Source of the DNA: an uncultured Clostridia bacterium
GTDB taxonomy: Bacteria; CAYTYR01; UBA6262
DNA length: 64,000 bases
Assembly: GCA_964441745.1 (NCBI GenBank)
Contig: CAYTYR010000001.1
Location: forward strand, 130,754 to 194,753
Direction: 5' to 3'
The notes under the pieces were generated by a model. That model was not told the origin of the DNA. It made no database searches and saw only the letters and a program-made list of their open reading frames with translations. This document shows, one piece after another, positions 1-64,000 of the stretch. How positions within the stretch are numbered: position 1 is the stretch's first letter; each line of letters opens with the position of its first letter. A program made the position numbers and the translations under genes.

Positions 1-1600
1 AGGTGGCAATGCAGGGAAAATAAACCGCCAAGATTGTCGAACCGATTACCAGTTGTTTAGTAGTTAAATTAAGGGAGCCAAGCATACCAACGGCAACGTC
101 TTTTCTTAAAAATCCGAATATCAGCGCAGAAATAGCTTCTTTGGGAAGACCCCAAAGCCCGGTTAAAACCGGAGTAAAGAGATAAGCAAAAAAATCCATT
201 ATTTTTAGCATATAGAGAATATTCACAAAAAGCACTCCCAGTAGCACAAAAGGCAGCGCCTCACCTAAAAAACCAGATAAGCGCATCCAGAGTTTCTTAA
301 TCACTGCTTGAATTTGAGGTATCCGATAAGGGGGAATCTCAACCAATATTTCGGGACTTACCCCTTTTAAAACCTTATTTAAAATCAAGCCCTTAATTAC
401 TATAAGAGAAAAAAGAGTAAAAAATACAATCGCCACGTATTTACCTCCCCGTTGCCCAACCAATCCCACAATCATGGCAATTTGCGCCAGGCAAGGCGCC
501 ATTAAAACAACAGCAATAAATTTCTCCCGCCTTTCTTCCAGTATTCGGGTAGCTAAGACTCCAGGGACATTGCATCCTACACTTAAAATAAAAGGGATTA
601 TCGCGTATCCGTGAAGACCTAAATGATGCATGAAGTTATCCATTAAAACCGCTAAACGGGGAAGATAACCAAGATCTTCTAAAATCCCCAACACGAGATA
701 GAAGCTAAAAATATAAGGAAGAACCATAGCAATAGGCACAAATAATCCGGTGGTTAATAATCCGAATGATTGGCCAAAATCTATGCTGCCACTGATTATA
801 TTCCCGATTAAGATATGATGCAAAAATGATCCCTCTCCTAAAAATACACTCAACTTTATCATCAAAGGAAGCCATAAATTATCAAATAGAGGCTCAAATA
901 AATATCCTATTAAGCTTTCTCCGATAAAACGGATTATCCAAAAAGCGCTATATACAATACCTATGGCCATTGGCAGACCGGTAAGCGGCTTAATGCTCAG
1001 ATCTTCCAATATTTCCAATAATGTATGGCGCCGGTGAGTTAATTTTTGAACTTGTTCCACGATTTTTCCTATCTTTTCCCATCTTTGGCCATCAGAATAA
1101 AGAGGCGTGCTTGTGGTTTTTGCTTCTGGCAAGCGGTTAATTAGTTCTTTAATCCCCTCTCCGGTTAAGCCACAGGTAGAAACAACTGACACCCCCAGGT
1201 TTTCTTCCAATTTTTTAATGTCAATATTAATTCCGCGATGTTTGGTATCGTCCCACATATTCAAAACCACTATAACCGGGATACCTTTTTCCAAAAGTTG
1301 TATGGTCAAGCCAAGATTTCTTTCTAAATTTGTGGCATCGACAACATTAATAACCAAACCGCCTTCTTGCAGTATCCGGCAAGCCACTTCTTCAGCCTTA
1401 CAGGTAGGCTCCAAGGTATATGTTCCCGGCACATCTATAATCATCACTGTTTCATCGCCAAGCTTCATCTTGCCTTGCGTAAACTCTACCGTTGTTCCGG
1501 GATAATTAGAAATTATTACTTTCGCTCCTGTAAGCCGGGAGAATATGACACTTTTGCCAACGTTAGGATTACCGATTAATAAAATCTTTTCTATTTTCAT
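1..1600 (-). CDS. feoB: Ferrous iron transporter FeoB (start at 1600; C-terminus runs off the window)
   Basis: Reverse translation begins MKIEKILLIGNPNVGKSVIFSRLTG with a G-protein P-loop (GNPNVGKS) and DxxG motifs, followed by long hydrophobic permease segments. The ATG at 1598-1600 overlaps the feoA stop (ATGA junction). Confidence 0.85.
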   Translation of the reverse strand, partial: MKIEKILLIGNPNVGKSVIFSRLTGAKVIISNYPGTTVEFTQGKMKLGDETVMIIDVPGTYTLEPTCKAEEVACRILQEGGLVINVVDATNLERNLGLTIQLLEKGIPVIVVLNMWDDTKHRGINIDIKKLEENLGVSVVSTCGLTGEGIKELINRLPEAKTTSTPLYSDGQRWEKIGKIVEQVQKLTHRRHTLLEILEDLSIKPLTGLPMAIGIVYSAFWIIRFIGESLIGYLFEPLFDNLWLPLMIKLSVFLGEGSFLHHILIGNIISGSIDFGQSFGLLTTGLFVPIAMVLPYIFSFYLVLGILEDLGYLPRLAVLMDNFMHHLGLHGYAIIPFILSVGCNVPGVLATRILEERREKFIAVVLMAPCLAQIAMIVGLVGQRGGKYVAIVFFTLFSLIVIKGLILNKVLKGVSPEILVEIPPYRIPQIQAVIKKLWMRLSGFLGEALPFVLLGVLFVNILYMLKIMDFFAYLFTPVLTGLWGLPKEAISALIFGFLRKDVAVGMLGSLNLTTKQLVIGSTILAVYFPCIAT

Positions 1601-1830
1601 CTTTTTACTTCCACCATAATTCTTTTTGCCATGCCAAAACCAATGGCAATCTGTATATTATCAACTTCTACTGTCTGAGGACCGCGCCAGAAATGGGAAC
1701 TCACCTTAGTGATCCTCTTCCCTGGACGCATCCCGAGACTTTGTAATTTTCTTACGAAATCATGGCCACCCTGCATCTCTTCTACTATGCCGGTTTCGCC
1801 AGGCGGCAATTGGGTTAAATCTATAATCAT
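1597..1830 (-). CDS. feoA: FeoA (SH3-like ferrous iron transport accessory protein)
   Basis: 77-aa protein. The LxxLxxGETGxIxEM and MGMRPGKRITKV pattern is typical of FeoA. It sits directly upstream of, and translationally coupled to, feoB. Confidence 0.8.
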   Translation of the reverse strand: MIIDLTQLPPGETGIVEEMQGGHDFVRKLQSLGMRPGKRITKVSSHFWRGPQTVEVDNIQIAIGFGMAKRIMVEVKR

Positions 1831-2477
1831 TCCGCTAGTCCCTTTTTTGCCGAGATCGCTACAAATCCGCCTTTGCCAAAACCTTTACTGGGTTTCTCAA
1901 TTGAATTCATCTTATCAGGTAGAATAGATATTGTCTGATAATAAGAAAATGAAGTAAATCCAGTTTCCTTAAGCAACCCCGTTACTTCTTTTACGCTAAA
2001 GAATTTTGCCTGTTTGTAAAATATACTTTTTTTTCTTTGATAATATTTACCAAGAAAGCTATTTTTATCTACTATGCCGATTATTATTCTGCCGTTTTTT
2101 TTTAAAACCCTGGCTGCTTCCGCAATTACTTTTTTTTGATCATCAACAAAACATAAAGTAATAATAATCAGTACACAGTCAAAAGCATCATGCAAAAAGG
2201 GAATATTTTCGCCAAAACCCTGATATACATTCAAGCCTCTCTTTTCAGCTAATCTAAGCATCTTAAGCGAAGGGTCTATCCCTATAGTTATTTTTAAAGC
2301 TGCGGCAAACCGGCCTGTCCCCACACCAATTTCCAGGCTTCGCCTGTTTTTTGGAAAAACATTTTTAATCGCCTGCAACTCGGACATGAAAGCAAATTGA
2401 TGCGTATCATACCATGAATCATATTTTTTGTAATATTTATTAAAAACGCTGCTCACTAATCTACTCCTCCGAACCAA
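1827..2477 (-). CDS. Class I SAM-dependent methyltransferase
   Basis: LEIGVGTGR glycine-rich SAM motif and an acidic motif II; 216 aa. Confidence 0.6.
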   Translation of the reverse strand: MVRRSRLVSSVFNKYYKKYDSWYDTHQFAFMSELQAIKNVFPKNRRSLEIGVGTGRFAAALKITIGIDPSLKMLRLAEKRGLNVYQGFGENIPFLHDAFDCVLIIITLCFVDDQKKVIAEAARVLKKNGRIIIGIVDKNSFLGKYYQRKKSIFYKQAKFFSVKEVTGLLKETGFTSFSYYQTISILPDKMNSIEKPSKGFGKGGFVAISAKKGLAE

Positions 2478-2767
2478 TCATCGTAAAATCTTTCATAGTG
2501 CTCTTGTTCTGCTTTTGTACTGCTGCTTATTAGCTCTTTTTCTTTAAAAGAAAAACGGTAATTGGCGCAATAATTATCGATTATTTCCTTAGCCTGGTTT
2601 ATCTTCTTAAACATCTTTTCACAGTGTTTTTTATGTTTGTCTTTACATTTATCAGGATGATATTTAAGGGCTAAGTTTCTAAAAGCCTCTCTAATTTCCA
2701 GTAAACTTGCCTCTTCGGCTAACTCTAATATCTTTCTTGCCTCATCAACCTGTTTAAAATCTATCAT
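2456..2767 (-). CDS. J-domain (DnaJ-like) protein
   Basis: A KYHPDK tripeptide loop flanked by helices in a 103-aa ORF. Confidence 0.55.
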   Translation of the reverse strand: MIDFKQVDEARKILELAEEASLLEIREAFRNLALKYHPDKCKDKHKKHCEKMFKKINQAKEIIDNYCANYRFSFKEKELISSSTKAEQEHYERFYDDWFGGVD

Positions 2768-2768
2768 C

Positions 2769-3221
2769 TCATGCTCCTGTTTTTATTATCGGATAGACGC
2801 TTGTTTTACATTTGATAAAATTCGATATAAAGGAATTCTTCTCTGCTAGCTTGATAAGCTCTTGCGCTTTCTTGATCTGACTGCTTGAAGAAACCAGTAT
2901 TAATGGGCAGATCTTAATTTCAATGAATCTTAGCCCCTCCCCGATATCTGCCAAAACTCCTTCAGCCTCACTTTCATAATTTAAAAATTCAAAGCTGTTT
3001 CTTTTAGCATAGTCTATAAAAGCATCTTTGAAGGAACCTTCTACTGAAGCTACAAAAAGCTCTTCAGGAGTCCACATATTTTTATTCTTTTTTGATCCTG
3101 GGAATGCGGTTATTTCAATTGTTTGCTTACCAAAAGAACTTAGGAATAAATTATTCTTAGCATCCCAGGTTATAAATGTATTATAAGTGACTTTTTTATT
3201 ATCCTTTTTTAGACCATCCAT
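2769..3221 (-). CDS. OsmC/Ohr-family protein (putative peroxiredoxin-like)
   Basis: 150 aa. The spacing of conserved Cys/Glu residues and the length fit the OsmC-like fold. Assigned by similarity pattern only. Confidence 0.45.
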   Translation of the reverse strand: MDGLKKDNKKVTYNTFITWDAKNNLFLSSFGKQTIEITAFPGSKKNKNMWTPEELFVASVEGSFKDAFIDYAKRNSFEFLNYESEAEGVLADIGEGLRFIEIKICPLILVSSSSQIKKAQELIKLAEKNSFISNFIKCKTSVYPIIKTGA

Positions 3222-3312
3222 TTATTGCCTCCTTTAAACCTTGCTGACATCATCACTCTATTGTAGAATCAAAGATTATTCCTGGTTAACTACTACAGGC
3301 TAATTAAAATAA

Positions 3313-3948
3313 TTAAGCCTGCTGCTGCCTATTTTTTACAAACAATAAGGGGAAAACTATGTCACTGACACAACAGGGCAGCCAGACCGCCAAGAATAAG
3401 AAGATAAAGATAATAACATAAGAAAACCAGCCAAATCCCACTACCTGGGCCATAATAATATGAAATAAAGACGCCCAGGTGCTGAATAGTACATGCAGAC
3501 TGTGGGGAAATTTCGTAGCCGGTTTATAATAAGCTACCAGTATCCCGGCTAGAGCTAAAGGATTGACCAGCCACCATTTTTCAATAAAGCCCAGATGGAC
3601 ACCCCGGTTTGGCATACCTAATAAATATTCAGCTAGGTACGGGATCAGGGAATCACTGATCGTAGCTATCCCTACTGACCCCACATAACCTATTATAGTT
3701 AAAAGCCAGAAATTACATTTACCCCGGAGACAATTAAGCCCTACCCGGGAACAGGTATGGAGTTTATACATTGAAGCCGTGACTAACGCGCTTAAAAACA
3801 CATGCAAAGGATGTAGTATGTAAAAAATATTATAGGCCCTATCAGTTGTAATCTTTAAGGAAAAAGCCATAATGCCCATGCCAGTAATAGTACCGAATAT
3901 CGTGAAAGGAATATGTTTCTTCAATTCTTTAAAAATAAGCCCGGGCAA
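3313..3948 (-). CDS. Integral membrane protein, unknown function
   Basis: 211 aa with 5-6 predicted hydrophobic helices and no recognisable motif. Confidence 0.4.
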   Translation of the reverse strand: MPGLIFKELKKHIPFTIFGTITGMGIMAFSLKITTDRAYNIFYILHPLHVFLSALVTASMYKLHTCSRVGLNCLRGKCNFWLLTIIGYVGSVGIATISDSLIPYLAEYLLGMPNRGVHLGFIEKWWLVNPLALAGILVAYYKPATKFPHSLHVLFSTWASLFHIIMAQVVGFGWFSYVIIFIFLFLAVWLPCCVSDIVFPLLFVKNRQQQA

Positions 3949-3949
3949 G

Positions 3950-4663
3950 CTACACCTCTATGGTTTGACCGGTTTTGATCCTGACAAATTTACGGCCATA
4001 TTGTTTTTTGAAGATACTTTCTGCTGTTTCTCCTGAACAATGCGTAGGGCCGGCTTTTATTATGCCCATCTTTTTAAATTTTGCCGCTGCAATTTCAATT
4101 GCCCGCTCATCTGATTCCATTAAATGGAATCCGCCCAGCACAAGATAAATCGGTTCCGCCGGATATTTCGCCCGCACTTTCTCTACCATTTTTAAGATCC
4201 CGGGATGGGCACACCCGGTAATGATAGTTAAGCCATTTTTAGTTTTACATACCAGCGCTTGTTCCGGCATGTAACGGCCCTTATAGGCGCCAGCTACTTC
4301 CCCGGTAATATCAATGTCTTTAGCCACTGCTGTAAATCTATCAGCCTCGATCAATAGACCATTAAATTTATTAACCTGCGCTTTGAATTCCTTGCTGAAG
4401 TTTGGACAGCCATATACCTTTATTCCCTTCTTTTGCTTTAAGATATCCCCTAACCCTCCCGTATGATCCCAATGATCATGGGAAACAACTACTGCTTCTA
4501 TAGCTGCAATATCAATTTTTAGCTTCCGCATATTGGCCAATAGCCAGCTTCCTTTTTCTCCGGTATCAAATAATATTTTCCCATTGACTAAAATCGAAAG
4601 GCCCCATCCTATATGGAGCTTTTTATCGACCTTGTCTTTATCAAACAGGTTTAATATCTTCAT
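3950..4663 (-). CDS. MBL-fold metallo-hydrolase
   Basis: VVVSHDHWDHTGG matches the HxHxDH zinc-binding signature of the metallo-beta-lactamase superfamily. Confidence 0.75.
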   Translation of the reverse strand: MKILNLFDKDKVDKKLHIGWGLSILVNGKILFDTGEKGSWLLANMRKLKIDIAAIEAVVVSHDHWDHTGGLGDILKQKKGIKVYGCPNFSKEFKAQVNKFNGLLIEADRFTAVAKDIDITGEVAGAYKGRYMPEQALVCKTKNGLTIITGCAHPGILKMVEKVRAKYPAEPIYLVLGGFHLMESDERAIEIAAAKFKKMGIIKAGPTHCSGETAESIFKKQYGRKFVRIKTGQTIEV

Positions 4664-5559
4664 TTACCAGACCCCTTCATGTAACGCTGATTATGGAATA
4701 AAATCGTATCCCCAATATTACAGCCAGTTTCTTTTGCTACTACCGGGCATTTCACCATAAATAAAAAGAAAACAGGCCTTTTTACCTGGGATAAAGATTC
4801 AAAATTACCTTGCCCCTTGCTGATGATCATATCTACGCTGTGATAGATCCTCTTAAATTCTTTAGCGCATAATGAAAGCACGGTCCCAGGCGCGGCCGTA
4901 CCATTAGAAATCACGTTCACGATCTTGTCAATCCCACAAAACTTAGCATCTGCAAGTAGCGCATCGTTGATAATAGGCTTTTCTTTTACTGCATAATAAA
5001 TACTCTTTTGCGGATACATCCGCTTTATTTCTTCTATTAATACCCGGTCAAATACTATTTCTCCCGCATTATCACCCAAATAAAGTATACTTTTTGCTTT
5101 TTTTAAGTCTCGCTTGAATTGGGCATAGTGGAATATGGATTTATTGTTAATATTATTATTCTCTGCGGCCATGATTTTTATTAATTCCTCATGGACATTT
5201 AGATTGTTTTTAATACCAAAATCAATAATATTCCCGGCAATAGCTAATTCCACAGCCGTTAATAGCCGGTCATTGGCATGAATCACTCTTTGCGTGATTT
5301 CGCTGGAAAGACTTAAAGCCAAGCAATTGCTTTTATATTTTATATCTTTATAGGGATCACTGGTAGCGCTGGCTTTTGTTAATAAATGATAGCCGCGACT
5401 AATGATTTCTGTCGGGCTTGATCTTAGCGTAGATTTTTGGATGATCCTGGCAAATTCATCTATGATCTGCTTTTGCTTTTTAGGTTTTAACCCTATTATC
5501 CGCGCGCCTTCGATCATTTGCCTGAAGAAACAGGGTATGCAATCCAGATAAGTATTCAT
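4660..5559 (-). CDS. DUF89/ARMT1-like protein (damage-control phosphatase family)
   Basis: N-terminal MNTYLDCIPCF motif and an approximately 300-aa length characteristic of DUF89. The 4-bp overlap with the downstream MBL gene suggests co-translation. Confidence 0.55.
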   Translation of the reverse strand: MNTYLDCIPCFFRQMIEGARIIGLKPKKQKQIIDEFARIIQKSTLRSSPTEIISRGYHLLTKASATSDPYKDIKYKSNCLALSLSSEITQRVIHANDRLLTAVELAIAGNIIDFGIKNNLNVHEELIKIMAAENNNINNKSIFHYAQFKRDLKKAKSILYLGDNAGEIVFDRVLIEEIKRMYPQKSIYYAVKEKPIINDALLADAKFCGIDKIVNVISNGTAAPGTVLSLCAKEFKRIYHSVDMIISKGQGNFESLSQVKRPVFFLFMVKCPVVAKETGCNIGDTILFHNQRYMKGSGK

Positions 5560-5906
5560 TTATTCACTCTATTACTACTATCCACGATAACAATCTGCGG
5601 CTTGATTGACCTTGCTTCATTATCCTGCGCCAGAGCATAGGAAAGAATACAAACTTTATCACCTACTTCTGCCTGCCGCGCCGCTGGGCCATACAGGGCA
5701 ATTGTTCCGCTATTTCCCTTTTCCGCAATGACATATGTCTCTAGGCGACTGCCATTATTACCATTGACTACTTGGACTTTTTCATTTTCTAAAATACCGC
5801 TTTTTGACAGAAGCGCTTTATCAATACCGATGCTTCCGGCATAATTTAACTCTTTCCTGGTAACTGTCGCATTATGGATTTTAGCCCTCAAAAGCTCTAT
5901 CATCAT
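5556..5906 (-). CDS. panD: Aspartate 1-decarboxylase (pyruvoyl-dependent)
   Basis: 116 aa. AKIHNATVT, the Gly-Ser self-cleavage site (YAGSIGID) and TYVI...GAAA-like segments align with PanD. Confidence 0.85.
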   Translation of the reverse strand: MMIELLRAKIHNATVTRKELNYAGSIGIDKALLSKSGILENEKVQVVNGNNGSRLETYVIAEKGNSGTIALYGPAARQAEVGDKVCILSYALAQDNEARSIKPQIVIVDSSNRVNK

Positions 5907-6701
5907 TTATTTGATAACCTTACCCCTTCTTTTTAATGTCTCCGCGTCGCTTATTGAATAAATATCCTGAATCTCTTTCTTATCATATACTGAAACTATA
6001 TTAACTTTTTTACAGGCAGCAGCAATCATATTTCTTATTTTCCTGATGCTTTCCTTAGATAACGGATTGACCGCGCAAACCCTTAATGGCGTATTTATCT
6101 GGACTTCATCAGGCTTGATCTGCTTGATCAGGCTGATCATCTTATCAACATCTTTCAGGTTTTTATTGACAAACATTATTTGCAACGCCAGCCACCCTTG
6201 ATACTGCTTGCTAAATTTCTTTATGCCGGATAACAATTTTACAAACCGTACAGCTTTTGCCGGATCATTGATCGCTTGCAAGGAATCAGGCGAGCCGGCA
6301 TCCAGCTTGACTGACACATAATCCGCTAGCAGTAATTCTTTCCTGACCTGACCAAGATGTAATAAGCTGGAGTTAGTTAAAACTGCCACCGGTGTTTTAG
6401 AAAGCGCTTTTACCGCTTTTATCGCCTGCCCCAGATTTTTGGCCAGAGTCGGCTCTCCACTCCCGGCAAAGGTAATATAATCAATAGGCGCCTCTGGCAA
6501 TGTTTTAATCTCCCGGAGAATCTCACTGACTGGGACATAGGTCTGCCTGGTAACCGTATAGCATAGCGTTGGCCCAAGCTGGCAATAAATACAGTTAAAA
6601 TCACAGATCTTTTCTTCCTGCGAAAGCAGATCTATTCCTAACGAACTACCCAGCCGCCAAGAAGCCACCGGGCCATAGATGTATTTATACTTTTTAGTCA
6701 T
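5907..6701 (-). CDS. Radical SAM protein (small, 264 aa)
   Basis: CDFNCIYCQ CX3CX2C motif near the N-terminus. Confidence 0.6.
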   Translation of the reverse strand: MTKKYKYIYGPVASWRLGSSLGIDLLSQEEKICDFNCIYCQLGPTLCYTVTRQTYVPVSEILREIKTLPEAPIDYITFAGSGEPTLAKNLGQAIKAVKALSKTPVAVLTNSSLLHLGQVRKELLLADYVSVKLDAGSPDSLQAINDPAKAVRFVKLLSGIKKFSKQYQGWLALQIMFVNKNLKDVDKMISLIKQIKPDEVQINTPLRVCAVNPLSKESIRKIRNMIAAACKKVNIVSVYDKKEIQDIYSISDAETLKRRGKVIK

Positions 6702-6707
6702 AAGAAT

Positions 6708-8213
6708 TTAAAAATAAAGATCCCTTTCTCCAGTATTAATACGCTCATAGTAATTCACCAGAGCATTATACGACTGAGGATATTGTCTTGCTACCTCATT
6801 CATTTCCTGTTTAATCACTTTTTCACCAGCTTCACGCGTTTCCGCGCCGGCAAAGTCGTTTAACCATTCACGGAAAGTTAGAATTGCATTTAATTTACAA
6901 AAATGTCCTTCTTGCCCGCTTTTCAATAGATCCATTATTTTCTTGCCAGTGCGCCCGCAGCGGTAGCCGGCGGTACAGAACGATGTTATTAAACCCTGTT
7001 CAGCAAATTCTCTTATTAATTCATCCAAACTCCGCGTGTCTCCCAACAGAAATTGCTGCCTTTTCGACTTTTGACTTTCCTGATCATCGGCATAGGCTCC
7101 TATGCCAATACGGGATGAAGCGTCGGTTTGAGTACAACCAAGCGGGATCACAGTCCGGCGCATGGCCGCATTTTCCCGGGCTGTCACGATCATCCCGGTA
7201 TATGGTATGGCCAGCCGTAATACAGTGATCAGCTTTATTAATTCTGCGTTTTGTACCCGATAGCCAGTACCTTCAACATAGGGAGCATTTAACGCCGGTT
7301 CAAGACGAGGGAAAGAAACTGTATGCGGCCCTATGCCAAAAAAGGTTTCGAGCTCTCGCGCATGAGCCACCAACCCTAACACTTCAAAGCGCCAATCATA
7401 TAAACCAAACAGAACACCAATCCCCACATCATCTATACCTGCCTCAAAAGCCCTATGCATCGCATATAACCGCCAGCGATAATCAGCTTTGATCGTCTTA
7501 GGCGGATGCACTTTGGCATAGGTCTCATGATGATATGTTTCCTGGAAAACCTGGTACGTGCCTATACCGGCAGAATGTAGAAGCTTTAGATCATTAATCC
7601 GCTGGGGTGCAGCATTAACGTTCACTCTTCTAATATTGGCCCATCCGTGCGCTGTTTTAATTTTCACTGCATATATAGTATTTAACGAATCAACAATATA
7701 CCGCGCATCAGAGAGCGGATGCTCACCGTATACAGCGATCAGCCTTTTATGCCCGATCTTACCGGTTAATACCTCTATTTCGCGCCGTATTTCATCCATG
7801 GTCAGAAGCCGGCGTAAAGCGCCGCTATTCCCCTGGCGAAAACCGCAATAAAGACAATCATTAACACATAGATTACCGGTATAAAAAGGAGCAAAAGTGA
7901 CAATACGGTTATCATAAACTTTTTTCTTTACTTTAGCTCCAGCCGCTTGCATTTCTTGCCACATTTGCGGATCATCAACATTGAGCAATACCGCAGTCTC
8001 ATCAAGAGTAAGGGTTTGTATCGCTAACGACTTTGACAGGATATCCCTGACTTTCTGCCGATCAGGGGGACGATTATTTTGCAGACTTTTTTGGATAAAC
8101 TCATCATCGATAAAATCCCGCCCGTTTTTTAAATAACGATCTCTTTCTTCCGGTACGATCTGGCGCTTACGCCAAAGCGCGATATCAGTATCCTTAAGAG
8201 AGGACAATCCCAT
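6708..8213 (-). CDS. ThiH/HydG-family radical SAM enzyme (tyrosine-lyase-like, 501 aa)
   Basis: CVNDCLYCGF CX3CX2C motif embedded in a ThiH/HydG/BioB-like context. The length and an extra C-terminal Cys cluster (FCTAGYRC...HFC) resemble HydG more than ThiH. Confidence 0.55.
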   Translation of the reverse strand: MGLSSLKDTDIALWRKRQIVPEERDRYLKNGRDFIDDEFIQKSLQNNRPPDRQKVRDILSKSLAIQTLTLDETAVLLNVDDPQMWQEMQAAGAKVKKKVYDNRIVTFAPFYTGNLCVNDCLYCGFRQGNSGALRRLLTMDEIRREIEVLTGKIGHKRLIAVYGEHPLSDARYIVDSLNTIYAVKIKTAHGWANIRRVNVNAAPQRINDLKLLHSAGIGTYQVFQETYHHETYAKVHPPKTIKADYRWRLYAMHRAFEAGIDDVGIGVLFGLYDWRFEVLGLVAHARELETFFGIGPHTVSFPRLEPALNAPYVEGTGYRVQNAELIKLITVLRLAIPYTGMIVTARENAAMRRTVIPLGCTQTDASSRIGIGAYADDQESQKSKRQQFLLGDTRSLDELIREFAEQGLITSFCTAGYRCGRTGKKIMDLLKSGQEGHFCKLNAILTFREWLNDFAGAETREAGEKVIKQEMNEVARQYPQSYNALVNYYERINTGERDLYF

Positions 8214-8214
8214 C

Positions 8215-9030
8215 TTAAAAAACCTCTATTTTTTTGACTATATCCAGGAATATCTGGGCAGATTTAGATTTTTCCTGGAAAGACACAAATGGCGTTCCCT
8301 GGTCACCGCAATCAACAAACTCCGGCTGGAAAGGCACTCTTCCCAAAAACGGTATTTTCAATTCCTGGGCAGCTTTTTCACCGCCGCCTTTTTTAAAAAT
8401 GTCGGTCTCTTTATGGCAATGAGGACAGATGAAGCCGCTCATATTTTCAATGATACCAACTACCGGCACTTTTATTTCCTGGGCAAATAACACGCTCTTG
8501 CGCGCATCTAAGATAGCTACATCCTGCGGCGTGGTGACGATAATAATGCCGCTAAGATTAGGAATAAGCTGGCAAACACTTAATGGTTCATCTCCGGTAC
8601 CTGGAGGTGAATCAATAATCAGGTAATCAAGCTCGCCCCAATTCACCTCTCCTAAAAACTGCCTGATAGCTGCGGTTTTACGCGGCCCCCGCCAGATGAT
8701 CGGTTGGTCGGGGTCATAGCCGACCAGCGCCAAACTGACGGCCTTAAGATTCTCACTGACTTTAACTGCCTGGATACCAAACTCAGAAGAGCAGATAGAT
8801 TCCTTTTCTATCCCCAGCATTTTGGCAATGTTAGGGCCATGGATATCAACATCCAGGATACCAACCTTCTGGCCAGAAAGGGAAAGCGCATAGGCCAGGT
8901 TCACGGCCACTGTTGACTTTCCCACACCGCCTTTCCCGCTCATTACCACCAGGCTATGCTTTATTTTTGCCATTTTATCTTTAAGCATCTGCTCTTGCTC
9001 CCTTAAGTCCTGTTCATTCATTTGCTGCAT
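8215..9030 (-). CDS. Mrp/ApbC/NBP35-family Fe-S cluster carrier ATPase
   Basis: MSGKGGVGKSTVAVNLA deviant Walker A and a C-terminal CPHC motif. Confidence 0.8.
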   Translation of the reverse strand: MQQMNEQDLREQEQMLKDKMAKIKHSLVVMSGKGGVGKSTVAVNLAYALSLSGQKVGILDVDIHGPNIAKMLGIEKESICSSEFGIQAVKVSENLKAVSLALVGYDPDQPIIWRGPRKTAAIRQFLGEVNWGELDYLIIDSPPGTGDEPLSVCQLIPNLSGIIIVTTPQDVAILDARKSVLFAQEIKVPVVGIIENMSGFICPHCHKETDIFKKGGGEKAAQELKIPFLGRVPFQPEFVDCGDQGTPFVSFQEKSKSAQIFLDIVKKIEVF

Positions 9031-9046
9031 TTGGCTATACCTCTTT

Positions 9047-9400
9047 TCATATTTTAAGTAAATAATCTGCTATCGCCCGGTATAATGTGCTAACTGCCAG
9101 GATAGAACAATGCAAGTGGTCTTCAGGCAGATACTTGATCTGCCCAATGATCTCCCCTGGTGAAATGCACAGCGCTTTTTCAATGGTCTGCCCATGGGCT
9201 AGAGCCGCGGTGATAGCCCCGCACGATTTCGTGGCCGCACATCCTTCGGTATAGAACTTCACCTCTGTTATCAATTTATTTTCAATGATCAAATAAAATT
9301 CCATTGAATCTCCGCACGGCCCTTCTAAAAAGGCCGAGCCAGTCGGATCGTTCATTCTGCCAAAATAATAATCATCATCATGTAGCCTATTTTTATCCAT
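9047..9400 (-). CDS. NifU/IscU-like Fe-S scaffold domain protein
   Basis: GPCGDSME ... FYTEGCAATKS ... HCSILA conserved Cys/His ligands of the IscU/NifU N-domain. Start placed at the internal Met (9400), because the longer ORF would overlap the upstream gene. Confidence 0.7.
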   Translation of the reverse strand: MDKNRLHDDDYYFGRMNDPTGSAFLEGPCGDSMEFYLIIENKLITEVKFYTEGCAATKSCGAITAALAHGQTIEKALCISPGEIIGQIKYLPEDHLHCSILAVSTLYRAIADYLLKI

Positions 9401-10382
9401 TTTCCCAGTCCTTAAAACCCGGCGCTCTGCCGTTAATAACCGGCAACCGGGACTCTCTGATATAAGCTTTAAATTTTCCCAAATGCACGCTTTGCCCGCC
9501 ATAATCGTGTGAAACCAGATACTGTTTGCTGAAATCCAGTTGGCTAATAAGCTTTTTTTCTTTGGCATACACAGAAACAAAATTAATTCCCTGCGGCGTT
9601 AAAACAAATACTGGGATCAGCTGAGAAAGCTGTATCATCGCCACTGGCCCGATTAGCCGGCGGACATCAAGAGAAGCGCAACTCCACACTAAATCAGCAT
9701 ATTTACCGATCAAGGCAATTTTATCCCTGGTTATACCAGTGGTGCACACTACCAATATAATAATAATTACATTATATTTCTTCTCCAGAAAACGCAGTTT
9801 TTTCAGCTTTTGCCAGTCATCCGCCCTGATTGTCACAGCTATGGTCTTATATCCCGCCTCTATGGCTCTTTTAACCCCCTGGCATTGATCAATACGCGCA
9901 TCTTTAAATATTACCTGTGCATCGGCAATTTTAAGTTTTTTAATGATCTCCGGAATGGGGCTGGTCAGCAGCAGGCTGTTCATGCGAGCGCCTATTCCCT
10001 GCACCAGCACCGATCTGGAAGTAATAACCGTGCCCGCCCCATCGCAAACAACAACCGCGGCCTCAATCTGCTTCTTTCTTAGCGCGAACATCAGCATTTC
10101 AGAAGCGCCATACGGTATGGAAATATTTTGCTGTTTAAGCTTCCTCTTTTTAGTATAAAAACCATAGTCCCTGATCTTGGACTCTATTATGGCTGCTATT
10201 GCTCTTTTGACAGTTTCAGTATCATTTACTTTAATATTTTTAAATTCTTTATATAAATGCTGTGCCAAGGGACAAAACCTCAACACAGGGTCTGTAATAT
10301 TAATCACTTGTCCATGAGAAACAGTCACATAAGAAGAATGATATCTGATTATATGAATATCCCTTTTGTCTTTACCAGCCAT
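9393..10382 (-). CDS. Conserved hypothetical protein (329 aa)
   Basis: Complete ORF in operon context between the MinD-like ATPase gene and the NifU-like gene. From memory it resembles the DUF2099/methanogenesis-marker-8-like architecture, but I am not confident of that. Confidence 0.4.
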   Translation of the reverse strand: MAGKDKRDIHIIRYHSSYVTVSHGQVINITDPVLRFCPLAQHLYKEFKNIKVNDTETVKRAIAAIIESKIRDYGFYTKKRKLKQQNISIPYGASEMLMFALRKKQIEAAVVVCDGAGTVITSRSVLVQGIGARMNSLLLTSPIPEIIKKLKIADAQVIFKDARIDQCQGVKRAIEAGYKTIAVTIRADDWQKLKKLRFLEKKYNVIIIILVVCTTGITRDKIALIGKYADLVWSCASLDVRRLIGPVAMIQLSQLIPVFVLTPQGINFVSVYAKEKKLISQLDFSKQYLVSHDYGGQSVHLGKFKAYIRESRLPVINGRAPGFKDWENG

Positions 10383-10385
10383 ATT

Positions 10386-11237
10386 TCATGCCTGCAGTTT
10401 TTCCCAGATCCTCTGGATTTCTTCTTTCACCGGGGTATCTTTATATTCCATGATAGTTTTACCTTCGACCATGGCTTCTACCACTGTTTTATCAAACCTG
10501 ACCTTGCCCAGCAAAGGAATGCTGATTCTAAGGCAATGTTCTTCTATCTGCCTGGCCATATCCTGGTTTAAATCATATTTATTAATTATTACTTGCGCTG
10601 GTACCTGGAAATGCTTAGTTACGTCAATCACCCGCAGGGCATCATGCAGTCCTGACAAAGTAGGTTCCGTAACCACTACGGCCTGGTCTACGCCGGAAAG
10701 AGAGGCAATAACCGGACATCCTATACCCGGGGCGCCATCAATAATAACCCAATCACAATTGTTTTTCTCGGCTACTGTTTTCGCCTGTTTTCTAACCAGG
10801 GAAACCAGTTTCCCGGAATTCTCTTCAGCAATCCCCAGCCTGGCATGCACCATAAGGCCAAACCTGGTCGTGGAGATAAACCATTCTCCAGAAAGATTTT
10901 CCTCCATCTTAATAGCGCCTGCCGGGCAAATATGACTGCAAAACCCACACCCTTCGCAGGAAACAGGATCAACAACAAAATCCGGATTTATAGCCTGAAA
11001 ACGACAGGCAATCATACATTTCCCGCATTTTTGACAGACTTTTATATCAATTTTAGCCTTTAGCCCGCTTCTAAATTCATGCCGCTCGATAATTTTCGGC
11101 TGTAATAGCAAGTGTAAATCCGCAGCGTCTACATCGCAATCGGCCATCACTTTATTCTGGGCCAAGGAGGCAAAAGCACCGGTCATTACTGTTTTACCAG
11201 TCCCACCCTTACCGCTAATAACAACGATCTGTTTCAT
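10386..11237 (-). CDS. MinD/ParA-family ATPase with inserted 2x[4Fe-4S] ferredoxin domain
   Basis: ISGKGGTGKT P-loop. Two CxxCxxCxxxCP motifs (CQKCGKCMIAC, CEGCGFCSHICP) are inserted after the P-loop. Confidence 0.75.
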   Translation of the reverse strand: MKQIVVISGKGGTGKTVMTGAFASLAQNKVMADCDVDAADLHLLLQPKIIERHEFRSGLKAKIDIKVCQKCGKCMIACRFQAINPDFVVDPVSCEGCGFCSHICPAGAIKMEENLSGEWFISTTRFGLMVHARLGIAEENSGKLVSLVRKQAKTVAEKNNCDWVIIDGAPGIGCPVIASLSGVDQAVVVTEPTLSGLHDALRVIDVTKHFQVPAQVIINKYDLNQDMARQIEEHCLRISIPLLGKVRFDKTVVEAMVEGKTIMEYKDTPVKEEIQRIWEKLQA

Positions 11238-11254
11238 ACTTATATATCCTCTAT

Positions 11255-11396
11255 TTGCTGTCCAAATTAGCTCAACGAATATAGTAACACACCGGGTTCC
11301 CGGTAATTATTCCGTCGTCAGGCGAGATTTCGCGGATTACTAAAATAATTACGCGGATTTCAAATCTCAAAATGGCTGATACGAAAAGCTATGCTG
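11255..11396. repeat. Intergenic direct repeats GCTGTCCAAWTTAG (11255-11268 and 11383-11396) bracketing a CGCGGATT x2 motif
   Basis: Seen directly in the 190-bp intergenic region upstream of the MinD-like gene. Confidence 0.5.
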
Positions 11397-11426
11397 TCCA
11401 ATTTAGACACATATGATATCTTCTAA

Positions 11427-11759
11427 TTAATGCGTCCAATCGATTATTTTAATATCCAGGCCTACTTTTTTAATTATAGCTTCCTTCATTTTTTGAACAT
11501 GCGGGCACGGATAACCGATAGGGTTACCGCGGCTGATACAAGAACCGATGACAATAGCTTCTGCGCCCCGTTCGACCATCATTTTAGCTCTGGCCACGGC
11601 CCTTTTCCCGGGACAACCGCCACAGGAAACAAAGCCCACGATCTCAACCGGACCACTGTTCTCAAAAGCCATTTTACCTTCAGCCGCCACCTTGAAATCG
11701 GTATTGCCGGGGCACATGTCTTCAGTTTGCTGGCATCTTATTATTCCAACTTTCAGCAT
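11427..11759 (-). CDS. CGGC-domain protein
   Basis: SCGGCPGK motif plus additional Cys residues; 110 aa. Confidence 0.65.
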   Translation of the reverse strand: MLKVGIIRCQQTEDMCPGNTDFKVAAEGKMAFENSGPVEIVGFVSCGGCPGKRAVARAKMMVERGAEAIVIGSCISRGNPIGYPCPHVQKMKEAIIKKVGLDIKIIDWTH

Positions 11760-11776
11760 TGATCATTCCTCCTGTC

Positions 11777-13144
11777 CTAAGCAATTTTCCCCATCGCATC
11801 CTGCGCCGCCAGAACTAGGGGATACATGGTTGGAGCACTGGTTAAATAAGGGTGAGTCGCCATCTGCAAGGTTTCCAATTCATTGATTGAAACCCGTTGT
11901 TGTATAGCCATCCCGATAATATTGATCATCTCACCGGCTGACATGCCACCAAGCACCTGGCCGCCCATTAATATGCCTGATTGCCGGGCAAAGATAAGCT
12001 TTACTTTTATCTTATTAGCTCCTGGTAATCCCTTAGGATGCTTATCCACCCCTTCTGTAGTGCCCACAATAATTTCAAACCCTTCTTTTTTCGCGCTGGC
12101 TTCAGTCAGACCGGCAGAGCCTAATACTAATCCATCAATATACGTGGAATAAATAGCTATTGTCCCTTTGTTTTCCCGAATTATCTTTAATTGATACAAA
12201 TTAGCCCCGGCCACCCTGGCTTCAGCAGTAGCCGTAGAAGCAAGCATAACTGCCGTATCCCGGCGGGTATAGAAATCCCTCTTGCCAGCGCAATCACCAA
12301 CGGCAAATATGTCAAAATCAGAAGTGCGCATATATTCATCTGCCCAGATTCCACGTCCTTTGCCCAAGTCCAGGCCGGCTGTTTTTGCCAGTTCAGTATT
12401 GGGAACCGCCCCGATGCCTAAAATAATACTGTCCACCTTTAATTCATTACCATTATCAAAACGTACCCCTTCAACTTTTTCTTTTCCTAAAATTTCAGTA
12501 ACTTTGGTATTTAAAATAGTATTAACCCCTTCAGCCTTAAGCTTTTCCTCGACCAATAAAGAAAAATCCCGGTCAAAAGAATTGGCCAATAACGCCGGCA
12601 GAACTTCTACCAGGTGTACCGTCAATCCAGGGATTTTGGAGATCTCATCAGCAAATTCGATACCGATAAATCCGCCGCCGATTATTAAAACATTTTTTGA
12701 TTTTTTAATTTCTTCGATGCAGGATTTGAGGTAGTCCAAGTCTTTATAAACCGGGTAAACGCCTTTTCTGTCTATACCCGGAATATTCGGGATAACCGGG
12801 TTAGAACCTGTAGCTAATACTAATTTCTCATACTGATATTCATCGGATCTGGTGGTGGTCACCAGCTTGCTGCGACGATCGATTTTAGCAGCTTCTCCTA
12901 GCACTACTTCAATATTATTCTTGATCAAAGCATCCATACCCAAAATATTGTCCTGAGGAGACTGCAAGCTGGAAAACATATAGGGGATGCCACAGGGGAT
13001 ACAGCCGTTAGTGATATTTTTGAGCACCAATATTTTCTTATCCGGATAATATCTTCTGGCGGTAATGGCGCAAACCATTCCTGCCGGACCGGCACCCACA
13101 ACCAGTATTTCAGTTTTATTACGCATAGCTTTATCTCCCCTCAT
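11777..13144 (-). CDS. FAD-dependent pyridine nucleotide-disulfide oxidoreductase (NADH oxidase/CoA-disulfide-reductase-like)
   Basis: ILVVGAGPAG and a second GGGxxG dinucleotide fold (LIIGGGFIGIE). 455 aa, though the true start is probably the Met at 13126. Confidence 0.75.
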   Translation of the reverse strand: MRGDKAMRNKTEILVVGAGPAGMVCAITARRYYPDKKILVLKNITNGCIPCGIPYMFSSLQSPQDNILGMDALIKNNIEVVLGEAAKIDRRSKLVTTTRSDEYQYEKLVLATGSNPVIPNIPGIDRKGVYPVYKDLDYLKSCIEEIKKSKNVLIIGGGFIGIEFADEISKIPGLTVHLVEVLPALLANSFDRDFSLLVEEKLKAEGVNTILNTKVTEILGKEKVEGVRFDNGNELKVDSIILGIGAVPNTELAKTAGLDLGKGRGIWADEYMRTSDFDIFAVGDCAGKRDFYTRRDTAVMLASTATAEARVAGANLYQLKIIRENKGTIAIYSTYIDGLVLGSAGLTEASAKKEGFEIIVGTTEGVDKHPKGLPGANKIKVKLIFARQSGILMGGQVLGGMSAGEMINIIGMAIQQRVSINELETLQMATHPYLTSAPTMYPLVLAAQDAMGKIA

Positions 13145-13191
13145 TGTTTTATTTCTTCATAACACAATAATTAAAAGCAAGATGCCTACTT

Positions 13192-13887
13192 TTAATCCCG
13201 CAGTTTGGCGTTCGGGATCAGCTTCTGACAAACTTCAAGGGTTTCACGAAGATATCCGGAATTATAAGGTTTAATATCCCGGAGCAACGGGTCCATAGCA
13301 TTTTTCGGATTAAACTGCTGAATACAATATTTGCGGCTGCCATTTAAAACAGCCGCTATTTCTGTTAACGCTGCCTTATTCAGAAAGGACGGGACAAAAG
13401 TAGTGCGGAATTCATAAGCCGGCGCCAAAGACAAGATCAGCCCAATGCTCTGCCGGATTGTTTCGATATCGATACTACTGGCTGTGATCTTCTGGTAAAT
13501 ATCATTCAAAGGAGCTTTTACATCCATCGCTACATAATCAACCAGCTTGTTTGTCAGCAGTTCTCCCAGTAATTGCGGATAAGAACCGTTTGTATCCAAT
13601 TTTATCGGGTAACCTATTTCTCTCAATTCCTTGATCAGGCCGATTAAGTCAGGGAACATGCATGGTTCCCCGCCGGTTATTACTACTCCATCCAGCCAAT
13701 TCCTCTTTTCCCGCAGAGTGGATATGATTTGTTCCCGCGGTATTTCCGGCAAATCGCTGTTTTCTTTCACTAGATCTGCATTATGGCAAAATGGGCAGGA
13801 AAAGTTACAGCCGGAAATAAATATAACCGCGCTGATACGGCCTTCCCAATCCACCATTGAGCTTTCAAGAAAACCCTTTATTTTCAT
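13192..13887 (-). CDS. Radical SAM activating enzyme (glycyl-radical-activase/NrdG/PflA-like)
   Basis: The N-terminal ISGCNFSCPFCHN pattern is typical of the activase subfamily. Confidence 0.65.
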   Translation of the reverse strand: MKIKGFLESSMVDWEGRISAVIFISGCNFSCPFCHNADLVKENSDLPEIPREQIISTLREKRNWLDGVVITGGEPCMFPDLIGLIKELREIGYPIKLDTNGSYPQLLGELLTNKLVDYVAMDVKAPLNDIYQKITASSIDIETIRQSIGLILSLAPAYEFRTTFVPSFLNKAALTEIAAVLNGSRKYCIQQFNPKNAMDPLLRDIKPYNSGYLRETLEVCQKLIPNAKLRD

Positions 13888-13891
13888 ATTA

Positions 13892-14323
13892 TTACTTTCT
13901 TGTTTCGCTGGAATGACTTCTTGTTAATAACTTTTCTTCTTTTAATGTTTCTAACATGACGCAAACCGTATGGATCACAATTATTTTATTATTATGGCAA
14001 TATTCTATTATCTCCTGATTTTCAGCCCCAGGCTGAAGCCAGACCTTGTTTATACCTTTTTGCCGGCATTCCTTTACAATATTAGCGGTCACAGCCGGAG
14101 GAGTAACAATATTTACAACATCTATTTTAAAAGGAATTTCACTGATATTCTTATAACAAGGCTTCCCGGCAACTTTCCTGGCTGTTGGATTGACCGGATA
14201 TACTTCGTAACCCCTGGCAATTAAATTATTAAAAATCCTGTAAGCTACTTTGGTTTCATTTTTAAATGAACCGACTATAGCAAAATTCCGCTGTTTTAAA
14301 AAATCACTTATTATTTTTTGCAT
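13892..14323 (-). CDS. CoA-binding domain protein (YccU-like)
   Basis: NFAIVGSF...YRIF..L...GYEVYPVNP N-terminal pattern of the CoA-binding fold; 143 aa. Confidence 0.6.
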   Translation of the reverse strand: MQKIISDFLKQRNFAIVGSFKNETKVAYRIFNNLIARGYEVYPVNPTARKVAGKPCYKNISEIPFKIDVVNIVTPPAVTANIVKECRQKGINKVWLQPGAENQEIIEYCHNNKIIVIHTVCVMLETLKEEKLLTRSHSSETRK

Positions 14324-15161
14324 ATTTTATGGTCTGGTACAGGATTTTAAACAATTCCTTATATTCAGGAAAAATCTCAACTACAAGTTTCCCTTGGGAA
14401 TACGCCATGGCGATCTCTTTTTTAAATGGTATTCTCATTAATACAGGGATGTTTTCTTTCTGACAATATTTTTCAGTTTTGTCATTACCCAGGTCTGACC
14501 GGTTAATCACCACTCCGAAAGGAATTTTCAGTTTTTTTAATACTGCTACTGCCAATATCAGGTCATTCAGCCCAAACGGTGTCGGTTCTGTAACCAGGAT
14601 GGTATAATCGCTGCCCTGGATTGAAGATATTACCGGGCAAGAAGTGCCTGGCGGCGCGTCAATAATTACGGTTTTATCAGGATTCAGGTGTTCTTTCACC
14701 TGCCGGATCAGCGGTGGAGACATCGCTTCGCCTATATTCAATTTCCCATGTATAAATTCCATCTGGCCACAAGTGCCAATTTCCACTATGCCAATCGTTC
14801 TCTTTACTTCCTTGATCGCATTTTTAGGACAGAGAGTACTGCAGGCCCCACAACCATGACATAGGTGCGGGAAAATCAAGGTCGTACCTTTTTTCCCATC
14901 TTGCCCAGGAAGTATAGCTATGGCATTATAAACACAAACTGCGGCGCACTTGCCGCAATAATTGCATTTAACAGCGTCAATTTCCGGGACAGGAATATAC
15001 GCTTCATGCTGACTGGTTATTTCCGGCTTAAGAAAAATATGCGCGTTCGGCTCTTCCACATCACAATCAAGAAACTGTGCCTGTTCAATAGACATAGCCA
15101 GATTAACTGCAACCGTTGTTTTCCCTGTCCCGCCTTTTCCGCTCGCAACTGAAATGATCAT
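14304..15161 (-). CDS. MinD/ParA-family ATPase with ferredoxin insert (paralog of 10386-11237)
   Basis: SGKGGTGKTT P-loop and two CxxCxxCxxxCP motifs. Same architecture as the paralog. Confidence 0.75.
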   Translation of the reverse strand: MIISVASGKGGTGKTTVAVNLAMSIEQAQFLDCDVEEPNAHIFLKPEITSQHEAYIPVPEIDAVKCNYCGKCAAVCVYNAIAILPGQDGKKGTTLIFPHLCHGCGACSTLCPKNAIKEVKRTIGIVEIGTCGQMEFIHGKLNIGEAMSPPLIRQVKEHLNPDKTVIIDAPPGTSCPVISSIQGSDYTILVTEPTPFGLNDLILAVAVLKKLKIPFGVVINRSDLGNDKTEKYCQKENIPVLMRIPFKKEIAMAYSQGKLVVEIFPEYKELFKILYQTIKYAKNNK

Positions 15162-15183
15162 CTATATTATCCTTAACCCCGGG

Positions 15184-15678
15184 TTAAATATGCTCGGCAA
15201 TAATTACTTCTTGAACTTCACTCTGAAATTCCTTAATATTAAAACTTTTATTAACAAAGTAATCCTTTGCCTCGTTTAAATAGTGCTTAAAATAATCGTG
15301 TTTTCTTCCTTCATGCGTATGACACCTATTAATGATCTCAAACCCTTTAGCGCTAAAATCACTTAGGACTACCTTCCCGGCTGGCCGCAATAAACGGAGT
15401 ATTTCATTTAAAACCGTCAATGGTTTTTCCAGATGATGAAATACATTAATAGAAAATATAACATCAATACTTTGGTCCGGCAAACTCAGGCCTTCCGCAT
15501 TCTCAATTTTGAACGCAACCTGCTTTTCTAGACCACAATACTGTAAGTTTAGCTTAGCAATCTTCTGCTCCTCTGCGGATATATCTATGCTGGTAAAACT
15601 AAAGCCGCGCTTGGCCAAAGCAAGGGCAAAATGCCCCTTACCGGTTCCGATTTCCAGAATTTGCCCAGCAATAGGCAA
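15184..15678 (-). CDS. Class I SAM-dependent methyltransferase
   Basis: ILEIGTGKGHFA motif I and VLSDF motif. Confidence 0.6.
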   Translation of the reverse strand: MPIAGQILEIGTGKGHFALALAKRGFSFTSIDISAEEQKIAKLNLQYCGLEKQVAFKIENAEGLSLPDQSIDVIFSINVFHHLEKPLTVLNEILRLLRPAGKVVLSDFSAKGFEIINRCHTHEGRKHDYFKHYLNEAKDYFVNKSFNIKEFQSEVQEVIIAEHI

Positions 15679-15841
15679 GGATTTATCAAGGATAAAATCT
15701 TTTTCCTTTTCTAAATCGTAACCGAACTTTCGGTAAAAGTTTACTCTTTCTAAATACTTTTTATGATTCTCAAGAATTTTCTTATCCAGGATAGCTCCTT
15801 CTAAACATCTAAATTTAATCCCTTACCCTGTGTTCCTTAGG

Positions 15842-16075
15842 TTATTCCCTAACCATACGAATCCCGCATTTAGGGCAATTCATAGATGCGCAAGGTGTAC
15901 CTGCCAAATGCGTAGCCTTGGTACCGCAAGAAGGGCAAACGCAATTGCCTCCTGGTCCAGCACCGGCACGATTTCCACCCATACGGCCCCTGCCACCACC
16001 TCTGCCAAAACCTCCACCACTGCCTGGACCCTGGCCTAAAGGTCCGGTCCCATCTCCTCTGGGCATATTAATCAC
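15842..16075 (-). CDS. DUF5320-like glycine-rich small protein with C-terminal Cys cluster
   Basis: N-terminal MPRGDGTGPLGQGPG motif. C-terminal CVCPSCG...CASMNCPKCG. Strong SD (AAAAGGAGGTGA) upstream. Confidence 0.55.
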   Translation of the reverse strand: MINMPRGDGTGPLGQGPGSGGGFGRGGGRGRMGGNRAGAGPGGNCVCPSCGTKATHLAGTPCASMNCPKCGIRMVRE

Positions 16076-16081
16076 CTCCTT

Positions 16082-16300
16082 TTATTCATTTTTTCTTTTT
16101 TCTTCCTTTGATAAAAATAATTTTGCGATTGCCTCGATTAAAGTTGCCAGACATCCTACTATAGCGATAAAACTGCTAGTTTTATTACCACTAACCAAAG
16201 ATGGCCCTGCCGTCGAACCACACTTCCCCTTTTTGTTCCCTGTCCCAGGGCCTTTTCCCCAAGGTGGGCCAGTTCCATCTCTTAAAGGCATCTTGCTCAC
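16082..16300 (-). CDS. DUF5320-like small protein (divergent)
   Basis: N-terminal MPLRDGTGPPWGKGPGTG repeats the family motif; hydrophobic C-terminus. Confidence 0.45.
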   Translation of the reverse strand: MSKMPLRDGTGPPWGKGPGTGNKKGKCGSTAGPSLVSGNKTSSFIAIVGCLATLIEAIAKLFLSKEEKRKNE

Positions 16301-16343
16301 CTCTATTTCATCTCTTATCTAAACAGCCTCTACCTAAAAAACA

Positions 16344-16511
16344 TTAAACTGATATCGCATCTTCTGGACAAACGCTTAAACAAGCTCCGCACTCTATACA
16401 ATCATTACTGATAACAGCTATGTTTTGTTCCATTTTTATAGCGTTAACTGGGCAGATTTCCTCACACCTGCCACAACCATTGCATTTATTCTTATTTACT
16501 TTAACTGCCAT
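16344..16511 (-). CDS. 2x[4Fe-4S] ferredoxin (56 aa)
   Basis: My own translation of the minus strand: MAVKVNKNKCNGCGRCEEICPVNAIKMEQNIAVISNDCIECGACLSVCPEDAISV. Two CxxCxxCxxxCP motifs. Not in the supplied ORF track (below the length cut). Confidence 0.6.
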   Translation of the reverse strand: MAVKVNKNKCNGCGRCEEICPVNAIKMEQNIAVISNDCIECGACLSVCPEDAISV

Positions 16512-16528
16512 TGTCTCTCCTTGTTACC

Positions 16529-16900
16529 TTACTTCCCCGGCATTCCAGACTTAGAACCGACACTTGGTCCGGAAACTGCCTTATATTCGCCTTTTTTAAA
16601 TTTCTCAACGGCCTCTCTGATCGTACCGGAAACTCCCGTAAATATTTCTATCCCAGCAGCTTGTAACGTTTGAAAAGCATTCGGCCCGACATTGCCGGTA
16701 AGCACAGCTTTTACCTGCTTAGCCGCGACTATTTGACCAGACTGAATACCTGCGCCACCCGTAGATTCTACGTTCGTATTCCCGATAACTTCATATTCTA
16801 AAGTATCTGTATCGACAATTATAAAATTCTGGCAGCGGCCAAAGCGCGAATCTACCTGGGAATCCAGGTTATTACTTTCTGCAGTTATACATATTTTCAT
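16529..16900 (-). CDS. Dinitrogenase FeMo-cofactor-binding domain protein (NifX/NifB-C-like, PF02579-type)
   Basis: SRFGRC hallmark motif. Start set at the internal MKICITAE, which is preceded by an AAGGAGG SD. Confidence 0.7.
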   Translation of the reverse strand: MKICITAESNNLDSQVDSRFGRCQNFIIVDTDTLEYEVIGNTNVESTGGAGIQSGQIVAAKQVKAVLTGNVGPNAFQTLQAAGIEIFTGVSGTIREAVEKFKKGEYKAVSGPSVGSKSGMPGK

Positions 16901-16914
16901 TATCCAAAACCTCC

Positions 16915-17313
16915 TTAATGATCGCACTTTTCTTTGTTTGGATGATCGCACTCGGTCTTGTCCAAACCATAACCCTTACCACCACCTGGCTGACACAGGC
17001 TCTCCCCGCCTTTTAAAGCTCCTTTGGTCAGATGCTCAATTGCTTCATCAATTTTTCCGCTGACCCCGACAATTGTCTTAATGCCATATTCTTCAAAAAA
17101 TGACACTGCCCGCATCCCCATCCCGCCAGCGACAATACAACTAACCCCTTGTTGATGTAAAAACTGTGGAATAGCGCCTGGCTGATGACCGGGATTAGCA
17201 ACTGTCGTTTTCTTAGTTACCTTGCCTTCTTCAATATCAATAAGAGTAAAGGATGGACATCTGCCAAAATGAGCAGACACAAATTCACCATCAGTCGAAA
17301 TAGCGATTTTCAA
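16915..17313 (-). CDS. Dinitrogenase FeMo-cofactor-binding domain protein, paralog with C-terminal Cys/His-rich tail
   Basis: AHFGRC motif. The tail CQPGGGKGYGLDKTECDHPNKEKCDH suggests metal binding. Confidence 0.7.
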   Translation of the reverse strand: MKIAISTDGEFVSAHFGRCPSFTLIDIEEGKVTKKTTVANPGHQPGAIPQFLHQQGVSCIVAGGMGMRAVSFFEEYGIKTIVGVSGKIDEAIEHLTKGALKGGESLCQPGGGKGYGLDKTECDHPNKEKCDH

Positions 17314-17340
17314 AATTAGCCTCCAAATCAGTTAAAATAG

Positions 17341-17375
17341 GTGAGGATATTAAGCAAAAAATTAGTATCCTCACC
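17341..17375 (-). terminator. Hairpin (9-bp stem) followed by T-rich tract between the large DUF5320 gene and the NifX-like paralog
   Basis: GGTGAGGATA...TATCCTCACC inverted repeat seen in sequence. Followed on the minus strand by TATTTT. Confidence 0.35.
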
Positions 17376-17380
17376 TGCCA

Positions 17381-17908
17381 TTACTTATTATTTTCTGCTG
17401 CTGCCATAGCTTCAAGATCTTTGATGCGCTGGCTTATGGTTTCAAGTTCTTCCTGCGTAGACTTAGCTTCTTTTTTAAGCATCTCTGCTTCTTGTTGCGG
17501 GGTAACTTCTGGTGCGTCAAAACCTTCGTAAGGACTCCCATAATAGGGCGCTTCCCCTAATGGATATCCCCCACCATTACCAACCCAGCCAAAACGCTGC
17601 CAGCGACCTCTGCCCCAACCACGGCCACGACCCCAGCCACGGCCCAAGCCAAACCCTCTGCCTCTACCGTAAAACTGATTCACATAACCAGGGCGGCCAT
17701 AACCACCGCAATATCCTGCTCCTCTTCCAGTCATTGGGCCTAAACCCATAGGTCCTGTTCCATCTCCTCCAGGCATAGCAAACACCTCCCTCCCTTTATA
17801 TTTTTGACTCTCATTATCTTTGGTATTAATTTTTATTATGCAATATCCCCGGCCTCCACCAGTCATCGGGCCTTGCCCCCTTGGACCTGTTCCATCAAAA
17901 CCTGGCAT
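17381..17908 (-). CDS. DUF5320-like protein with duplicated N-terminal motif, RG/GW-rich middle and coiled-coil C-terminus
   Basis: MPGFDGTGPRGQGPMTGGGRGYC, then a second copy MPGGDGTGPMGLGPMTGRGAGYCGG. Then (GRGxG/GWGRGRG) repeats and a charged helical tail. AAGGAGG SD upstream. Confidence 0.55.
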   Translation of the reverse strand: MPGFDGTGPRGQGPMTGGGRGYCIIKINTKDNESQKYKGREVFAMPGGDGTGPMGLGPMTGRGAGYCGGYGRPGYVNQFYGRGRGFGLGRGWGRGRGWGRGRWQRFGWVGNGGGYPLGEAPYYGSPYEGFDAPEVTPQQEAEMLKKEAKSTQEELETISQRIKDLEAMAAAENNK

Positions 17909-17963
17909 GACACACCTCCTTTTTGTTATTGAAAACCATTATCATTAAAGAGCAAAAAAATAT

Positions 17964-18440
17964 CTATTTATTCTTTATGCCGCATTTTTCACATAAGCCA
18001 TAAAACTGTATGATATGGTTAGTGATCTTAAATTTATATTTATTCTCTAACCCTTTCTCTGTTTCCCGTAATAGCTCAACTTCTTCATCAATAAAGTCTG
18101 TATAATCAAGCACCTTGCCGCAATTTGTACAGACCAAATGGTGATGATGGTTAGCCCCGGCTGGGCCTGTTGCCAATTCATAGCGGGAGCGGCCATCGCC
18201 AAAGTCAAACTTATGCACCATCCCGAGATCAGACAGGACATCTAAAGTCCTGTAAATTGTAGTTAGCCCAATATTAGGATATTTAAGATGGACTTTCATA
18301 TAGATATCTTCTGCGCTCAAATGACCTTCAGAATTAGACAAGATATCAAGGATTGCTTCCCGGCCTATAGTCAATCTGTAGCCACAACCCCTAAATTTAC
18401 CTTGCCACCATCCTTGTCTATTACAATTGCCTCTTGGCAT
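17964..18440 (-). CDS. fur: Fur-family metalloregulator with 22-aa Cys-containing N-terminal extension
   Basis: HHHHLVCTNCGKV and a C-terminal CEKCG motif. Winged-helix segment ILDILSNSEGHLSAEDIY. AGGAGA SD 5 nt before the ATG. Confidence 0.8.
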   Translation of the reverse strand: MPRGNCNRQGWWQGKFRGCGYRLTIGREAILDILSNSEGHLSAEDIYMKVHLKYPNIGLTTIYRTLDVLSDLGMVHKFDFGDGRSRYELATGPAGANHHHHLVCTNCGKVLDYTDFIDEEVELLRETEKGLENKYKFKITNHIIQFYGLCEKCGIKNK

Positions 18441-18454
18441 GGGAATCTCCTATA

Positions 18455-18475
18455 TGTTAATGGTTTCCATTAACA
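18455..18475. promoter_or_regulatory. Perfect 9-3-9 palindrome TGTTAATGG-TTT-CCATTAACA immediately upstream of the fur start (candidate Fur box)
   Basis: Seen in sequence; lies 15-35 nt upstream of the fur ATG. Confidence 0.45.
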
Positions 18476-18529
18476 ATTATATCACTTCATATTTATTTGT
18501 CAAGTTTTATTTAAAAAAATATCAATTAA

Positions 18530-18820
18530 TTACTTTTTTTGTTTTTTCAACAGCTTGGCCAAGCCATAGCCCAGGCCAAACACAACCAGTGTCCCGGCCA
18601 CACCAGCCACTGCGGTGGCCACTTTTTCATTTTGAATCCCCGGGAAAGTATAATCAGGTATAGGCGCGGATACTAGTGGTTTCTCTTCTCCTTTTGCCAG
18701 GAATCCCTTTTCTTCTGCTACCCGCTCCAACCCGTCAGGATGCGGGGAAGCGAAAGGAGAAAGGATCAAAGCGATCAGCAAGGCCAGACCTAAACCAATC
18801 AAGATGTCTCTTTTATTCAT
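18530..18820 (-). CDS. PDGLE-domain membrane protein (CbiN-like accessory of CbiM)
   Basis: SPHPDGLE motif, two TM segments, overlaps the cbiM stop. Confidence 0.6.
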   Translation of the reverse strand: MNKRDILIGLGLALLIALILSPFASPHPDGLERVAEEKGFLAKGEEKPLVSAPIPDYTFPGIQNEKVATAVAGVAGTLVVFGLGYGLAKLLKKQKK

Positions 18821-19475
18821 GACTCACCCCCACCAGCTTATAGCTATACAACAAGTCTGCCCTTACTTTCAGAATATAGCTTAAAATCAGTGAAGTAATT
18901 ACTGTTTCACCTATCCCAATTATGGCATGCACCCCAGCCATAGCTGGCAATACTATTTTAAGCGGCAATGTGCCGGAAAAAGCCAACTCTAAGGAACAAG
19001 CAGTAGCTGCTAATACCACGGAAAACCAACTCGCTGTAATTATTCCTATTTTCTTACCTATTGTGCCAGGAAATATGGAATTTAACAGTTTATATATTAA
19101 ATATCCTCCTCCAGTTCCAATTAATGACATATTTACAATATTAGCCCCTAAAGCTGTAATTCCGCCATCCTGGAAAATAAGACATTGCGCTGTTAACACC
19201 ACGGCAATAACCAGGCTGCCGGCATAGGGGCCAAGCAGTACCCCGGCCAGCACCCCACCCAATAAATGCCCCGATGTCCCGCCGGCTATCGGGAAATTCA
19301 CCATTTGCGCCGCAAAAATAAAAGCGCTCATTACTCCCATGAGCGGGATAGTTTTATCATTTAAAATTGCCCTGGTTTTCTTTAAGCAATAGCTAATCCA
19401 GCCAATCGCGATCGCCCAAGCTGGTACCCAGGTATTCGGGGCTAAAAACCCATCGGGAATGTGCATTTTATTCAT
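18813..19475 (-). CDS. cbiM: CbiM/NikM-type ECF transporter substrate-capture component (Co/Ni)
   Basis: N-terminal MHIPDGFL with the conserved His2 N-terminal metal ligand and multiple TM helices. Confidence 0.8.
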   Translation of the reverse strand: MNKMHIPDGFLAPNTWVPAWAIAIGWISYCLKKTRAILNDKTIPLMGVMSAFIFAAQMVNFPIAGGTSGHLLGGVLAGVLLGPYAGSLVIAVVLTAQCLIFQDGGITALGANIVNMSLIGTGGGYLIYKLLNSIFPGTIGKKIGIITASWFSVVLAATACSLELAFSGTLPLKIVLPAMAGVHAIIGIGETVITSLILSYILKVRADLLYSYKLVGVSHE

Positions 19476-19482
19476 CTCCTTT

Positions 19483-20430
19483 TTAGAATGTATAAACCAG
19501 GGTCAGCACCAGAGCCGCGGTGGCATCCGTGTTTTTCCCTGAGACTATTCGTTGATAAGCCAGCAGCGCCTGTACTTTGTCATTTGACCAGCCGATACCG
19601 GGAGTAAGCATAAGGTACTCACTGTTTGAATCATCTATTTTCGTGCCAGCGAGATCTGTTTCCCCCTGATAAAAACCGTTGGCTTCAAAAAGTAAATTCA
19701 ATCCTTGATAGATAAAACATTCTATTCCGATATCACCATTCAAATAAGCCCCATACTTAGTGGGAATATTATCAACGTCTACTTTAAGCGGTTGGCTCAC
19801 GCTGGCATCAGCATGAATAATAAAAGGCTTAGTTCTTTTAGTCAGAATAATCCCCAATCCGAGATCATAAGACCCGCTCCCCCTGGCATCTGTTCCTAAA
19901 ACATCAGGGTTCAAATTCTCGAATTTCCCAGTAGGCACTTTTAATTGGCCGACTAAAGTCACCTGAGGAAGATTTGAGGTCTCTTCTTTTAGGCAGTACC
20001 TGGCAAAAAGATAACTATCTCCTAAACCAGCGCTGTCCGCTTCCACTCCGGATTGCCGGACAAAATTCTTTTGATAAACAGCCTGACCGTCCAATTCCAG
20101 TCTGTCTGTAAGACCGTACTGCATGAAGATCACGAACTGGTTCGAATTACTCTTATCATCTTCAGGCAAAGAACTATAATTACCAGAATTATCATAGGTC
20201 CCGCGGGTATTTACGAAAAATATAATAGGCTGCGTTACAAAATCTCCCTTACTGCACACTGGCGCAGTCCAGGTGGTAACAGGTCCGGCGGAAGACGGGC
20301 GCCACTCTTCTTCGGCTGAAAAGACGGGAATCGCAAAACAACCAGTGAGCAATAATATCAGGGCTATATTGCGTAACATTTTTACTCCTTTATGTGTTAC
20401 TAATATATTAAACGTGCTACTCTTAGGCAA
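19483..20430 (-). CDS. Outer-membrane beta-barrel protein (MetA/phenol-pathway-like transporter family), paralog A
   Basis: Signal peptide, alternating amphipathic beta-strands, and a C-terminal aromatic residue (…LVYTF). 40-45% identical by eye to 20939-21850. Confidence 0.5.
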   Translation of the reverse strand: MPKSSTFNILVTHKGVKMLRNIALILLLTGCFAIPVFSAEEEWRPSSAGPVTTWTAPVCSKGDFVTQPIIFFVNTRGTYDNSGNYSSLPEDDKSNSNQFVIFMQYGLTDRLELDGQAVYQKNFVRQSGVEADSAGLGDSYLFARYCLKEETSNLPQVTLVGQLKVPTGKFENLNPDVLGTDARGSGSYDLGLGIILTKRTKPFIIHADASVSQPLKVDVDNIPTKYGAYLNGDIGIECFIYQGLNLLFEANGFYQGETDLAGTKIDDSNSEYLMLTPGIGWSNDKVQALLAYQRIVSGKNTDATAALVLTLVYTF

Positions 20431-20446
20431 AAAAAATACTCCTTTT

Positions 20447-20860
20447 CTAAATACCCTTCCCGGTACTGGACATACTTAGTGTCCCGTGCTTCACCCCCTT
20501 TACTGATTTTAAATTGTCGGCCAGTTTTCGCACTTCTTCAGGATTACCCTTAACCGCGATGATCTCCAGGCAATTATCATGATCCAGGTGAGTATGCTGC
20601 GAAGAAATGATTATCCGGCCAAAATCATGCTGAATATTGGTCAGTTTATTGACCAATTCACGCTGATGATGGTCATAAATAAGCGTAATTGCCCCGGCCA
20701 CTTCACCGCTGCTATGCCATTGCTTCTGCACCAGTTCCTGGCGGATCAGGTCCCGGAAAGCTTCTGACCGGTTAGCATAATTCTTCTCTTTGATCAGGCG
20801 GTCAAATCTCTCCAAGAGATCCTCTTCCAATGACACGCCGAACCGCAATAATTTAGACAT
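20447..20860 (-). CDS. nikR: NikR nickel-responsive regulator
   Basis: Ribbon-helix-helix N-terminus (FGVSLEEDLLERFDRLI). ACT-like C-domain with the His/Cys nickel site (HHQREL…HTHLDHDNCLE). Confidence 0.75.
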   Translation of the reverse strand: MSKLLRFGVSLEEDLLERFDRLIKEKNYANRSEAFRDLIRQELVQKQWHSSGEVAGAITLIYDHHQRELVNKLTNIQHDFGRIIISSQHTHLDHDNCLEIIAVKGNPEEVRKLADNLKSVKGVKHGTLSMSSTGKGI

Positions 20861-20938
20861 TACCGCTCCTCGTGCTACAAATATTAATTAAGTAACACAA
20901 CCAATTGTCTTTTGTCAAGCGAAAAACAGAAACTCCGG

Positions 20939-21850
20939 TCAAAAACTATAGATTACCGTGAATATCCATGAGTTAACTGCATCAGTGTTTTTACCGCTGG
21001 TAGTAGTTTGTAAGGCGATCAAAGTCTGGATCTGGTCATTAGACCACCCGATACCAGGACCAAAAATAACATAAGAATAATTAGTATCCTCCGCTGTGGT
21101 CCCTTCCACAGAGGTCTTCCCCTGGCTAAAACCGTTACCTTCTATAAGTATATTAAAACCATGGCCGATAAATATTTCCAGCCCCGCATCATAATTCCAG
21201 TAAGTCCCGTATTTTGTGCTTACCTGGTCCACGGTAGTTTTAAGCGGAACAGTATATAATAGATCCGCATGTATTATAAATGGCTGCCACTGTTTAGTTA
21301 ATATAATCCCTAATCCGGGGTCATAAGAACCTGTACCCATAATATCCGTGCCTAAACTATCCGCATTGGCGTTTTCAAACTTCCCGGTGGGGATCTTCAA
21401 CTGGGCCAGCAAGGTTACACAAGGCTTATTTTTGTCTTCTTCCTGCAAACAATAGAGAGCAAAGAGATTGCTATCGCCAAATCCCATAGAATCAACTTCT
21501 ACGCCTGCTTCCCGGACATAGTTTTTGCTATGCAATACTTGGCCGCCAAGACTGAGCTTATCAGTCAAACCATATTGCAGATAAAGATATAGCTGGGTGG
21601 CGGTAGACTTATCATCATCCGGCAAGGCCAGGTAACTGCCACTGCTATCATACGAACCTCGGATATTGTTGACAAACAAAAATGACTGGATATAAAGCTC
21701 TTGTTTACCGCAAATTGGCGCTGCCCAGCCATTAATCGGCCCGGCAGACACCGGCTCCCAGATTTCCATTCCAGCTGGTTCCGCGGCTATAGCCAGCCCC
21801 TCTATAAATAATAAACTGATCATTAAGCTTATCAAAAAAAGTTGCTTCAT
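20939..21850 (-). CDS. Outer-membrane beta-barrel protein, paralog B
   Basis: Signal peptide, conserved blocks shared with paralog A (YGLTD+L, QLK+PTGKFEN, LGTD..G+GSYD.GLGIILTK, PFIIHAD), ends in F. Confidence 0.5.
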   Translation of the reverse strand: MKQLFLISLMISLLFIEGLAIAAEPAGMEIWEPVSAGPINGWAAPICGKQELYIQSFLFVNNIRGSYDSSGSYLALPDDDKSTATQLYLYLQYGLTDKLSLGGQVLHSKNYVREAGVEVDSMGFGDSNLFALYCLQEEDKNKPCVTLLAQLKIPTGKFENANADSLGTDIMGTGSYDPGLGIILTKQWQPFIIHADLLYTVPLKTTVDQVSTKYGTYWNYDAGLEIFIGHGFNILIEGNGFSQGKTSVEGTTAEDTNYSYVIFGPGIGWSNDQIQTLIALQTTTSGKNTDAVNSWIFTVIYSF

Positions 21851-21971
21851 ATTTCCCCTGTTACTTGATCGCAGAGCTAATGTATATTATCACAAAAGAA
21901 TTCCCCTCTCAACTTTTTTATATATTTAATTCCTGTTTTATACTATAATAATAACTAAAGAAAGGGGCTTT

Positions 21972-22319
21972 ATGAATAAAATTTGGTTAGCGTTAGCAAT
22001 CGTTGTATTTTACAGTGGACTGGCGATGGCCCATCCACCCAGCACGATCCAGGTTAAAGCCATAGATGCCACCCAGATAGAAGTCACGATAATTCATGGA
22101 ACCAGGAACCCTGAGGCCCATTATATTGAAGAAATAGTGATCTCTGTAAATGGGAAAAAAGTTATTACCCAGCTTTTCAGCAATCAACAGAATAGTGAAG
22201 CGCAGAAAGCAGTATACAATCTTCCTGAACTAGCTAAGAATCCTCAAGCCGTTATTAAAGTGTATGCTGATTGCAACAAAGGCGGAGATAAGACCAAGGA
22301 ATTTGTATTGGGGAAATAA
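21972..22319 (+). CDS. Secreted hypothetical protein (115 aa)
   Basis: Signal peptide MNKIWLALAIVVFYSGLAMA. GGG SD-like upstream (AAAGGGG). Confidence 0.4.
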   Translation: MNKIWLALAIVVFYSGLAMAHPPSTIQVKAIDATQIEVTIIHGTRNPEAHYIEEIVISVNGKKVITQLFSNQQNSEAQKAVYNLPELAKNPQAVIKVYADCNKGGDKTKEFVLGK

Positions 22320-22331
22320 CTTTTTACAGGA

Positions 22332-22793
22332 TTAAGACCAAAGACCTAAGATCCCTCCGATCAGAATCAGTGAGGCCAGATAATGGCCAAGGTCAATAAA
22401 ATAGACAACTATAGATTTGCGTTCCCACAAAACCCTGCTTAATAATACCGGCACAACAAGGCCCAGCCACAACCAGAAACCTATTTTGGCGCCATCCCCA
22501 AAGGAAGTAGCATTCAACAGATACACCAAGCGGGCCATAATATAACTAGTTAATAATGTAGCGCAAAATTCAATAACATAAATCTTACCAGTATTTTTTC
22601 CCCTGTCCCGCTCAGAGCCTTCTAGAGAAATCCGGGAAAACTTTTTCCATTCATTGCCAAACAAGAGCGGCGAATACCAGACAGCGCCGGCAATCATCGC
22701 CACGATCGCCGCTAGTAACACTAATAAATAGTTAATATCCGCCTGCCACATGAGAGGCCTCCTGTTTTTCCTGGAAGTAGTTATATTATACAA
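22332..22793 (-). CDS. Membrane protein (possibly DUF1761 family)
   Basis: Four hydrophobic helices. Family is a recollection only. Confidence 0.35.
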   Translation of the reverse strand: MYNITTSRKNRRPLMWQADINYLLVLLAAIVAMIAGAVWYSPLLFGNEWKKFSRISLEGSERDRGKNTGKIYVIEFCATLLTSYIMARLVYLLNATSFGDGAKIGFWLWLGLVVPVLLSRVLWERKSIVVYFIDLGHYLASLILIGGILGLWS

Positions 22794-22799
22794 AATATT

Positions 22800-23669
22800 C
22801 TATAGGTTCTGCAAGGCTTGCGCCGCTTTTTGCGCTCCAATTTTATGGTTACATTCTTCATACAATTCTTTGGCTTTGGACAACATCTTCTGCGCTTGTT
22901 TCTTTTGCCCTAAAAGATTATGGGTTACCCCGAGATTATAATAAACATCGGCGCTGTTGGGTTTTAGTTCTAAAGCTTTCTGATAGGCAGTCAAAGCTTG
23001 CTCATTGTTGTTCATATTGCGGTAGGTATTACCCATATTATTAAAAGCATTAAAGTTATTTGCTTGCAGGTTAATCGAGGTTTGATAAGCGGCAATAGCC
23101 TGCGCATACTTCCCCAGGGCATTATTACAATTACCGATCCCGTTATAGGCCTGAAAATCCATCGGCTTGACCACCAGCACCTTCTTATAGGCTTCCTCTG
23201 CCTCAGCATACCGGCCCAGGGAATAATATGTATTGCCAAGATTAAAATAAGCGTCGATATTCACTATTTTGGCGTTGATAACTTTTTTTAAGGCTGCGGC
23301 CTTTTGGCTAGGTTCTGGTTTGTATGCGGGTTTGGTCTCCGCCGGCTTCATCGGGATGATCTTGGCTACAGGCAAAGGCTCTTTTCCTTTTGGCCGGGCA
23401 AGTGTTTTAATACTCTCAACCTGTTTTAAGAGATAAGCTATTTCATCAGCTTCCTCGTTCTTCCCTCGGCTGCGGAAAATTATTTCTGCTTTAGCATATT
23501 CAGTCGCGGCTTCCGGCCATTGGTGCTGCGCCAGGTATTTATCACCTTGCTCTAAAAATCCCTGGGCTTTTTTAATCTCTGCCGATGGCTCGGAAATATT
23601 ACTAATAAAATAAATCACATTCACCAAAAGCAAGGTCACTAGCAAGATAATACCGATTCTGTCTTTCAT
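22800..23669 (-). CDS. TPR-repeat protein with N-terminal membrane anchor
   Basis: Multiple 34-aa repeats with the W-LG-Y / A..Y..AL pattern. Confidence 0.55.
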   Translation of the reverse strand: MKDRIGIILLVTLLLVNVIYFISNISEPSAEIKKAQGFLEQGDKYLAQHQWPEAATEYAKAEIIFRSRGKNEEADEIAYLLKQVESIKTLARPKGKEPLPVAKIIPMKPAETKPAYKPEPSQKAAALKKVINAKIVNIDAYFNLGNTYYSLGRYAEAEEAYKKVLVVKPMDFQAYNGIGNCNNALGKYAQAIAAYQTSINLQANNFNAFNNMGNTYRNMNNNEQALTAYQKALELKPNSADVYYNLGVTHNLLGQKKQAQKMLSKAKELYEECNHKIGAQKAAQALQNL

Positions 23670-23678
23670 GCTATCTCC

Positions 23679-25709
23679 TTATATCAGGTGAAAAATATTC
23701 AGTACCTGGTTGGCCAGGCCGCCAATGATCGTCGCCAGGACAATAGTAAATAAGGTTATTCCAGCGGCTGTTTTCCAGCCAAGCTCTTTGATTAAAACAG
23801 AGATCGCCGCAATACAAGGGATATACAGCGTAGTCACTAAAGCGAAAATAAATATTTGCTGTTTGGTCATGAAAGCCAGCAAATTATTCATATTCGGGCC
23901 ATATTGGATAATCGCCAGGGCTAAAAGAAGCTGCAGCGCCAGCTCTTTCCTGAGAATGCCAAAGAGCAGGCAAATCCCGGCTACTGCCGGCAGGCCGAGC
24001 CAATTTTCGATGATCAGGCTAAACGGGCGGGTAATATACCACATATATTTTGTCTCATATAACACTCCCAGGGCCAGACTGCCCAAGACTATTATCGGAA
24101 GGGCAATAACCAGGAATTCTTTGAATCGATACCAGGTCTTTTTGACGACTGTTTCCAGGCTGGGAACCCTAAAAGGAAACATTTCCATTACTAAACCAGA
24201 GGATTCCCCAGGCAGAAAAATCGCAAATATGCGGCCGACTACTATACCCACGGCAAAAGTAATCAAATAAATCGCCGCGGCCCAGCGCCAGCCGACTAAA
24301 AAAGCTACCGCCCCCATTATTATTGCTGTCCTGGCGCTGCAGGGGACCAGAGTGATCAAGGTACAGGCAATAATCTTTTCCCGGCGGGTGGTTAAAACCC
24401 TGGTCCCAAGTATAGCCGGGACATTGCATCCGGCACCCGCGATTATAGGTATGACCGAACGGCCATGAAGCCCGATCTTGTGCATCAAGCTGTCAGTCAG
24501 AAAAGCGATAGAGTTCAAATATCCGGTATCTTCCAGTAAAGCCAGTAAAATATAAAAAACCAGGATATACGGGATACCGACAGAAAGTGAAGCCTGGATA
24601 CCAGCGTCAAGCCCCCACAACAGGGCATTGGCCAAAGAATTATGCCCAAACAAAGCAAAAATGAACTGCTTAATATAGGGAGAAACAAAATTACCCCAAA
24701 GATGATCAAATCCTGCCGCTAAAAATCCACCGCAATAGAACATAATGGCAAACACAGCGATCAAGCCGGCTAATAATATAGGTAAGCCAGTAATAGGTTT
24801 TAAGGAAAAACGCCAGAGTTTGGTGGAAAGCGGCACCTGGCAAACGCCGATCTGCTGTACTTGATCAGCCAGGAAACCCTCATAGCCATGGCGTTCCCTG
24901 GCTATCCTAATCGCTGGCTTTTCTCCATGGGTACGCTCAATCTCCTGGAAAATTTCTTCGGCCTGGCTGATGACTACTTCCCCGTCTTGATCTGCCTTTA
25001 AATAGTCCATAAACTCGCTATCTTGCTCCAGCATCAGAATAGCCAGTGCCCGGGCAGACAAGCCAAACGGTATCTTCTGCAAATGATTTTCAATGGTCGC
25101 GGCCAGCTGGTTAATGTGTTTTAAGATATCTTGGCCATAGACCGGGAGTTTAGGCTTGATGATCAGCGACTTATTTACTATCTCCAGGCAGGTTTCCACT
25201 AATTTATCGATACCTTCACCGGCAGTAGCCGTCATGGGGATAACCGGGACGCCTAATTCCTCGCTTAACTTATGAGTATCAACGCAAATATTATGTTTAG
25301 CGGCAATATCCATTAAATTACAGGCCACCACCACCGGGAAACCAAGGTCAAGCAATTGGAGAACCATATATAAATTACGCTCCAAATTAGTAGCATCTAC
25401 TATTACCACTACTACCTGGGCATGGCCAGCCAGTATTTCCTGCCTGGCTACGAATTGATCTTCAGAAACAGAACCCAGGGAATAAGTCCCAGGCAGGTCA
25501 ATAATCCCGATTTTGATCTCATTATATTCAGCTACTCCAATATTCAAGGCCACTGTTTTGCCGGGATAATTAGCCGTCACCGCTCCCAAGCCAGTCAAAT
25601 AGTTAAAAACCGTAGATTTGCCGACATTAGGATTACCCACCAAAGCAATGGTGAAGGTTGTAGTTTTGGCCATCTTTTCAATGGCTAACTGGATATTATT
25701 CATGTTCAT
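23679..25709 (-). CDS. feoB: Ferrous iron transporter FeoB (full length, 676 aa)
   Basis: GNPNVGKST P-loop, DLPG, NLMD G-motifs, and the C-terminal polytopic permease with gate motifs. Confidence 0.9.
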   Translation of the reverse strand: MNMNNIQLAIEKMAKTTTFTIALVGNPNVGKSTVFNYLTGLGAVTANYPGKTVALNIGVAEYNEIKIGIIDLPGTYSLGSVSEDQFVARQEILAGHAQVVVVIVDATNLERNLYMVLQLLDLGFPVVVACNLMDIAAKHNICVDTHKLSEELGVPVIPMTATAGEGIDKLVETCLEIVNKSLIIKPKLPVYGQDILKHINQLAATIENHLQKIPFGLSARALAILMLEQDSEFMDYLKADQDGEVVISQAEEIFQEIERTHGEKPAIRIARERHGYEGFLADQVQQIGVCQVPLSTKLWRFSLKPITGLPILLAGLIAVFAIMFYCGGFLAAGFDHLWGNFVSPYIKQFIFALFGHNSLANALLWGLDAGIQASLSVGIPYILVFYILLALLEDTGYLNSIAFLTDSLMHKIGLHGRSVIPIIAGAGCNVPAILGTRVLTTRREKIIACTLITLVPCSARTAIIMGAVAFLVGWRWAAAIYLITFAVGIVVGRIFAIFLPGESSGLVMEMFPFRVPSLETVVKKTWYRFKEFLVIALPIIVLGSLALGVLYETKYMWYITRPFSLIIENWLGLPAVAGICLLFGILRKELALQLLLALAIIQYGPNMNNLLAFMTKQQIFIFALVTTLYIPCIAAISVLIKELGWKTAAGITLFTIVLATIIGGLANQVLNIFHLI

Positions 25710-26376
25710 ATTTTTTCACCCAAATGGATTCAGCGATCTTTTTTCCCAAAGCATAAGTGGCTTCACCAACCTTGACCATGATCGGCCCGTCAAAAGGAGC
25801 TTTTTCCTCTATGCGTATTTTAATTTTCGGCAATAGGCCTAAAGTAGCCAGATAACAAAGCAGTTTCGGATCTTCATCGGTGATCTTAATTATTTTTGCC
25901 TTGTCATTCTTTTGCAGTGTATTCAACGGCGCTGATGGCTCCTCTTTTATATGTCCCTTTTCATCAGGGAGAGGATTGCCGTGCGGGCAGGTCTTAGGCT
26001 TGCCTAGGATCTGGTACAACTTATTACCGACTACTTTGGAAATGCCATGTTCTATCTTATGCGCTTCTTCATGGACTTTTTCCCACTTTAATCCCAGCTT
26101 ATCTACCAGGAAAAGTTCGCTTAAGCGATGTCTCCTGACTATGTCTATGGCGATATTTTTTCCCTGAGCAGTCAGGGTTACTCCTTTATATGGTGAATAT
26201 TTTGCCAGATTATCCTTGGCCAGTTTCTTCAGGTTTTCCGACACAGAGGCAGCCGAGATCTTCAGATGCCGGGCGATCTCCTGCGTCGTAGCGGTTTTCC
26301 CTTCAGATTCCAAGTGAAATATTGTTTCCAGGTAATCTTCCTGGTTCTTAGTAGGCATAATTAGGAATCCCTTCAA
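25696..26376 (-). CDS. DtxR/IdeR-family metalloregulator fused to a C-terminal FeoA (SH3-like) domain
   Basis: EDYLETIF...TTQEIARHLKISAASVSE HTH. Metal-site residues in RRHRLSELFL...EEAHKIEH. C-terminal segment AKIIKITDEDPKLLCYLATLGLLPKIKIRIE resembles FeoA/SH3. Confidence 0.75.
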   Translation of the reverse strand: MKGFLIMPTKNQEDYLETIFHLESEGKTATTQEIARHLKISAASVSENLKKLAKDNLAKYSPYKGVTLTAQGKNIAIDIVRRHRLSELFLVDKLGLKWEKVHEEAHKIEHGISKVVGNKLYQILGKPKTCPHGNPLPDEKGHIKEEPSAPLNTLQKNDKAKIIKITDEDPKLLCYLATLGLLPKIKIRIEEKAPFDGPIMVKVGEATYALGKKIAESIWVKKYEHE

Positions 26377-26378
26377 TA

Positions 26379-26400
26379 TATATTAGGTATACCTAATATA
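26379..26400. promoter_or_regulatory. Perfect 22-bp palindrome TATATTAGGTATACCTAATATA (DtxR/IdeR-box-like) abutting the regulator start
   Basis: Seen in sequence. TTAGGT-A-TA-CCTAA resembles the iron-box consensus TTAGGTTAGSCTAACCTAA. Confidence 0.5.
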
Positions 26401-26511
26401 CAGGTGAGTAAGTATTTTGTCAAGCGGCATTAAAACAACTACTCCGGCCTGGCCAGGCCGGAGCGGACACTAATTGCGGGGGTCTTAGAGACTCTTCCCC
26501 AATATCGCTAT

Positions 26512-27066
26512 TTAGACTAAATAAATGCCCTGAAGTTGCTGCAGCGCCTGATGCAGCGTTTCGCGGGTACCGGCCCCAATTTTAGCTAACTCTAATTGTG
26601 CGAATTTCGTAACCAGTTCATCCTGTTTACCGGCTGGCAACTGTTTATCAGCTATGGGGAAAAGGATGTTGCTTTCTGTATCAAAATGACCTTTAAGCGT
26701 AATGACATACTTATGCCCGGGCTTAATGATATTATTGGCCACAGTGTGGTCACCAGCCTTATATTTCTCAAACCACAATCTCATCTCTTTCATATTGCTG
26801 CGGCAGGATTCATGCTCCTGGATCATCGCTCCCAGTGGCCCCCCGTCTTTTGGAATGCCCGCTTTTTCCAAAGCCGGGAAAAACAATTCTTCTTCTTTCC
26901 TAAAATGGCCTTGGCCCACAAAGACTTCTAAGTAATTAAGCGCCTGCTCAACATGCTCCAGGCTAGCTCCTTCCGTGGCCTCAAGCTTATAAACAAGCCG
27001 CTCAAATATATTCAGCATGATCTTGATGTCTTCATGTTCTTTTCTTAATATTTCAGTGAGTTTCAT
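26512..27066 (-). CDS. Hemerythrin-like (HHE cation-binding) domain protein
   Basis: H..E..H / HF.KEE.LFFP / H.....H spacing of di-iron ligands. Confidence 0.55.
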   Translation of the reverse strand: MKLTEILRKEHEDIKIMLNIFERLVYKLEATEGASLEHVEQALNYLEVFVGQGHFRKEEELFFPALEKAGIPKDGGPLGAMIQEHESCRSNMKEMRLWFEKYKAGDHTVANNIIKPGHKYVITLKGHFDTESNILFPIADKQLPAGKQDELVTKFAQLELAKIGAGTRETLHQALQQLQGIYLV

Positions 27067-27120
27067 AACAGGGCCCCCTTTTTATACTTACCTTTGCTTC
27101 ATAAAATTCAACAGCGATCT

Positions 27121-27831
27121 TTATTTTACCGTCTGCTTAATTTTCTTTGCAAAGGTGTCCATCAGTGAAGAAACCAGATACTCAGCCGCGGTCTGGATGT
27201 TGGTCCCCTCATAGGTATCTGAGGCAATCCAGATAACTTCTCCGGTTTTGACATCGATCATTTTAGCAGTAATACCTATTTCCGCGTTAATGACATGAGT
27301 GACTGGAGTATCTTGCTCAGTGAATGTACGGTTTACTGTTTTTTGGGTTTCACGATCAGGTTTTTGTTCGGGTTGGCCAGTGTTTTGATCAGGTTTTGGT
27401 TTTTCTATCGTCTGGTAAGTGGTATTAGTATTGAATGATTTTTCATTAACTAAGACCACCTCTTTTCTGGCTGGTGCATATACCGGGACTGAACCTGTAA
27501 TAATAGCGTCAACCCCGGAAACCTTGCCAATTGCTCTAAGCTGATCATTACTAATCGCCCCGAGTGTATCCAGATGTTGCTCCGCCAATACTTTGGCCAG
27601 GTCATTCCGCTCCATCACCTCATATCCGGCCATGAGCAGATTCTTGGCAAAGATGTCGGCGATCATTAGCCCGGAATTTCGGTTGTCGGGTGATGGATTA
27701 AATTCAAGAACAGCAACTTTTTTGACCCGGGAAAAATCATACCCTCTTTTTATGGCAATATTCGAGGTTGCGCAGGATACAGTCAGGCTGATCATAAGCA
27801 TTATCAGGATGAGAGAAAGTTTATTTTTCAC
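27121..27831 (-). CDS. Lipoprotein with CsgG/LpoB-like (TolB-N-like) domain
   Basis: Lipobox LTVSC. The pattern KKVAVLEF.N.S......L.ADIFAKNLLMAGYEVMERNDL is typical of that fold. Confidence 0.45.
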   Translation of the reverse strand: MKNKLSLILIMLMISLTVSCATSNIAIKRGYDFSRVKKVAVLEFNPSPDNRNSGLMIADIFAKNLLMAGYEVMERNDLAKVLAEQHLDTLGAISNDQLRAIGKVSGVDAIITGSVPVYAPARKEVVLVNEKSFNTNTTYQTIEKPKPDQNTGQPEQKPDRETQKTVNRTFTEQDTPVTHVINAEIGITAKMIDVKTGEVIWIASDTYEGTNIQTAAEYLVSSLMDTFAKKIKQTVK

Positions 27832-28321
27832 TTAATTCCTCTTTCAACAGGTTAAGATGTTTTTCAGCGATCTTGATCTTATCCTTTTTATCGGCAGCGG
27901 CATATTTCAGGAAATTATCCCAGGCAATTACAGCTTTATTTTTAAGCTCTCTATCTTTGAGGGGATCTGTTTCAGCCAGCGCCTTGGCTTCATAGATCAT
28001 GCCCATAAAATAATAAGGCATCTCTTTAGTCGGGTCCAGATTCACTGTAGTAGTAAATTCATTAAGAGCTTCGTTATATTTTCCACTGCTGTAATAAGTC
28101 AGGCCTAGGTGAAAATGGACGGCCGGGTTCTTGATATAATCATCTTTTTTGAGCAACTCATTAAATATAGTGATCGCTCCTTGATAATCACCGTTCTTAG
28201 AAAGCCTGATCGCCTCCCGGATAGAGACTGCATCATTATCCTCAGCCGGCAAAACCACAGGCAACAGCAGTAGTACGCTTAGTATCAGCAATATTCCCTT
28301 TTTTATGCTTCTCTTGAACAT
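27821..28321 (-). CDS. Secreted TPR-repeat protein
   Basis: Signal peptide and 3-4 TPR units. Confidence 0.5.
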   Translation of the reverse strand: MFKRSIKKGILLILSVLLLLPVVLPAEDNDAVSIREAIRLSKNGDYQGAITIFNELLKKDDYIKNPAVHFHLGLTYYSSGKYNEALNEFTTTVNLDPTKEMPYYFMGMIYEAKALAETDPLKDRELKNKAVIAWDNFLKYAAADKKDKIKIAEKHLNLLKEELSEK

Positions 28322-28570
28322 TTTATCTGCTCCTTAAGACTTATTAACAGACTCGGGCGTTTCCCGAAACCCTTCATCTTCATCCTACTTTAAACTGGTT
28401 CAGTTTGTCAAGGTCACTCTTTATAAATTAGACAACAACGGCAAAGAAGAAGTTTCTTAAAACAAATAATTATTAAAAGTGTCTTTTAGCGGAACTAATC
28501 CATTTCTAATCTTGTCTAATTAGTAGCCAAGGCCAAGAAAGAAGATAATCCTAACCAATAGGAGGTAAGT

Positions 28571-28960
28571 ATGAGGAAAATTATGGTAACCTTTTTATTG
28601 TTATCGTTATTGGGAACAGGCCTGGCACAAGCCGCTGATGTTGCAGTAAGACTGAATATAAACATAGGAAATGAGCCGCCGATTTTCATTGCCCCTAGAG
28701 CTTTAGGCTTTTATACCGCAGTCGGAGTACCATACGACCTGTTCTATTTTGATTTCAATTATTACCTGTGCCAGGGTAACTCCTGGTATATAGCTTCTGG
28801 TTATCGCGGTCCTTGGGCAGCTATTCGTTATGAAAAGCTTCCTCCGGGACTTCGCCGTCATAAGTACAACCGGATCATTGCCATACGGAATCAAGAATTC
28901 AAGCGGTATAGCCGCAACCACGGCCATTATGATGGCTGGTATTTTCGCCCGGGCCGGTGA
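28571..28960 (+). CDS. Secreted hypothetical protein (129 aa)
   Basis: Signal peptide with AQA cleavage site. GGAGG SD upstream. Confidence 0.4.
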   Translation: MRKIMVTFLLLSLLGTGLAQAADVAVRLNINIGNEPPIFIAPRALGFYTAVGVPYDLFYFDFNYYLCQGNSWYIASGYRGPWAAIRYEKLPPGLRRHKYNRIIAIRNQEFKRYSRNHGHYDGWYFRPGR

Positions 28961-29021
28961 AGAACGGCACGAAAAACATAACCAAAAGAACAATGGACGC
29001 GGACACAAAAAGCACTAAAAC

Positions 29022-29056
29022 AAAAACTCCCCCGCTAATTAGCGGGGGAGTTTTTG
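29022..29056. terminator. Bidirectional rho-independent terminator (CTCCCCCGCT-AATT-AGCGGGGGAG flanked by A- and T-tracts)
   Basis: 10-bp GC-rich perfect stem with a 5'-AAAAA and 3'-TTTTTGTT context. Lies between convergent genes. Confidence 0.75.
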
Positions 29057-29079
29057 TTATGGCTGTTTTATTCTGAAAA

Positions 29080-29694
29080 TTATTCGATTCCCATATTTTT
29101 TAATATATCTTCTTTTAGCTGCTTGGCTACATCCCGGAAAGCTTCAGATAATTCTGCCCCGGCATCACCGGCTTTGAAATTATAAAGGTTATAAGAGTTA
29201 GTTGCTTTCGATTCTGCTGTAAATGACTCTATTATTTTTCCTGTCTTATTATCCTTGATATTTAGAGTAATCTCAGCAACCCCTTCTATGTTATAAGTTG
29301 GCACACCAAAATAAATCAAAAGATTTAAAAATGGTATAAACGTCAATGGACTGGGGGTAGCTTTCCACATAAACCTTTCAATGTTACCGGTAATATAAAG
29401 ATCGTCATCTGCTTTCTTGCGATTATGGATTTCGGCAAATATGTCTGATTTTTCAAAGTCCTCCAAAAGCTTTGAAGTAACTTTTTCCTCAAGATCCTTA
29501 ATGCTCTTAGTGTTACTAATATCCGCTTTTGGTCTCTTATCTTTTAATACAACCATCCCTACTGTTTTGTTGATCTTTTTATCACTAGCTGTTAATGATG
29601 GTTGGTATTGAAATGGTACGTTTCCATTCAAACTAGCACACCCGGCTAAAAGCAGTATACTTAGCAAAAACAGGCTTATTGCTTTTTTATTCAT
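29080..29694 (-). CDS. Lipoprotein, unknown function
   Basis: Lipobox LLAGCAS; 204 aa. Confidence 0.45.
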   Translation of the reverse strand: MNKKAISLFLLSILLLAGCASLNGNVPFQYQPSLTASDKKINKTVGMVVLKDKRPKADISNTKSIKDLEEKVTSKLLEDFEKSDIFAEIHNRKKADDDLYITGNIERFMWKATPSPLTFIPFLNLLIYFGVPTYNIEGVAEITLNIKDNKTGKIIESFTAESKATNSYNLYNFKAGDAGAELSEAFRDVAKQLKEDILKNMGIE

Positions 29695-29893
29695 TCTTTC
29701 TCTCCTTTTTGTTAGATACCTTCATATTAATAATACATAAAATTATACTCTTACGCAAGTACTTTTTAAATCTATCCCTTTATGAATTCCCCTCCGTAAA
29801 ATCAATATCGTTTGTATGATCATTAACAGACTAGGCCTTTACAAATTAAGAATAAAATACAAAACAAAAACTCCGGCATTTTACTGCAGGAGT

Positions 29894-30172
29894 TTACTTT
29901 TTCTTTTTACTTAGTCTTTTGAGTTCTTTTATATCACCTTTTATCAACGCAAGTTTTTTCAGCTTACCCCATCCTTTAATCTGTCTTTCTCTATCATATG
30001 CTTGGAGTTCTTCGTCGAAATGTTCTGTATAGACAATTTTATTAGGCTTGCTGCTTTTTGTATACCATCCGCCCTTACCAGAAACATGTTCTTGAAATCT
30101 TCTTTTTAAATTCCCAGTAACTCCTGTGTAATACTTTCCATTTCCACATTCAAGAATATACAAATACCACAT
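29894..30172 (-). CDS. GIY-YIG nuclease family protein (UPF0213-like)
   Basis: YLYILECGNGKYYTGVTGNLKRRFQEH carries the GIY-YIG motifs (YILE.., YYTG.T.NL.RR..EH). Confidence 0.7.
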   Translation of the reverse strand: MWYLYILECGNGKYYTGVTGNLKRRFQEHVSGKGGWYTKSSKPNKIVYTEHFDEELQAYDRERQIKGWGKLKKLALIKGDIKELKRLSKKKK

Positions 30173-30248
30173 AATTTATGTCATCCTTCGACACGTTCGC
30201 TTTGCTCACTTGCTCAGGATAGTTCGACGAAATGCTTGTAGTGAGCAA

Positions 30249-30278
30249 AGAGGGTGGTCAATTAAATGACCACCCTCT
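30249..30278 (-). terminator. Hairpin terminator downstream of tRNA-Asn
   Basis: AGAGGGTGGTCA-tttaat-TGACCACCCTCT on the minus strand, immediately 3' of the tRNA. Confidence 0.5.
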
Positions 30279-30289
30279 GCGTCGAACTA

Positions 30290-30361
30290 CTGCCTGGGTA
30301 GGACTCGAACCTACAACCTAGCGATTAACAGTCGCTCGCTCCACCATTGAGCTACCAGGCA
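30290..30361 (-). tRNA. tRNA-Asn (anticodon GTT)
   Basis: Manually folded cloverleaf: acceptor TGCCTGG/CCAGGCA, D-arm GCTC/GAGC, anticodon stem AGCGA/TCGCT with loop CTGTTAA, T-arm GTAGG-TTCGAGT-CCTAC. CCA is not encoded. Confidence 0.85.
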
Positions 30362-30380
30362 AGACTCGTTACACTCGTCT

Positions 30381-30412
30381 TTCATAGGAGACACCACTAA
30401 AGTGGTTTCTCC
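30381..30412 (-). promoter_or_regulatory. Conserved tRNA-upstream element: hairpin followed by CCTATGAA, about 20 nt 5' of tRNA-Asn
   Basis: TTCATAGG plus hairpin GGAGACACCACTAAAGTGGTTTCTCC. The same arrangement sits upstream of the other two tRNAs. Confidence 0.45.
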
Positions 30413-30439
30413 CTGCCTACCGGCAGGCAGGCTTCTGAC

Positions 30440-31387
30440 TTATTTAATTTCTAAAGGTTTATTAGTGCATTCTTCCATCATTTGCAGCCACGCCCAATGC
30501 TCATCTATATTTCTTTGTATCTCTGCCACTAACCCTTCATTTTCAGGCTTGAGCAAATGTTTAAACCGTGATTGCTGTTTCAAATATTCCATAATCGGCT
30601 TTTTTTCTTTCGGCTTTACATTGATCTTGTATTTACCATTAATCACTTCATAAACAGGCCATAAACAGGTTTCTACAGCTAATCTGCCCAGGGTCACTGT
30701 GTTTTCCGGACTATAGCCCCAGCCTAAACGGCACGGTTGAAGAGTATTTATAAAAGTAGGCCCGTCTGTTTCCAAAGCTTTTTGTACTTTAGTAGTGAGA
30801 TCATTCCAGTAGCCAATAGCAGTTTGAGCCACATAAGGAATATTATGCGCTACCATGATCTCGGTTAAATCTTTACGGATTTGTTCTTTCCCCTTTTTCA
30901 CTTTACCTACCGGAGCAGTAGAAGCATATGCTCCCAACGGTGTCGCGGAAGATCTTTGGATACCCGTATTCATATACGCTTCATTGTTGTAGCAGACATA
31001 TAGCATGCGATGCCTACGCTCCATCGCTCCGGACAATGATTGTAGCCCGATATCATACGTGCCACCATCTCCGCCAAAAGCAATAAACCGTATGTCTTTA
31101 TCAACTTTCCCATTCCTTTTTAACGCTTTATACGCTGCTTCTATGCCGCTGCATGAAGCTGCCGCGTTTTCAAACGCGCTATGGAACCAAGGGGTTTTCC
31201 AGGCGCTGAATGGGAAAATGGTAGTGGATACTTCCAGACAGCCGGTAGCATTAGCCACAACAACTGGTTTGTCTGCGGCGGCCATCATCACCTGCCGGGC
31301 AATTATACCTGCTCCGCATCCAGCACAAAGGCGATGTCCCCCGGAAAGCAATTCAGGCCTTTTAGATAATTCTTTTAAATTTGCCAT
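30440..31387 (-). CDS. porB: 2-oxoacid:ferredoxin oxidoreductase beta subunit (TPP-binding; POR/VOR-type)
   Basis: GCGAGI..R…GDGG TPP-binding motif and the Cys ligands of the proximal 4Fe-4S cluster. Operon order gamma-delta-alpha-beta. Confidence 0.8.
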   Translation of the reverse strand: MANLKELSKRPELLSGGHRLCAGCGAGIIARQVMMAAADKPVVVANATGCLEVSTTIFPFSAWKTPWFHSAFENAAASCSGIEAAYKALKRNGKVDKDIRFIAFGGDGGTYDIGLQSLSGAMERRHRMLYVCYNNEAYMNTGIQRSSATPLGAYASTAPVGKVKKGKEQIRKDLTEIMVAHNIPYVAQTAIGYWNDLTTKVQKALETDGPTFINTLQPCRLGWGYSPENTVTLGRLAVETCLWPVYEVINGKYKINVKPKEKKPIMEYLKQQSRFKHLLKPENEGLVAEIQRNIDEHWAWLQMMEECTNKPLEIK

Positions 31388-31402
31388 TTATTCATATCCT
31401 CC

Positions 31403-32581
31403 CTATTCCCTGACGCCAATATATTTCGCATTACTCTCTGTTTTGCCGCTTAATAGTTCTTCATAAATTTCAGTGATCATTTCTAAGGTGATGTCCCGGC
31501 CACCCAACCCATACACATAGCTGGCAACTTTAGGTTTCTTGTCCAGCTCGTATAAGCAGGAGCGAATCTCAGAACAAACCGGCGCGACATAACTATTATA
31601 TCCATCATGCCGGTCCATTACGCCAACAATTTTAACATTCTTTAAAGCTTCCCGGATATCATCAAAGGGGAAAGGCCGGAAAACCCTGATCTTGAGCATC
31701 CCCACTTTTTTGCCTTGGTTTCTCATTTCATCAATGACCACTTTCGCTGTACCGGCGGTTGAACCGAGAACCACTATGGCCGCTTCAGCGTCTTCTAATT
31801 TATAGGTTTCGATCATATCATATGAGCGTCCAAATTTCTGCCCAAACTCTTTGCCAATCTCTTTAACGACCTTGGTCGCTTTGCGCATGGCTTCAATTTC
31901 CTGCCGCTTGTGCTCAAAATAGTAATCCTGGAGATCAATGGCTCCGAGAGTAAACGGATGATCCGTGTCTAAGAGCCAGTTTTTTGGTTTGTAGGTCCCG
32001 ACAAATTCTTTTACTTGTTCGTCTTTTAGCATTTCGATAGCTTCCATGCAATGGCTGATAATGAACCCATCGGTGGATACCGTAGCCGGCAAGAGCACGT
32101 CCGGATGTTCGCAAATCCTGACCGCCTGAATCATGCTGTCGTAAGCTTCCTGTGAATTTTCGCAATAGATTTGCAGGAATCCTGTATCGCGGGCACACAT
32201 GGTATCGCTTTGGTCGCCGTGAATATTGATCGGGGCGGACAAGGCGCGGTTCACTTCAGCGATTACGATCGGTAGTCTCAAGCCAGACGCAATATACATC
32301 ATTTCGTACATCAAGGCCAAGCCCTGGCTGGAAGTGCCGGTCATCGCTCTGGCTCCGGCAGCTGACGCCCCAATGCAGGCGCTCAAGGCGCTATGTTCGC
32401 TTTCGACTGCTACAAATTCAGTATTAACCAGCCCGTCAGCCACAAATTGTGAAAATATCTGCACTATTTCTGTGGCCGGAGTAATCGGGTAGGCAGCTAC
32501 TACATCAGGATTGATCTGGCGCATGGCTTCAGCCATGGCTTCATTACCGGTTTTTGCTTTTAAATTCTTTTTTTCTGGCAT
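31403..32581 (-). CDS. porA: 2-oxoacid:ferredoxin oxidoreductase alpha subunit
   Basis: 392 aa with N-terminal GNEA…AA…PITP pattern of POR/VOR alpha. Confidence 0.8.
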   Translation of the reverse strand: MPEKKNLKAKTGNEAMAEAMRQINPDVVAAYPITPATEIVQIFSQFVADGLVNTEFVAVESEHSALSACIGASAAGARAMTGTSSQGLALMYEMMYIASGLRLPIVIAEVNRALSAPINIHGDQSDTMCARDTGFLQIYCENSQEAYDSMIQAVRICEHPDVLLPATVSTDGFIISHCMEAIEMLKDEQVKEFVGTYKPKNWLLDTDHPFTLGAIDLQDYYFEHKRQEIEAMRKATKVVKEIGKEFGQKFGRSYDMIETYKLEDAEAAIVVLGSTAGTAKVVIDEMRNQGKKVGMLKIRVFRPFPFDDIREALKNVKIVGVMDRHDGYNSYVAPVCSEIRSCLYELDKKPKVASYVYGLGGRDITLEMITEIYEELLSGKTESNAKYIGVRE

Positions 32582-32598
32582 TATATTATTTCCTCCAT

Positions 32599-32907
32599 TT
32601 ACTTCTTTTCCGCTTCCATTTTAATGGCTTTATTGCCTTTTTTACCAGGACATTCCGTGGCGCATATGCCACAACCTTTGCAATGTTTATAATCAAAACC
32701 TGTCATCTGTCCATCTTTGACCATTATTGCTGAATCCGGGCAATAAACCCAGCAAAATAAGCATTGGATACAATTTTCAGGGATCCATACCGGCTTTTCA
32801 CTGCGCCAATCACCAGTCTCAAACGCTGCCGCGCTGCCAGCTTCCAGGTAATCGCAAGCCGGTAAATCTTTCCAGCCTTTTTTCTTTTCTGCTTTAATAT
32901 CTGCCAT
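32599..32907 (-). CDS. porD: 2-oxoacid:ferredoxin oxidoreductase delta subunit (2x[4Fe-4S] ferredoxin)
   Basis: CIQCLFCWVYCP and CKGCGICATECP. Confidence 0.8.
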   Translation of the reverse strand: MADIKAEKKKGWKDLPACDYLEAGSAAAFETGDWRSEKPVWIPENCIQCLFCWVYCPDSAIMVKDGQMTGFDYKHCKGCGICATECPGKKGNKAIKMEAEKK

Positions 32908-32911
32908 ATAT

Positions 32912-33547
32912 TTACTCCTCGCCTTTCACTTCTTGATAAGCACGTTGAATAGACTTAATATTACCTTCGATGATCTCCGGCCTGTTTTTAAATTTTAAGG
33001 TAAGTTTTTTACGGTTATCTTCTACCATCCGTTCGAAATTGATCAATCCGGTCACCTTAGCTAAAGCTCCTAACATCGGGGTATTCGGGATATCCCGGCC
33101 AATGGTTTCACGAGAGATAGCAGAAGCATCTACAGTGTATATTTTCCCTTTAATTAACCCTAATTTGGTTTTAATGTTTTTGGGTGTTTCACTGGTATTA
33201 ATGATGATAACACCGCCTTCAGGTAATCCCTGAGTAACATCCACTGTGTCCATCAAGGTAGGGTCTAACACTACTACTACACTGGGATTGGTCACTCCGC
33301 AATGGATCGTGATTGGTTCGTCACTAAGCCGGTCAAAAGACTGCACCGGCGCGCCCATGCGTTCCGGGCCATATTCTGGGAAAGCCTGGATATAAAGGCC
33401 TTCGCCAAGCGCGGCATCAGCAAATAACAAGGCGGCTGTTTTTGCTCCTTGTCCGCCACGGCCATGCCAGCGGATCTCTGTTAATTTACCCATACTAAAT
33501 ACTCCTTTTGCCTTTTGATATAATGAAATAGGCCTCTGATATATCAA
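32912..33547 (-). CDS. porG: 2-oxoacid:ferredoxin oxidoreductase gamma subunit
   Basis: IRWHGRGGQG hallmark of the gamma subunit. Confidence 0.8.
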   Translation of the reverse strand: MIYQRPISLYQKAKGVFSMGKLTEIRWHGRGGQGAKTAALLFADAALGEGLYIQAFPEYGPERMGAPVQSFDRLSDEPITIHCGVTNPSVVVVLDPTLMDTVDVTQGLPEGGVIIINTSETPKNIKTKLGLIKGKIYTVDASAISRETIGRDIPNTPMLGALAKVTGLINFERMVEDNRKKLTLKFKNRPEIIEGNIKSIQRAYQEVKGEE

Positions 33548-33623
33548 CTACCAGAGACCCTGAAGAAACTACTTAAGTATACCAGATTTCTCTTGTCTTG
33601 TCAAGTACCACACTAAAACTTGT

Positions 33624-35036
33624 CAAGCCAATTTAGAAATGTCCTATTGTTACCAAATTAGAAATGTCCGGTTTTGAGCTTTAAAAAGAGCCGCGATTTT
33701 CTTTGAAAAAAGCATGTATACTTTGCCGCCAAGGATGATCTTTGGGCAGTATATAGGGCCTTCTGGCTTTTGGCTTCTTCACTTCTTGCTGGATCTTCTC
33801 CGGACGATTGGTGATCTCCTTGAACCGTAAGTGCTTACCTTGATAGTTAATGTATTTTCGTCCGTTAACTCTTTCTTCTACGACTACTCCTTTGCCACCA
33901 ATATTATCCTTGATCTGATATAGTTTCCCCTCATGCGCAACCGTAAAGTCGTTCCTTACCACTCTACTCGTCTTGATACACAATATCTGGTCCAAGTCCA
34001 CCCCAGCCGCTATCTGCCGGTGCAGATTTGTACTCTTGGCTGCTTTAACCCCAAACCGCCGGCCATACCAGGAAAAGTACTTAGGTAGAAATTTATTCGC
34101 CTCGGCAATGCTCTTGATCCTGCGTAGTCTCATTTCTTTGATCAGTCGATTTTGCAAAGATCTAAACAAGCGCTCTATCCGCCCTTTGGCTTGCGGCGAA
34201 TGCGCGTGGATCACGTCCACCTCAAGTTCTTTCAACGCCCGCTCATATTGGCTCAGTGGTTCTAGCCCTTGCAACTGTTCTTCGATTGTCGCTTCTTTTG
34301 TTGATTTGTAGGTGCTGTGTTTGTCTAAATACACACTCGCCGGGACTCCATATTTCTGGCTATACCGCTTAAAACTATCCAAGGCAGGCAATGTCCCTTC
34401 ATACTCGTAAAACCGCCCATATGGCCTGCCGGTGGCATCATCTATGTAACACATCAACACACTTTCCGGCCCGCGCTCTTCAAACCATTTGTGCCGCGAT
34501 CCGTCTAACTGCAACATCTCTCCAAAACTTTCTTTCCTCTCCCGCCACTGCCGATGCGGCCTCGACTTGCGCCCTTGATACTCTATATCCTGATCGATCA
34601 GCCATAATCTTAACGTCTCATCGTTTATCTTGATCTTGTCTCTCTCCCACAGTTTCTCGCTGCCCAAGGTCGGCCCAAAATCAGGATACTTCTTTTGATA
34701 CAACGATAGCACCTTTTCTTTGATCTCCGCCGCTATCGCCCGATTGGATTCCCGCCCGCGCGATTTGTGAATTATTCCTCGCTCTCCCTCTCGCCGTATC
34801 GTCTTGATTAGCCTCCGTACCTGCCGACTACTGATCCCGATCAACTCCGCCGCCGCTTCTTGCGTGATCTCTTTCTCTATTGCTTTCTTGATCAGGTGCA
34901 ATCTCTTTAATTCCCTTTGACTCATGCTGATAATGTCCTCTCTCACTATGCTACCCCCTTAGCAGGGTATTATAGCAGATTTAATTTAGGACATTTCTAC
35001 TTTGGCTAAATAGGACATTATCATTTTGGGATTACA
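33624..35036 (-). mobile_element. ISNCY-family (ISPlu15-like) insertion sequence with roughly 30-bp imperfect terminal inverted repeats and 18-bp flanking direct repeats
   Basis: Terminal IRs containing AATGTCCTATT…TAGAAATGTCC at both ends. TACCACACTAAAACTTGT is present at 33606-33623 and 35037-35054. Confidence 0.65.
33681..34946 (-). CDS. ISNCY-family DDE transposase (421 aa)
   Basis: N-terminal HTH (ISMSQRELKRLHLIKK…), integrase-core-like middle (…LQLDGSRHKWFE…YIDDATG…), D, D, E spacing. Occupies the whole element. Confidence 0.7.
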   Translation of the reverse strand: MREDIISMSQRELKRLHLIKKAIEKEITQEAAAELIGISSRQVRRLIKTIRREGERGIIHKSRGRESNRAIAAEIKEKVLSLYQKKYPDFGPTLGSEKLWERDKIKINDETLRLWLIDQDIEYQGRKSRPHRQWRERKESFGEMLQLDGSRHKWFEERGPESVLMCYIDDATGRPYGRFYEYEGTLPALDSFKRYSQKYGVPASVYLDKHSTYKSTKEATIEEQLQGLEPLSQYERALKELEVDVIHAHSPQAKGRIERLFRSLQNRLIKEMRLRRIKSIAEANKFLPKYFSWYGRRFGVKAAKSTNLHRQIAAGVDLDQILCIKTSRVVRNDFTVAHEGKLYQIKDNIGGKGVVVEERVNGRKYINYQGKHLRFKEITNRPEKIQQEVKKPKARRPYILPKDHPWRQSIHAFFKENRGSF

Positions 35037-35061
35037 GTACCACACTAAAACTTGTACCACA

Positions 35062-36552
35062 CTAAAACTTAAAGGCGATCTCCTCAAGCATCATCGGGTT
35101 ATAATACGTTAGGCTAAAAAACCGCCAGGCAGTGCTGGCTACAGATCCAACCCATTTCCTGTTCGGGCCCCGGGGTATTTCCCATTCATCCCGATAGGTA
35201 AGCAGTCGTTCCTTGTCTCCGGGATTAGTTGAAGTGTAGGGTAAAGCATGCTCAGGAAGATTGACTAATTCAGCTATTTTATCCAGTTCCTGGGAAATTT
35301 TAATGGCTTTCTTTTTATACTCTTCAGTCTTATTTTTCCTGCCAATGCTGGTACTATACTTAGCCATGATCTTATAGGCCAGCACCATTTGAGCAGTACC
35401 TTCTATCCAAATGAGCCGCTTCCGGGGATTATTGATCTCCTCTGGCACAGTAAAGTCAAATCCTTCTATCGGCTTCCCTTTAATTACATCCTTAACCAGT
35501 AAATATTTTTCCGCAAATTCTATGAGCCGGAATGGATCAATTCCCCATTCGGCCAGCCGTACCGGCCCGATTACTGACAAACTATTAGAGATCGTATCTA
35601 AAGCTTTTGTCGGATCAATTCCAATTTCATTGTAGCCACAATAAAATCCGCCATTATCTTTATTATAGGCGACTTCTTTAAACCAGCGTTCCAGGCCGGC
35701 AAGTTCCCTGGAAATTACTTTTTCTGTCAAGCCCCGATCCATAAAAACTCTTTTTACCTGAGCAGAGCATTGCTTACAGATATGCTGTAAAATTAGCAAA
35801 ATGGAATAATAATCAATGCAGTTTTCCGTAGAATAAACTTTGCTCCAGTCAGAACCCCAGCCATAACCCATCGAAACTGCGCCCTTTTGCCCATCTTCAA
35901 AAGTATAATGCGGCAAGGTGGAAACCCATTTGGCCATATCTATCACCCAGGGCAAATAACTGCCGTCTCCGGTGATTCTGATATACTGGATAGCCGCCAA
36001 AGCGATCCACATAGTGGGCCCGACATACACCCGATCTCCATCAATGCCAATCACCAAGGAATTGTCTTCGCCGACCTGGTCAGTTAAATAAGAAGTATAT
36101 AGTCCCAGTACCCCGTTTTTAGACCGATAAAAATCTCGCTGCATACTATCCAAAATCTGTTTAGCCTTTTTTTGTTGCCCGCAGGCACTATAGACCATGG
36201 CCGCTGTGGCAATATCATAGGTGAAGGCTTGATGCGCTAAATGCGGTTCATGACCGAGCTCAAAGATACCATCTGCAGGGATAAAATAGTATAAACTGGA
36301 GTTTTGATAGCTTTCTACCAAGCCGGTAACGGCTGACCGGTGCTCATCTAAAAATCTCAGTGTTTCCTGCCTTATACTGCTATATTTTTCCCTAAGCTTT
36401 AGATTCATATATTCTTCGTCAGGCTGTGCATATACTGCTTCCTGGGCTTGACCCTGGCCAACACTAATAAGCAAAAATATAATAAAAGTTTTTATTATTA
36501 GTTTTACCTTTAAAAAATCTGTGTAATCATCTTTCAAAATCTGTGTAATCAT
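35062..36552 (-). CDS. Secreted hypothetical protein (496 aa; possibly alpha/alpha-barrel glycoside-hydrolase-like)
   Basis: Signal-peptide-like hydrophobic stretch followed by AQEA. No definite motif. The 5' end carries a 22-bp tandem duplication. Confidence 0.4.
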   Translation of the reverse strand: MITQILKDDYTDFLKVKLIIKTFIIFLLISVGQGQAQEAVYAQPDEEYMNLKLREKYSSIRQETLRFLDEHRSAVTGLVESYQNSSLYYFIPADGIFELGHEPHLAHQAFTYDIATAAMVYSACGQQKKAKQILDSMQRDFYRSKNGVLGLYTSYLTDQVGEDNSLVIGIDGDRVYVGPTMWIALAAIQYIRITGDGSYLPWVIDMAKWVSTLPHYTFEDGQKGAVSMGYGWGSDWSKVYSTENCIDYYSILLILQHICKQCSAQVKRVFMDRGLTEKVISRELAGLERWFKEVAYNKDNGGFYCGYNEIGIDPTKALDTISNSLSVIGPVRLAEWGIDPFRLIEFAEKYLLVKDVIKGKPIEGFDFTVPEEINNPRKRLIWIEGTAQMVLAYKIMAKYSTSIGRKNKTEEYKKKAIKISQELDKIAELVNLPEHALPYTSTNPGDKERLLTYRDEWEIPRGPNRKWVGSVASTAWRFFSLTYYNPMMLEEIAFKF

Positions 36553-36556
36553 CTTT
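36513..36556. repeat. 22-bp perfect tandem duplication (AAAATCTGTGTAATCATCTTT x2) at the 5' end of the 496-aa ORF
   Basis: Seen in sequence. Duplicates the codons for KDDYTDF. Confidence 0.7.
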
Positions 36557-37154
36557 ATAATTCTTTTCTTCCTTCTAAAGCTTTGCTTAAGGTCATCTCA
36601 TCAGCATATTCCAGACTGGAGCCTATTGGTAATCCATAGGCAATCCGCATAACTTTCACGCCTAAAGGCTTGATCAAACGGGATAAATAAAGAGCGGTGG
36701 CCTCGCCCTCTACATTAGGGTTGGTAGCTATAATTACCTCTTGCACATTATCTTTTTCGATACGGGTAAGCAGGTCTTTTATTTTCAAGTCCTCCGGCCC
36801 GATACCTTCAATGGGAGAAAGCGCTCCTAACAAGACATGATATACCCCTTTATGCCCCCTGGTTTTTTCCAAGGCGATGACATCAAAAGGCTCTTCCACT
36901 ACGCAAATCCGGTCGTGCTCCCTCTCGCTATCCTGGCAAATAGCACAAGGATCCGTATCAGTCACATTGTTACAAATGGAACAGTACCGGATACTTTCCT
37001 TAGCCAGCTTGATCGCCTCAGCGAGGTCTACCACTTCTTCTTTATTGGTCTTAAGGATATAATAAGCCAGCCGCTCAGCTGTCTTAGGCCCAATGCCAGG
37101 CAGCCGATGCAAAGCTTCAACAAGTTTTTGGAGACTTTGGATCTGATAAACCAT
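36555..37154 (-). CDS. recR: Recombination protein RecR
   Basis: HhH (LPGIGPKTAERLAYYIL), C4 zinc finger (CSICNNVTDTDPCAICQD), Toprim (VVEEPFDVIALEK). Confidence 0.9.
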   Translation of the reverse strand: MVYQIQSLQKLVEALHRLPGIGPKTAERLAYYILKTNKEEVVDLAEAIKLAKESIRYCSICNNVTDTDPCAICQDSEREHDRICVVEEPFDVIALEKTRGHKGVYHVLLGALSPIEGIGPEDLKIKDLLTRIEKDNVQEVIIATNPNVEGEATALYLSRLIKPLGVKVMRIAYGLPIGSSLEYADEMTLSKALEGRKEL

Positions 37155-37160
37155 CTGCTG

Positions 37161-37463
37161 CTACCCTAATCCCGGGATGTTCAGCCCTCCGGAAATTTTC
37201 TTCATTTCACTAGCCATTAAGTCTTGTGATTTCGAAATGGATTCGTTAAAAGCGCGTAAAAAAACCTTTTCCAATTTATCTATGGTGGCCCCATTGAGCA
37301 GGTCCGGATTGATCTTTAACGATTGTACTTCCTGCTTACCATTCATAATGATCTGGACTCCTTGGGAGTCGATCTGAATGGTCTTGTTTTTTAGCTCTTC
37401 TTGCACCTTCTTCATCTGGGATTGCATTTCTTTGGCTTGCTTAAGTAATTTAAACATATCCAC
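37161..37463 (-). CDS. ybaB: Nucleoid-associated protein YbaB/EbfC
   Basis: 100 aa, MQSQMKK…GVQIIMNGKQEV…I.P.LL pattern, located between dnaX and recR. Confidence 0.85.
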   Translation of the reverse strand: MDMFKLLKQAKEMQSQMKKVQEELKNKTIQIDSQGVQIIMNGKQEVQSLKINPDLLNGATIDKLEKVFLRAFNESISKSQDLMASEMKKISGGLNIPGLG

Positions 37464-37468
37464 GCTGG

Positions 37469-39151
37469 TTATTCCCCTTTCTTGATATTATTATTTACTA
37501 TTTCTCCGCCAAATATATCCAGGACCCTGCGGACAACCGGGTCCCCTTCAGCTGGAGTAGTTTCTGTCGCCGGGGGTTGAATATTAATTCCGTTTACTAC
37601 TGTTTCCTCAACTTCTTCGGCTAAAGCAATCTCTTCTTCACCAGCCAGCTCTATCGGCATAGTATTGGCAGTGCCAGTGATAGTGGCAATTTTTATTGGC
37701 TTTTGGAAAACTTGCCGGGCAATCGTTTCAATTATCTTGATGTTTTCTGTGCGTTCTATAGTCTGCTTCTGGAATTTATCTTGCTGGTTAAATTCTAAGG
37801 TTAACATTATGCCGGTCAAATCTTTTACCCTGGCTTGCTCCATAGATGCGGCCAGCCCAGGTTTCTTTTTACGCACTTCTTCGAGCACTGTATGCCACTG
37901 CTGCCGTAAGGGGGTATTCTCTGAAACAGCGTTTGGTTCGGCGACTGCTTCTGATTTAATCAGCGGACTTTTTTTTACTGGTTGTTTAAGGATGGCATTA
38001 TTGCCGCTATTGCCTTTTTCGAGCGCTTCCAAACGACTGATCAAAACATCTATAGCGATATAAGGACGAGCGATGCGTAATAAACCGATTTCTAACACGA
38101 TTTTTGGCTGGTCAGTATATTTCATATCCCGCTCCAGGATTTCCAGCAGCTCAATATACTGCAACAAGGCCTCTTCGCGGATAGAGCTAACCTGGTCCTG
38201 GAGAGTGCTAATTGCTTCAGGGGATAAAGTAATTAATTCCTGCGGCTGGGAGCTGATCTTGGCTATTACTAAATTACGAAAATGCCCGTGCAGGTCTTTG
38301 GTTAATTGATACAGATCAAGGCCTTGTTCCTGGGCTTCCCTGATTAAGGCCAAGATGTCTTGTGCTGCTTGCTTAAAAATGGCGCCACTAAACTTAAGTA
38401 ATAATTCCTGGCTGGTAATCCCTAAAATAGAGCGGGCTGTTGTACCTTCTATTTGTTGCTTGACGCCAACAAAGGATATAACCTGGTCCAGAGTGCTTTG
38501 AGCATCACGCATACTACCTTGCGCCGACTGGCTAATAATATTCAAAGCTTCGTCAGAGATAGTTATTTTTTCTTTAGCGGCAATGGATTTAAGGTGTTTT
38601 TCGATAACGCTAGCAGGGATAAGCTTAAAATTAAAACGCTGACAGCGGGAAAGAATAGTTTCCGGGATTGCCTGGGGTTCAGTAGTAGCGAAGATAAAAA
38701 TAATATGCGCTGGCGGTTCTTCCAAGGTCTTGAGCAGAGCATTAAATCCTTCATTAGTCAGCTGATGTACTTCATCGATGATATAGATCTTATACCTGGC
38801 ATAAGAAGGAGCAAATTTTACATTTTCCCGCAGAGCTTTGATCGCGTCAATACCGCGGTTAGAAGCGCCGTCAATTTCCAATACATCCAAGGAATTGCCC
38901 TCGGTGATTTCCTGGCACAACTGACAGGTATTATCCGGCTCAGATGTAGGCCCTTTTTTACAATTTAAAGCCTTGGCAAAGATCCTGGCAGCAGTGGTCT
39001 TGCCTACACCACGGGGACCGGAAAAAAGATAAGCCTGGCCAATCTTACCGCTGGTAATTGCGTTTTGTAAGGCTTGGGCTACTATTTCCTGTCCAATAAT
39101 GTCGCTAAATACCTGGGGCCTGTATTTTCTCGCCAATACTAAATAACTCAT
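37469..39151 (-). CDS. dnaX: DNA polymerase III subunits gamma/tau
   Basis: GPRGVGKTT Walker A, zinc module CKKGPTSEPDNTCQLCQ, SRC motif (SRCQRF). Confidence 0.9.
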   Translation of the reverse strand: MSYLVLARKYRPQVFSDIIGQEIVAQALQNAITSGKIGQAYLFSGPRGVGKTTAARIFAKALNCKKGPTSEPDNTCQLCQEITEGNSLDVLEIDGASNRGIDAIKALRENVKFAPSYARYKIYIIDEVHQLTNEGFNALLKTLEEPPAHIIFIFATTEPQAIPETILSRCQRFNFKLIPASVIEKHLKSIAAKEKITISDEALNIISQSAQGSMRDAQSTLDQVISFVGVKQQIEGTTARSILGITSQELLLKFSGAIFKQAAQDILALIREAQEQGLDLYQLTKDLHGHFRNLVIAKISSQPQELITLSPEAISTLQDQVSSIREEALLQYIELLEILERDMKYTDQPKIVLEIGLLRIARPYIAIDVLISRLEALEKGNSGNNAILKQPVKKSPLIKSEAVAEPNAVSENTPLRQQWHTVLEEVRKKKPGLAASMEQARVKDLTGIMLTLEFNQQDKFQKQTIERTENIKIIETIARQVFQKPIKIATITGTANTMPIELAGEEEIALAEEVEETVVNGINIQPPATETTPAEGDPVVRRVLDIFGGEIVNNNIKKGE

Positions 39152-39154
39152 TAT

Positions 39155-39769
39155 TTATCCTATGATGTGGGTAATCTTGGAGAGCAACTCGTATTCCAAT
39201 GGTGACCGGGCAGAACTTTCCAATATTCTTTTTATATTAGCCACGCTTTCCGGAATGATCCCGGTGCTTGGTTTAGAAGACGACATTTGCGAGTTAATAG
39301 ATTCTATCGCTAATTGCATTGTTGCTTTTTGCTCTGTGGTTAGATTCATCGGGCCTAGTGAGGCCTTGATCGTCTGTATTATTTCTTTTAACTCTTTGTA
39401 GCGATTTTCACCGATGGTGATAGTATGCGCTCGTTCATAGCTTTCCTGCTGCATTTGCAGATCCATGGATTGTTTGCCTAAAGTATTCCCCCGTGCCGGA
39501 AAATGTGTCGTGGCCTTATCAGGCTCCATTAAGGCTGCTTCTACCTCTTCAGCGCCAGCAAGAGTAATATTAATCAGATTCCCCGGGTCTTGAAACAATA
39601 TTAGTTTCTCATTTTCCAGCTCATGAATAATGTCTTTCAGCAACCCAGGGCTGAATCCTATGGACTCCATTAGTCTATTAAAATGGATCGCATGCCCCTG
39701 CTCTCCTTCGGTTAATTCATATATTTGTCTCATCACCATAAATATCTTTCTTGCTTTCTCTTCAGTCAT
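39155..39769 (-). CDS. Hypothetical protein (204 aa)
   Basis: ORF with operon continuity upstream of dnaX; no motif recognised. Confidence 0.35.
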   Translation of the reverse strand: MTEEKARKIFMVMRQIYELTEGEQGHAIHFNRLMESIGFSPGLLKDIIHELENEKLILFQDPGNLINITLAGAEEVEAALMEPDKATTHFPARGNTLGKQSMDLQMQQESYERAHTITIGENRYKELKEIIQTIKASLGPMNLTTEQKATMQLAIESINSQMSSSKPSTGIIPESVANIKRILESSARSPLEYELLSKITHIIG

Positions 39770-39868
39770 AGCGGGGTCCTTGCTTTTTTATTCTATCTCT
39801 TTTCACCTTAATCTACTGCTTTATAAAGCTCTCCGAGCTTATTTTTAATCTGTGGAATCGTTTTAAAG

Positions 39869-39941
<73 letters not shown>

Positions 39942-39970
39942 AAGCTGCACTTCGCAAGCTACGTTTGCTT

Positions 39971-39997
39971 TTCATAGGGGAAACTAGAGTTTCCCCT
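39971..39997 (-). promoter_or_regulatory. Conserved tRNA-upstream element (TTCATAGG + hairpin AGGGGAAACTAGAGTTTCCCCT) about 30 nt 5' of tRNA-Ala
   Basis: Seen in sequence. Homologous to the elements at 30381 and 40711. Confidence 0.45.
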
Positions 39998-40127
39998 TCT
40001 GACGGTCGGGTGATTGGCTTGCTCCGTTTTCTCAAGCTTTTACAGCACCCTCCCTGTCAACCCCTTCCGGATTTTGGCATAATCACGGTTTATATTAACA
40101 AGGATTACTTATTTTTGCCAGACATAT

Positions 40128-40520
40128 TTATGGTTGAGGCGGAGCTTCTTGTTGTTCGGCTAACCAGTCTTTAGCCTGTTCTTCAGTATCAAATATCCGG
40201 ATGTCCCGATGAGATAGCGCTATTACTGTTTGAAATAATACTTTGGTTTGCGCAGACACTCCGAATAAAGCGCAGGCCAAGACAAATGGTTTATTAAGGT
40301 CTATATATTCTTTAAAAGTTTTTATCATATCCTTATTAACTCTTATTTGCTTAAGATTAGTTAGGACTCTAATGGAATTAGGCGGTTGTTGGGCAATAAT
40401 ATCCCGGGCTTTTTTTATTTCAACAACAAATTCTTCATAAGTGGCTTCCGAAAAATTTATACTCAGGATTTCTTTTTGCTTGTGCCTGATAAACATTACC
40501 CGGGTGTACTGGAGTGGCAT
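40128..40520 (-). CDS. Hypothetical protein (130 aa)
   Basis: ORF between two tRNA genes. No motif recognised. Confidence 0.35.
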   Translation of the reverse strand: MPLQYTRVMFIRHKQKEILSINFSEATYEEFVVEIKKARDIIAQQPPNSIRVLTNLKQIRVNKDMIKTFKEYIDLNKPFVLACALFGVSAQTKVLFQTVIALSHRDIRIFDTEEQAKDWLAEQQEAPPQP

Positions 40521-40592
40521 TATAACCTCTTTGTTTTGTTTAATCTGTGCCGCGCCCGCCGAAGCTTTAGTGGCGGGTAATCGTTTTAAAAA

Positions 40593-40683
40593 CGGAGAGG
40601 CTGGGATTCGAACCCAGGGTACAAGTTTTCACTCGTACAACCGCTTAGCAGGCGGCTGCCTTCAGCCACTCGGCCACCTCTCC
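40593..40683 (-). tRNA. tRNA-Ser (anticodon GCT), class II with long variable arm
   Basis: Acceptor GGAGAGG/CCTCTCC, D-arm GCCGAGTGGCTGAAGGC, anticodon loop CTGCTAA, long variable stem-loop, T-arm GGGTTCGAATCCC. 91 nt. Confidence 0.85.
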
Positions 40684-40710
40684 AATGCTCACTCGCTTCG
40701 TTCGCTCCGC

Positions 40711-40738
40711 TTCATAGGGGGAAATAACCTTTCCCCCT
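40711..40738 (-). promoter_or_regulatory. Conserved tRNA-upstream element (TTCATAGG + hairpin AGGGGGAAATAACCTTTCCCCCT) 28 nt 5' of tRNA-Ser
   Basis: Seen in sequence. Confidence 0.45.
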
Positions 40739-40739
40739 C

Positions 40740-40767
40740 TTGACATTCGGTCGAAATGTTTTATATT
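40740..40767 (+). promoter_or_regulatory. Sigma70-like promoter TTGACA-N16-TATATT firing rightwards into a roughly 330-nt leader ahead of the 41101 gene
   Basis: Consensus -35 and a near-consensus -10 with 16-bp spacing seen on the plus strand. Confidence 0.45.
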
Positions 40768-41100
40768 TTTATCAAGGTTACTAGGCGACACTCACTGTCA
40801 CCCCCTTGCTTCTCTATACTTATACACGTTTTTACAAGCAGACAAGGTTTATATTATGGCTTGCCAGTCGTAGCTTTTAGCGAAGACTGGCGGACGCGGT
40901 TGCCACCAATTCGAACCGCCGGTGAAATAACCGCCACAATCAGGGTCCACCCCGTCCAAAGTATATATTTATATCAAAAACTCTCCCAAAAAGCAAGAGA
41001 ACTTTTTCTATTGGGAATGTCCTACAGCAAAATAGCCAGAACCCTAAAGGTTAGTAAAAATACTATTATCAAGGCTTGCAAAGCCGAAAGGAGCTAAATT

Positions 41101-41304
41101 ATGTCTTGGCCATATATTATCTACAGCCTGCTACATCCAAAAGAAAAGCCTGTATGGGTCAAAATCCGCATCTTACACGAAACCAACAAAGCTATCTTAG
41201 TCTACTGTGGCAGAAAACACTGGATCCCAAAGTCAAGGATCTACGGAATAAGGCTAAGGGATAGTATCTTTGAGATCTGCATTAAAGAAAGTACCATTGG
41301 CTAA
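41101..41304 (+). CDS. Small basic hypothetical protein (67 aa)
   Basis: AAAGGAG SD 7 nt upstream of the ATG. K/R/W-rich. Confidence 0.4.
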   Translation: MSWPYIIYSLLHPKEKPVWVKIRILHETNKAILVYCGRKHWIPKSRIYGIRLRDSIFEICIKESTIG

Positions 41305-41321
41305 TGCTTAATGATTTACAA

Positions 41322-42689
41322 TCATGCGGGGTTCTCTGTATTTTTTGCTTCCAGAGCTAATCTTTTCATCTGCTCAGCCATGTACAGCGGCAGGGTCAAA
41401 ACCTTATCATACCAGGAAAGTTTATCCTGTGAAAAACGAATACCCAGCGCTGAATTCTTTTCTGCCATAAACAGTTTTAGCGACCTCAGCGTGCCGGTCT
41501 TGCCGGCCTTGACTTCCACCGGCAGGATCAAAGCATCCACTGCCGTCACATAATCAACTTCGGCGGAACTGCTTTTTTTATCACGCGCCCAGAAAAAAAG
41601 ACCGGGCTCTAGATAACTGTCGGCATAGGCCAGTAATTCCTGTCCTATAAGTTGTTCCGCCACTGCACCGGCATTAATCTGAATAAAATCAGTCGTTAAG
41701 GCAAGCTCTGACTGCAAACCACAAACATTCTGCATGAGGCCCACATCAAGAAAATTTAATTTGAATTTCGTTTCATTGGTTTGCGCTCCCAAAGGAAGCC
41801 CTGACGCGGCAGTAGCATATACCGGACAAATAATCCCCGCTAATTTCAAGAGATTGAGAGCTTGTTTAATATCTCTTGATTTGCTATCAGGATCAATATT
41901 CGCGTATTTAATGCGACTACCGACCAGTTTTGGAGCTTCAGAAAATACCTTTTGCAGGTATTTATGTTCGGATAATTTCGCATATTTACCAAAATCCCCG
42001 CGATATGTTTGCAATAGAGAACTTTGGATGCGCTGACAATTAACATAATTCTTACTCTCCAGGTAATCTTTGACTACCGCCGGCATACCACCCACTATAA
42101 GATATCTTCGCAATAGCTCCAATAGCTTTTGATGTACCGTATCATCTATTGCGCTATTTAGTTTTATTTCCCGCAGATGACACCGCAGCTGCTCGTTCCC
42201 TGAGGCAGTTAGAAATTCGCCAAAAGACAAAGGCCCGAGATATATATATTGAATCCTTCCTACCGGCATTCTAAAATTGGAGCTGTCAAGAGCAAATTCC
42301 ATCAGTGAGCCGGCTCCGATCACCGCTATTCGGTTACACTTCTCCTTGAAATACCGCAGGGCCATTATTGCGTTGGGACATTCCTGTATCTCATCAAGAA
42401 AAAGCAATGTATTCTCTGCTTCTATCGTCACCCCCATGAGCAGTTGTAATTTATTAATGATCTCAAGAGGATCAAACGTATCAAAACACTGCTTGAGCTC
42501 AGGCCTGAATTCAAAGTTGACGACAACCACATTTTTAAAAGCTTTTTTCCCAAAATCTTCAATAAGGTAGCTTTTACCTACCTGCCGCGCGCCTCGCAGT
42601 AGCAAGGGTAGTCGCTCTTGGTATTCTTTCCATTTAAACAATTCTTGTTCCAAATCTCTTTTCATGGCAATCCCTCTTATAATGGTCAA
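41322..42689 (-). CDS. AAA-family ATPase (AAA_14 + DUF4143 architecture)
   Basis: LLRGARQVGKSYL Walker A, LFLDEIQ Walker B, and the C-terminal DUF4143-like region. Confidence 0.7.
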   Translation of the reverse strand: MTIIRGIAMKRDLEQELFKWKEYQERLPLLLRGARQVGKSYLIEDFGKKAFKNVVVVNFEFRPELKQCFDTFDPLEIINKLQLLMGVTIEAENTLLFLDEIQECPNAIMALRYFKEKCNRIAVIGAGSLMEFALDSSNFRMPVGRIQYIYLGPLSFGEFLTASGNEQLRCHLREIKLNSAIDDTVHQKLLELLRRYLIVGGMPAVVKDYLESKNYVNCQRIQSSLLQTYRGDFGKYAKLSEHKYLQKVFSEAPKLVGSRIKYANIDPDSKSRDIKQALNLLKLAGIICPVYATAASGLPLGAQTNETKFKLNFLDVGLMQNVCGLQSELALTTDFIQINAGAVAEQLIGQELLAYADSYLEPGLFFWARDKKSSSAEVDYVTAVDALILPVEVKAGKTGTLRSLKLFMAEKNSALGIRFSQDKLSWYDKVLTLPLYMAEQMKRLALEAKNTENPA

Positions 42690-42778
42690 TATACAAGGGT
42701 ATTATATACTAATAATGGCTAAAATACAAGGCATAAATTGATTTTATGTTAAAGAAAGAACTCTTGGCTAATGCCTAA

Positions 42779-43885
42779 TTATACCTTATCCGTCTGCGAT
42801 TCTAATATTAAATCTTCATGCCGTTTTACAAAATCTTTTACAAGGTTTAAATGTCCTACTTTAAGCGCCAAAATACCTTTTATTCTTGATAGTCTTTCTG
42901 TTGGCTTAAGAGTATTTTCTTTGTCATCAAGTAACGGTTTCAAATCTGCCAATAGATGCGGCATTATTTTCTTAGCTGATTTCTCAAACCGTATTTTAAA
43001 TTCATCTAAATACTCTGGGATGCCTACTGTCAACAACTGCTCTATCCCTTTTAAGCTCTGTGGCATTGTGTTATTTAACAATGAATTTACTTTGATATAC
43101 GACATCTCTTCTATGAAATGTGAATTTTTCTCTATCTTTGTGAGCGCTGTAGATTTAATATCTTCTACCCTTTGCATGGTAAAAGGGCCATAGGTTGTCC
43201 TTGCTAAGATACCCAATGCCTTAAACAAGGGGAAGCAAGACCCATGTATTTTAGATGAGATTAATACTGGGACACACTGTTCCTTATTTGCTTTTTGAAA
43301 TATATCCCAAATCTGCCAAGAGTCAGGGAACATCCATTCATTCGTATTATGAACTCTAATAAGGATATTACCGGTTTGATCCTCTGTTTTTATTATAAAC
43401 TCAAGGTAGTTTTTGTCCTTATTTAGAAGAAAGTCAATAACCGAATAGATTGATTCCTTAAATATTGATTCAAGCTTTTGTTTCAGAAGCATCATTGTTT
43501 TTTGCGAGTGTATTTGCTGATTAATAGATTCAATTAGGTTATCTTTTATTTTAAATAAATCGGCATGATGAATACCAATATTTGAATAGAAATAATGTTC
43601 TTTTAATGTAATCTCACTTGCTGCAAGCAAATCTTGCCCTTTTTTTGAATCCATGAAAAGAGTAACACTCAACGGATCAAAACGAAGATTTCCTGGCCCA
43701 ACCTCACATAGCCGGTATAGAATACCATCATTATTTAATATATATTCTTCGTTTATAAGGGTTACAAGGCGAACTGATAGATAAACACAAATCTCCTTTG
43801 GATATAGCCTATAAACACTAGCGCTTTTAACTTTTTCCATGACTTCTTTTAGGGCTTTTTTTGTTATTATCTCCTTGTACTGCAT
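42779..43885 (-). CDS. Hypothetical protein (368 aa), no recognisable domain
   Basis: AT-rich ORF with GGAGAG SD. Partner of the downstream DUF4062 protein gene. Confidence 0.4.
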   Translation of the reverse strand: MQYKEIITKKALKEVMEKVKSASVYRLYPKEICVYLSVRLVTLINEEYILNNDGILYRLCEVGPGNLRFDPLSVTLFMDSKKGQDLLAASEITLKEHYFYSNIGIHHADLFKIKDNLIESINQQIHSQKTMMLLKQKLESIFKESIYSVIDFLLNKDKNYLEFIIKTEDQTGNILIRVHNTNEWMFPDSWQIWDIFQKANKEQCVPVLISSKIHGSCFPLFKALGILARTTYGPFTMQRVEDIKSTALTKIEKNSHFIEEMSYIKVNSLLNNTMPQSLKGIEQLLTVGIPEYLDEFKIRFEKSAKKIMPHLLADLKPLLDDKENTLKPTERLSRIKGILALKVGHLNLVKDFVKRHEDLILESQTDKV

Positions 43886-43896
43886 AATATCTCTCC

Positions 43897-43920
43897 AAAG
43901 GTTATAATATTATAACCTTT
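43897..43920. promoter_or_regulatory. Perfect 24-bp palindrome AAAGGTTATAATATTATAACCTTT, 12 bp upstream of the 368-aa gene
   Basis: Seen in sequence. Contains TATAAT in both orientations. Confidence 0.45.
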
Positions 43921-44037
43921 AACTAAATTACTAGTCAATTTTGCTTTCATGACATATTTCATGACATTTCATTATTTCTCGTGACATCCTTCTTCCATTA
44001 CATTTACATGACAAAAGGATTGCTTTCATGACATATA

Positions 44038-45513
44038 TCATTTCGCTTTAAATTTCAAGGCTCGTCCTGATCCTTGCGACACAACAAATCCGCTTTCAGA
44101 TAACACCTTCATATCGCGTACAAATGTTTGGTTACTTACTTTAAAGTGTATCCTATATGTTTTATTTGAAAAAGCCATCTTCTCATTAACCATCAATCTT
44201 AATGTCTCTATCTGCCGTTCATTTAAACCTAACTTTCTAAGATCGGTCTGGCGCTCTTCCGGGATACTCGGCACTAAATCCAGAATCTTGTCTCCGGGAC
44301 CAAAAAAGCGGGTTACAAAGAACTCACCTTCTTCTTCAAACACAGGGACAGACAGCCCATGGGCTTTCATTAGCTTTTTCATTTTGCTGATTCCGGTGCC
44401 AAAGCGCTCCATATCCATGGTTTCATGGAAAATATGACAAATCGCTTCATTGCGCGTAGCATGATGCCCTTCAAGCTTCTTGATATTAAGGCCTGGTAAT
44501 AAACCGCCAGGATTACTAACTTCCACTCGATCATCGAAAATTGAAACCATAATTGGAGCTCCACTTTTTGTGTAATCGCGATGTGCTATGGCATTTATGA
44601 TGGATTCACGCACAGCTTCGTATGGATATTCAGGTATATCGACCCGTTTGAACTCGACGATCTTATTGGCTAATCTAGTATTGCGGATAAAAAAAGATTT
44701 CACTTCATCAAGCATCTTATAAATCGGACCTTTGATTTCCTGTGAGTCAATAAACTCCGAACGAGTCGTTCCTTTATAGCGAGCTATACGTATTTCATGA
44801 TGGGAAATATGTTCAGAAGGAGCTTTTCCAAAGAAAAGAAGAGCGGTATTAGTGGGATGCAAATCCCCATCCTCCTTTCTTATAACCTTAAGGGTGTCAA
44901 TAAGAAATTTCCTTATTGTTGTCTTTGGAATGGCAACTTTCAATTTAACCGCACGATTTTGTAGAAAATCTCTTACTGCCTGCTCATCGATAGACTCATA
45001 TCCAAGATCTCGATGTATTGCTTTATCAAAGGGGCCTTTTGCGGATTCTATTTTATCTTCAAGAAAAGAATTAAGGCTGTCAAGAACTTGTGTTTTTAAT
45101 TCATCAATATTTAGAAAACGCTTATAAATAAAGTTCGTTCTGATATTTTTAACAAAGTTCTGTGTCTCCTGGTCCCGCTTGGAATCATCTGAAGAATCAC
45201 CTTTGATAAATGCAATTATCTCCCTGTCTGAGTGTGTTTTTATAAAATGTTGAAATTCACTTTCCGTAGCAGAGAGATTATCCTTCCCTTTATACCCATA
45301 ATTCTTACCAATTATGCACACGTAAATATTGCTATCAGCGACGTGTTTAAGATAGATTACCGCCGGTGACTTGCCTTTAGCAGGCAGATCTTCAAATAGA
45401 AAAACATCAAAAAACCTTTTAAGCGTGGCATTTCTTTCTACTACTTCTTTTATGGCAAAGCGTTCAGCTTTTAGTTCTTTCTGATTTGCGCTTACGAATA
45501 TTTTATATTTCAT
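44038..45513 (-). CDS. DUF4062 - AlbA_2/Schlafen-like divergent-AAA - HATPase_c_4 fusion protein (COG2865-type, putative DNA-binding/defence-associated)
   Basis: N-terminal MKYKIFVSANQKELKAERFAIKEVV matches DUF4062. The central KVAIPKTTIRKFL…GDLHPTNTALLFFG matches the AlbA_2 domain. The C-terminal IINAIAHRDY…GAPIMVSIFDDRVEVSNPGGL matches RecG-C/HATPase_c_4. Confidence 0.6.
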   Translation of the reverse strand: MKYKIFVSANQKELKAERFAIKEVVERNATLKRFFDVFLFEDLPAKGKSPAVIYLKHVADSNIYVCIIGKNYGYKGKDNLSATESEFQHFIKTHSDREIIAFIKGDSSDDSKRDQETQNFVKNIRTNFIYKRFLNIDELKTQVLDSLNSFLEDKIESAKGPFDKAIHRDLGYESIDEQAVRDFLQNRAVKLKVAIPKTTIRKFLIDTLKVIRKEDGDLHPTNTALLFFGKAPSEHISHHEIRIARYKGTTRSEFIDSQEIKGPIYKMLDEVKSFFIRNTRLANKIVEFKRVDIPEYPYEAVRESIINAIAHRDYTKSGAPIMVSIFDDRVEVSNPGGLLPGLNIKKLEGHHATRNEAICHIFHETMDMERFGTGISKMKKLMKAHGLSVPVFEEEGEFFVTRFFGPGDKILDLVPSIPEERQTDLRKLGLNERQIETLRLMVNEKMAFSNKTYRIHFKVSNQTFVRDMKVLSESGFVVSQGSGRALKFKAK

Positions 45514-45559
45514 TCCCCAGCCCTTTGAGATTTATTGTTGTTCTCGGACTCTTAAATAC

Positions 45560-46990
45560 TTTCACGATTCAGTGCCTGATAATATGTTAGGCGCTTCCCC
45601 CCGATTCTTGGTAAAATGATTGTTACTGGCAATCAAACCAAGAAGAGGAGGAAACACCATGAATTATGTTGGTGTAGATCTGCACAAAGAGCAGTCCTGG
45701 TTCGTAGTTTTAGACAGTAAAGGTAAAAGATTGATCAGTAAGAGTATAGCAAATTCTCCGGAAGGGTTAAAGCAGTATTTCTCGAAACTACCGAACCCCT
45801 TTACCCTGGCTGTAGAATCAACATATAACTGGTATTTCTTTGTTGATCTCGCGGAACAATACGCGGAAAAAGTATATCTGGCTAATTCCTATGAGCTGAA
45901 AGCCTTTGCCAAGAGACATAAGAAGACAGATAAGATAGATGCTCATCTGATCGCCGAGGTCCTACGTAAAGGATATTTGCCTACCGTGACTATTCCAGAT
46001 CAAGAAACCAGACGGGTCAAAGAGCTGTTGCGCTACCGGATGAATCTGGTCAGGGAACGCTCTAAGAATATTTATCAGGTAAGTGGTAATTTTACTACCT
46101 ACAAACGATTAAAGGCTCTCCCCCTGGAGCTTTTTCCTCCCAATTACCGGGAGATCATCCAGGGTTACAGCGAGAGAATCGAGTTTCTCACCCGCTGGCT
46201 CTTTCAGATAGAAAAGTATATCAAAGAAAATGTTAAGGATGACGAAGATATCATAAACCTGATCACTATTCCGGGTATCGACTATTTCAGTGCGGCTTTG
46301 ATTAAGACCGAGATCATTGATATCAGCCGGTTTGCTTCTTTTAACCGCTTATGCGCGTATGCCGGGTTAGCTCCCAGAGTCAGTCAAAGCGCCAATAAGG
46401 AAGTACATGGACCTTTAAATATCAATCGCCGGAAGAACCTGCAATGGATCCTAATTGAAGTGGTATATCATTTCATCAAGGCTCTTCCTGAGAAAAGCCA
46501 GCGCTATGAAAGCATAGTAAGCAGAAAAGGCGCTAATACCGCTAAAGTAGCCATGGCCCGAGAAATGCTCAAGATCATTTATCACGTTTTAAAAGAAAAA
46601 AGGCCTTTTTATCAGCATGTTGTCCGGTCTGAGGTGTCTCCTGCGCTCTATGGGGTCTGAGGTGCCGCAAGGCAGCTCTCGAAGGTCTGATTAGCGAGGA
46701 GCCACCACCCGATATTATCATGCAGTCCCGATGCACAGGGAGCTGCCGAGAGGTGACTGAAGTCCGGCATATGGCGGAGCTTCTCAAGGTAACTGATGGG
46801 TGTGGCGCCGACTGGATGATCTTTATAGCAATCATTGAATCTTAAGATTGTGGGGAATCTTTCAAGGGATCTCTATCTCTTCCCTTGACAATCACCTAAA
46901 TAGGTGAACCCGTTACTTCTAGACCCCGTTACTTCCTTACGAAATTTGATTACTAGGGAAGAAGGCTCCCGTTAGCTCTAGCATCAGCTT
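45560..46990 (+). mobile_element. IS110-family insertion sequence (boundaries approximate; this family lacks terminal IRs)
   Basis: Transposase gene plus a 330-bp GC-richer 3' flank, contrasting with AT-rich surroundings. Confidence 0.55.
45659..46660 (+). CDS. IS110-family transposase (DEDD N-domain + C-terminal HhH)
   Basis: MNYVGVDLHKEQSWFVVLD (DEDD motif 1), …TIPGIDYFSAALIKTEIIDISRF (C-terminal domain). GAGGAGG SD upstream. Confidence 0.8.
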   Translation: MNYVGVDLHKEQSWFVVLDSKGKRLISKSIANSPEGLKQYFSKLPNPFTLAVESTYNWYFFVDLAEQYAEKVYLANSYELKAFAKRHKKTDKIDAHLIAEVLRKGYLPTVTIPDQETRRVKELLRYRMNLVRERSKNIYQVSGNFTTYKRLKALPLELFPPNYREIIQGYSERIEFLTRWLFQIEKYIKENVKDDEDIINLITIPGIDYFSAALIKTEIIDISRFASFNRLCAYAGLAPRVSQSANKEVHGPLNINRRKNLQWILIEVVYHFIKALPEKSQRYESIVSRKGANTAKVAMAREMLKIIYHVLKEKRPFYQHVVRSEVSPALYGV

Positions 46991-46991
46991 C

Positions 46992-47135
46992 TTATAGTGG
47001 TATTAGTACCTCTTCACACCAAGAAATAACTTCTTCTGCATTATCTACTGAAGTAATATGCCAAAATATTCGTTGTAAATCTTTCCCTTTGAGAATATCA
47101 ATCGGGATGTCAGAATATTTTCCAAATTGCTTTAT
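46992..47135 (-). pseudogene. 3' fragment of a gene interrupted by IS21 insertion (…EFTIKQFGKYSDIPIDILKGKDLQRIFWHITSVDNAEEVISWCEEVLIPL)
   Basis: The reading frame runs out of the IS21 left terminal repeat. The N-terminal portion lies beyond the IS at 49553-50205. Confidence 0.4.
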
Positions 47136-47303
47136 TGTAAATTCCGCCGCATGACGACCGCAGATTCCGCTGCATGGCGACCGGGTTTTCCGCTGATGAC
47201 GACCAGCCGTTGGCCAGGATAAAACCAAAGCCGAATAAATTCAAGCATAATCTTCAAAAAACTGCCATAATGTGCCTACTTTATTCATTGGAGGCGCAAA
47301 AAG

Positions 47304-48740
47304 ATGGCGCAAAAGAGGTTATGCGTGAGACAAATCAAAGAAGTGTTAAGATTGAAGTATGAGCTGGGTAAAACCCACCAGGAAATCAAAAATATATGCG
47401 GTATAGGCAAAACCACGGTACAGGAATATCTTTCCCGGGCGCAAGCGGACGGGCTCAGCTGGCCCTTACCGCCTGATCTGAATGATGTCCAGTTGGAACA
47501 GCGATTATTCAAGAAAAAGAGCAATCCAGTAATAGGAAAGGCGCCGATTCCCTACCAGTATATAGCCGAAGAATTGCGCCGGCCCAATGTAACCTTGTGG
47601 TTGTTATGGGAAGAATACAAAAAAGAAAATCCGGAGAACGGCTATCAGTATAGTTTTTTCAATGAACAGGTTGATAAATACCTTGGCCGCGTAAACTACA
47701 GTATGCGACAGCAGCATCAGGCTGGTGAAAAAGTATTTGTTGATTTCGGCAATATTGAAGAACCGGGAATACTCGATCACTCCACCGGAGAGCTTTTAAA
47801 GATTCAGTTCTTCGTGGCAGTCTGGGGCGCTTCGCAATACGCCTATGCCGAAGCCTCACTGAGTCAGGATACCGCGGCCTGGATCAAGCTTAACATCAAC
47901 GCCTTGAGATTTTTCGGTTGCGCGCCGCAAGCGCTGGTGCCGGACAATCTTAAAGCCGCCGTAACTCAAACCTGCAAATATGAACCGATAATTAATAACA
48001 CTTTCATCGAGTTTGCCAATCACTATGATCTGGCGATAATGCCGGCCAGGCCAGCCAAACCAAAAGACAAGGCTTTAGCGGAAAACGGCGTTAAACTGGT
48101 CAAGCGCTGGATACTGGCCCGCCTGAGAAATAGAATTTTCGCTAATTTGGAACAATTAAACGCCGCCATCCGTGAACTACTGGAATATTACAATACACGG
48201 ATTATGAAAAAATACGGCAAATCGCGTAAAGAACTGTTTGCTTCTCTGGATAAACCAGTGGCGGCTTCTCTACCGGAAACAGATTATGAATATGCCCAGT
48301 GGAAAAAAGCCAGGGTGAATATTAATTATCATGTGAATTTTGAGAAACACGATTATTCAGTTCCTTACACGTTAATCCACAAAGAAGTGGAGATCAAAGC
48401 CACTACCGGAATAATCGAGGTGTATTTCCAGGGCGAAAGAGTCTGCGCTCATGCCAGAAGTGGCCGGGAAAACGGCTATTCCACGATCAAAGAGCACTTG
48501 CCGCCATCACACCAGAAATACCTGGAGTGGACCCCGCACCGATTAGTTTCCTGGGCCGAAAAATACGGCCCGGCAGTCAAAGCTCTCGTGGAAGCTATTA
48601 TGGCTTCGACCAGATTCCCGGAACAAGCGTATAAACGCTGCCTGGGTATTATCCGGCTGGGCAACCGCTATTCACCCCAACGTCTCAATACCGCTTGCCA
48701 ACGCGCTCTTAAATACCAGCAAACGGAGGAAAAACCATGA
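47304..48740 (+). CDS. istA: IS21-family transposase IstA
   Basis: N-terminal HTH (RQIKEVLRLKYELGKTHQEI), DDE core (…VDFG…, …D…, …E…), 478 aa. Overlaps istB by 4 bp. Confidence 0.85.
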   Translation: MAQKRLCVRQIKEVLRLKYELGKTHQEIKNICGIGKTTVQEYLSRAQADGLSWPLPPDLNDVQLEQRLFKKKSNPVIGKAPIPYQYIAEELRRPNVTLWLLWEEYKKENPENGYQYSFFNEQVDKYLGRVNYSMRQQHQAGEKVFVDFGNIEEPGILDHSTGELLKIQFFVAVWGASQYAYAEASLSQDTAAWIKLNINALRFFGCAPQALVPDNLKAAVTQTCKYEPIINNTFIEFANHYDLAIMPARPAKPKDKALAENGVKLVKRWILARLRNRIFANLEQLNAAIRELLEYYNTRIMKKYGKSRKELFASLDKPVAASLPETDYEYAQWKKARVNINYHVNFEKHDYSVPYTLIHKEVEIKATTGIIEVYFQGERVCAHARSGRENGYSTIKEHLPPSHQKYLEWTPHRLVSWAEKYGPAVKALVEAIMASTRFPEQAYKRCLGIIRLGNRYSPQRLNTACQRALKYQQTEEKP

Positions 48741-49477
48741 ACCTAAATCAAACTATTACCAGGCTCAATGAAATGAAATTATTCGGTCTGGCCAGAGCTT
48801 ATCAGGACAGAAGAACCAAACCAGACCATCAAGACCTCTCCTTTGACGAATTCTTAGGCCTGCTTGTTGACGATGAATACTTATACCGAAAAAATAACCG
48901 CCTCAAAAGACTTTTACAACTGGCCAGATTCAAAATCAACAATACCTCTCTGGAAGAAATAGACTACCGCCAGCCAAGAGGTCTGCAGAAAACTCAGATC
49001 GTCAATCTCCAGAATACTTCTTGGCTGACTAATCATCAGAATATCTTAATTGCCGGTCCAACAGGAGTCGGCAAAACCTATCTGGCCTGCGCTTTCGGTA
49101 ACTGGGCTTGCAGAAACGGCTTTACCACTGCCTATTTCCGCTGGCCGCGTCTTTTCGGCGACATCCTCGTGGCCAAAGGCGAAGGCAATTACCTTAAACA
49201 TCTTAAAAAACTGGCTAAAATTCAACTGCTGATTATTGATGATTTCGGCCTCAATGCTCTTGCCGATAGCGATAGAAAGGATTTCCTGGAAATCATTGAA
49301 GACAGATATATGGCTGGCTCGACCATTATTACCAGTCAATTGCCAGTCAAAGACTGGCACGAGTTTATCGGCGAGCCTACTATTGCTGATGCCATTATGG
49401 ACAGAATCCTTCATCTGTCCTGCAAATTTGATTTAAAAGGAGGTTCCATGCGTAAACCGCAAAAAAATATTGATTAA
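48737..49477 (+). CDS. istB: IS21-family helper ATPase IstB
   Basis: IAGPTGVGKTYLACA Walker A, LLIIDDFG Walker B. Confidence 0.85.
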   Translation: MNLNQTITRLNEMKLFGLARAYQDRRTKPDHQDLSFDEFLGLLVDDEYLYRKNNRLKRLLQLARFKINNTSLEEIDYRQPRGLQKTQIVNLQNTSWLTNHQNILIAGPTGVGKTYLACAFGNWACRNGFTTAYFRWPRLFGDILVAKGEGNYLKHLKKLAKIQLLIIDDFGLNALADSDRKDFLEIIEDRYMAGSTIITSQLPVKDWHEFIGEPTIADAIMDRILHLSCKFDLKGGSMRKPQKNID

Positions 49478-49552
49478 ACCGCCTTTTTAGAGTATAAAGC
49501 TATCAAAGATTATGCTTGTCTTACCGGTTGGTCGTCATCAGCGGATTTTACA

Positions 49553-50205
49553 CTAATCTGAAAAACTAAATACTCGGCCCTATTAGATAGATTTTGAGTA
49601 TTTGGGATTATAATGCCTAATGGTAGAAGCTGTTGAAATAGTGTTTCGAGTAATGCGAAAATATTTGCATAAAGTTTGTAATCCCCATTTCTTGTGAGCC
49701 AACCTTGGCCTTGTGCTATAAACTGTAATGCAATTGCGGGAGGGACATCGTGGTTTGCATTAAATTGATTCGGATTAATAGTAATTCCTCTCTGTTGTAA
49801 TGTTGTACTTTCGCCCTCGTGGATATGATAAAAAGATGGAGCTCTCGAACCTTGATAAGATTCATAACCTGCCAAATGGAAACCAAGTCTTGCATTTTGT
49901 GGATCAGGATTCTTTGGGATCAACCTATTCAATTCAGTCTCTAATTTATCTGCAAAATCCTTAAGAGTAGCAAGAGAAGAATTACTCGAAATAAAACTAG
50001 CAAGTCATTGGTCAGTTGAGACACTGTTAATTGATCCCATCCCCCAGCAAGAAATACCAGCGTTCAAATATGGAATCGTTTGTAATTTTATTGCAGCATT
50101 ATTTTGTGCGTGACTCAAATTCGTATGTGTATTGGTATAAGTAACGGCAGTATTTGCCGCCATTGTTATTCCAAGAGGGCTGATTTCAGTAAGTACTAAT
50201 GTCAT
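49553..50205 (-). pseudogene. 5' portion of the IS21-disrupted gene; contains an in-frame TGA at about 50002-50004 joining ORFs 50005-50205 and 49510-49932
   Basis: GGAGGATAAACA SD before the ATG at 50205. The same reading frame continues through a single TGA (…STDQ*LASF…) and then into the IS21 right end. Confidence 0.45.
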
Positions 50206-50433
50206 TGTTTATCCTCCAGTATTTGTTCTAACGCCGCGTTGAGTTTAAGTGTTTTCTTTCTCAACTTCAAGCACTTGGGTAACGTGGTCGTAAATGAGTG
50301 CTGACCCGTAGATATCTAAAAAGCAAGTAAAACCCTATAAAACCCTTATCAAATAAGGAACTACCACTTTACTTGCTTTGAATGTTCCAAGTAACAAATA
50401 TTCATTTCTAAATTATGACTTTATATTTTTCTT

Positions 50434-51519
50434 TTATTTCTTTTTCTTTACATATTTTTTCTTAGGCTTTACGGACAGCGCTTTCATATTATCTTCAATC
50501 ATCTTTACGGTCTTATCAAAATCACTCTGTGTTTTATCTGAAAGTTTTATCTGATCAGCGTAAAACTTCTCATATTCTTTCTCAGCAAATTCTTTAGCTA
50601 TTTCATGCGATATCTTCCCGGCATGCGTCAAAATATCCCTTTCATTTAATGAAAGAAAACCATTCAATTTTGTTATCCAGTTTTTCATAGTCATTGGAAT
50701 ACGCCTCATTGCCTGGCCTTCAGCAAATATCAGGTATTGCTCTGCAAGATTATTAAGTTCAAGCAATTCCTTCTCATTAAGATAATTTTTTGCTGTTGTT
50801 ATGTCATGCTTACGAGGTTTGTCTCCGCGCCAATTAGTAAGCCCCATGTGAGGCTTTTGGTTGTCGGCTCTTTCATAAATAATTTCCGCGGCTGTCTTGC
50901 CCGTAATTGCCCAGTGCATTTTGTTCTGAACTGTTTTAAAAAAATCTATACTTATCTCAAGGGTTGGATCATAGTCGACACTTGTTGCATAAATATCTGT
51001 GATTTTCTGGTAAAAGCGACGTTCAGAAGTGCGTATATCCTGAATACGTCTAAGCAGTTCCTCAAAATAATCAAATGGATTATCAGGATTCTTAAGCCGT
51101 TCATCATCTAAAACAAAACCTTTTACTATATACTCACGCAACCTCTGTGTTGCCCATTGTCTGAACCGTGTGGCAATATGCGACTTTATTCTGTACCCTA
51201 CAGATATAATAACATCAAGATTATAAAAATCAATGCTTCTGGTAACCGTTCGGGTACCTTCGTTTTGAACTGTCAAGAATTTCTTGACAGTTGAATCCGG
51301 ATTAACTTCTTTTTCTTCGAAAATGTTTGAAATATGAAGGCTTATGTTCTGTTTAGTAGTCTGAAAAAGATCCGCCATTAGCTGCTGGCTAAGCCACACT
51401 GTTTCACCTTCAAACCGCACATCAATTTTTGTCTGCCCGTTTTCAGTCTGATAGATGATAATTTGAGATCTATCACGATTGTCGTTTCTTTCCTCCATCT
51501 CCACTCCTTTAAACCACAT
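50434..51519 (-). CDS. RhuM-family (virulence-protein RhuM/Fic-DOC-like) protein
   Basis: The IIIYQTENGQTKIDVRFEGETVWLSQ…RFRQWATQRLREYIVKGFVLDDERLK pattern is typical of RhuM. 361 aa; the true start is probably the internal Met at about 51498. Confidence 0.65.
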   Translation of the reverse strand: MWFKGVEMEERNDNRDRSQIIIYQTENGQTKIDVRFEGETVWLSQQLMADLFQTTKQNISLHISNIFEEKEVNPDSTVKKFLTVQNEGTRTVTRSIDFYNLDVIISVGYRIKSHIATRFRQWATQRLREYIVKGFVLDDERLKNPDNPFDYFEELLRRIQDIRTSERRFYQKITDIYATSVDYDPTLEISIDFFKTVQNKMHWAITGKTAAEIIYERADNQKPHMGLTNWRGDKPRKHDITTAKNYLNEKELLELNNLAEQYLIFAEGQAMRRIPMTMKNWITKLNGFLSLNERDILTHAGKISHEIAKEFAEKEYEKFYADQIKLSDKTQSDFDKTVKMIEDNMKALSVKPKKKYVKKKK

Positions 51520-51561
51520 ATTTTATTATAAATTCTGTACCTGTCTTAGGAAGCTATGGGA

Positions 51562-52509
51562 TCAGTTATCGAAATTAGCATTAAGCTTCTCTATCTCTTT
51601 CCTGAGCTGGCTGTCTTCTTGCATTTCCCGCTCTATGCTGCCCGCCGCCTTACTGGCTGCCGAGCAGCTGATACCAAATATCTTACCTATTTCTTCATTG
51701 TTTAAATTACTATACCTCTTTAGCAGATAGATCGCTACCTTTTTCTCTTTGATACGATACTTCTTCATCTTGCATGGCTCGGACATATTGATGCCATATT
51801 CCTGGCTGATCAAATCCATGATGTCTTTGACGTCTCTCGGTCCTTTTAGTTCCTCTTTATAGGAAAAATCTTTACTGGCTACCTTCTCTTTCAGAATCTT
51901 AAGCTTTTCCTTGATAAATGATGGTTCCCCTAAGATAAATCCGGCATAAATGCCTTTGAGCGGAGTGTCTTTATTCCCTATGCCTTCTGCTGCGTATTGA
52001 CGATATTGTTCAGTACCAATAGAAATAGCCTCTCTGATCTGTTTCTTATCTATGTATCCATCGCCATCTTTCTTTAAATACCCTTGATAGCTGGAATATT
52101 TAAAATCTTCCGGTTTCGGTACGATCTTAGCCCTGACCGGATTCAAGTGAATATACCTGGTCAGTTCCAATAGGTAGTTGTCCTTATCCACCAGGATAGA
52201 CTTGTATCTGCCCTGAAAAACATGTCCAGATTTATGACATTTGAGATTGTAATAGGTGGTATAGGAGGAATTCACATAGTGCATGATCTTGGAGAGATTG
52301 GGCTGGGTGGTTTCCAGCAGCAGATGGTAATGGTTATTCATCAAAACATACGCATACAGATAGAAGTTATACTTGGCTTTGGCATTAAGCAGATATTTAA
52401 GAAATTGCTGATAATCATAATCACTGACGAAGATCTTCTTCCGGTCATCGCCACGGCTGGTGATATGATAGCAGCAATTTTCGCCTTGTAATCGATACGG
52501 TCTGGCCAT
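51562..52509 (-). CDS. IS200/IS605-like Y1 (HuH) transposase fused to a C-terminal DnaA-domain-IV-like HTH (copy 1, intact)
   Basis: HuH motif NNHYHLLLE, catalytic Tyr region (YIHLNPVRA). C-terminal segment LKRYSNLNNEEIGKIFGISCSAASKAAGSIEREMQED resembles the DnaA C-terminal HTH. Confidence 0.7.
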   Translation of the reverse strand: MARPYRLQGENCCYHITSRGDDRKKIFVSDYDYQQFLKYLLNAKAKYNFYLYAYVLMNNHYHLLLETTQPNLSKIMHYVNSSYTTYYNLKCHKSGHVFQGRYKSILVDKDNYLLELTRYIHLNPVRAKIVPKPEDFKYSSYQGYLKKDGDGYIDKKQIREAISIGTEQYRQYAAEGIGNKDTPLKGIYAGFILGEPSFIKEKLKILKEKVASKDFSYKEELKGPRDVKDIMDLISQEYGINMSEPCKMKKYRIKEKKVAIYLLKRYSNLNNEEIGKIFGISCSAASKAAGSIEREMQEDSQLRKEIEKLNANFDN

Positions 52510-52797
52510 AGGTCATATTTTACTATCTTGCTTCTTCTTTGTCAATCTATTTCCCATTTCAAGGACTGACCCCGTTGTCTCCTTTGCCATTGTTATTCTC
52601 CAAATCTGCCCGCTTCCCGGTGGCCACAACTCCCTGCTGACGGCACCGTCTGAAGCCATTGCCACGGTATACTATTCAATATACCATTCCCGAAATTAGT
52701 ATACCGTTGCCTATTACCCTGTTTGTTACCTCATTCGGGGCGTTATTACCCTATTCGCGCCATTTTCTCGCACCACTGGTAAGAGAAATACCTTTTT

Positions 52798-53241
52798 CTA
52801 ATGGCGCTTATTATCGCGTTTATTATCACGTTTACCTGACTTATTATCAGGTTTAGACCTCTTGCGACACTTTAACGCCCCATTAGCATTACTCTGCCGC
52901 TGAGCCTTCTTAAATTCCTCATCAAGTTGCTCGATTTCCGCTAACAGATGCCGCTTTAGTAGCGTCCATTCATATTCGTTAAGTTTCATGCCCCGGCGTG
53001 TGTCATAATATTTTTTATTTAAAACCTTCGGGGCATTCTCAATCTTCATTAATCTGCCCTTCCAGAACACCAAATCATTCACATTGCCGTTGTGCAATTC
53101 CAAAGGTACCAGCCAGCCCCCTTTATAAAGCTTATCATCATAAGGGGTGGTGCTATTTAATTCTGCCAACTCCTTCTTGCTCATTCTATGCAACGGCTTC
53201 GCGCAATCATTGAGCCTAAGAAAAAATGTCGTCGTTCCCAT
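52798..53241 (-). CDS. Hypothetical protein with basic K/R/D-rich tail (147 aa)
   Basis: ORF only. Immediately downstream of abiEii. Confidence 0.35.
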   Translation of the reverse strand: MGTTTFFLRLNDCAKPLHRMSKKELAELNSTTPYDDKLYKGGWLVPLELHNGNVNDLVFWKGRLMKIENAPKVLNKKYYDTRRGMKLNEYEWTLLKRHLLAEIEQLDEEFKKAQRQSNANGALKCRKRSKPDNKSGKRDNKRDNKRH

Positions 53242-53244
53242 GAT

Positions 53245-54168
53245 TTAATCTTTCTTCGTTATAATTTTCTTTAACTGTCGAACCGCATGAGCATGCTTAT
53301 CGTCGCCCATCTTTGCAAGATTCGATAGCTTCCATTTAACCGCTGGCATATCTTGAGCGCCTTTAACGCCCAAAAGATCCCACTTCGGCGCTCTTTCTTT
53401 AAATGAGATCAAAAAAGCGCGTTCATCCTCTGTTATCCGTCTATTAATTTCCTCAACTAAGGTTTTTCTGACGCGCACTAATTCTTCATACTTCACGTCA
53501 AATGAAGCCATTCCCGCGAACTCTTTTTCAAAAACCGGTTTCATATCCTTGAAATTCGGCGATAACAGTTCCGAGATTGGACGATTATGGCTTATAAGAT
53601 AAACAAGGAACGATTTACGGACTTGTTCTGTAATCCCTTCGTTTCTAAGAAGCAACATGATGTCGAAGATATCCCGCGGATGTTGTCTGTCAAGTGCCGC
53701 GCATATCTTGGAACCGTAAAGCTCAGAAAATGCCAGTGTCTTTGTAGACACGAATTTTTCAAAAACCTCCTCAGCCTTTTTGCAAAGATCTCTTTCCTCG
53801 GGCCCGAATAAAGACCCTCGAATAACATTATTCGGTTCGACTTTAACGATAGCATTTTGCTTTTTAACATAAAGTTTGGAAATAAATCCTTTTGCAGAAT
53901 CCGCTTTCTCCTCTATCAACACGGAAGGCATACTCGAAGAAATGCGTTTCGCTATCGACTTTAGCTGATCGCTGATAGCTTTGATCGTTTCCTTTCGGGA
54001 ACTAAGGCGCAAATAAGTCAGATCGATATCAACGGAAAGGCGCGGCATGTCACGCACGAAAAAATTGATCGCCGTTCCGCCATGTAAAGCGAAATCAGTG
54101 TCCGTGGTCATATACGGGAGTATGGAGATGAGAAGCTCGGCCTGCTGATAGAATAAATTCTTATTCAT
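53245..54168 (-). CDS. abiEii: AbiEii/AbiGii-family nucleotidyltransferase toxin (type IV TA / abortive infection)
   Basis: FALHGGTAINFF…SVDIDL (NTase GS…D.D signature of DUF1814/AbiEii); 307 aa. Confidence 0.75.
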   Translation of the reverse strand: MNKNLFYQQAELLISILPYMTTDTDFALHGGTAINFFVRDMPRLSVDIDLTYLRLSSRKETIKAISDQLKSIAKRISSSMPSVLIEEKADSAKGFISKLYVKKQNAIVKVEPNNVIRGSLFGPEERDLCKKAEEVFEKFVSTKTLAFSELYGSKICAALDRQHPRDIFDIMLLLRNEGITEQVRKSFLVYLISHNRPISELLSPNFKDMKPVFEKEFAGMASFDVKYEELVRVRKTLVEEINRRITEDERAFLISFKERAPKWDLLGVKGAQDMPAVKWKLSNLAKMGDDKHAHAVRQLKKIITKKD

Positions 54169-54177
54169 AATCTCCTG

Positions 54178-54942
54178 TTATTTGGGAACGACTATTTTAT
54201 ACTTGCTGTCATAATGGCCATTATTGCAAAGAGACCTCTTCCCTGTTCCAAAATTAACCTTTTCAAGATTCAATTTCTTGACCCACGCATGATTATTCTT
54301 CTCGGCTAAGTACATGAATAGCCTTTTCGTCTTAACAGAGCCGCATTTTTCTAAAAGCTCTTGAACCATGCTCGGGCGAAGCGTCGTGAGGCCGGACATT
54401 ATCTGATCCAGTTCATCAAAGGATTCTCTTAGCGGAACGTTGTAGCATAATTCTATAACGGCTCTTTCTGCCGAGGATATCTTGATCTCATAGTTCCCTG
54501 AATTATATGTTGTAAGCCCCTGCCCGGTCTCATCTCCAAAAAGTCCAGTCATCACATATCGCACATCAACTTCCCATTTGTAGTTTTTAAACCATTCAGG
54601 AAGCTTTTCGTTTTTGGCTCCAAAAAGGATAATCTTTGCTTGTTTAAAATTTGCCGGAAGATAATGCGCGCTGCCCAATAATTGAAGAGCAGTCTTTCCC
54701 GCAGGATGAACGGACATATTTAACTGCGTTTGCAATGTATACAGCCCGCCATTCCAGTCGACATTTTCTCCGGCCCGCTTAAAAGCTCCTTGCCCTATCC
54801 GTTCTATCCAACCGCTCTTAACATATGTTCCGGCTAATTGGCGATACACACCCTGCCCTTCGAGCCAAGTGGATACAGCAACGGTATTTTTAGGCCAGCT
54901 TCTAAGTAAATTGTTTATTATACTTCCATTTTGTCTATCCAT
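54178..54942 (-). CDS. abiEi: AbiEi-family antitoxin/transcriptional regulator
   Basis: The N-terminal domain with GQGAFKR and the C-terminal domain match AbiEi. Positioned immediately upstream of abiEii with a 9-bp gap. Confidence 0.7.
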   Translation of the reverse strand: MDRQNGSIINNLLRSWPKNTVAVSTWLEGQGVYRQLAGTYVKSGWIERIGQGAFKRAGENVDWNGGLYTLQTQLNMSVHPAGKTALQLLGSAHYLPANFKQAKIILFGAKNEKLPEWFKNYKWEVDVRYVMTGLFGDETGQGLTTYNSGNYEIKISSAERAVIELCYNVPLRESFDELDQIMSGLTTLRPSMVQELLEKCGSVKTKRLFMYLAEKNNHAWVKKLNLEKVNFGTGKRSLCNNGHYDSKYKIVVPK

Positions 54943-55080
54943 AATAGTCTGTTTAGCACAATTTTAAACCAATGTCAAGCATTTTCACTTACTGTAGCGT
55001 AGTTTGGAATACTGCCAATATGTAAACAATAACTTGTCATTCAAGACATATTCTAAACCTCTATGTAGATAGCGTTTACC

Positions 55081-55108
55081 GTCTGTCGCAAAAACTATGT
55101 TCTTTTTG
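55081..55108 (-). terminator. Hairpin terminator (GTCGCAAAAA-ctatgttc-TTTTTGCGAC) downstream of the 90-aa gene
   Basis: Perfect 10-bp inverted repeat seen in sequence. Confidence 0.45.
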
Positions 55109-55171
55109 CGACAAGCGGCGGAACTGCACTATGAAATAAGACAGTTGTTCTATGGGATAGAACAGGCGGGA

Positions 55172-55444
55172 TTACAGGACGGATTCTTGGAGCTTGCCGG
55201 TCGTGGCGTCCACAATCCGGAAGTGAGTTTTGCCGGTGCGGCCTCTCCACTGCTCTTCGATATTCAGGCTCCAGTCGCCCAGAGGCATGACTTTCTGGAT
55301 CTCCCGCAGGCGAAGCTTGCCAGCCGGGACCGCGCCCACAAGATCGCCCTCGCTGGAGATGTTTTCCACGTAAACTTCCTCACCAGCCAGCCGGACGCTG
55401 ATGTAGCGGGTTTTCTTAACCGCTTGATCAATAACTCGTGCCAT
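55172..55444 (-). CDS. Hypothetical 90-aa protein encoded by a conspicuously GC-rich patch
   Basis: GGGAGG SD. The local GC is visibly higher than the flanking AT-rich DNA. Confidence 0.4.
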   Translation of the reverse strand: MARVIDQAVKKTRYISVRLAGEEVYVENISSEGDLVGAVPAGKLRLREIQKVMPLGDWSLNIEEQWRGRTGKTHFRIVDATTGKLQESVL

Positions 55445-55587
55445 ACGCCTACCTCCCTTTTGAGGTCAAGTAGGCCATAGGTTCAAGCGGTTGGCAAGGA
55501 ATTATTCCACCACTTTGCTCACCGCAGCGCTCGAAATATTAAAATATTTACCTATTTCAATATTGCTGAGCGCTGTCACTCTTTTCA

Positions 55588-56373
55588 TTAAATATATTGC
55601 GACATTTCTCTCTTTGGAAGTCTATTCTTCAATTGCCTCAATTCTTCCAGCTCTTTCCCATATTCCTGGGCTATAACCCCAGCTATTTCTTCTATCCCTA
55701 TATCTCCGACTATTTCCCGCTGATCTGCATAATCGCCGCCTGCTGCCTGCTCTTTCAGTTCCTTCAGCTTTTCTTTAATGAACTTTGTCCGGCCTAATAT
55801 AAACCCGCCATATACTTCCTTGAATGGATCTGCTTTATGATTTATTCCTTCTTCGTTAAATTCACGATAACTCATTGTGTCTAGGAATATCACCTGGCTG
55901 ATCTGCGCCTTGTCTATATATCCGTCTCCTTCTTTTGTGAGATACCCCTTATAGCTAGACCACTTGTATTCTTCTGGCTTTTTAGCCATCCCGGCCCTGA
56001 CCGGATTCAAGTGAATATACCTGGTCAGTTCCAATAGGTAGTTGTCCTTATCCACCAGGATAGACTTGTATCTGCCCTGAAAAACATGTCCAGATTTATG
56101 ACATTTGAGATTGTAATAGGTGGTATAGGAGGAATTCACATAGTGCATGATCTTGGAGAGATTGGGCTGGGTGGTTTCCAGCAGCAGATGGTAATGGTTA
56201 TTCATCAAAACATACGCATACAGATAGAAGTTATACTTGGCTTTGGCATTAAGCAGATATTTAAGAAATTGCTGATAATCATAATCACTGACGAAGATCT
56301 TCTTCCGGTCATCGCCACGGCTGGTGATATGATAGCAGCAATTTTCGCCTTGTAATCGATACGGTCTGGCCAT
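55588..56373 (-). pseudogene. IS200-like Y1 transposase/DnaA-HTH fusion, copy 2 (frameshifted: HTH now in another frame at about 55500-55585)
   Basis: The first 128 codons plus 70 bp of 5' flank are identical to copy 1 (52129-52575 vs 55995-56441). The DnaA-like HTH (MKRVTALSNIEIGKYFNISSAAVSK) is out of frame downstream. Confidence 0.6.
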
Positions 56374-56511
56374 AGGTCATATTTTACTATCTTGCTTCTT
56401 CTTTGTCAATCTATTTCCCATTTCAAGGACTGACCCCGTTGATTTTATTCTGGGGATTTAATTCTCATTTATTCAAGATTATTAAAAGCTAATAGAAATT
56501 ATATCTTGAAT

Positions 56512-56640
56512 CTATTTATTTCTTTTTTTAATAACTTCTACTACTGCCGTGCTTGGACGCTGCCGAGCTTTTTCCACAGGGATGAACTCGCCGGTTTTTG
56601 CATCACGGCCAATTTTAAATCCTTTTGTCTTATTAGACAT
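56512..56640 (-). CDS. 42-aa protein MSNKTKGFKIGRDAKTGEFIPVEKARQRPSTAVVEVIKKRNK
   Basis: My own translation; AAAGGAG SD 7 nt upstream. Not in the ORF track (below the length cut). Confidence 0.45.
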   Translation of the reverse strand: MSNKTKGFKIGRDAKTGEFIPVEKARQRPSTAVVEVIKKRNK

Positions 56641-56711
56641 AAATAAGCTCCTTTCATAGTATTTTGATTCATAGTTTGTCTTATGAACCAAAGTTTTGTT
56701 GATTAAATAAT

Positions 56712-57203
56712 TTAAATCTTCTCCACAAATCGTTTCAAAATTGCTTGCGTAATATAAGGATTCTTTTCCGCTATTTTATTTGCAATTGTTATAGCCTCTC
56801 TGCTTACCAGATATCCTTTTTCAACGAGTAATTTCATTAAATTTAAACCCCAAATAGTTTCTATTCCGATTTTATTACACTCAGTAATAAGCTTTTTATC
56901 ACTGCTAATACACGGACAGTTCTTATCACGAGATAGTATAAAACATAATCTATCTTGAAAAGATAGAGGGCCACTTCTCTTAGAAGCTTCTTGTAATTGA
57001 TTCAAGCTCGGCTCAACAGTCACCAGGCCTAAGCTTTCTGCTTGACCCGGTAATATCTGCTGAACCTCTTGAAGAGTAGCTTTTGACACGTAGATTTGTA
57101 AGCAGTGCTTTGAAAATAACTTCAGGATCTTGGGTTCCGTTAGTATATAGTCAATCAATACACTGGCATCACAAATGACTCCCTTTACTGAAGAATCTGC
57201 CAT
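56712..57203 (-). CDS. PIN-domain protein (DUF4411-like)
   Basis: GVICDASVLIDY N-terminal acidic motif of PIN nucleases. Overlaps the upstream XRE-ImmA gene by 19 nt. Confidence 0.55.
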   Translation of the reverse strand: MADSSVKGVICDASVLIDYILTEPKILKLFSKHCLQIYVSKATLQEVQQILPGQAESLGLVTVEPSLNQLQEASKRSGPLSFQDRLCFILSRDKNCPCISSDKKLITECNKIGIETIWGLNLMKLLVEKGYLVSREAITIANKIAEKNPYITQAILKRFVEKI

Positions 57204-58297
57204 GATTTAGTTTTTTCCCTTAAATCAAGAAGTGAAATACCTAATATTTCTGATGCTCTGCTTTGAGATATTTTTTCACTGGTCAATGCGTCTCTGATAA
57301 GACCTTCAAGGTAATCTTCTGAAAAATCTATTTCTTCTAATGGACAAGGTTCTTTATGCCCTTTTAAATCTTTATTAAATCTTCTTTTGTATTCCACGTT
57401 GAAGGATTTCCAAATATCTTTATTAGTAACTCCTTCTTCAATAAGTCTAAATAAAACAGTCCCATAACTTACCTTAAAAATACGTTTCACATAAAATATC
57501 CGTTCTATGGTTGGTAATCCGCGGCCTTCTTCCCAGATACGCTTAAAAATATTTTGAGGCATCAGGAAATACGAAGCAAATATATCCGCCTCTTTTTCTT
57601 CCCGGTCGTTTTCGGCTAATTTGTTAATATCAAAAGAATATTCATGTAAAAGTATATGGGCTAGCTCATGTGCTAAAGTAAATATTTTACGTTCTACGCT
57701 AATATCTTTTGAGTCATTAACTCCTATAGCTGGGCCATAATCATCTTCACTTAAAGAAAATCCAAAACTCCCAGCCATCTTAAAATCGATTGCCGAAATT
57801 ATAATCCCTGCTGATTCTAGAACTGAAGGTAAATCAGGGATGGGGTCTTCTTCACATATCGCTAATTTTGAGCGTACAGACATTGATAGGCTTTTAAGTT
57901 GTTCATTAGAAAAAGATTTCTTAGCTTCTTTCAGCCCAGCTAAACTAAACGGCTTCCTGCAATTGAGAATTTCCTCGAGATTTCTTAAATCCTTAAGTTT
58001 GAAGGCAAATTTATGTACAACGTCTTCTCTTATAAGTATTCCCTTTTTTGAAAGGTTCTGAGATCGGAATCTAAGAGATTTCAATTCAGGGGCAGGTTCA
58101 ATAATAGATTGAATATTTACTTTAAGAGCAGAAGCAATATTATCAAGAGTGGATACCCGTGGCTCTGCTTTTGCCTGCTCAATAGAAATATAAGCAGCTC
58201 TGCTTAACTTTGCTTTTTCAGCAGCTTCTTCTTGAGTAAAGCCGCTTAACAGCCTATATCGTCTTATATTTTTTGCTACTATGTCCTTGATAGACAT
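57185..58297 (-). CDS. XRE-family HTH fused to ImmA/IrrE-family zinc metallopeptidase (COG2856-type)
   Basis: HTH (IVAKNIRRYRLLSGFTQEEAAEKAKLSRAAYISIEQAK) and the HEXXH motif LAHELAHILLH. Start placed at the Met preceded by GGGGGAGGGG (58297). Confidence 0.7.
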   Translation of the reverse strand: MSIKDIVAKNIRRYRLLSGFTQEEAAEKAKLSRAAYISIEQAKAEPRVSTLDNIASALKVNIQSIIEPAPELKSLRFRSQNLSKKGILIREDVVHKFAFKLKDLRNLEEILNCRKPFSLAGLKEAKKSFSNEQLKSLSMSVRSKLAICEEDPIPDLPSVLESAGIIISAIDFKMAGSFGFSLSEDDYGPAIGVNDSKDISVERKIFTLAHELAHILLHEYSFDINKLAENDREEKEADIFASYFLMPQNIFKRIWEEGRGLPTIERIFYVKRIFKVSYGTVLFRLIEEGVTNKDIWKSFNVEYKRRFNKDLKGHKEPCPLEEIDFSEDYLEGLIRDALTSEKISQSRASEILGISLLDLREKTKSWQILQ

Positions 58298-58320
58298 TGC
58301 CCCTCCCCCTTGTGGTAGCA

Positions 58321-58340
58321 TAGTATAGTAAACTATACTA
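58321..58340. promoter_or_regulatory. 8-4-8 palindrome TAGTATAG-TAAA-CTATACTA overlapping a TTGACA-N17-CTATAT promoter for the XRE-ImmA/PIN operon
   Basis: Seen in sequence on the minus-strand sense, 25-45 nt upstream of the ATG. Confidence 0.4.
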
Positions 58341-58378
58341 ATTAATATATAGCATAATATATGTATAGTTGTCAAGTC

Positions 58379-59818
58379 TTATTTAGCCTGTAATATTGCC
58401 TCATGAAGCTTAACCATCGCTAAGGTATCGCGTTTGCAATAAGCGAGTAAATTCCTGCGAATCTTCTCTTTCTCTGTAGGTTTTTCAATTAATCCCATTG
58501 CCATAAAAGCAAAAAGTGCTGCTGCGCTACCGCCTTCTTTAATTTCTAGATCACTATAATCAAGTTCAGCTACCATTACTGGTAAGACCTTCTTAATCGA
58601 GTAGCTACCGCAAAAACCAGGGTGATAATAATGGCTCCTTAGAAGTGCGCAGAGGTCAAAAAGCCGTGCGATAATATTATTCAGAGGATCACTTAAATCG
58701 GGAAAGATTTTTGCGAGACCGCTAATAATACCTTTTTCATATGAAGAATAGACTATAATACTACCTTTACCCTTTAATATAAATACTAGGTTTTCTGCAA
58801 TAGTTCGCCTGCAGTCATGTGAAGGGTCAGCAAGATATTCGAAATGGGCTATTTCTGTACCCGGCGCAGAACATTGGTGGATAGAATATTGAGTTACTAT
58901 TTTCTCATAAGGCCCAATTTCATCATAAATAGGTAAAGCCGTTGCGCAGGTTTCAAAGTCAAGATACCAAGCTGGCCAAATGATTGAGTTTATTTCTTGG
59001 TTTAATTGTGGTGAGACGAAAGACTTTTTGGCACATACTGACTGCCATACTCGTTTTTGTGTATCAGACAGCTTAATACCAGGTGGGATATGATCAATTT
59101 GATAAACACTATGTTCGGATAGCTCCTTAAAGAGCTTTTCTGATATCCTCGGAATATCAAAGATGTGATTACTAATTCCTTGTCCGGAACAAGCTTCGAA
59201 TACAGGACAGTTTTTGCATTCTAAGATCAATTGCGGCTTGGGCGAGATATCTAAATTCAATAACTCACTTAATCGATCGGCTTCTGCATTAAATATATCA
59301 GCCTTTTCTTTTGCTTCACTTGTTATATCCTCTTCAATAAATAAATCTTTTACAGGCATACCTTTTCGATATTCTCCTGAAACCAGCAATAATGATATAG
59401 AGTTAACTTTAATTCCTGCACGAGTCATAACTGCGAATGTATATGCAGCATCTTCAACGTATTCTGGTTTTACATCCTTGCCTGATTTTACTTCTCTAAG
59501 ATGCCAACCTTTACTGTCTTTGTATATAACATCAGCCCTGGCACCCAATCCATCTGCTGAAAACGCAGCTTCAAAAAGAATATGGTTAGTGTGTAGTGCC
59601 TTACCTGTTGCAGCAACTGCCTCCTGCATTGCACCAGGGATTAATACCCCTGAATCATAAAGTAACCGAGCCTTTTCGGTGATCATATTCCCTTCTAAAC
59701 GCCTAAGCTTTATATCTTCGGATACAATTTCAGGCAGTTGATTATTATGTGTTAGCCACCCCAAGCGTGGACAAATAAATGCGTTAAGAAAAGTGGTTTT
59801 TGCTATTAATTTTGCCAT
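58379..59818 (-). CDS. DUF2779-family protein (N-terminal Cas4/RecB-like PD-(D/E)XK nuclease + C-terminal RNase-H-like 3'-5' exonuclease)
   Basis: EVKSGK nuclease motif, Cys cluster ECKNCPVFEAC, and YLDFETCATALP (DEDD-like). Confidence 0.6.
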   Translation of the reverse strand: MAKLIAKTTFLNAFICPRLGWLTHNNQLPEIVSEDIKLRRLEGNMITEKARLLYDSGVLIPGAMQEAVAATGKALHTNHILFEAAFSADGLGARADVIYKDSKGWHLREVKSGKDVKPEYVEDAAYTFAVMTRAGIKVNSISLLLVSGEYRKGMPVKDLFIEEDITSEAKEKADIFNAEADRLSELLNLDISPKPQLILECKNCPVFEACSGQGISNHIFDIPRISEKLFKELSEHSVYQIDHIPPGIKLSDTQKRVWQSVCAKKSFVSPQLNQEINSIIWPAWYLDFETCATALPIYDEIGPYEKIVTQYSIHQCSAPGTEIAHFEYLADPSHDCRRTIAENLVFILKGKGSIIVYSSYEKGIISGLAKIFPDLSDPLNNIIARLFDLCALLRSHYYHPGFCGSYSIKKVLPVMVAELDYSDLEIKEGGSAAALFAFMAMGLIEKPTEKEKIRRNLLAYCKRDTLAMVKLHEAILQAK

Positions 59819-59834
59819 AACTACTCCAATATTC

Positions 59835-60323
59835 TCAGCTTATCTCAAGCCATTTATTGTTTACATAATCTCCTATTCCACTTGGATGAAACGAATTGTA
59901 TAATTTTTCAAATTCCATCTTTGCATTATCATAAGAGTCATTTGGAATGATTTTTGCCCTTTTTGCCAGGTAAAGTAGCCCTATTGTTGGCCCCCTAGAC
60001 ATCCCCTCATCACAATGTACTAACACATTACGACTTTTAATCCAATTATCAATAAAATCTAGAACACTCATAAATGTCTTTGGACCGCTCCAATCGTATA
60101 AATATGCTGCACCATCTACCCAATTTAATGAGAGATGATTATCTTTTTCATAAATTATGTAATTAGGATGGGTTTTATTAGGTTTATTATATTTACGATT
60201 CCAATTCATATACCTGTAATGTATCGTTTGGGTAGCATGGACAAAAGCCCAATCGTTATCGTTAGTATTATTTATATCTTGAATAGACCCAATATAAAGG
60301 TTTGTATTAGGAATCTTTATCAT
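59835..60323 (-). CDS. Cys-based dual-specificity/protein-tyrosine phosphatase
   Basis: VLVHCDEGMSRGPT is the HC(X)5R P-loop signature. Confidence 0.7.
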   Translation of the reverse strand: MIKIPNTNLYIGSIQDINNTNDNDWAFVHATQTIHYRYMNWNRKYNKPNKTHPNYIIYEKDNHLSLNWVDGAAYLYDWSGPKTFMSVLDFIDNWIKSRNVLVHCDEGMSRGPTIGLLYLAKRAKIIPNDSYDNAKMEFEKLYNSFHPSGIGDYVNNKWLEIS

Positions 60324-60423
60324 ATTAGATCTGCCTTAAATTTAATCAGTTTTGTGTCTCCTGATATCTTGGATATCTTCAAGAAGAATAAAGGTCTTTT
60401 CAGGGAGTTTAAGCACAGTGGTT

Positions 60424-61338
60424 CTATTTTGGGAAGCAAAGTTCCCGGTAATTGCAGAAACCACATATTTTCATATTACTGGTCGTAGCAAATTCCTTTT
60501 TCTCTTTCGGGATATTCTGCTCGATGCTTTTAAGCGCTGCGTACATCTCTCCGGTTTCCGTTTTGACCGTATCGCTGAATGCCTTAATATCCGACACACT
60601 AACCTTTATTGAAATCTCCGAATACTTCGGTAGGAGATAGGCTGTCCCAGGGAATATCCTTGCCGGCTCCTTGCTAAAATTGTTTGCTGCCCAGGTAGAG
60701 TAGCCGATAAGCTGTTTTGAATGCTTTTTCTCATCAGGTTTGCCTGTTTTCCAATCAAGTATGAATATATCGCCGTCAACAGGGAAAAGGAAATCCACTT
60801 TGCAGTAGGCTTTCATACCGTCTATCCTGGTTTCGCCATATCCCGGAGGCTCTATTATCCAGCCTGTTTTGTTTGTTATAGCTTTTTCAATTATCCAACG
60901 AAACCTGTCACTTCCGATGAAGTTATTAAGTCCCATCTTCACGTTTTCATAGATCCAGTCAGTATCAATGTTCTTAAGCTGTTTGTAATAGACCTCGGCA
61001 AAAGTTTTGGCACCGCAGTATTCATCCGTTTTCTTTCGCGCGTAATCTAAGAATCTTTCACTGTCGACCGGCTCCTCGCTTTTCAAAAGTCTTTCCAAGA
61101 ATGCCTTTATAGTATCGTGGATGATATTGCCTGTCTCAAGGGCCGTCGAAGTCATAGATTTTAAAGCGTTAATCTTTGAGCGCGGGCACTCAGTATCGTA
61201 TTTTCCGTAATAGTCGAAATAATACTGCCTCCGGCACAGTTTGAACTTGTCGTAACGCGACAATGACCAGCCCAGTATATCCGAGTAATCGTAGCGTTTG
61301 ATGTTATTTAGTTTCTCGTTCATTTTTTTTGCTCCCAT
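60424..61338 (-). CDS. PD-(D/E)XK nuclease with Cas4-like Cys4 (Fe-S) arrangement
   Basis: RIDGMKAYCKVDFLF…ILDWKTGK (D…D/E.K), one N-terminal Cys and a C-terminal CGFCNYRELC. Confidence 0.65.
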   Translation of the reverse strand: MGAKKMNEKLNNIKRYDYSDILGWSLSRYDKFKLCRRQYYFDYYGKYDTECPRSKINALKSMTSTALETGNIIHDTIKAFLERLLKSEEPVDSERFLDYARKKTDEYCGAKTFAEVYYKQLKNIDTDWIYENVKMGLNNFIGSDRFRWIIEKAITNKTGWIIEPPGYGETRIDGMKAYCKVDFLFPVDGDIFILDWKTGKPDEKKHSKQLIGYSTWAANNFSKEPARIFPGTAYLLPKYSEISIKVSVSDIKAFSDTVKTETGEMYAALKSIEQNIPKEKKEFATTSNMKICGFCNYRELCFPK

Positions 61339-61488
61339 TTTCTCTTAATATCCCTATTACAAATACTCCCTTTTTATAAGTTCCTTCTTATAAATATACA
61401 GTATCTTTAGCAGTTATGACAAGCAACTTGCTTTATTACTTTCTTCAGCTAATTTTCAGACAAATTCCCGTTTCAGTGCCTGACCCCG

Positions 61489-61650
61489 TTGTTTTCCTGA
61501 TGAATATTTTCTTCCGGTCATCGCCACGGCTGGTGATATGATAGCAGCAATTTTCGCCTTGTAATCGATACGGTCTGGCCATAGGTCATATTTTACTATC
61601 TTGCTTCTTCTTTGTCAATCTATTTCCCATTTCAAGGACTGACCCCGTTG
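61489..61650 (-). mobile_element. Miniature remnant of the Y1-transposase element (first ~36 codons + 5' flank only), bounded by CTGACCCCGTTG on both sides
   Basis: 61507-61650 is identical to 52437-52575 and 56301-56441. Confidence 0.6.
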
Positions 61651-61690
61651 TCTCTGTTTCATGACCCCGTTGTCTCTGACTGACCCCGTT
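61636..61690. repeat. Three tandem GACCCCGTTGTCTCT units (REP-like)
   Basis: CTGACCCCGTTGTCTCTG-TTTCAT-GACCCCGTTGTCTCTGACT-GACCCCGTTGTCTCTG seen in sequence. A related pair GAACCCGTTACTTCT / GACCCCGTTACTTCC lies at 46908-46938. Confidence 0.6.
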
Positions 61691-62510
61691 GTCTCTGAAG
61701 TAAAGTGAGACATTGGGTTGCTCTTACCGAAGCTTCGTAAAAGGACCCTTCCTTTTCCAAATAATCTTTGAATTCCTTAAGCTTCGAGATTAATACTTTC
61801 TTATTATTTCTGGCTTTAATAACAGCTTCAGAAGCATTGTCATTTTGGGTTAATAGTAACACGCCTTTGACTGGCAAATCAATACTAGCAAAATGGTAAT
61901 GATTGACTAACTTGATAGCTCCAAGAAGGGCCAGCTCTTCCCTTGCTTCAGGAGAAGCTCTAATTCCAATTTTCTCTTGAAAAAGCATTGCAACTCGATC
62001 CTGTAGGAATACCAATCGCTCATAAGGCTCATGACAGTCCCTATGCTGTAGAGTCCCATCCCCCTCTTGAAATGGAAAAGAGTCACTCATTGCCTCAAGC
62101 ACTAAGTTAAGTGCAAAAATACAATCTTGATCTAAGAAAAGTTGATGATCGGAATATACTTTCTTAAGTTTATCATATTCCCCGGAAGGTACCGGTTCAT
62201 TCATCCATCCTTCATCCGGATCGTATCCTACCTCAGACCACCTTCTCTTAGTTTCAGCTATATGGCTAAGAATTGAGGCAAAAGCTAACCGTTGATGGTC
62301 AAAAAATAGCGATGTTCGAAGCTGATGAAGTTGGCGCTCATATAAAGCCGCTTGCATATTAGCATTCAATTCTGCTTTATATGCTTCTAGCCTTTGTGCA
62401 TACTCATGCTTTATACTCTCACGTATGCGTTCGGAAATCCAATGGCGAAAGAGCCAGACAATTATAGCGCCAGAAAGACCGCCTGATACTATATTGAGCA
62501 TTAATTCCAT
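61691..62510 (-). CDS. Membrane-anchored hypothetical protein (N-terminal TM helix + roughly 250-aa cytoplasmic domain)
   Basis: MELMLNIVSGGLSGAIIVWLF TM segment. The start at 62510 avoids a low-complexity extension, and the 3' end is uncertain because the ORF runs into the repeat array. Confidence 0.4.
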
Positions 62511-62646
62511 AGATATTGCCACCTCCAATCATTAACTATATATTAATTAGGTTTTTAGGAACACTCATAAAATTAACCCTTCTAATCTTGTTTAGTCTTT
62601 GCTGTTTTTTTGCTTCAATATCCCTTGGCTTCCTATGTTTTATTAT

Positions 62647-63648
62647 TTAAAAAGGAATTTCTTCTTCCATTGAGAGCTTATCAATTTTTTCGAGAAATTC
62701 TTTGACTGTATATGCATCTTTAACCCATTCGTTTTTATTGGAAGCCTCTCTTATACGTTGAATCTCTTCCTTCGTAACCCCTCCTTCTAATGATTCAATC
62801 CTTTTCATTATTTTACATGCTATAGAATGTCCATATGAATCTTCTAGCGCAATAAACAATGCTTCACGCATTTTAACTTTTGTTGATGGACTTTTTTGTA
62901 ATATTTTCACTACTTCTATTGCCATATTTTCTGACGACTCTATTGGAACAGACAATGATTGAGTTTCACTAATAAACCCATACGGGTCAAGACCATCCCT
63001 CACATGTATGATTAAAACTCCTTTTGCTACTGCAAAGCCAACTTCATGGTCTGTCCACTTACTTTCTCGAAAATGCGAAGTAAGTAATGCTAAAAATACA
63101 TCCATAGTACTAAGTGCAAGTTTGATCTCGCGTTGCCAAGGCAAAGTTGGTTCAATATCTTCGTGGGCTACAAAAGCCTCTATTTTGTACTTAGAAAGTT
63201 GCTTTTTTAGGTTCACTGCTTCTGTTTTATTTTCGTGTTGATGGCCTATAAACACTTTTAATAAATTTGCATCTCCCCATATTCTAGTTAGATTTTCATC
63301 TGTAATCAATCTTGAAAGTTCTGCAGATGGTTGATCTATAGGTAAAGGACGAATAACTACATTATTTAATACTTGGCTTCCCATACCCCTAAGCACTACT
63401 TGGAGCTTTGACTCAATTTCCTTTTCATATTTACTTAGATTTGATTCGATAGAGGCGAAAAGCTCAATCGATATATCTAAATAAAGAGTATAGTAATATG
63501 TGCCCCCATTCCAATTATCATATTCAGTTTCTTCAATGCTCGCCCTAGCACCCTCAATAATCTTAACAAGCATGGTCTTTTGTTGATGTCGATATAGGCT
63601 TGCCAATGTTGCTATAATACTATCTACATTAAAGGGTATCTCATTCAT
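62647..63648 (-). CDS. TIR-domain protein (C-terminal TIR, N-terminal domain unknown)
   Basis: The C-terminal half KVFIGHQHENKTEAVNLKKQLSKYKIEAFVAHEDIEPTLPWQREIKLALSTMDVFLALLTSHFRESKWTDHEVGFAVAKGVLIIHV follows the TIR pattern (FIShs..d…A..L…L…g…F…I..G..W…I…l…V.v.T..s..S.Wc..E.g.a). Confidence 0.55.
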   Translation of the reverse strand: MNEIPFNVDSIIATLASLYRHQQKTMLVKIIEGARASIEETEYDNWNGGTYYYTLYLDISIELFASIESNLSKYEKEIESKLQVVLRGMGSQVLNNVVIRPLPIDQPSAELSRLITDENLTRIWGDANLLKVFIGHQHENKTEAVNLKKQLSKYKIEAFVAHEDIEPTLPWQREIKLALSTMDVFLALLTSHFRESKWTDHEVGFAVAKGVLIIHVRDGLDPYGFISETQSLSVPIESSENMAIEVVKILQKSPSTKVKMREALFIALEDSYGHSIACKIMKRIESLEGGVTKEEIQRIREASNKNEWVKDAYTVKEFLEKIDKLSMEEEIPF

Positions 63649-63794
63649 TTGTTATTAGGTCCATTTCTTTATTTTCAGGGATATTAAAATAATTATCTAT
63701 ATAACATGCGGTCTATCCAATAATTTCTGTTTAGTTATATCTTTTTTAATTAATTATTATCATGTTCTCGGGATTCCCTCTGCGGATTCAAAAA

Positions 63795-64000
63795 TATTCA
63801 CCTGGGTCAGGATCATAATGATCTTCGTTCCAGGCATCAAGTTCATCAGAACGATCATAAAATGACTCTATCCCTGCCAACTTAAGTTCTTCAATATCAT
63901 TTAATCTTAAACCACATTCTCCACACATAAACCCATCGGCAAAGAAATCGAGTGATATATCAGGCGATTCATCATGGCCTTCAACATGAACATCAGTATA
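63795..64000 (-). CDS. 3' end of an ORF running off the window (…FMCGECGLRLNDIEELKLAGIESFYDRSDELDAWNEDHYDPDPGEYF)
   Basis: Open frame to the window edge; stop at 63795-63797. Confidence 0.3.

Follow-up and report, generated by a model that had tools for sequence, protein, structure and literature searches.

The closest described systems to the locus analysed here come from two papers. Di Nocera, De Gregorio and Rocco (2013; BMC Genomics 14:522; PMC3733652) introduced TIRYT proteins and their TIRtrons, with the TIR motif GGGGWSAS; in the part of that account drawn on here, TIRs sometimes occur as solos, dimers or clusters. In the classification of TnpA_REP proteins by Quentin, Siguier, Chandler and Fichant (2018; PMC6006769), subclass 2.1.2 comprises long Y1 proteins with a C-terminal Bac_DnaA_C-like domain, the criterion being a domain related to Bac_DnaA_C, HTH_23 or HTH_28. 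Subclass 2.1 was described there as lacking REPs in the vicinity, 2.1.2 was considered probably equivalent to TIRYT/TIRtron, and GGGGWSAS was noted to be unlike a DnaA box (Quentin et al., 2018).

The window examined here is a stretch of 64,000 nucleotides from an uncultured Clostridia bacterium. It holds one intact element, one mosaic pseudogene, one 5' remnant and two solo TIRs of a sister subfamily. These are very probably members of the TIRtrons, a known class of small mobile elements.

The Intact Element and Its Ends

The intact element (hereafter copy 1) is about 1.02 kb long, with imperfect TIRs of about 28 bp that start (YAAC)GGGGTCAG, and encodes one protein. Its features are:

51558..52573, minus strand: copy 1, intact TIRtron from tip to tip (GGGGTCAG ... 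CTGATCCC), 1016 bp
51562..52509, minus strand: TIRYT gene of copy 1, intact ORF of 315 aa
52556..52583, minus strand: left TIR of copy 1 (AGGAGACAACGGGGTCAGTCCTTGAAAT), which includes GGGGTCAG
51548..51575, plus strand: right TIR of copy 1 (AGGAAGCTATGGGATCAGTTATCGAAAT, read on the plus strand)
52517..52545, minus strand: promoter-like TTGACA-17-TAAAAT within the left end, ending 7 nt short of the ATG

The two TIRs agree at 20/28 positions, a level reached by 0/300 shuffles. GGGGWSAS is present exactly in the left TIR, as GGGGTCAG, and in degenerate form in the right TIR, where GGGATCAG agrees at 7/8 positions; the TGA stop of the gene sits within the right TIR. The promoter-like site has 11/12 consensus positions and is found in all three copies in the window (copies 1, 2 and 3), and the left end presumably carries the promoter of the TIRYT gene.

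This layout recurs in metagenomes. A total of 5434 homologues of the protein were found; among the best 120 of these, nearly all are 311-322 aa long and most carry both PF01797 and PF08299. The GGGGWSAS motif is present in most homologous loci, and 53 metagenome loci have GGGGTCA[G/C/A] about 65 nt 5' of the ATG, with its inverse overlapping the stop codon or following it. A stop codon inside the TIR is likewise seen in many homologous loci (offset -4). Near-identical elements lie in different contexts, where homology ends exactly at GGGG and CCCC, and homologous elements of about 1.04 kb have GGGG...CCCC at their boundaries. Copy 1 agrees in size and layout with 28 family elements of 1003-1255 bp, whose left and right ends agree at 21-31 of 32 positions. 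Among these 28 there is no target-site duplication beyond chance; AAT is enriched in the flank immediately 5' of GGGG. These comparative data fix the element boundaries and show that the tip box is conserved at both ends, which adds to the description of Quentin et al. (2018).

The TIRYT Protein

The protein of copy 1 has two recognizable domains:

52147..52479, minus strand: Y1 HuH nuclease domain, aa 11-121 (Pfam Y1_Tnp)
51577..51843, minus strand: DnaA-domain-IV-like helix-turn-helix (HTH), aa ~223-311 (TIGR00362, family profile, superposition)

The earlier note had read this protein as a single-tyrosine HuH enzyme of the RAYT branch, distinct from canonical IS200, with a C-terminal HTH resembling DnaA domain IV. 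The comparison with RAYT, IS200 and DnaA profiles that it proposed bears out both points. Pfam Y1_Tnp (PF01797) matches at E 4.6e-13 (49.8 bits; gathering score 23). The HuH motif is H60-Y61-H62 and the candidate catalytic residue is Tyr119 in YIHLNPVRA; all are invariant across 34 and 44 homologues in two alignments (A2 and A3). NCBIfam REP_Tyr_transpos (NF047646) is passed marginally, with 81.3 bits for copy 1 and 84.3 bits for copy 2 against a cut-off of 80, and the IS200 model (NF033573) is not reached, at 16.9 bits against 55. The top Foldseek match of the AlphaFold model is E. coli RAYT (4er8; E 2.6e-7, TM 0.75). The transposases of ISDra2 and IS608 are also matched, with E values near 1e-4, and the Y1 fold agrees with 4er8, 2xma and 2vjv.

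At the C-terminus, Pfam Bac_DnaA_C matches with E 9e-5, under its gathering score (22.8 vs 31.5), and TIGR00362 matches with E 8e-9 over its own C-terminus only (model positions 344-435). The protein is not a full-length DnaA by the TIGR00362 cut-off (35.1 bits vs 343.9) and the AAA+ domain is not matched. Searched with the family profile, DnaA structures score E 9e-7 to 7e-5, and for DnaA domain IV (1J1V, 3PVP) the values are E 1e-5 to 9e-7. In superpositions, the AlphaFold model fits domain IV of DnaA in 3pvp (TM 0.84, rmsd 1.6 A) and 1j1v (TM 0.85), and the agreement covers the whole domain fold, with an rmsd of 1.6-1.9 A across 90-94 residues. The protein is a RAYT-type Y1 HuH core joined to a complete DnaA-domain-IV fold. 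When the profiles are aligned, SYSAVS takes the place of the DnaA segment (R)DHTTV, with RDHTTV set against lsysav; the copy 1 protein has SCSAAS here. The residues of this DnaA segment are those that read the DnaA box (1J1V). The HTH may not read the TIR, because GGGGWSAS is unlike a DnaA box (Quentin et al., 2018).

The architecture itself, which the earlier note had called unusual, was described before, as TnpA_REP subclass 2.1.2 (Quentin et al., 2018). Profiles and structure both find in the copy 1 protein the kind of C-terminal domain that characterizes this subclass, and architecture and TIR together would place the element there.

Degenerate Copies and Solo Ends

The remaining family members in the window, and an IS110 element inserted in one of them, are:

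55491..56437, minus strand: copy 2, mosaic pseudogene, frameshifted and 3'-truncated (gene 55588-56373, 261 aa as called)
61511..61646, minus strand: copy 3, left end and first ~26 codons only (140 bp as a remnant taken to 61650)
61453..61491, minus strand: L001-type left end standing alone immediately downstream of copy 3, from a second TIRtron subfamily
45546..45579, plus strand: left half of a solo L001-type TIR split by IS110
46922..46936, plus strand: right half of the split TIR (GACCCCGTTACTTCC)
46906-46920: GAACCCGTTACTTCT, a near-copy of GACCCCGTTACTTCC adjoining the right half of the split TIR
45580..46921, plus strand: IS110-family element, sitting between CTGA and CCCC in the core of the split TIR, with GA on either side

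The 5' sequence ...CAAGGACTGACCCCGTTG is common to copies 1, 2 and 3, as the earlier note had seen. Copy 2 has no clear right TIR. Over aa 1-127 it has 100% identity with copy 1; from aa 128 on, identity is 48% to copy 1 and 83% to the homologue P0014. Copy-1 sequence appears to have taken the place of the first ~450 nt of copy 2, as far as the conserved NPVRA codons. Over 40 nt, the solo end beside copy 3 has 78% identity with the left end; its alignment with the left end of L001, a metagenome locus, extends for ~70 nt. When the two flanks of the IS110 element are joined, the restored TIR agrees with the right end of L001 at 29/32 positions. The inserted element matches Pfam DEDD_Tnp_IS110 (4.8e-26) and Transposase_20 (9.9e-14). 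Its right boundary could alternatively be placed at 46905 instead of 46921. The repeat pair beside it that the earlier note had pointed out (GAACCCGTTACTTCT / GACCCCGTTACTTCC, 46906-46936) is real.

Do these copies form a REPtron, in which a domesticated single-copy RAYT maintains a genome-wide family of palindromic REPs or REPINs, with GACCCCGTTGTCTCT as the REP? The REP_Tyr_transpos score (81.3 vs 80), the best structural match to 4er8 and the solo TIRs away from transposase genes (45546-45579 with 46922-46936; 61453-61491) would fit. However, hairpin prediction finds no significant structure at the left end, right end, solo end or tandem array (z-scores -0.95 to +1.17), and no GTAG-stem structure is seen in the sequences of the copies. 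Nowhere in the remaining 44 kb of the window does the tip motif occur. More than one copy of the gene is present, with two copies and a remnant within 10 kb, and the gene is mosaic; near-identical elements occur in differing contexts, and no REP was found for subclass 2.1 (Quentin et al., 2018). We regard a REPtron as quite unlikely. The TIR layout, the lack of target-site duplication and the lack of end hairpins therefore point to a TIRtron rather than a REP/RAYT system; for the same reasons the 160-bp copy does not qualify as a miniature transposon.

These results bear on several claims of the earlier note. Its cognate repeat is indeed tied to transposase copies; it is not a REP, being the outer tip of the left TIR (GGGGTCAG) in ends that do not fold, as the hairpin prediction it had asked for shows. 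Nor does the element look domesticated, given the clustered copies and the near-identical relatives in different metagenome contexts. Its miniature copy of 160 bp falls because the bracketing tips are in direct orientation and derive from two subfamilies. The two CTGACCCCGTTG either side of copy 3 are direct repeats, and the left one belongs to the diverged left end of the other subfamily. A MITE-like derivative was rejected on these grounds: the tips across 61480-61696 all lie on the same strand and the inner tip comes from the other subfamily.

Junction Duplications at TIRtron Ends

Copy 3 is adjoined by an array:

61639..61696, minus strand: three units in tandem, reading AGAGACAAC + GGGGTCA(G) in the direction of the gene, comprising the true left tip and two outer flank-plus-tip duplicates

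The units (CTGACCCCGTTGTCTCT type) begin at 61641, 61663 and 61682 and have tip portions of 7 and 10 nt. As the earlier note had it, there are three of them beside copy 3 and a neighboring ORF reads through the array; that ORF (61659-62528, minus strand) covers two of the units. CTGACCCCGTTG has 6 occurrences (≤1 mismatch; 0.10 expected) and GACCCCGTTGTCTCT has 4 (≤2 mismatches; 0.04 expected). The earlier note had taken the units for the cognate repeat of a RAYT/REP-type system. The GACCCCGTTGTCTCT units are instead local tandem duplications across the flank/tip junction, made in situ, and not REP-like dispersed repeats.

The triple repeat is one case of a family-wide phenomenon. A tandem duplication of the flank together with the outermost few bases of the TIR is found at 32/82 junctions (39%), against 4/82 and 4/82 (5%) in windows further out. 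Such duplications are present in 38/99 junction windows and 110/1995 random windows (p = 2e-20). Extra tip copies are exclusively in the same orientation (18 vs 0). The lengths of the tip portion are bimodal, at 1-4 nt and 7-8 nt, with breakpoints concentrated at two places, the G run and the position following GGGGTCA(G). Where one element was seen at one locus in different samples, it had either 2 or 3 units, with unit lengths of 13 or 15 nt. Left and right ends behave symmetrically.

This symmetry bears on whether the element is a canonical IS200/IS605 member, moving by single-strand peel-and-paste with subterminal hairpins and a fixed target tetranucleotide. The Pfam Y1_Tnp match, the Foldseek matches to ISDra2 and IS608 (~E 1e-4), the lack of target-site duplication and the AAT enrichment just 5' of GGGG are all compatible with such an element. 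Yet the two ends are symmetric in the junction analysis and are inverted repeats without hairpins, the NCBIfam IS200 score is 16.9 bits against 55, and a 190-aa tail is not present in TnpA_IS200; we consider this assignment highly improbable.

DnaA domain IV is an iteron-type reader, and the units could be seen as functional iterons, a set of HTH sites under selection because they serve autoregulation or the recognition of ends; on this view they are not scars left by end processing. The 19-22 nt spacing of the three units just 5' of a promoter-like site, the general ability of DnaA domain IV to read iterons and the family-wide recurrence of tip clusters would suit this. It is nevertheless unlikely: most outer units retain only 1-4 nt of tip, which is less than a binding site needs, locus-specific flank forms part of the units, their number and length vary between samples of one locus, and duplications are as frequent at the right end, which has no promoter.

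Ordinary slippage at G-rich junctions could be the source of the junction duplications without any enzyme. A more specific reading, which we put forward tentatively and hold to be possible rather than probable, is that TIRtron ends are junction-duplication hot spots with discrete, mirror-symmetric breakpoints that represent the first in-vivo footprint of TIRYT nicking. Were this footprint genuine, the triple repeat, the conversion tract of 100% identity running from the tip in copy 2 and the between-sample variation in units would all be products of nicking.

Proposed Mechanism

The element probably works in three steps. First, the HTH would bind GGGGTCA-N3-CT, a conserved box present at each end, in double-stranded form. 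Binding would place the HuH/Tyr119 center such that one strand is nicked per tip, symmetrically and on opposite strands, unlike IS200/IS605, which use one strand and hairpins. Repeated nicking, or bound protein acting as a replication roadblock, might then give rise to junction duplications and nick-initiated conversion tracts. A true footprint would imply a two-strand, TIR-guided mechanism in which a DnaA-like HTH positions the HuH center, unlike both the peel-and-paste of IS200/IS605 and the hairpin cleavage of RAYT.

Comparison With Known Systems

With the IS200/IS605 elements IS608 and ISDra2, the window element shares Y1 HuH chemistry, small size and the lack of a target-site duplication. 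Their ends carry asymmetric subterminal hairpins acting on one strand at a fixed target tetra- or pentanucleotide, whereas those of the window element are symmetric TIRs. E. coli RAYT (4ER8) has the same catalytic fold, with HuH and a single tyrosine, and is the best structural match. What it recognizes is a single-stranded hairpin with a GTAG tag, its gene is present once and it has no HTH tail; in contrast, the window element has no hairpin, has TIRs and a multi-copy gene, and encodes a DnaA-IV tail. Compared with DnaA, TIRYT lacks the AAA+ domain and domains I-III, and the TIR box bears no resemblance to the DnaA box TTATCCACA.

TnpA_REP subclass 2.1.2 has a conserved serine motif after the catalytic tyrosine (Quentin et al., 2018), which is WSSY here. 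The likeness to TIRtrons, in the part of their description drawn on here, extends to a RAYT-like Y1 gene between TIRs instead of REPs, to GGGGWSAS (here GGGGTCAG) and to one TIR overlapping the 3' end of the gene (the "3'ov" class; Di Nocera et al., 2013). The host lineage differs from those given there, and among the matches listed, MAGs of Omnitrophota and Thermodesulfobacteriota are the nearest named relatives. That part of the TIRtron paper does not describe TIR clusters as junction-spanning flank-plus-tip duplications (Di Nocera et al., 2013), and to that extent the junction duplications are the point at which the present locus and its family go beyond both earlier accounts (Di Nocera et al., 2013; Quentin et al., 2018).

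Transposase Domains and Copies in the Window

The window carries three copies of one Y1 transposase element, namely an intact gene (copy 1), a frameshifted mosaic (copy 2) and a 5' remnant (copy 3), together with a short tandem array.

Copies of the transposase element and associated repeat units
51558-52573, minus strand: copy 1 element, tip to tip, 1016 bp
51562-52509, minus strand: copy 1 ORF, 315 aa, intact
55588-56373, minus strand: copy 2 ORF, 261 aa as called
61511-61650, minus strand: copy 3, upstream 70 nt and first ~26 codons only
Starts at 61641, 61663 and 61682: three tandem units, part of the GACCCCGTTGTCTCT-like set

The copy 1 protein matches Pfam Y1_Tnp (E 4.6e-13) and, below threshold, Bac_DnaA_C (E 9e-5; 22.8 bits, threshold 31.5). 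Its core passes the NCBIfam model REP_Tyr_transpos (81.3 bits, cut-off 80) and fails transpos_IS200 (16.9 bits, cut-off 55), and the tail aligns with the last ~90 positions of the NCBIfam DnaA models (E 8e-9). A profile built from 34 relatives (hereafter A2) retrieves both DnaA structures (8btg, E 9e-7; 1j1v, E 1e-5) and the E. coli RAYT 4er8 (E 2.7e-4). The same RAYT is the top PDB match of the AlphaFold model (pLDDT 84; E 2.6e-7, TM 0.75), and the last 90 residues of this model align structurally with DnaA domain IV (3pvp, TM 0.84, rmsd 1.6 Å; 1j1v, TM 0.85). Profile and structure matches therefore agree with the domain assignment of the earlier note, a Y1 HuH core followed by a DnaA-domain-IV-like helix-turn-helix (HTH). 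Positions 107-177 of profile A2 (~aa 107-177, after the catalytic tyrosine) also weakly match the Cas12X structures 9ix6 (E 3.4e-3) and 8zqc (E 4.1e-3), which may be chance.

The gene copies, repeats, tandem triple and ORF read-through listed in that note are all present. Copy 2 is frameshifted after ...LPKRE, and translation of the other frames shows the HTH resuming as ERNVAIYLMKRVTALSNIEIGKYFNISSAAVSKVVE; this copy lacks its final ~25 codons as well as a right end. Within the window CTGACCCCGTTG occurs 6 times with at most one mismatch (0.1 expected), and GACCCCGTTGTCTCT-like units 4 times with at most two (0.04 expected). The ORF at 61659-62528 reads across two of the three tandem units. 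A scan for AGAGACAACGGGGTCA in a genome-contig collection without the source genome gave 99 single matches in unrelated taxa, and the stretches retrieved around them encoded no homologue.

Element Ends and Mobility

The common 5' end, in gene orientation, is CAACGGGGTCAG. It includes GGGGTCAG, an exact match to GGGGWSAS, which PMC3733652 describes as common to many terminal inverted repeats (TIRs), some of them solo, in dimers or in clusters; there, a RAYT-like gene (TIRYT) lying between TIRs forms a “TIRtron.” Alignment of the 100 nt upstream of the copy 1 ATG with the region around the stop identified such a pair: the left TIR AGGAGACAACGGGGTCAGTCCTTGAAAT (52583 to 52556) and the right TIR AGGAAGCTATGGGATCAGTTATCGAAAT (51548-51575) match at 20/28 positions, exceeding the best of 300 shuffles (19). 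The right TIR includes the TGA stop of the gene (CTGATCCC), and the left end contains a strong promoter-like TTGACA-17-TAAAAT, 7 nt 5' of the ATG. None of the ends folds into a better hairpin than its shuffled controls (z-scores -0.95 to +1.17), which rules out REP-like or IS200-like end hairpins. An Rfam scan of the window returned three tRNAs only, with no RNA family at the TIRtron or the IS110.

A homology search with the copy 1 protein yielded 5434 relatives (E <= 1e-3). The best 120 of these are nearly all 311-322 aa, most with both Pfam domains, and the named ones among them come mostly from MAGs of Omnitrophota, Thermodesulfobacteriota and similar. For end comparison 80 metagenome loci were retrieved, and in most GGGGTCA[G/C/A] lies ~65 nt 5' of the ATG, with the inverse motif either overlapping the stop codon (at offset -4, where the stop is the TGA of CTGACCCC) or coming shortly after it. 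The best inverted repeats in these loci span 25-35 nt. Near-identical elements in different contexts (groups L017/L020/L022 and L056/65/66/69/75-80) lose homology exactly at GGGG and CCCC, which define the tips. Among 28 non-redundant elements, lengths range over 1003-1255 bp with a median near 1036, the tip lies 53-95 nt from the ATG, and 21-31 of 32 positions agree between left and right ends. AAT is enriched in the three bases outside GGGG. Flanking direct repeats of these 28 elements do not exceed those of permuted pairs in length, and a target-site duplication was rejected. Such features are typical of a small mobile element and not of a domesticated single-copy gene. The RAYT/REP-type domesticated system proposed earlier is thus not upheld, the ends being also devoid of hairpins.

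Tandem Duplications at Element Junctions

Immediately outside their tips, members of the family very commonly carry tandem arrays whose units combine locus-specific flank with the first few TIR bases. TRF detected repeats in 38/99 junction windows, compared with 110/1995 windows taken elsewhere in these loci (p = 2e-20), and 31 of the 38 adjoin the tip. With matched controls, tandem repeats occur at 32/82 junctions (39%), in 4/82 windows 90-180 nt out, 4/82 at 180-270 nt out and 9/82 inside the element. Extra exact tip hexamers are found in the same orientation only (18 vs. 0). The tip portion of the extra units is bimodal, either 1-4 nt (the G run) or 7-8 nt (GGGGTCA or GGGGTCAN), and portions of 5-6 nt are almost absent. 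At the metagenome loci L001-L080 and L180-L187, breakpoints are located either within the G run or directly behind GGGGTCA(G).

The junction is also unstable at a single locus. The element encoding the database homologue P0058 was found in several metagenomes with an identical downstream 270 nt and differing left junctions. Three forms of this junction occur: a pair of units (16 + 13 nt), a triplet of 15-nt units, and a rearranged flank that includes a further solo left end. Of eight assemblies of this locus, four break at the tip.

In the window, the array reads AGAGACAAC+GGGGTCAGTC, followed by AGAGACAAC+GGGGTCA and finally by the element's own left end, and is one more case of these junction duplications. 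The earlier note took the GACCCCGTTGTCTCT-like units for a cognate repeat of the transposase; since flank-plus-tip arrays recur family-wide, they are instead a by-product of the element end and not a cognate REP.

Mosaic Copy, Solo Ends and the Surrounding Island

Residues 1-127 of copy 2 are 100% identical to copy 1; thereafter the protein is 48% identical to copy 1 and 83% to the database homologue P0014. At the DNA level, 52127-52577 and 55991-56441 are identical; this tract begins exactly at the left tip, extends through codon 127 and ends with the switch in the conserved NPVRA codons. Such a pattern would be expected if gene conversion had been primed from the left end.

Solo ends of the sister subfamily (L001-type) and their neighbors
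61453-61491, minus strand: solo left end, directly after copy 3; 70 nt align with the left end of L001
60424-61338, minus strand: PD-(D/E)XK gene, beside solo end 61453-61491
44038-45513, minus strand: DUF4062 gene, beside solo end 45546-45579
45580-46921 (right boundary 46905 or 46921): IS110-family element (Pfam)

Copy 3 had been taken for a miniature element. Its tip and the adjoining solo tip share one direction, forming direct repeats from two different subfamilies, and a miniature (MITE-like) copy is therefore ruled out. Both solo ends (61453-61491 and 45546-45579) lie just upstream of minus-strand genes. Because the TIRtron left end carries a promoter-like site, they might, by analogy, drive these neighbors.

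The second solo end is split by the IS110 element between 45546-45579 and 46922-46936. Joining 45546-45579 to 46924-46936 restores TACTTTCACGATTCAGTGCCTGACCCCGTTAC, a 29/32 match to the right end of L001. GA flanks the insertion on both sides, and the site is the CTGA|CCCC core of the solo end. At 46906-46920, the IS110 right end GAACCCGTTACTTCT is almost a repeat of the half-site that flanks it. REPs are known targets of IS110 elements; the target here would be a TIR tip.

An IS21-type element (47189-49545; IstA 47304-48740, IstB 48737-49477) has 21-nt inverted ends (47189-47209 and 49525-49545, 95% complementary) and seems to interrupt a gene on the minus strand (ORFs 49510-49932 and 46992-47228). 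Three tRNA genes (30290, 39869 and 40593) and putative dnaX and recR, named by eye from translations, precede an island (40600-64000) of toxin-antitoxin, abortive-infection and nuclease genes: AbiEi/AbiEii, HTH + M78 peptidase, DUF2779, PD-(D/E)XK nuclease, RhuM and DUF4062-HATPase_c_4. Three kinds of mobile element lie within it.

Possible Mechanism and Comparison with Known Systems

The HTH would read the GGGGTCA-N3-CT box, a conserved double-stranded sequence present at each end, and the HuH/Tyr119 center would nick at the tips, on opposite strands. Junction duplications could then be scars of nick-and-rejoin, or of replication slippage against bound protein. When the family profile is aligned with DnaA, SYSAVS stands opposite the segment (R)DHTTV, whose residues contact the DnaA box in the 1J1V structure. 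This replacement, with a TIR unlike the DnaA box (a caution of Quentin et al., PMC6006769), makes an HTH specificity changed relative to DnaA plausible.

The architecture, called unusual in the earlier note, is already published. TnpA_REP subclass 2.1 is present in 14.9% of the strains surveyed, and its subgroup 2.1.2 has a Bac_DnaA_C-like C-terminal domain with no REP nearby (Quentin et al., 2018; PMC6006769). According to the same authors, subclass 2.1 probably corresponds to the genes that Di Nocera et al. (2013; PMC3733652) described as TIRYTs, forming TIRtrons together with their TIRs. No paper on TIRYT biochemistry was found in the literature after 2018. The window element is a member of this published class and nothing categorically new. 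“TIR-flanked Y1 elements” would be a preferable annotation for such genes to “REP-associated” or “IS200,” and the comparative work yields exact boundaries, a conserved 12-nt tip box and candidate nick positions open to an oligonucleotide cleavage assay. Relative to the published accounts (PMC6006769 and the accessible part of PMC3733652), the junction-duplication pattern alone goes further, as a lead rather than a result.

Follow-up and report, generated by a model that had tools for sequence, protein, structure and literature searches.

We analysed a 64,000-nt window from the genome of an uncultured Clostridia bacterium, which contains a block of six intact ORFs (g1-g6; 56512-61338), all on the minus strand (Table 1). 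The original prediction had described six co-directional genes here; their coordinates matched ours, and nearly all of the proposed domain calls were confirmed by the ORF list and by profile searches against Pfam, PADLOC and NCBIfam. The predicted spacing was reproduced for the g1-g2 gap (100 bp), the g2-g3 gap (16 bp) and the g4/g5 overlap (19 bp), whereas the proposed 3-bp gap between g3 and g4 is obtained only with a TTG start at 58375 and widens to 81 bp with the g4 ATG at 58297. The gaps between the six genes contained no predicted intrinsic terminator.

Table 1. Positions of the genes and other sequence features in and around the six-gene block (window coordinates)
Feature	Position	Strand	Description
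g1	60424..61338	-	Cas4-like Fe-S PD-(D/E)XK nuclease, stand-alone; 304 aa as called
g2	59835..60323	-	VHR-like dual-specificity (Cys) phosphatase, 162 aa
g3	58379..59818	-	DUF2779 protein, 479 aa: N-terminal Cas4-like Fe-S nuclease and C-terminal DEDDy 3'-5' exonuclease
g4	57185..58297	-	RmrA-like XRE-HTH and M78 (ImmA/IrrE) Zn-peptidase, 370 aa from ATG
g5	56712..57203	-	PIN-domain protein, 163 aa, predicted toxin
g6	56512..56640	-	Basic ORF, 42 aa
g1 promoter-like site	61393..61422	-	TTGTCA, 18-nt spacer, TATATT; 10/12 positions, consensus match only
g4 promoter and operator region	58298..58375	-	TTGACA, 9-bp inverted repeat, half-site, RBS
Mobile g4-g5 module (promoter and operator, g4, g5)	56695..58384	-	96.7% nucleotide identity to locus L106
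Upstream flanking direct repeat	61497..61654	-	RAYT/IS200-like gene promoter and first codons
REP-like 40-nt element (family D3)	61453..61492	-	Contains AACGGGGTCAG; 6 matches vs 0.62 expected
Downstream flanking direct repeat	56288..56445	-	Promoter and 5' end of RAYT-like copy B (55588-56373)

The block is AT-rich (GC 0.35-0.38 versus 0.415 for the window) and lies between mobile-element debris, as originally proposed. GC3 amounts to 0.51 in g1 versus 0.25-0.33 in g2-g6. The flanking direct repeats (family D1, 158 nt, 98% identity) correspond to the 5' end of a RAYT/IS200-like gene, full copies of which were assigned to Y1_Tnp. The upstream copy is a 45-aa stump (61445-61582), and the REP-like element listed in Table 1 sits where this truncated copy breaks, marking the left boundary of the block; a second REP-like element (56403-56442) is located inside the downstream repeat. 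The surroundings form a defence island that starts just past a tRNA-Ser and extends from about 41 to 64 kb of the window, with AbiEi/AbiEii, a ThsB-like TIR protein, RhuM/PDC-S05 and PDC-S01 encoded nearby. The last gene of the block, g6, encodes the predicted basic 42-aa protein and has the strong RBS attributed to it (AAAGGAG, 7 nt upstream of the ATG). Homologues of g6 were found on unrelated plasmids, and the gene falls outside the conserved g4-g5 module; it is a small ORF that is associated with mobile elements and not linked to the other genes.

The g4-g5 pair, a predicted toxin-antitoxin module

The product of g4 combines HTH_3 (Pfam, 8e-12) with Peptidase_M78 (1.6e-18), the latter including a HELAH motif. 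It matched 15 PADLOC RmrA models (best 1.3e-28) and PHROG 2439 (7e-48), as well as the NCBIfam spr1629 antitoxin family at a score under the family cut-off (1e-24). Taken alone, g5 gave a weak Pfam match to PIN_3 only. At the family level (~660 clusters at 50% identity), 25 of 47 members matched PF01850, the PDB PIN proteins 1o4w and 3ix7 were matched at E = 1.4e-3, and the acidic residues D12, D18, D84 and D102 were invariant or nearly so across the 47 homologues. The description of g5 as DUF4411-like was not borne out, as neither g5 nor any of the 47 family members matched DUF4411 in Pfam; none of the RmrT toxin models in PADLOC v2.0.0 was matched by g5 either.

Upstream of g4, we found a TTGACA box (58375-58370) within the g3-g4 gap, an additional ACTATAC half-site in the promoter region (58363-58370), a perfect 9-bp inverted repeat (TAGTATAGT/ACTATACTA, 58321-58340) and an RBS (GGGGGAGGGG) preceding the ATG. 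A stretch of 1,690 bp that includes this promoter and operator was present in a close relative (L106) in another gene context. The shared sequence begins at the g3 stop codon and ends 17 bp past the g5 stop; in the relative it is flanked by a Trypsin_2 gene upstream and by a 64-aa ORF and an AAA_14/DUF4143 gene downstream. A g4-g5-like pair was also detected on the Methylomagnum plasmid NZ_AP019787 (35% and 42% amino-acid identity). The pair occurs elsewhere without g1-g3 or g6 and, carrying its own promoter and operator, moves as a discrete unit of 1.69 kb.

The original prediction had characterised this pair as recurring, toxin-antitoxin-like and equipped with its own promoter and operator, all of which agrees with our results, but also as uncharacterised, which does not. 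The pairing of an XRE-M78 antitoxin with a toxin is the RosmerTA architecture, which has been shown to be anti-phage (bioRxiv 10.1101/2022.05.11.491447; PMC10440598); PIN-like toxins have already been described as partners of ImmA-type antitoxins, and RmrT toxins are diverse (PMC10440598). As in RosmerTA (RmrT/RmrA; Millman et al. 2022; NetFlax node D25, PMC10440598), g4 joins an N-terminal XRE HTH to an M78/ImmA Zn-peptidase with HExxH and overlaps the gene of a small partner, and the pair recurs across genomes. It differs from RosmerTA in that the partner lies outside the PADLOC RmrT models and belongs to a PIN family, and in that the antitoxin gene comes first. With the ImmR/ImmA (ICEBs1) and IrrE/DdrO switches, g4 shares the coupling of an M78 peptidase to an XRE-type HTH repressor and an operator palindrome in its own promoter, but both domains are fused in a single protein and the predicted partner is a PIN toxin rather than an integrase or a repair regulon.

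Given this architecture and the intact catalytic motifs, we predict that g4-g5 is a RosmerTA-type toxin-antitoxin or abortive-infection module, with g4 as the putative antitoxin, repressor and sensor and g5 as the putative toxin. By analogy with the family, g4 would act through its HTH at the 9-bp inverted repeat to repress transcription from its own promoter, and would neutralise the PIN RNase g5. A phage cue acting through the M78 peptidase domain may then free g5, which would degrade RNA and abort the infection.

The phosphatase and the two nucleases

The match of g2 to Pfam DSPc fell just under the cut-off (2e-7; score 31.3 versus 33.5), and a profile built from the family alignment matched VHR/DUSP3 at 1e-8. 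The AlphaFold model (pLDDT 95.6) has a DUSP fold, with Foldseek matches to DUSPs at a probability of 1.0 and a TM of about 0.6-0.7. The P-loop reads HCDEGMSR, and the predicted catalytic residues C104, R110 and D70, together with H103, were invariant in 30 homologues. More than 150 homologues with 55-70% identity were distributed across many phyla, and nucleotide similarity to ~100 other loci was confined to 60324..59841, which coincides with the ends of the ORF. The gene encodes a stand-alone VHR-like Cys phosphatase of a highly conserved, horizontally mobile family. These proteins share with VHR/DUSP3-like atypical dual-specificity phosphatases the fold, the HCxxGxSRxPT P-loop and a general-acid Asp ~34 residues upstream; they differ in that g2 identity is only ~18-20%, the family is compact and bacterial, and its genes lie within R-M operons and defence islands.

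We compared g2 with 104 other phosphatase loci, using dereplicated subsets of 43-44 loci. Of the 43 dereplicated loci whose flanks extended for 4 kb or more, 21 had Type I, IIG, ISP or III R-M genes within 7 kb of the phosphatase. The gene upstream of the phosphatase was hypervariable (HEPN, ThsB_TIR, OLD/AAA_15, DUF4238, DUF4365, GNAT and others), and the two were often translationally coupled (gaps of -4 to +5 bp). Elsewhere, the phosphatase is typically the last gene of R-M operons or of operons with variable defence genes, and the family is defence-associated in other genomes. Accessory genes of R-M operons are known from hsd loci, which carry Abi-type genes and, in the case of the Type Ic prr locus, prrC. 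In other genomes the phosphatase, accompanied by a variable gene, has a comparable place at the 3' end of the R-M operon, but no R-M gene is present in our window and a latent-effector role finds no support for the phosphatase. The family has no entry in PADLOC v2, where g2 gave only a weak match to CARF_HEPN (5e-4). The original prediction knew of no named system with this combination, and g1-g3 matched no multi-gene nuclease and phosphatase system in PADLOC, where g1 and g3 gave matches to Cas4 and Aga_Cas4-like models only.

The P-loop of VHR is HCREGYSRSPT, and that of g2 resembles those of protein-directed DUSPs rather than of RNA or lipid phosphatases. Because the HCxxGxSRxPT P-loop and an Asp 34 residues upstream are of the protein-directed DUSP type, the likeliest role of g2, which we propose with low confidence, would be that of a protein phosphatase servicing or regulating neighbouring defence proteins. 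It could possibly reverse the phosphorylation of defence proteins by phage kinases.

Motifs and profiles agreed with the proposal of two Fe-S PD-(D/E)XK nucleases, one of them with a DEDD domain, alongside an HC(X)5R Cys phosphatase. The first, g1, probably starts at the ATG at 61323, which has the better RBS and yields 299 aa. It matched Pfam PDDEXK_1 (1e-15), carries C35 and a C-X2-C-X5-C motif at residues 292-301 (C292/C295/C301), and matched PADLOC Aga_Cas4-like_Nuc over its full length (2.5e-14). A CRISPR-associated Cas4 proper was rejected (TIGR00372 scores of 19-20 bits, 19 bits for g1, versus a cut-off of 65). Within the window, Tandem Repeats Finder detected no CRISPR repeat array, and partial domain scans returned no pAgo and no cas genes except Cas4 models; pAgo-related matches were partial and restricted to the protein encoded at 44038-45513. 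With solo and pAgo-associated Cas4-like nucleases, g1 shares the RecB-type D...DxK and QxxxY motifs and the 4-Cys Fe-S signature, but not a neighbouring pAgo, cas gene or array. No relative of g1 was found in the 104 other phosphatase loci. Overall, g1 is a solo Cas4-like nuclease, not linked to the other genes, whose codon composition is host-like.

The second nuclease, g3, matched Cas_Cas4 (1.3e-6) and DUF2779 (PF11074; 9.5e-36) in Pfam. It retains the conserved nuclease residues D96 and E109-x-K111, four cysteines (C16/C201/C204/C210) and the DEDDy residues D287-x-E289 and Y460-x3-D464, of which D287, E289, Y460 and D464 were invariant. DUF2779 proteins have been described as Cas4-like proteins with a DEDD domain (PMC3985635, PMC13621843). 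Like the DUF2779/UU173 family (e.g., MMSYN1_0389 of JCVI-syn3.0), g3 is a fusion of a Cas4-like nuclease with a DEDD(y/h) exonuclease and keeps the catalytic D, ExK, DxE and Yx3D; unlike the Mycoplasma protein, which has two Fe-S cysteines, it has all four, and it lies in a defence island beside a phosphatase. The g3 product is a solo DUF2779 nuclease that probably degrades DNA ends.

Among 44 dereplicated loci, 5 had a DUF2779 gene as the first or second gene downstream of the phosphatase, and the flanks contained none at any other position; g3-type genes are loosely yet recurrently linked to the phosphatase. Conceivably, g2 and g3 make up a genuine defence module of phosphatase and nuclease, perhaps joined by a PD-(D/E)XK gene upstream, of which g1 would be an example. 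The phosphatase would then regulate the DUF2779 dual nuclease or prepare its substrates, either by dephosphorylating the nuclease itself or by taking the terminal phosphates off DNA or RNA ends. Two DUF2779 subfamilies that share only ~30% identity take part in the association, as do two to three phosphatase lineages at the least, and the adjacency occurs in at least two independent subfamily combinations. One further locus (L079) has the same overlapping, co-directional layout of phosphatase then DUF2779; in L079 and L017 a HARE-HTH/PD-(D/E)XK gene directly precedes the phosphatase, echoing the nuclease-phosphatase-DUF2779 order, and the narrow g2-g3 gap also fits. However, DUF2779 is missing from 39 of the 44 phosphatase loci, and in L072 and L104 the two genes cannot be co-transcribed because they are convergent, the DUF2779 gene of L104 being broken as well. 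The neighbours of the three closest g3 homologues (59-62% identity) are unrelated and include neither a phosphatase nor a Cas4-like gene, g1 has no relative in the other loci and differs in codon composition, and the P-loop type, judged against VHR and by the profile match, is closer to that of protein-directed DUSPs than to that of RNA or lipid phosphatases. We consider such a module unlikely.

Origin of the six-gene block

In the original prediction, g1-g6 were a candidate for one novel anti-phage or anti-plasmid system, with the XRE-ImmA/PIN pair as the sensor for nuclease-phosphatase effectors. Tight co-directional packing, the defence island and the lack of predicted intergenic terminators are compatible with this model, but the promoter and operator of g4-g5 are its own, and the unit recurs at 97% nucleotide identity in the absence of g1-g3 and g6, the junctions falling exactly at its borders. 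Moreover, the combination was found in none of the 104 other phosphatase loci nor at the closest DUF2779 loci, and g6 homologues reside in unrelated contexts. The neighbourhood comparison did not bear out joint conservation, with co-occurrence elsewhere largely absent for g1, g3, g4-g5 and g6. The genes g1-g6 are not one system; comparative context largely refutes the model, which we regard as extremely improbable. The defence character that it assigned to the region stands, both for the island and for the phosphatase, which is defence-associated elsewhere. Because the genes are co-directional, tightly spaced and free of predicted intergenic terminators, they may be co-transcribed and cooperate locally at this locus despite the lack of joint conservation.

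The upstream genes might also be read as housekeeping enzymes of DNA repair or recombination (RecB/AddB-like nucleases and an end-processing phosphatase) that lie beside a toxin-antitoxin module by chance. The host-like GC3 of g1 fits this reading, as does the quasi-essentiality of a DUF2779 member in a minimal Mycoplasma (PMC13621843), but a helicase or any other partner in repair is missing, and scores against the NCBIfam RecB, AddB and cas4 equivalogs were far under the cut-offs. The context was variable and island-like in every homologue examined, and the phosphatase is patchy in distribution and horizontally mobile. We regard a housekeeping role as very improbable.

We conclude that the 4.8-kb stretch is probably a defence-island segment, in which at least four independently mobile defence-type units lie side by side between RAYT/IS200-like repeat copies, rather than one operon-encoded system. 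The firm part of this result is of a known kind, namely the RosmerTA-type toxin-antitoxin module formed by g4-g5. A more speculative idea, and in our judgement quite an unlikely one, is that VHR-like 162-aa phosphatases are an unrecognised, widely transferred component of prokaryotic immunity. Such a 'service' enzyme, encoded at the end of R-M and other defence operons, would maintain the activity of defence proteins, e.g., by removing inactivating phosphates placed on DNA-binding defence proteins by phage kinases such as T7K. In a minority of loci, this one among them, its partner would be a DUF2779 Cas4-DEDDy nuclease. The phosphatase family, widespread and uncharacterised, is the only novel lead in the block.

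Composition of the six-gene block and its island

The g1-g6 stretch, proposed in the original prediction as a single novel defence operon, contains six intact co-directional genes according to both the ORF listing and the sequence itself, with the 100-bp and 16-bp gaps and the 19-bp g4/g5 overlap as predicted. Profile matches likewise agreed with the earlier domain calls for g1, g2, g3 and g4, and with PIN for g5. The reported 3-bp gap between g3 and g4 depends on the start codon of g4, as it holds for a TTG start at 58375 and becomes 81 bp for an ATG at 58297. The proposal of one novel six-gene system found no support, given that g4-g5 recurs without g1-g3 and g6, and that a relative of g1 was present at none of the 104 other phosphatase loci. 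The block is instead a mosaic of defence-type cassettes flanked by RAYT-like repeats, of which the RosmerTA-type toxin-antitoxin pair is the well-supported functional unit, while its novel lead is the restriction-modification (R-M)-associated g2 phosphatase family with its loose tie to DUF2779. Between the block genes, no intrinsic terminator was predicted, so they may be co-transcribed, and hence cooperate, at this locus.

Genes and repeat elements of the block and the surrounding defence island
Feature	Position	Strand	Description
tRNA-Ala and tRNA-Ser genes	39868-39941 and 40592-40684		immediately ahead of the island start
PDC-S01	41322-42689		in defence island
DUF4062/HATPase_c_4 protein	44038-45513		in defence island
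RhuM/PDC-S05	50434-51519		in defence island
AbiEi/AbiEii	53245-54942		in defence island
g6	56512-56640	minus	42 aa; small basic ORF
g5	56712-57203	minus	163 aa; PIN
g4	57185-58297	minus	370 aa; XRE HTH + M78 peptidase
g3	58379-59818	minus	479 aa; Cas4-like domain + DUF2779
g2	59835-60323	minus	162 aa; Cys phosphatase
g1	60424-61338	minus	304 aa; Cas4-like PD-(D/E)XK nuclease
289-aa protein	61659-62528
ThsB-like TIR protein	62647-63648		333 aa; in defence island
RAYT/IS200-like gene, three copies	51562-52509, 55588-56373, 61445-61582		Y1_Tnp + DnaA_C-type HTH
158-nt direct repeats bracketing the block	56288-56445, 61497-61654
158-nt repeat, third copy	52424-52581
19-nt unit with AACGGGGTCAG	61637-61698		three tandem repeats

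The region from ~41 to 64 kb is a defence island that starts after tRNA-Ala and tRNA-Ser genes, which is consistent with an integration hotspot adjoining tRNA. RAYT/IS200-like copies separate the cargo blocks along it; the copy upstream of the g1-g6 block is a 45-aa stump, and the 158-nt repeats correspond to the promoter and 5' end of this gene. The motif AACGGGGTCAG has six occurrences against 0.62 expected, all of them on the minus strand, upstream of each RAYT-like copy and at the break point of the stump. This set may represent a REP/RAYT-type element that mediates the shuffling of defence cassettes. With g3, an exact-sequence contig look-up found a single Logan contig of 5,127 bp, broken exactly at the flanking repeats, and those with g1 (304 aa) and g4 (370 aa) found no record.

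Directly upstream of the block, the TIR_2/ThsB-like gene is followed by the gene for the 289-aa protein, which had no family match; the two (GC3 of 0.25 and 0.33, respectively) may form a further two-gene defence unit. Elsewhere in the island, the DUF4062/HATPase_c_4 protein showed partial PADLOC matches to pAgo-associated SIR2-PNTD models (3e-23) and a pAgo model (6e-18).

The RosmerTA-type module and the outer genes

The g4 protein combines HTH_3 and Peptidase_M78 domains with a HELAH motif, and its ATG at 58297 is preceded by GGGGGAGGGG. Within the 81-bp g3-g4 gap lie a TTGACA box, a perfect inverted repeat of 9 bp (58321-58340) and another half-site. In PADLOC, g4 matched 15 models (best 1e-28) of RmrA, which is the antitoxin (HTH/Zn-peptidase) of RosmerTA. 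The toxins of this toxin-antitoxin defence system are diverse, and its protection against phage has been shown (bioRxiv 10.1101/2022.05.11.491447; PMC10440598). The g5 family (~660 clusters at 50% identity) conserves D12, D18, D84 and D102; Pfam PIN was matched by 25 of 47 members and DUF4411 by none, contrary to the DUF4411-like assignment made earlier. Pairing of PIN-like toxins with ImmA-type antitoxins has been noted before (PMC10440598), and g5 had no match in PHROGs.

Logan contig L106, which stems from a different sequencing run, carries the window segment 58384..56695 at 96.7% nucleotide identity, extending from the g3 stop codon to 17 bp past the g5 stop and including the promoter and operator. 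There, the module is preceded by a Trypsin_2 gene and followed by a 64-aa ORF with no relation to g6, and the next gene is 95.8% identical to window 42773-41088. Positions 1254-2942 and 3277-4963 of L106 thus correspond to window 58384-56695 and 42773-41088 at ~96% identity, the former being the RosmerTA module and the latter a PDC-S01/AAA_14-DUF4143 gene. Since these two segments are adjacent in L106 and 14 kb apart in the window, the island has been rearranged between close relatives, and in one of these the same module occupies a site ~14 kb away within this island, unaccompanied by g1-g3 or g6. Moreover, on a Methylomagnum plasmid, the gene of a 378-aa XRE/M78 protein (E=3e-67, 35% identity) is immediately followed by that of a PIN homologue sharing 42% identity. 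This recurrence marks g4-g5 as a genuine two-gene unit, namely an independent RosmerTA-type module of an already known kind. By analogy with the family, the g4 HTH would repress at the palindrome and g4 would neutralise the PIN RNase g5, and a phage cue acting through the g4 peptidase domain would release the toxin.

The 42-aa basic ORF g6, with the motif GRDAKTGEFIPV, lies outside the conserved toxin-antitoxin unit. Its counterparts (55-67% identical; L115 2501-2614, L116 2501-2599, L117 2501-2596) occur in unrelated contexts on plasmids from four genera that are only distantly related (Paracoccus, Alteromonas, Hymenobacter and Segatella), and most lack annotation in the PLSDB gene table, itself incomplete. 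PHROGs gave no match, and g6 appears to be a conserved mobile-element micro-protein.

At the other end of the block, g1 starts more likely at ATG 61323 (GGGAG RBS), giving 299 aa. It matched PDDEXK_1 at 1e-15, with C35 and CX2CX5C, and resembles pAgo-associated Cas4-like nucleases (PADLOC Aga_Cas4-like_Nuc at 2.5e-14 over its full length). Neither a CRISPR array nor cas genes were found around it when the window was searched with Tandem Repeats Finder and in partial domain scans, and the only pAgo-related matches in those scans were the partial ones of the DUF4062/HATPase_c_4 protein. A PDB sequence search gave no match for g1, and its plasmid homologues are solo genes in Bacillus cereus only. 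The GC3 of g1 (0.51) is like that of the RAYT copies and unlike that of g2-g6 (0.25-0.33), which argues for a separate history of g1.

The DUF2779 nuclease beside the phosphatase

The g3 protein matched Cas_Cas4 and, at 1e-35, DUF2779. Residues D96, E109-x-K111, C16/C201/C204/C210, D287-x-E289 and Y460-x3-D464 are invariant or nearly so in a 35-protein DUF2779 alignment, and g3 is accordingly an intact Fe-S Cas4-like and DEDDy enzyme, as the family has been described (PMC3985635; PMC13621843). No match to g3 was found in the PDB sequence search or in PHROGs. The solo nucleases of the block belong to families that are known yet uncharacterised.

Of the 44 dereplicated phosphatase loci that extend at least 1.5 kb downstream, five contained DUF2779 according to an HMM built from 120 g3 homologues, always at +1 or +2 and nowhere else in the flanks. 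The two genes are co-directional in the window (16-bp gap), L079 (19-bp overlap) and L017 (one intervening gene), and convergent in L072 and L104, the latter with a broken DUF2779 gene. Speaking against a required partnership, neither a phosphatase nor a Cas4-like neighbour accompanies the three g3 homologues nearest in sequence (59-62% identity), and their neighbours, among them a reverse transcriptase, HipBA, a PDDEXK_4 protein and a TPR protein, are mutually unrelated. A real phosphatase-DUF2779 functional module seems unlikely. The four DUF2779 proteins outside the window form their own subfamily (41-80% mutual identity, ~30% to g3) and accompany phosphatases whose lineages are basal and separate from the window's clade, indicating that the window represents an independent juxtaposition of the two genes.

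Genes of 271-287 aa upstream of the closest DUF2779 homologues were considered as a conserved partner or g1 relatives, but they share no relationship with g1 or among themselves. In L108 (1813-4857), the closest g3 homologue (62% identity) adjoins a 1,014-aa reverse-transcriptase (RVT_1) gene, a DnaG-like primase and a ResIII/YagJ helicase, a setting that may be a defence locus in its own right.

The R-M-associated phosphatase family

The g2 protein matched DSPc, with the P-loop HCDEGMSR, and its AlphaFold model has a DUSP fold (pLDDT 95.6). Its compact and strongly conserved family comprises >150 proteins of ~162 aa (55-70% identity) from annotated sources including Planctomycetota, Chloroflexota, Bacillota, Elusimicrobia, Omnitrophota, WOR-3, Bacteroidota and Saccharibacteria, with H103, C104, R110 and D70 invariant. 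The family profile matched VHR/DUSP3 at 1e-8, and the P-loop, with the consensus HCDQGQSRSPT, resembles that of protein-directed DUSPs. PADLOC v2 lacks the family, and the literature searched contained no description of it or of a DSPc-type defence gene. PHROGs yielded only a weak match to a family of unknown function, and viral contigs scanned with the g2 alignment a single distant match (32% identity), so the family is not typically phage-borne.

We compared g2 with 104 other loci (75 after dereplication), whose nucleotide similarity to the window was confined to the ORF (60324..59841). R-M genes, including Eco57I-like Type IIG, Type ISP, HsdM/HsdR and Type III Mod/Res, lay within 7 kb in 21 of the 43 dereplicated loci having at least 4 kb of flank. 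In the 64-kb window, representatives of the five R-M gene clusters from these loci gave no tblastn match. At the other loci the phosphatase gene is usually last in a co-directional run and often translationally coupled (gaps of -4 to +5 bp), and the gene preceding it is hypervariable (HEPN, ThsB-TIR, OLD/AAA_15, DUF4238, DUF4365, HARE-HTH/PD-(D/E)XK, GNAT and many unknowns). Repeatedly, the family occupies the 3' terminus of R-M operons (Type I, IIG, ISP and III), where it is preceded by a hypervariable gene slot.

In ~17 dereplicated loci, this slot contains one hypervariable gene between the conserved last ~130 nt of an Eco57I-like methyltransferase gene and the phosphatase gene. One locus, L002, contains the methyltransferase tail three times (5371-5511, 6681-6732, 8938-9054), each followed by a different gene, and further tails lie in L035 (17-150 and 3217-3350) and L011 (2320-2460). 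The arrangement looks like a cassette array in which recombination between the conserved flanks could swap the contents. The 3'-end element is absent from the window. An N-terminal peptide common to three genes upstream of the phosphatase, KLTRQFIxSMDLPMKK, was considered as a partner-binding motif and is in fact the methyltransferase 3' end read out of frame.

Our best guess, of low confidence, is a protein phosphatase role for g2 in servicing or regulating defence proteins; in one concrete version, it would reverse phosphorylation by phage kinases. Such phosphorylation was recently reported to disarm defences (PMC13645617), in a paper that makes no mention of g2-type phosphatases.

The block is unsuitable for pursuit as a new six-gene system, and cloning experiments would be misled if it were handled as one. 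The g4-g5 pair adds one further RosmerTA-type module, with a predicted PIN toxin so far missing from defence catalogues. If the g2 family modulates or protects defence proteins, phosphatase-based regulation or counter-counter-defence would join the known logic of bacterial immunity, and such a role, if true, would provide a direct way of testing whether phage kinases disarm defences, as recently found.
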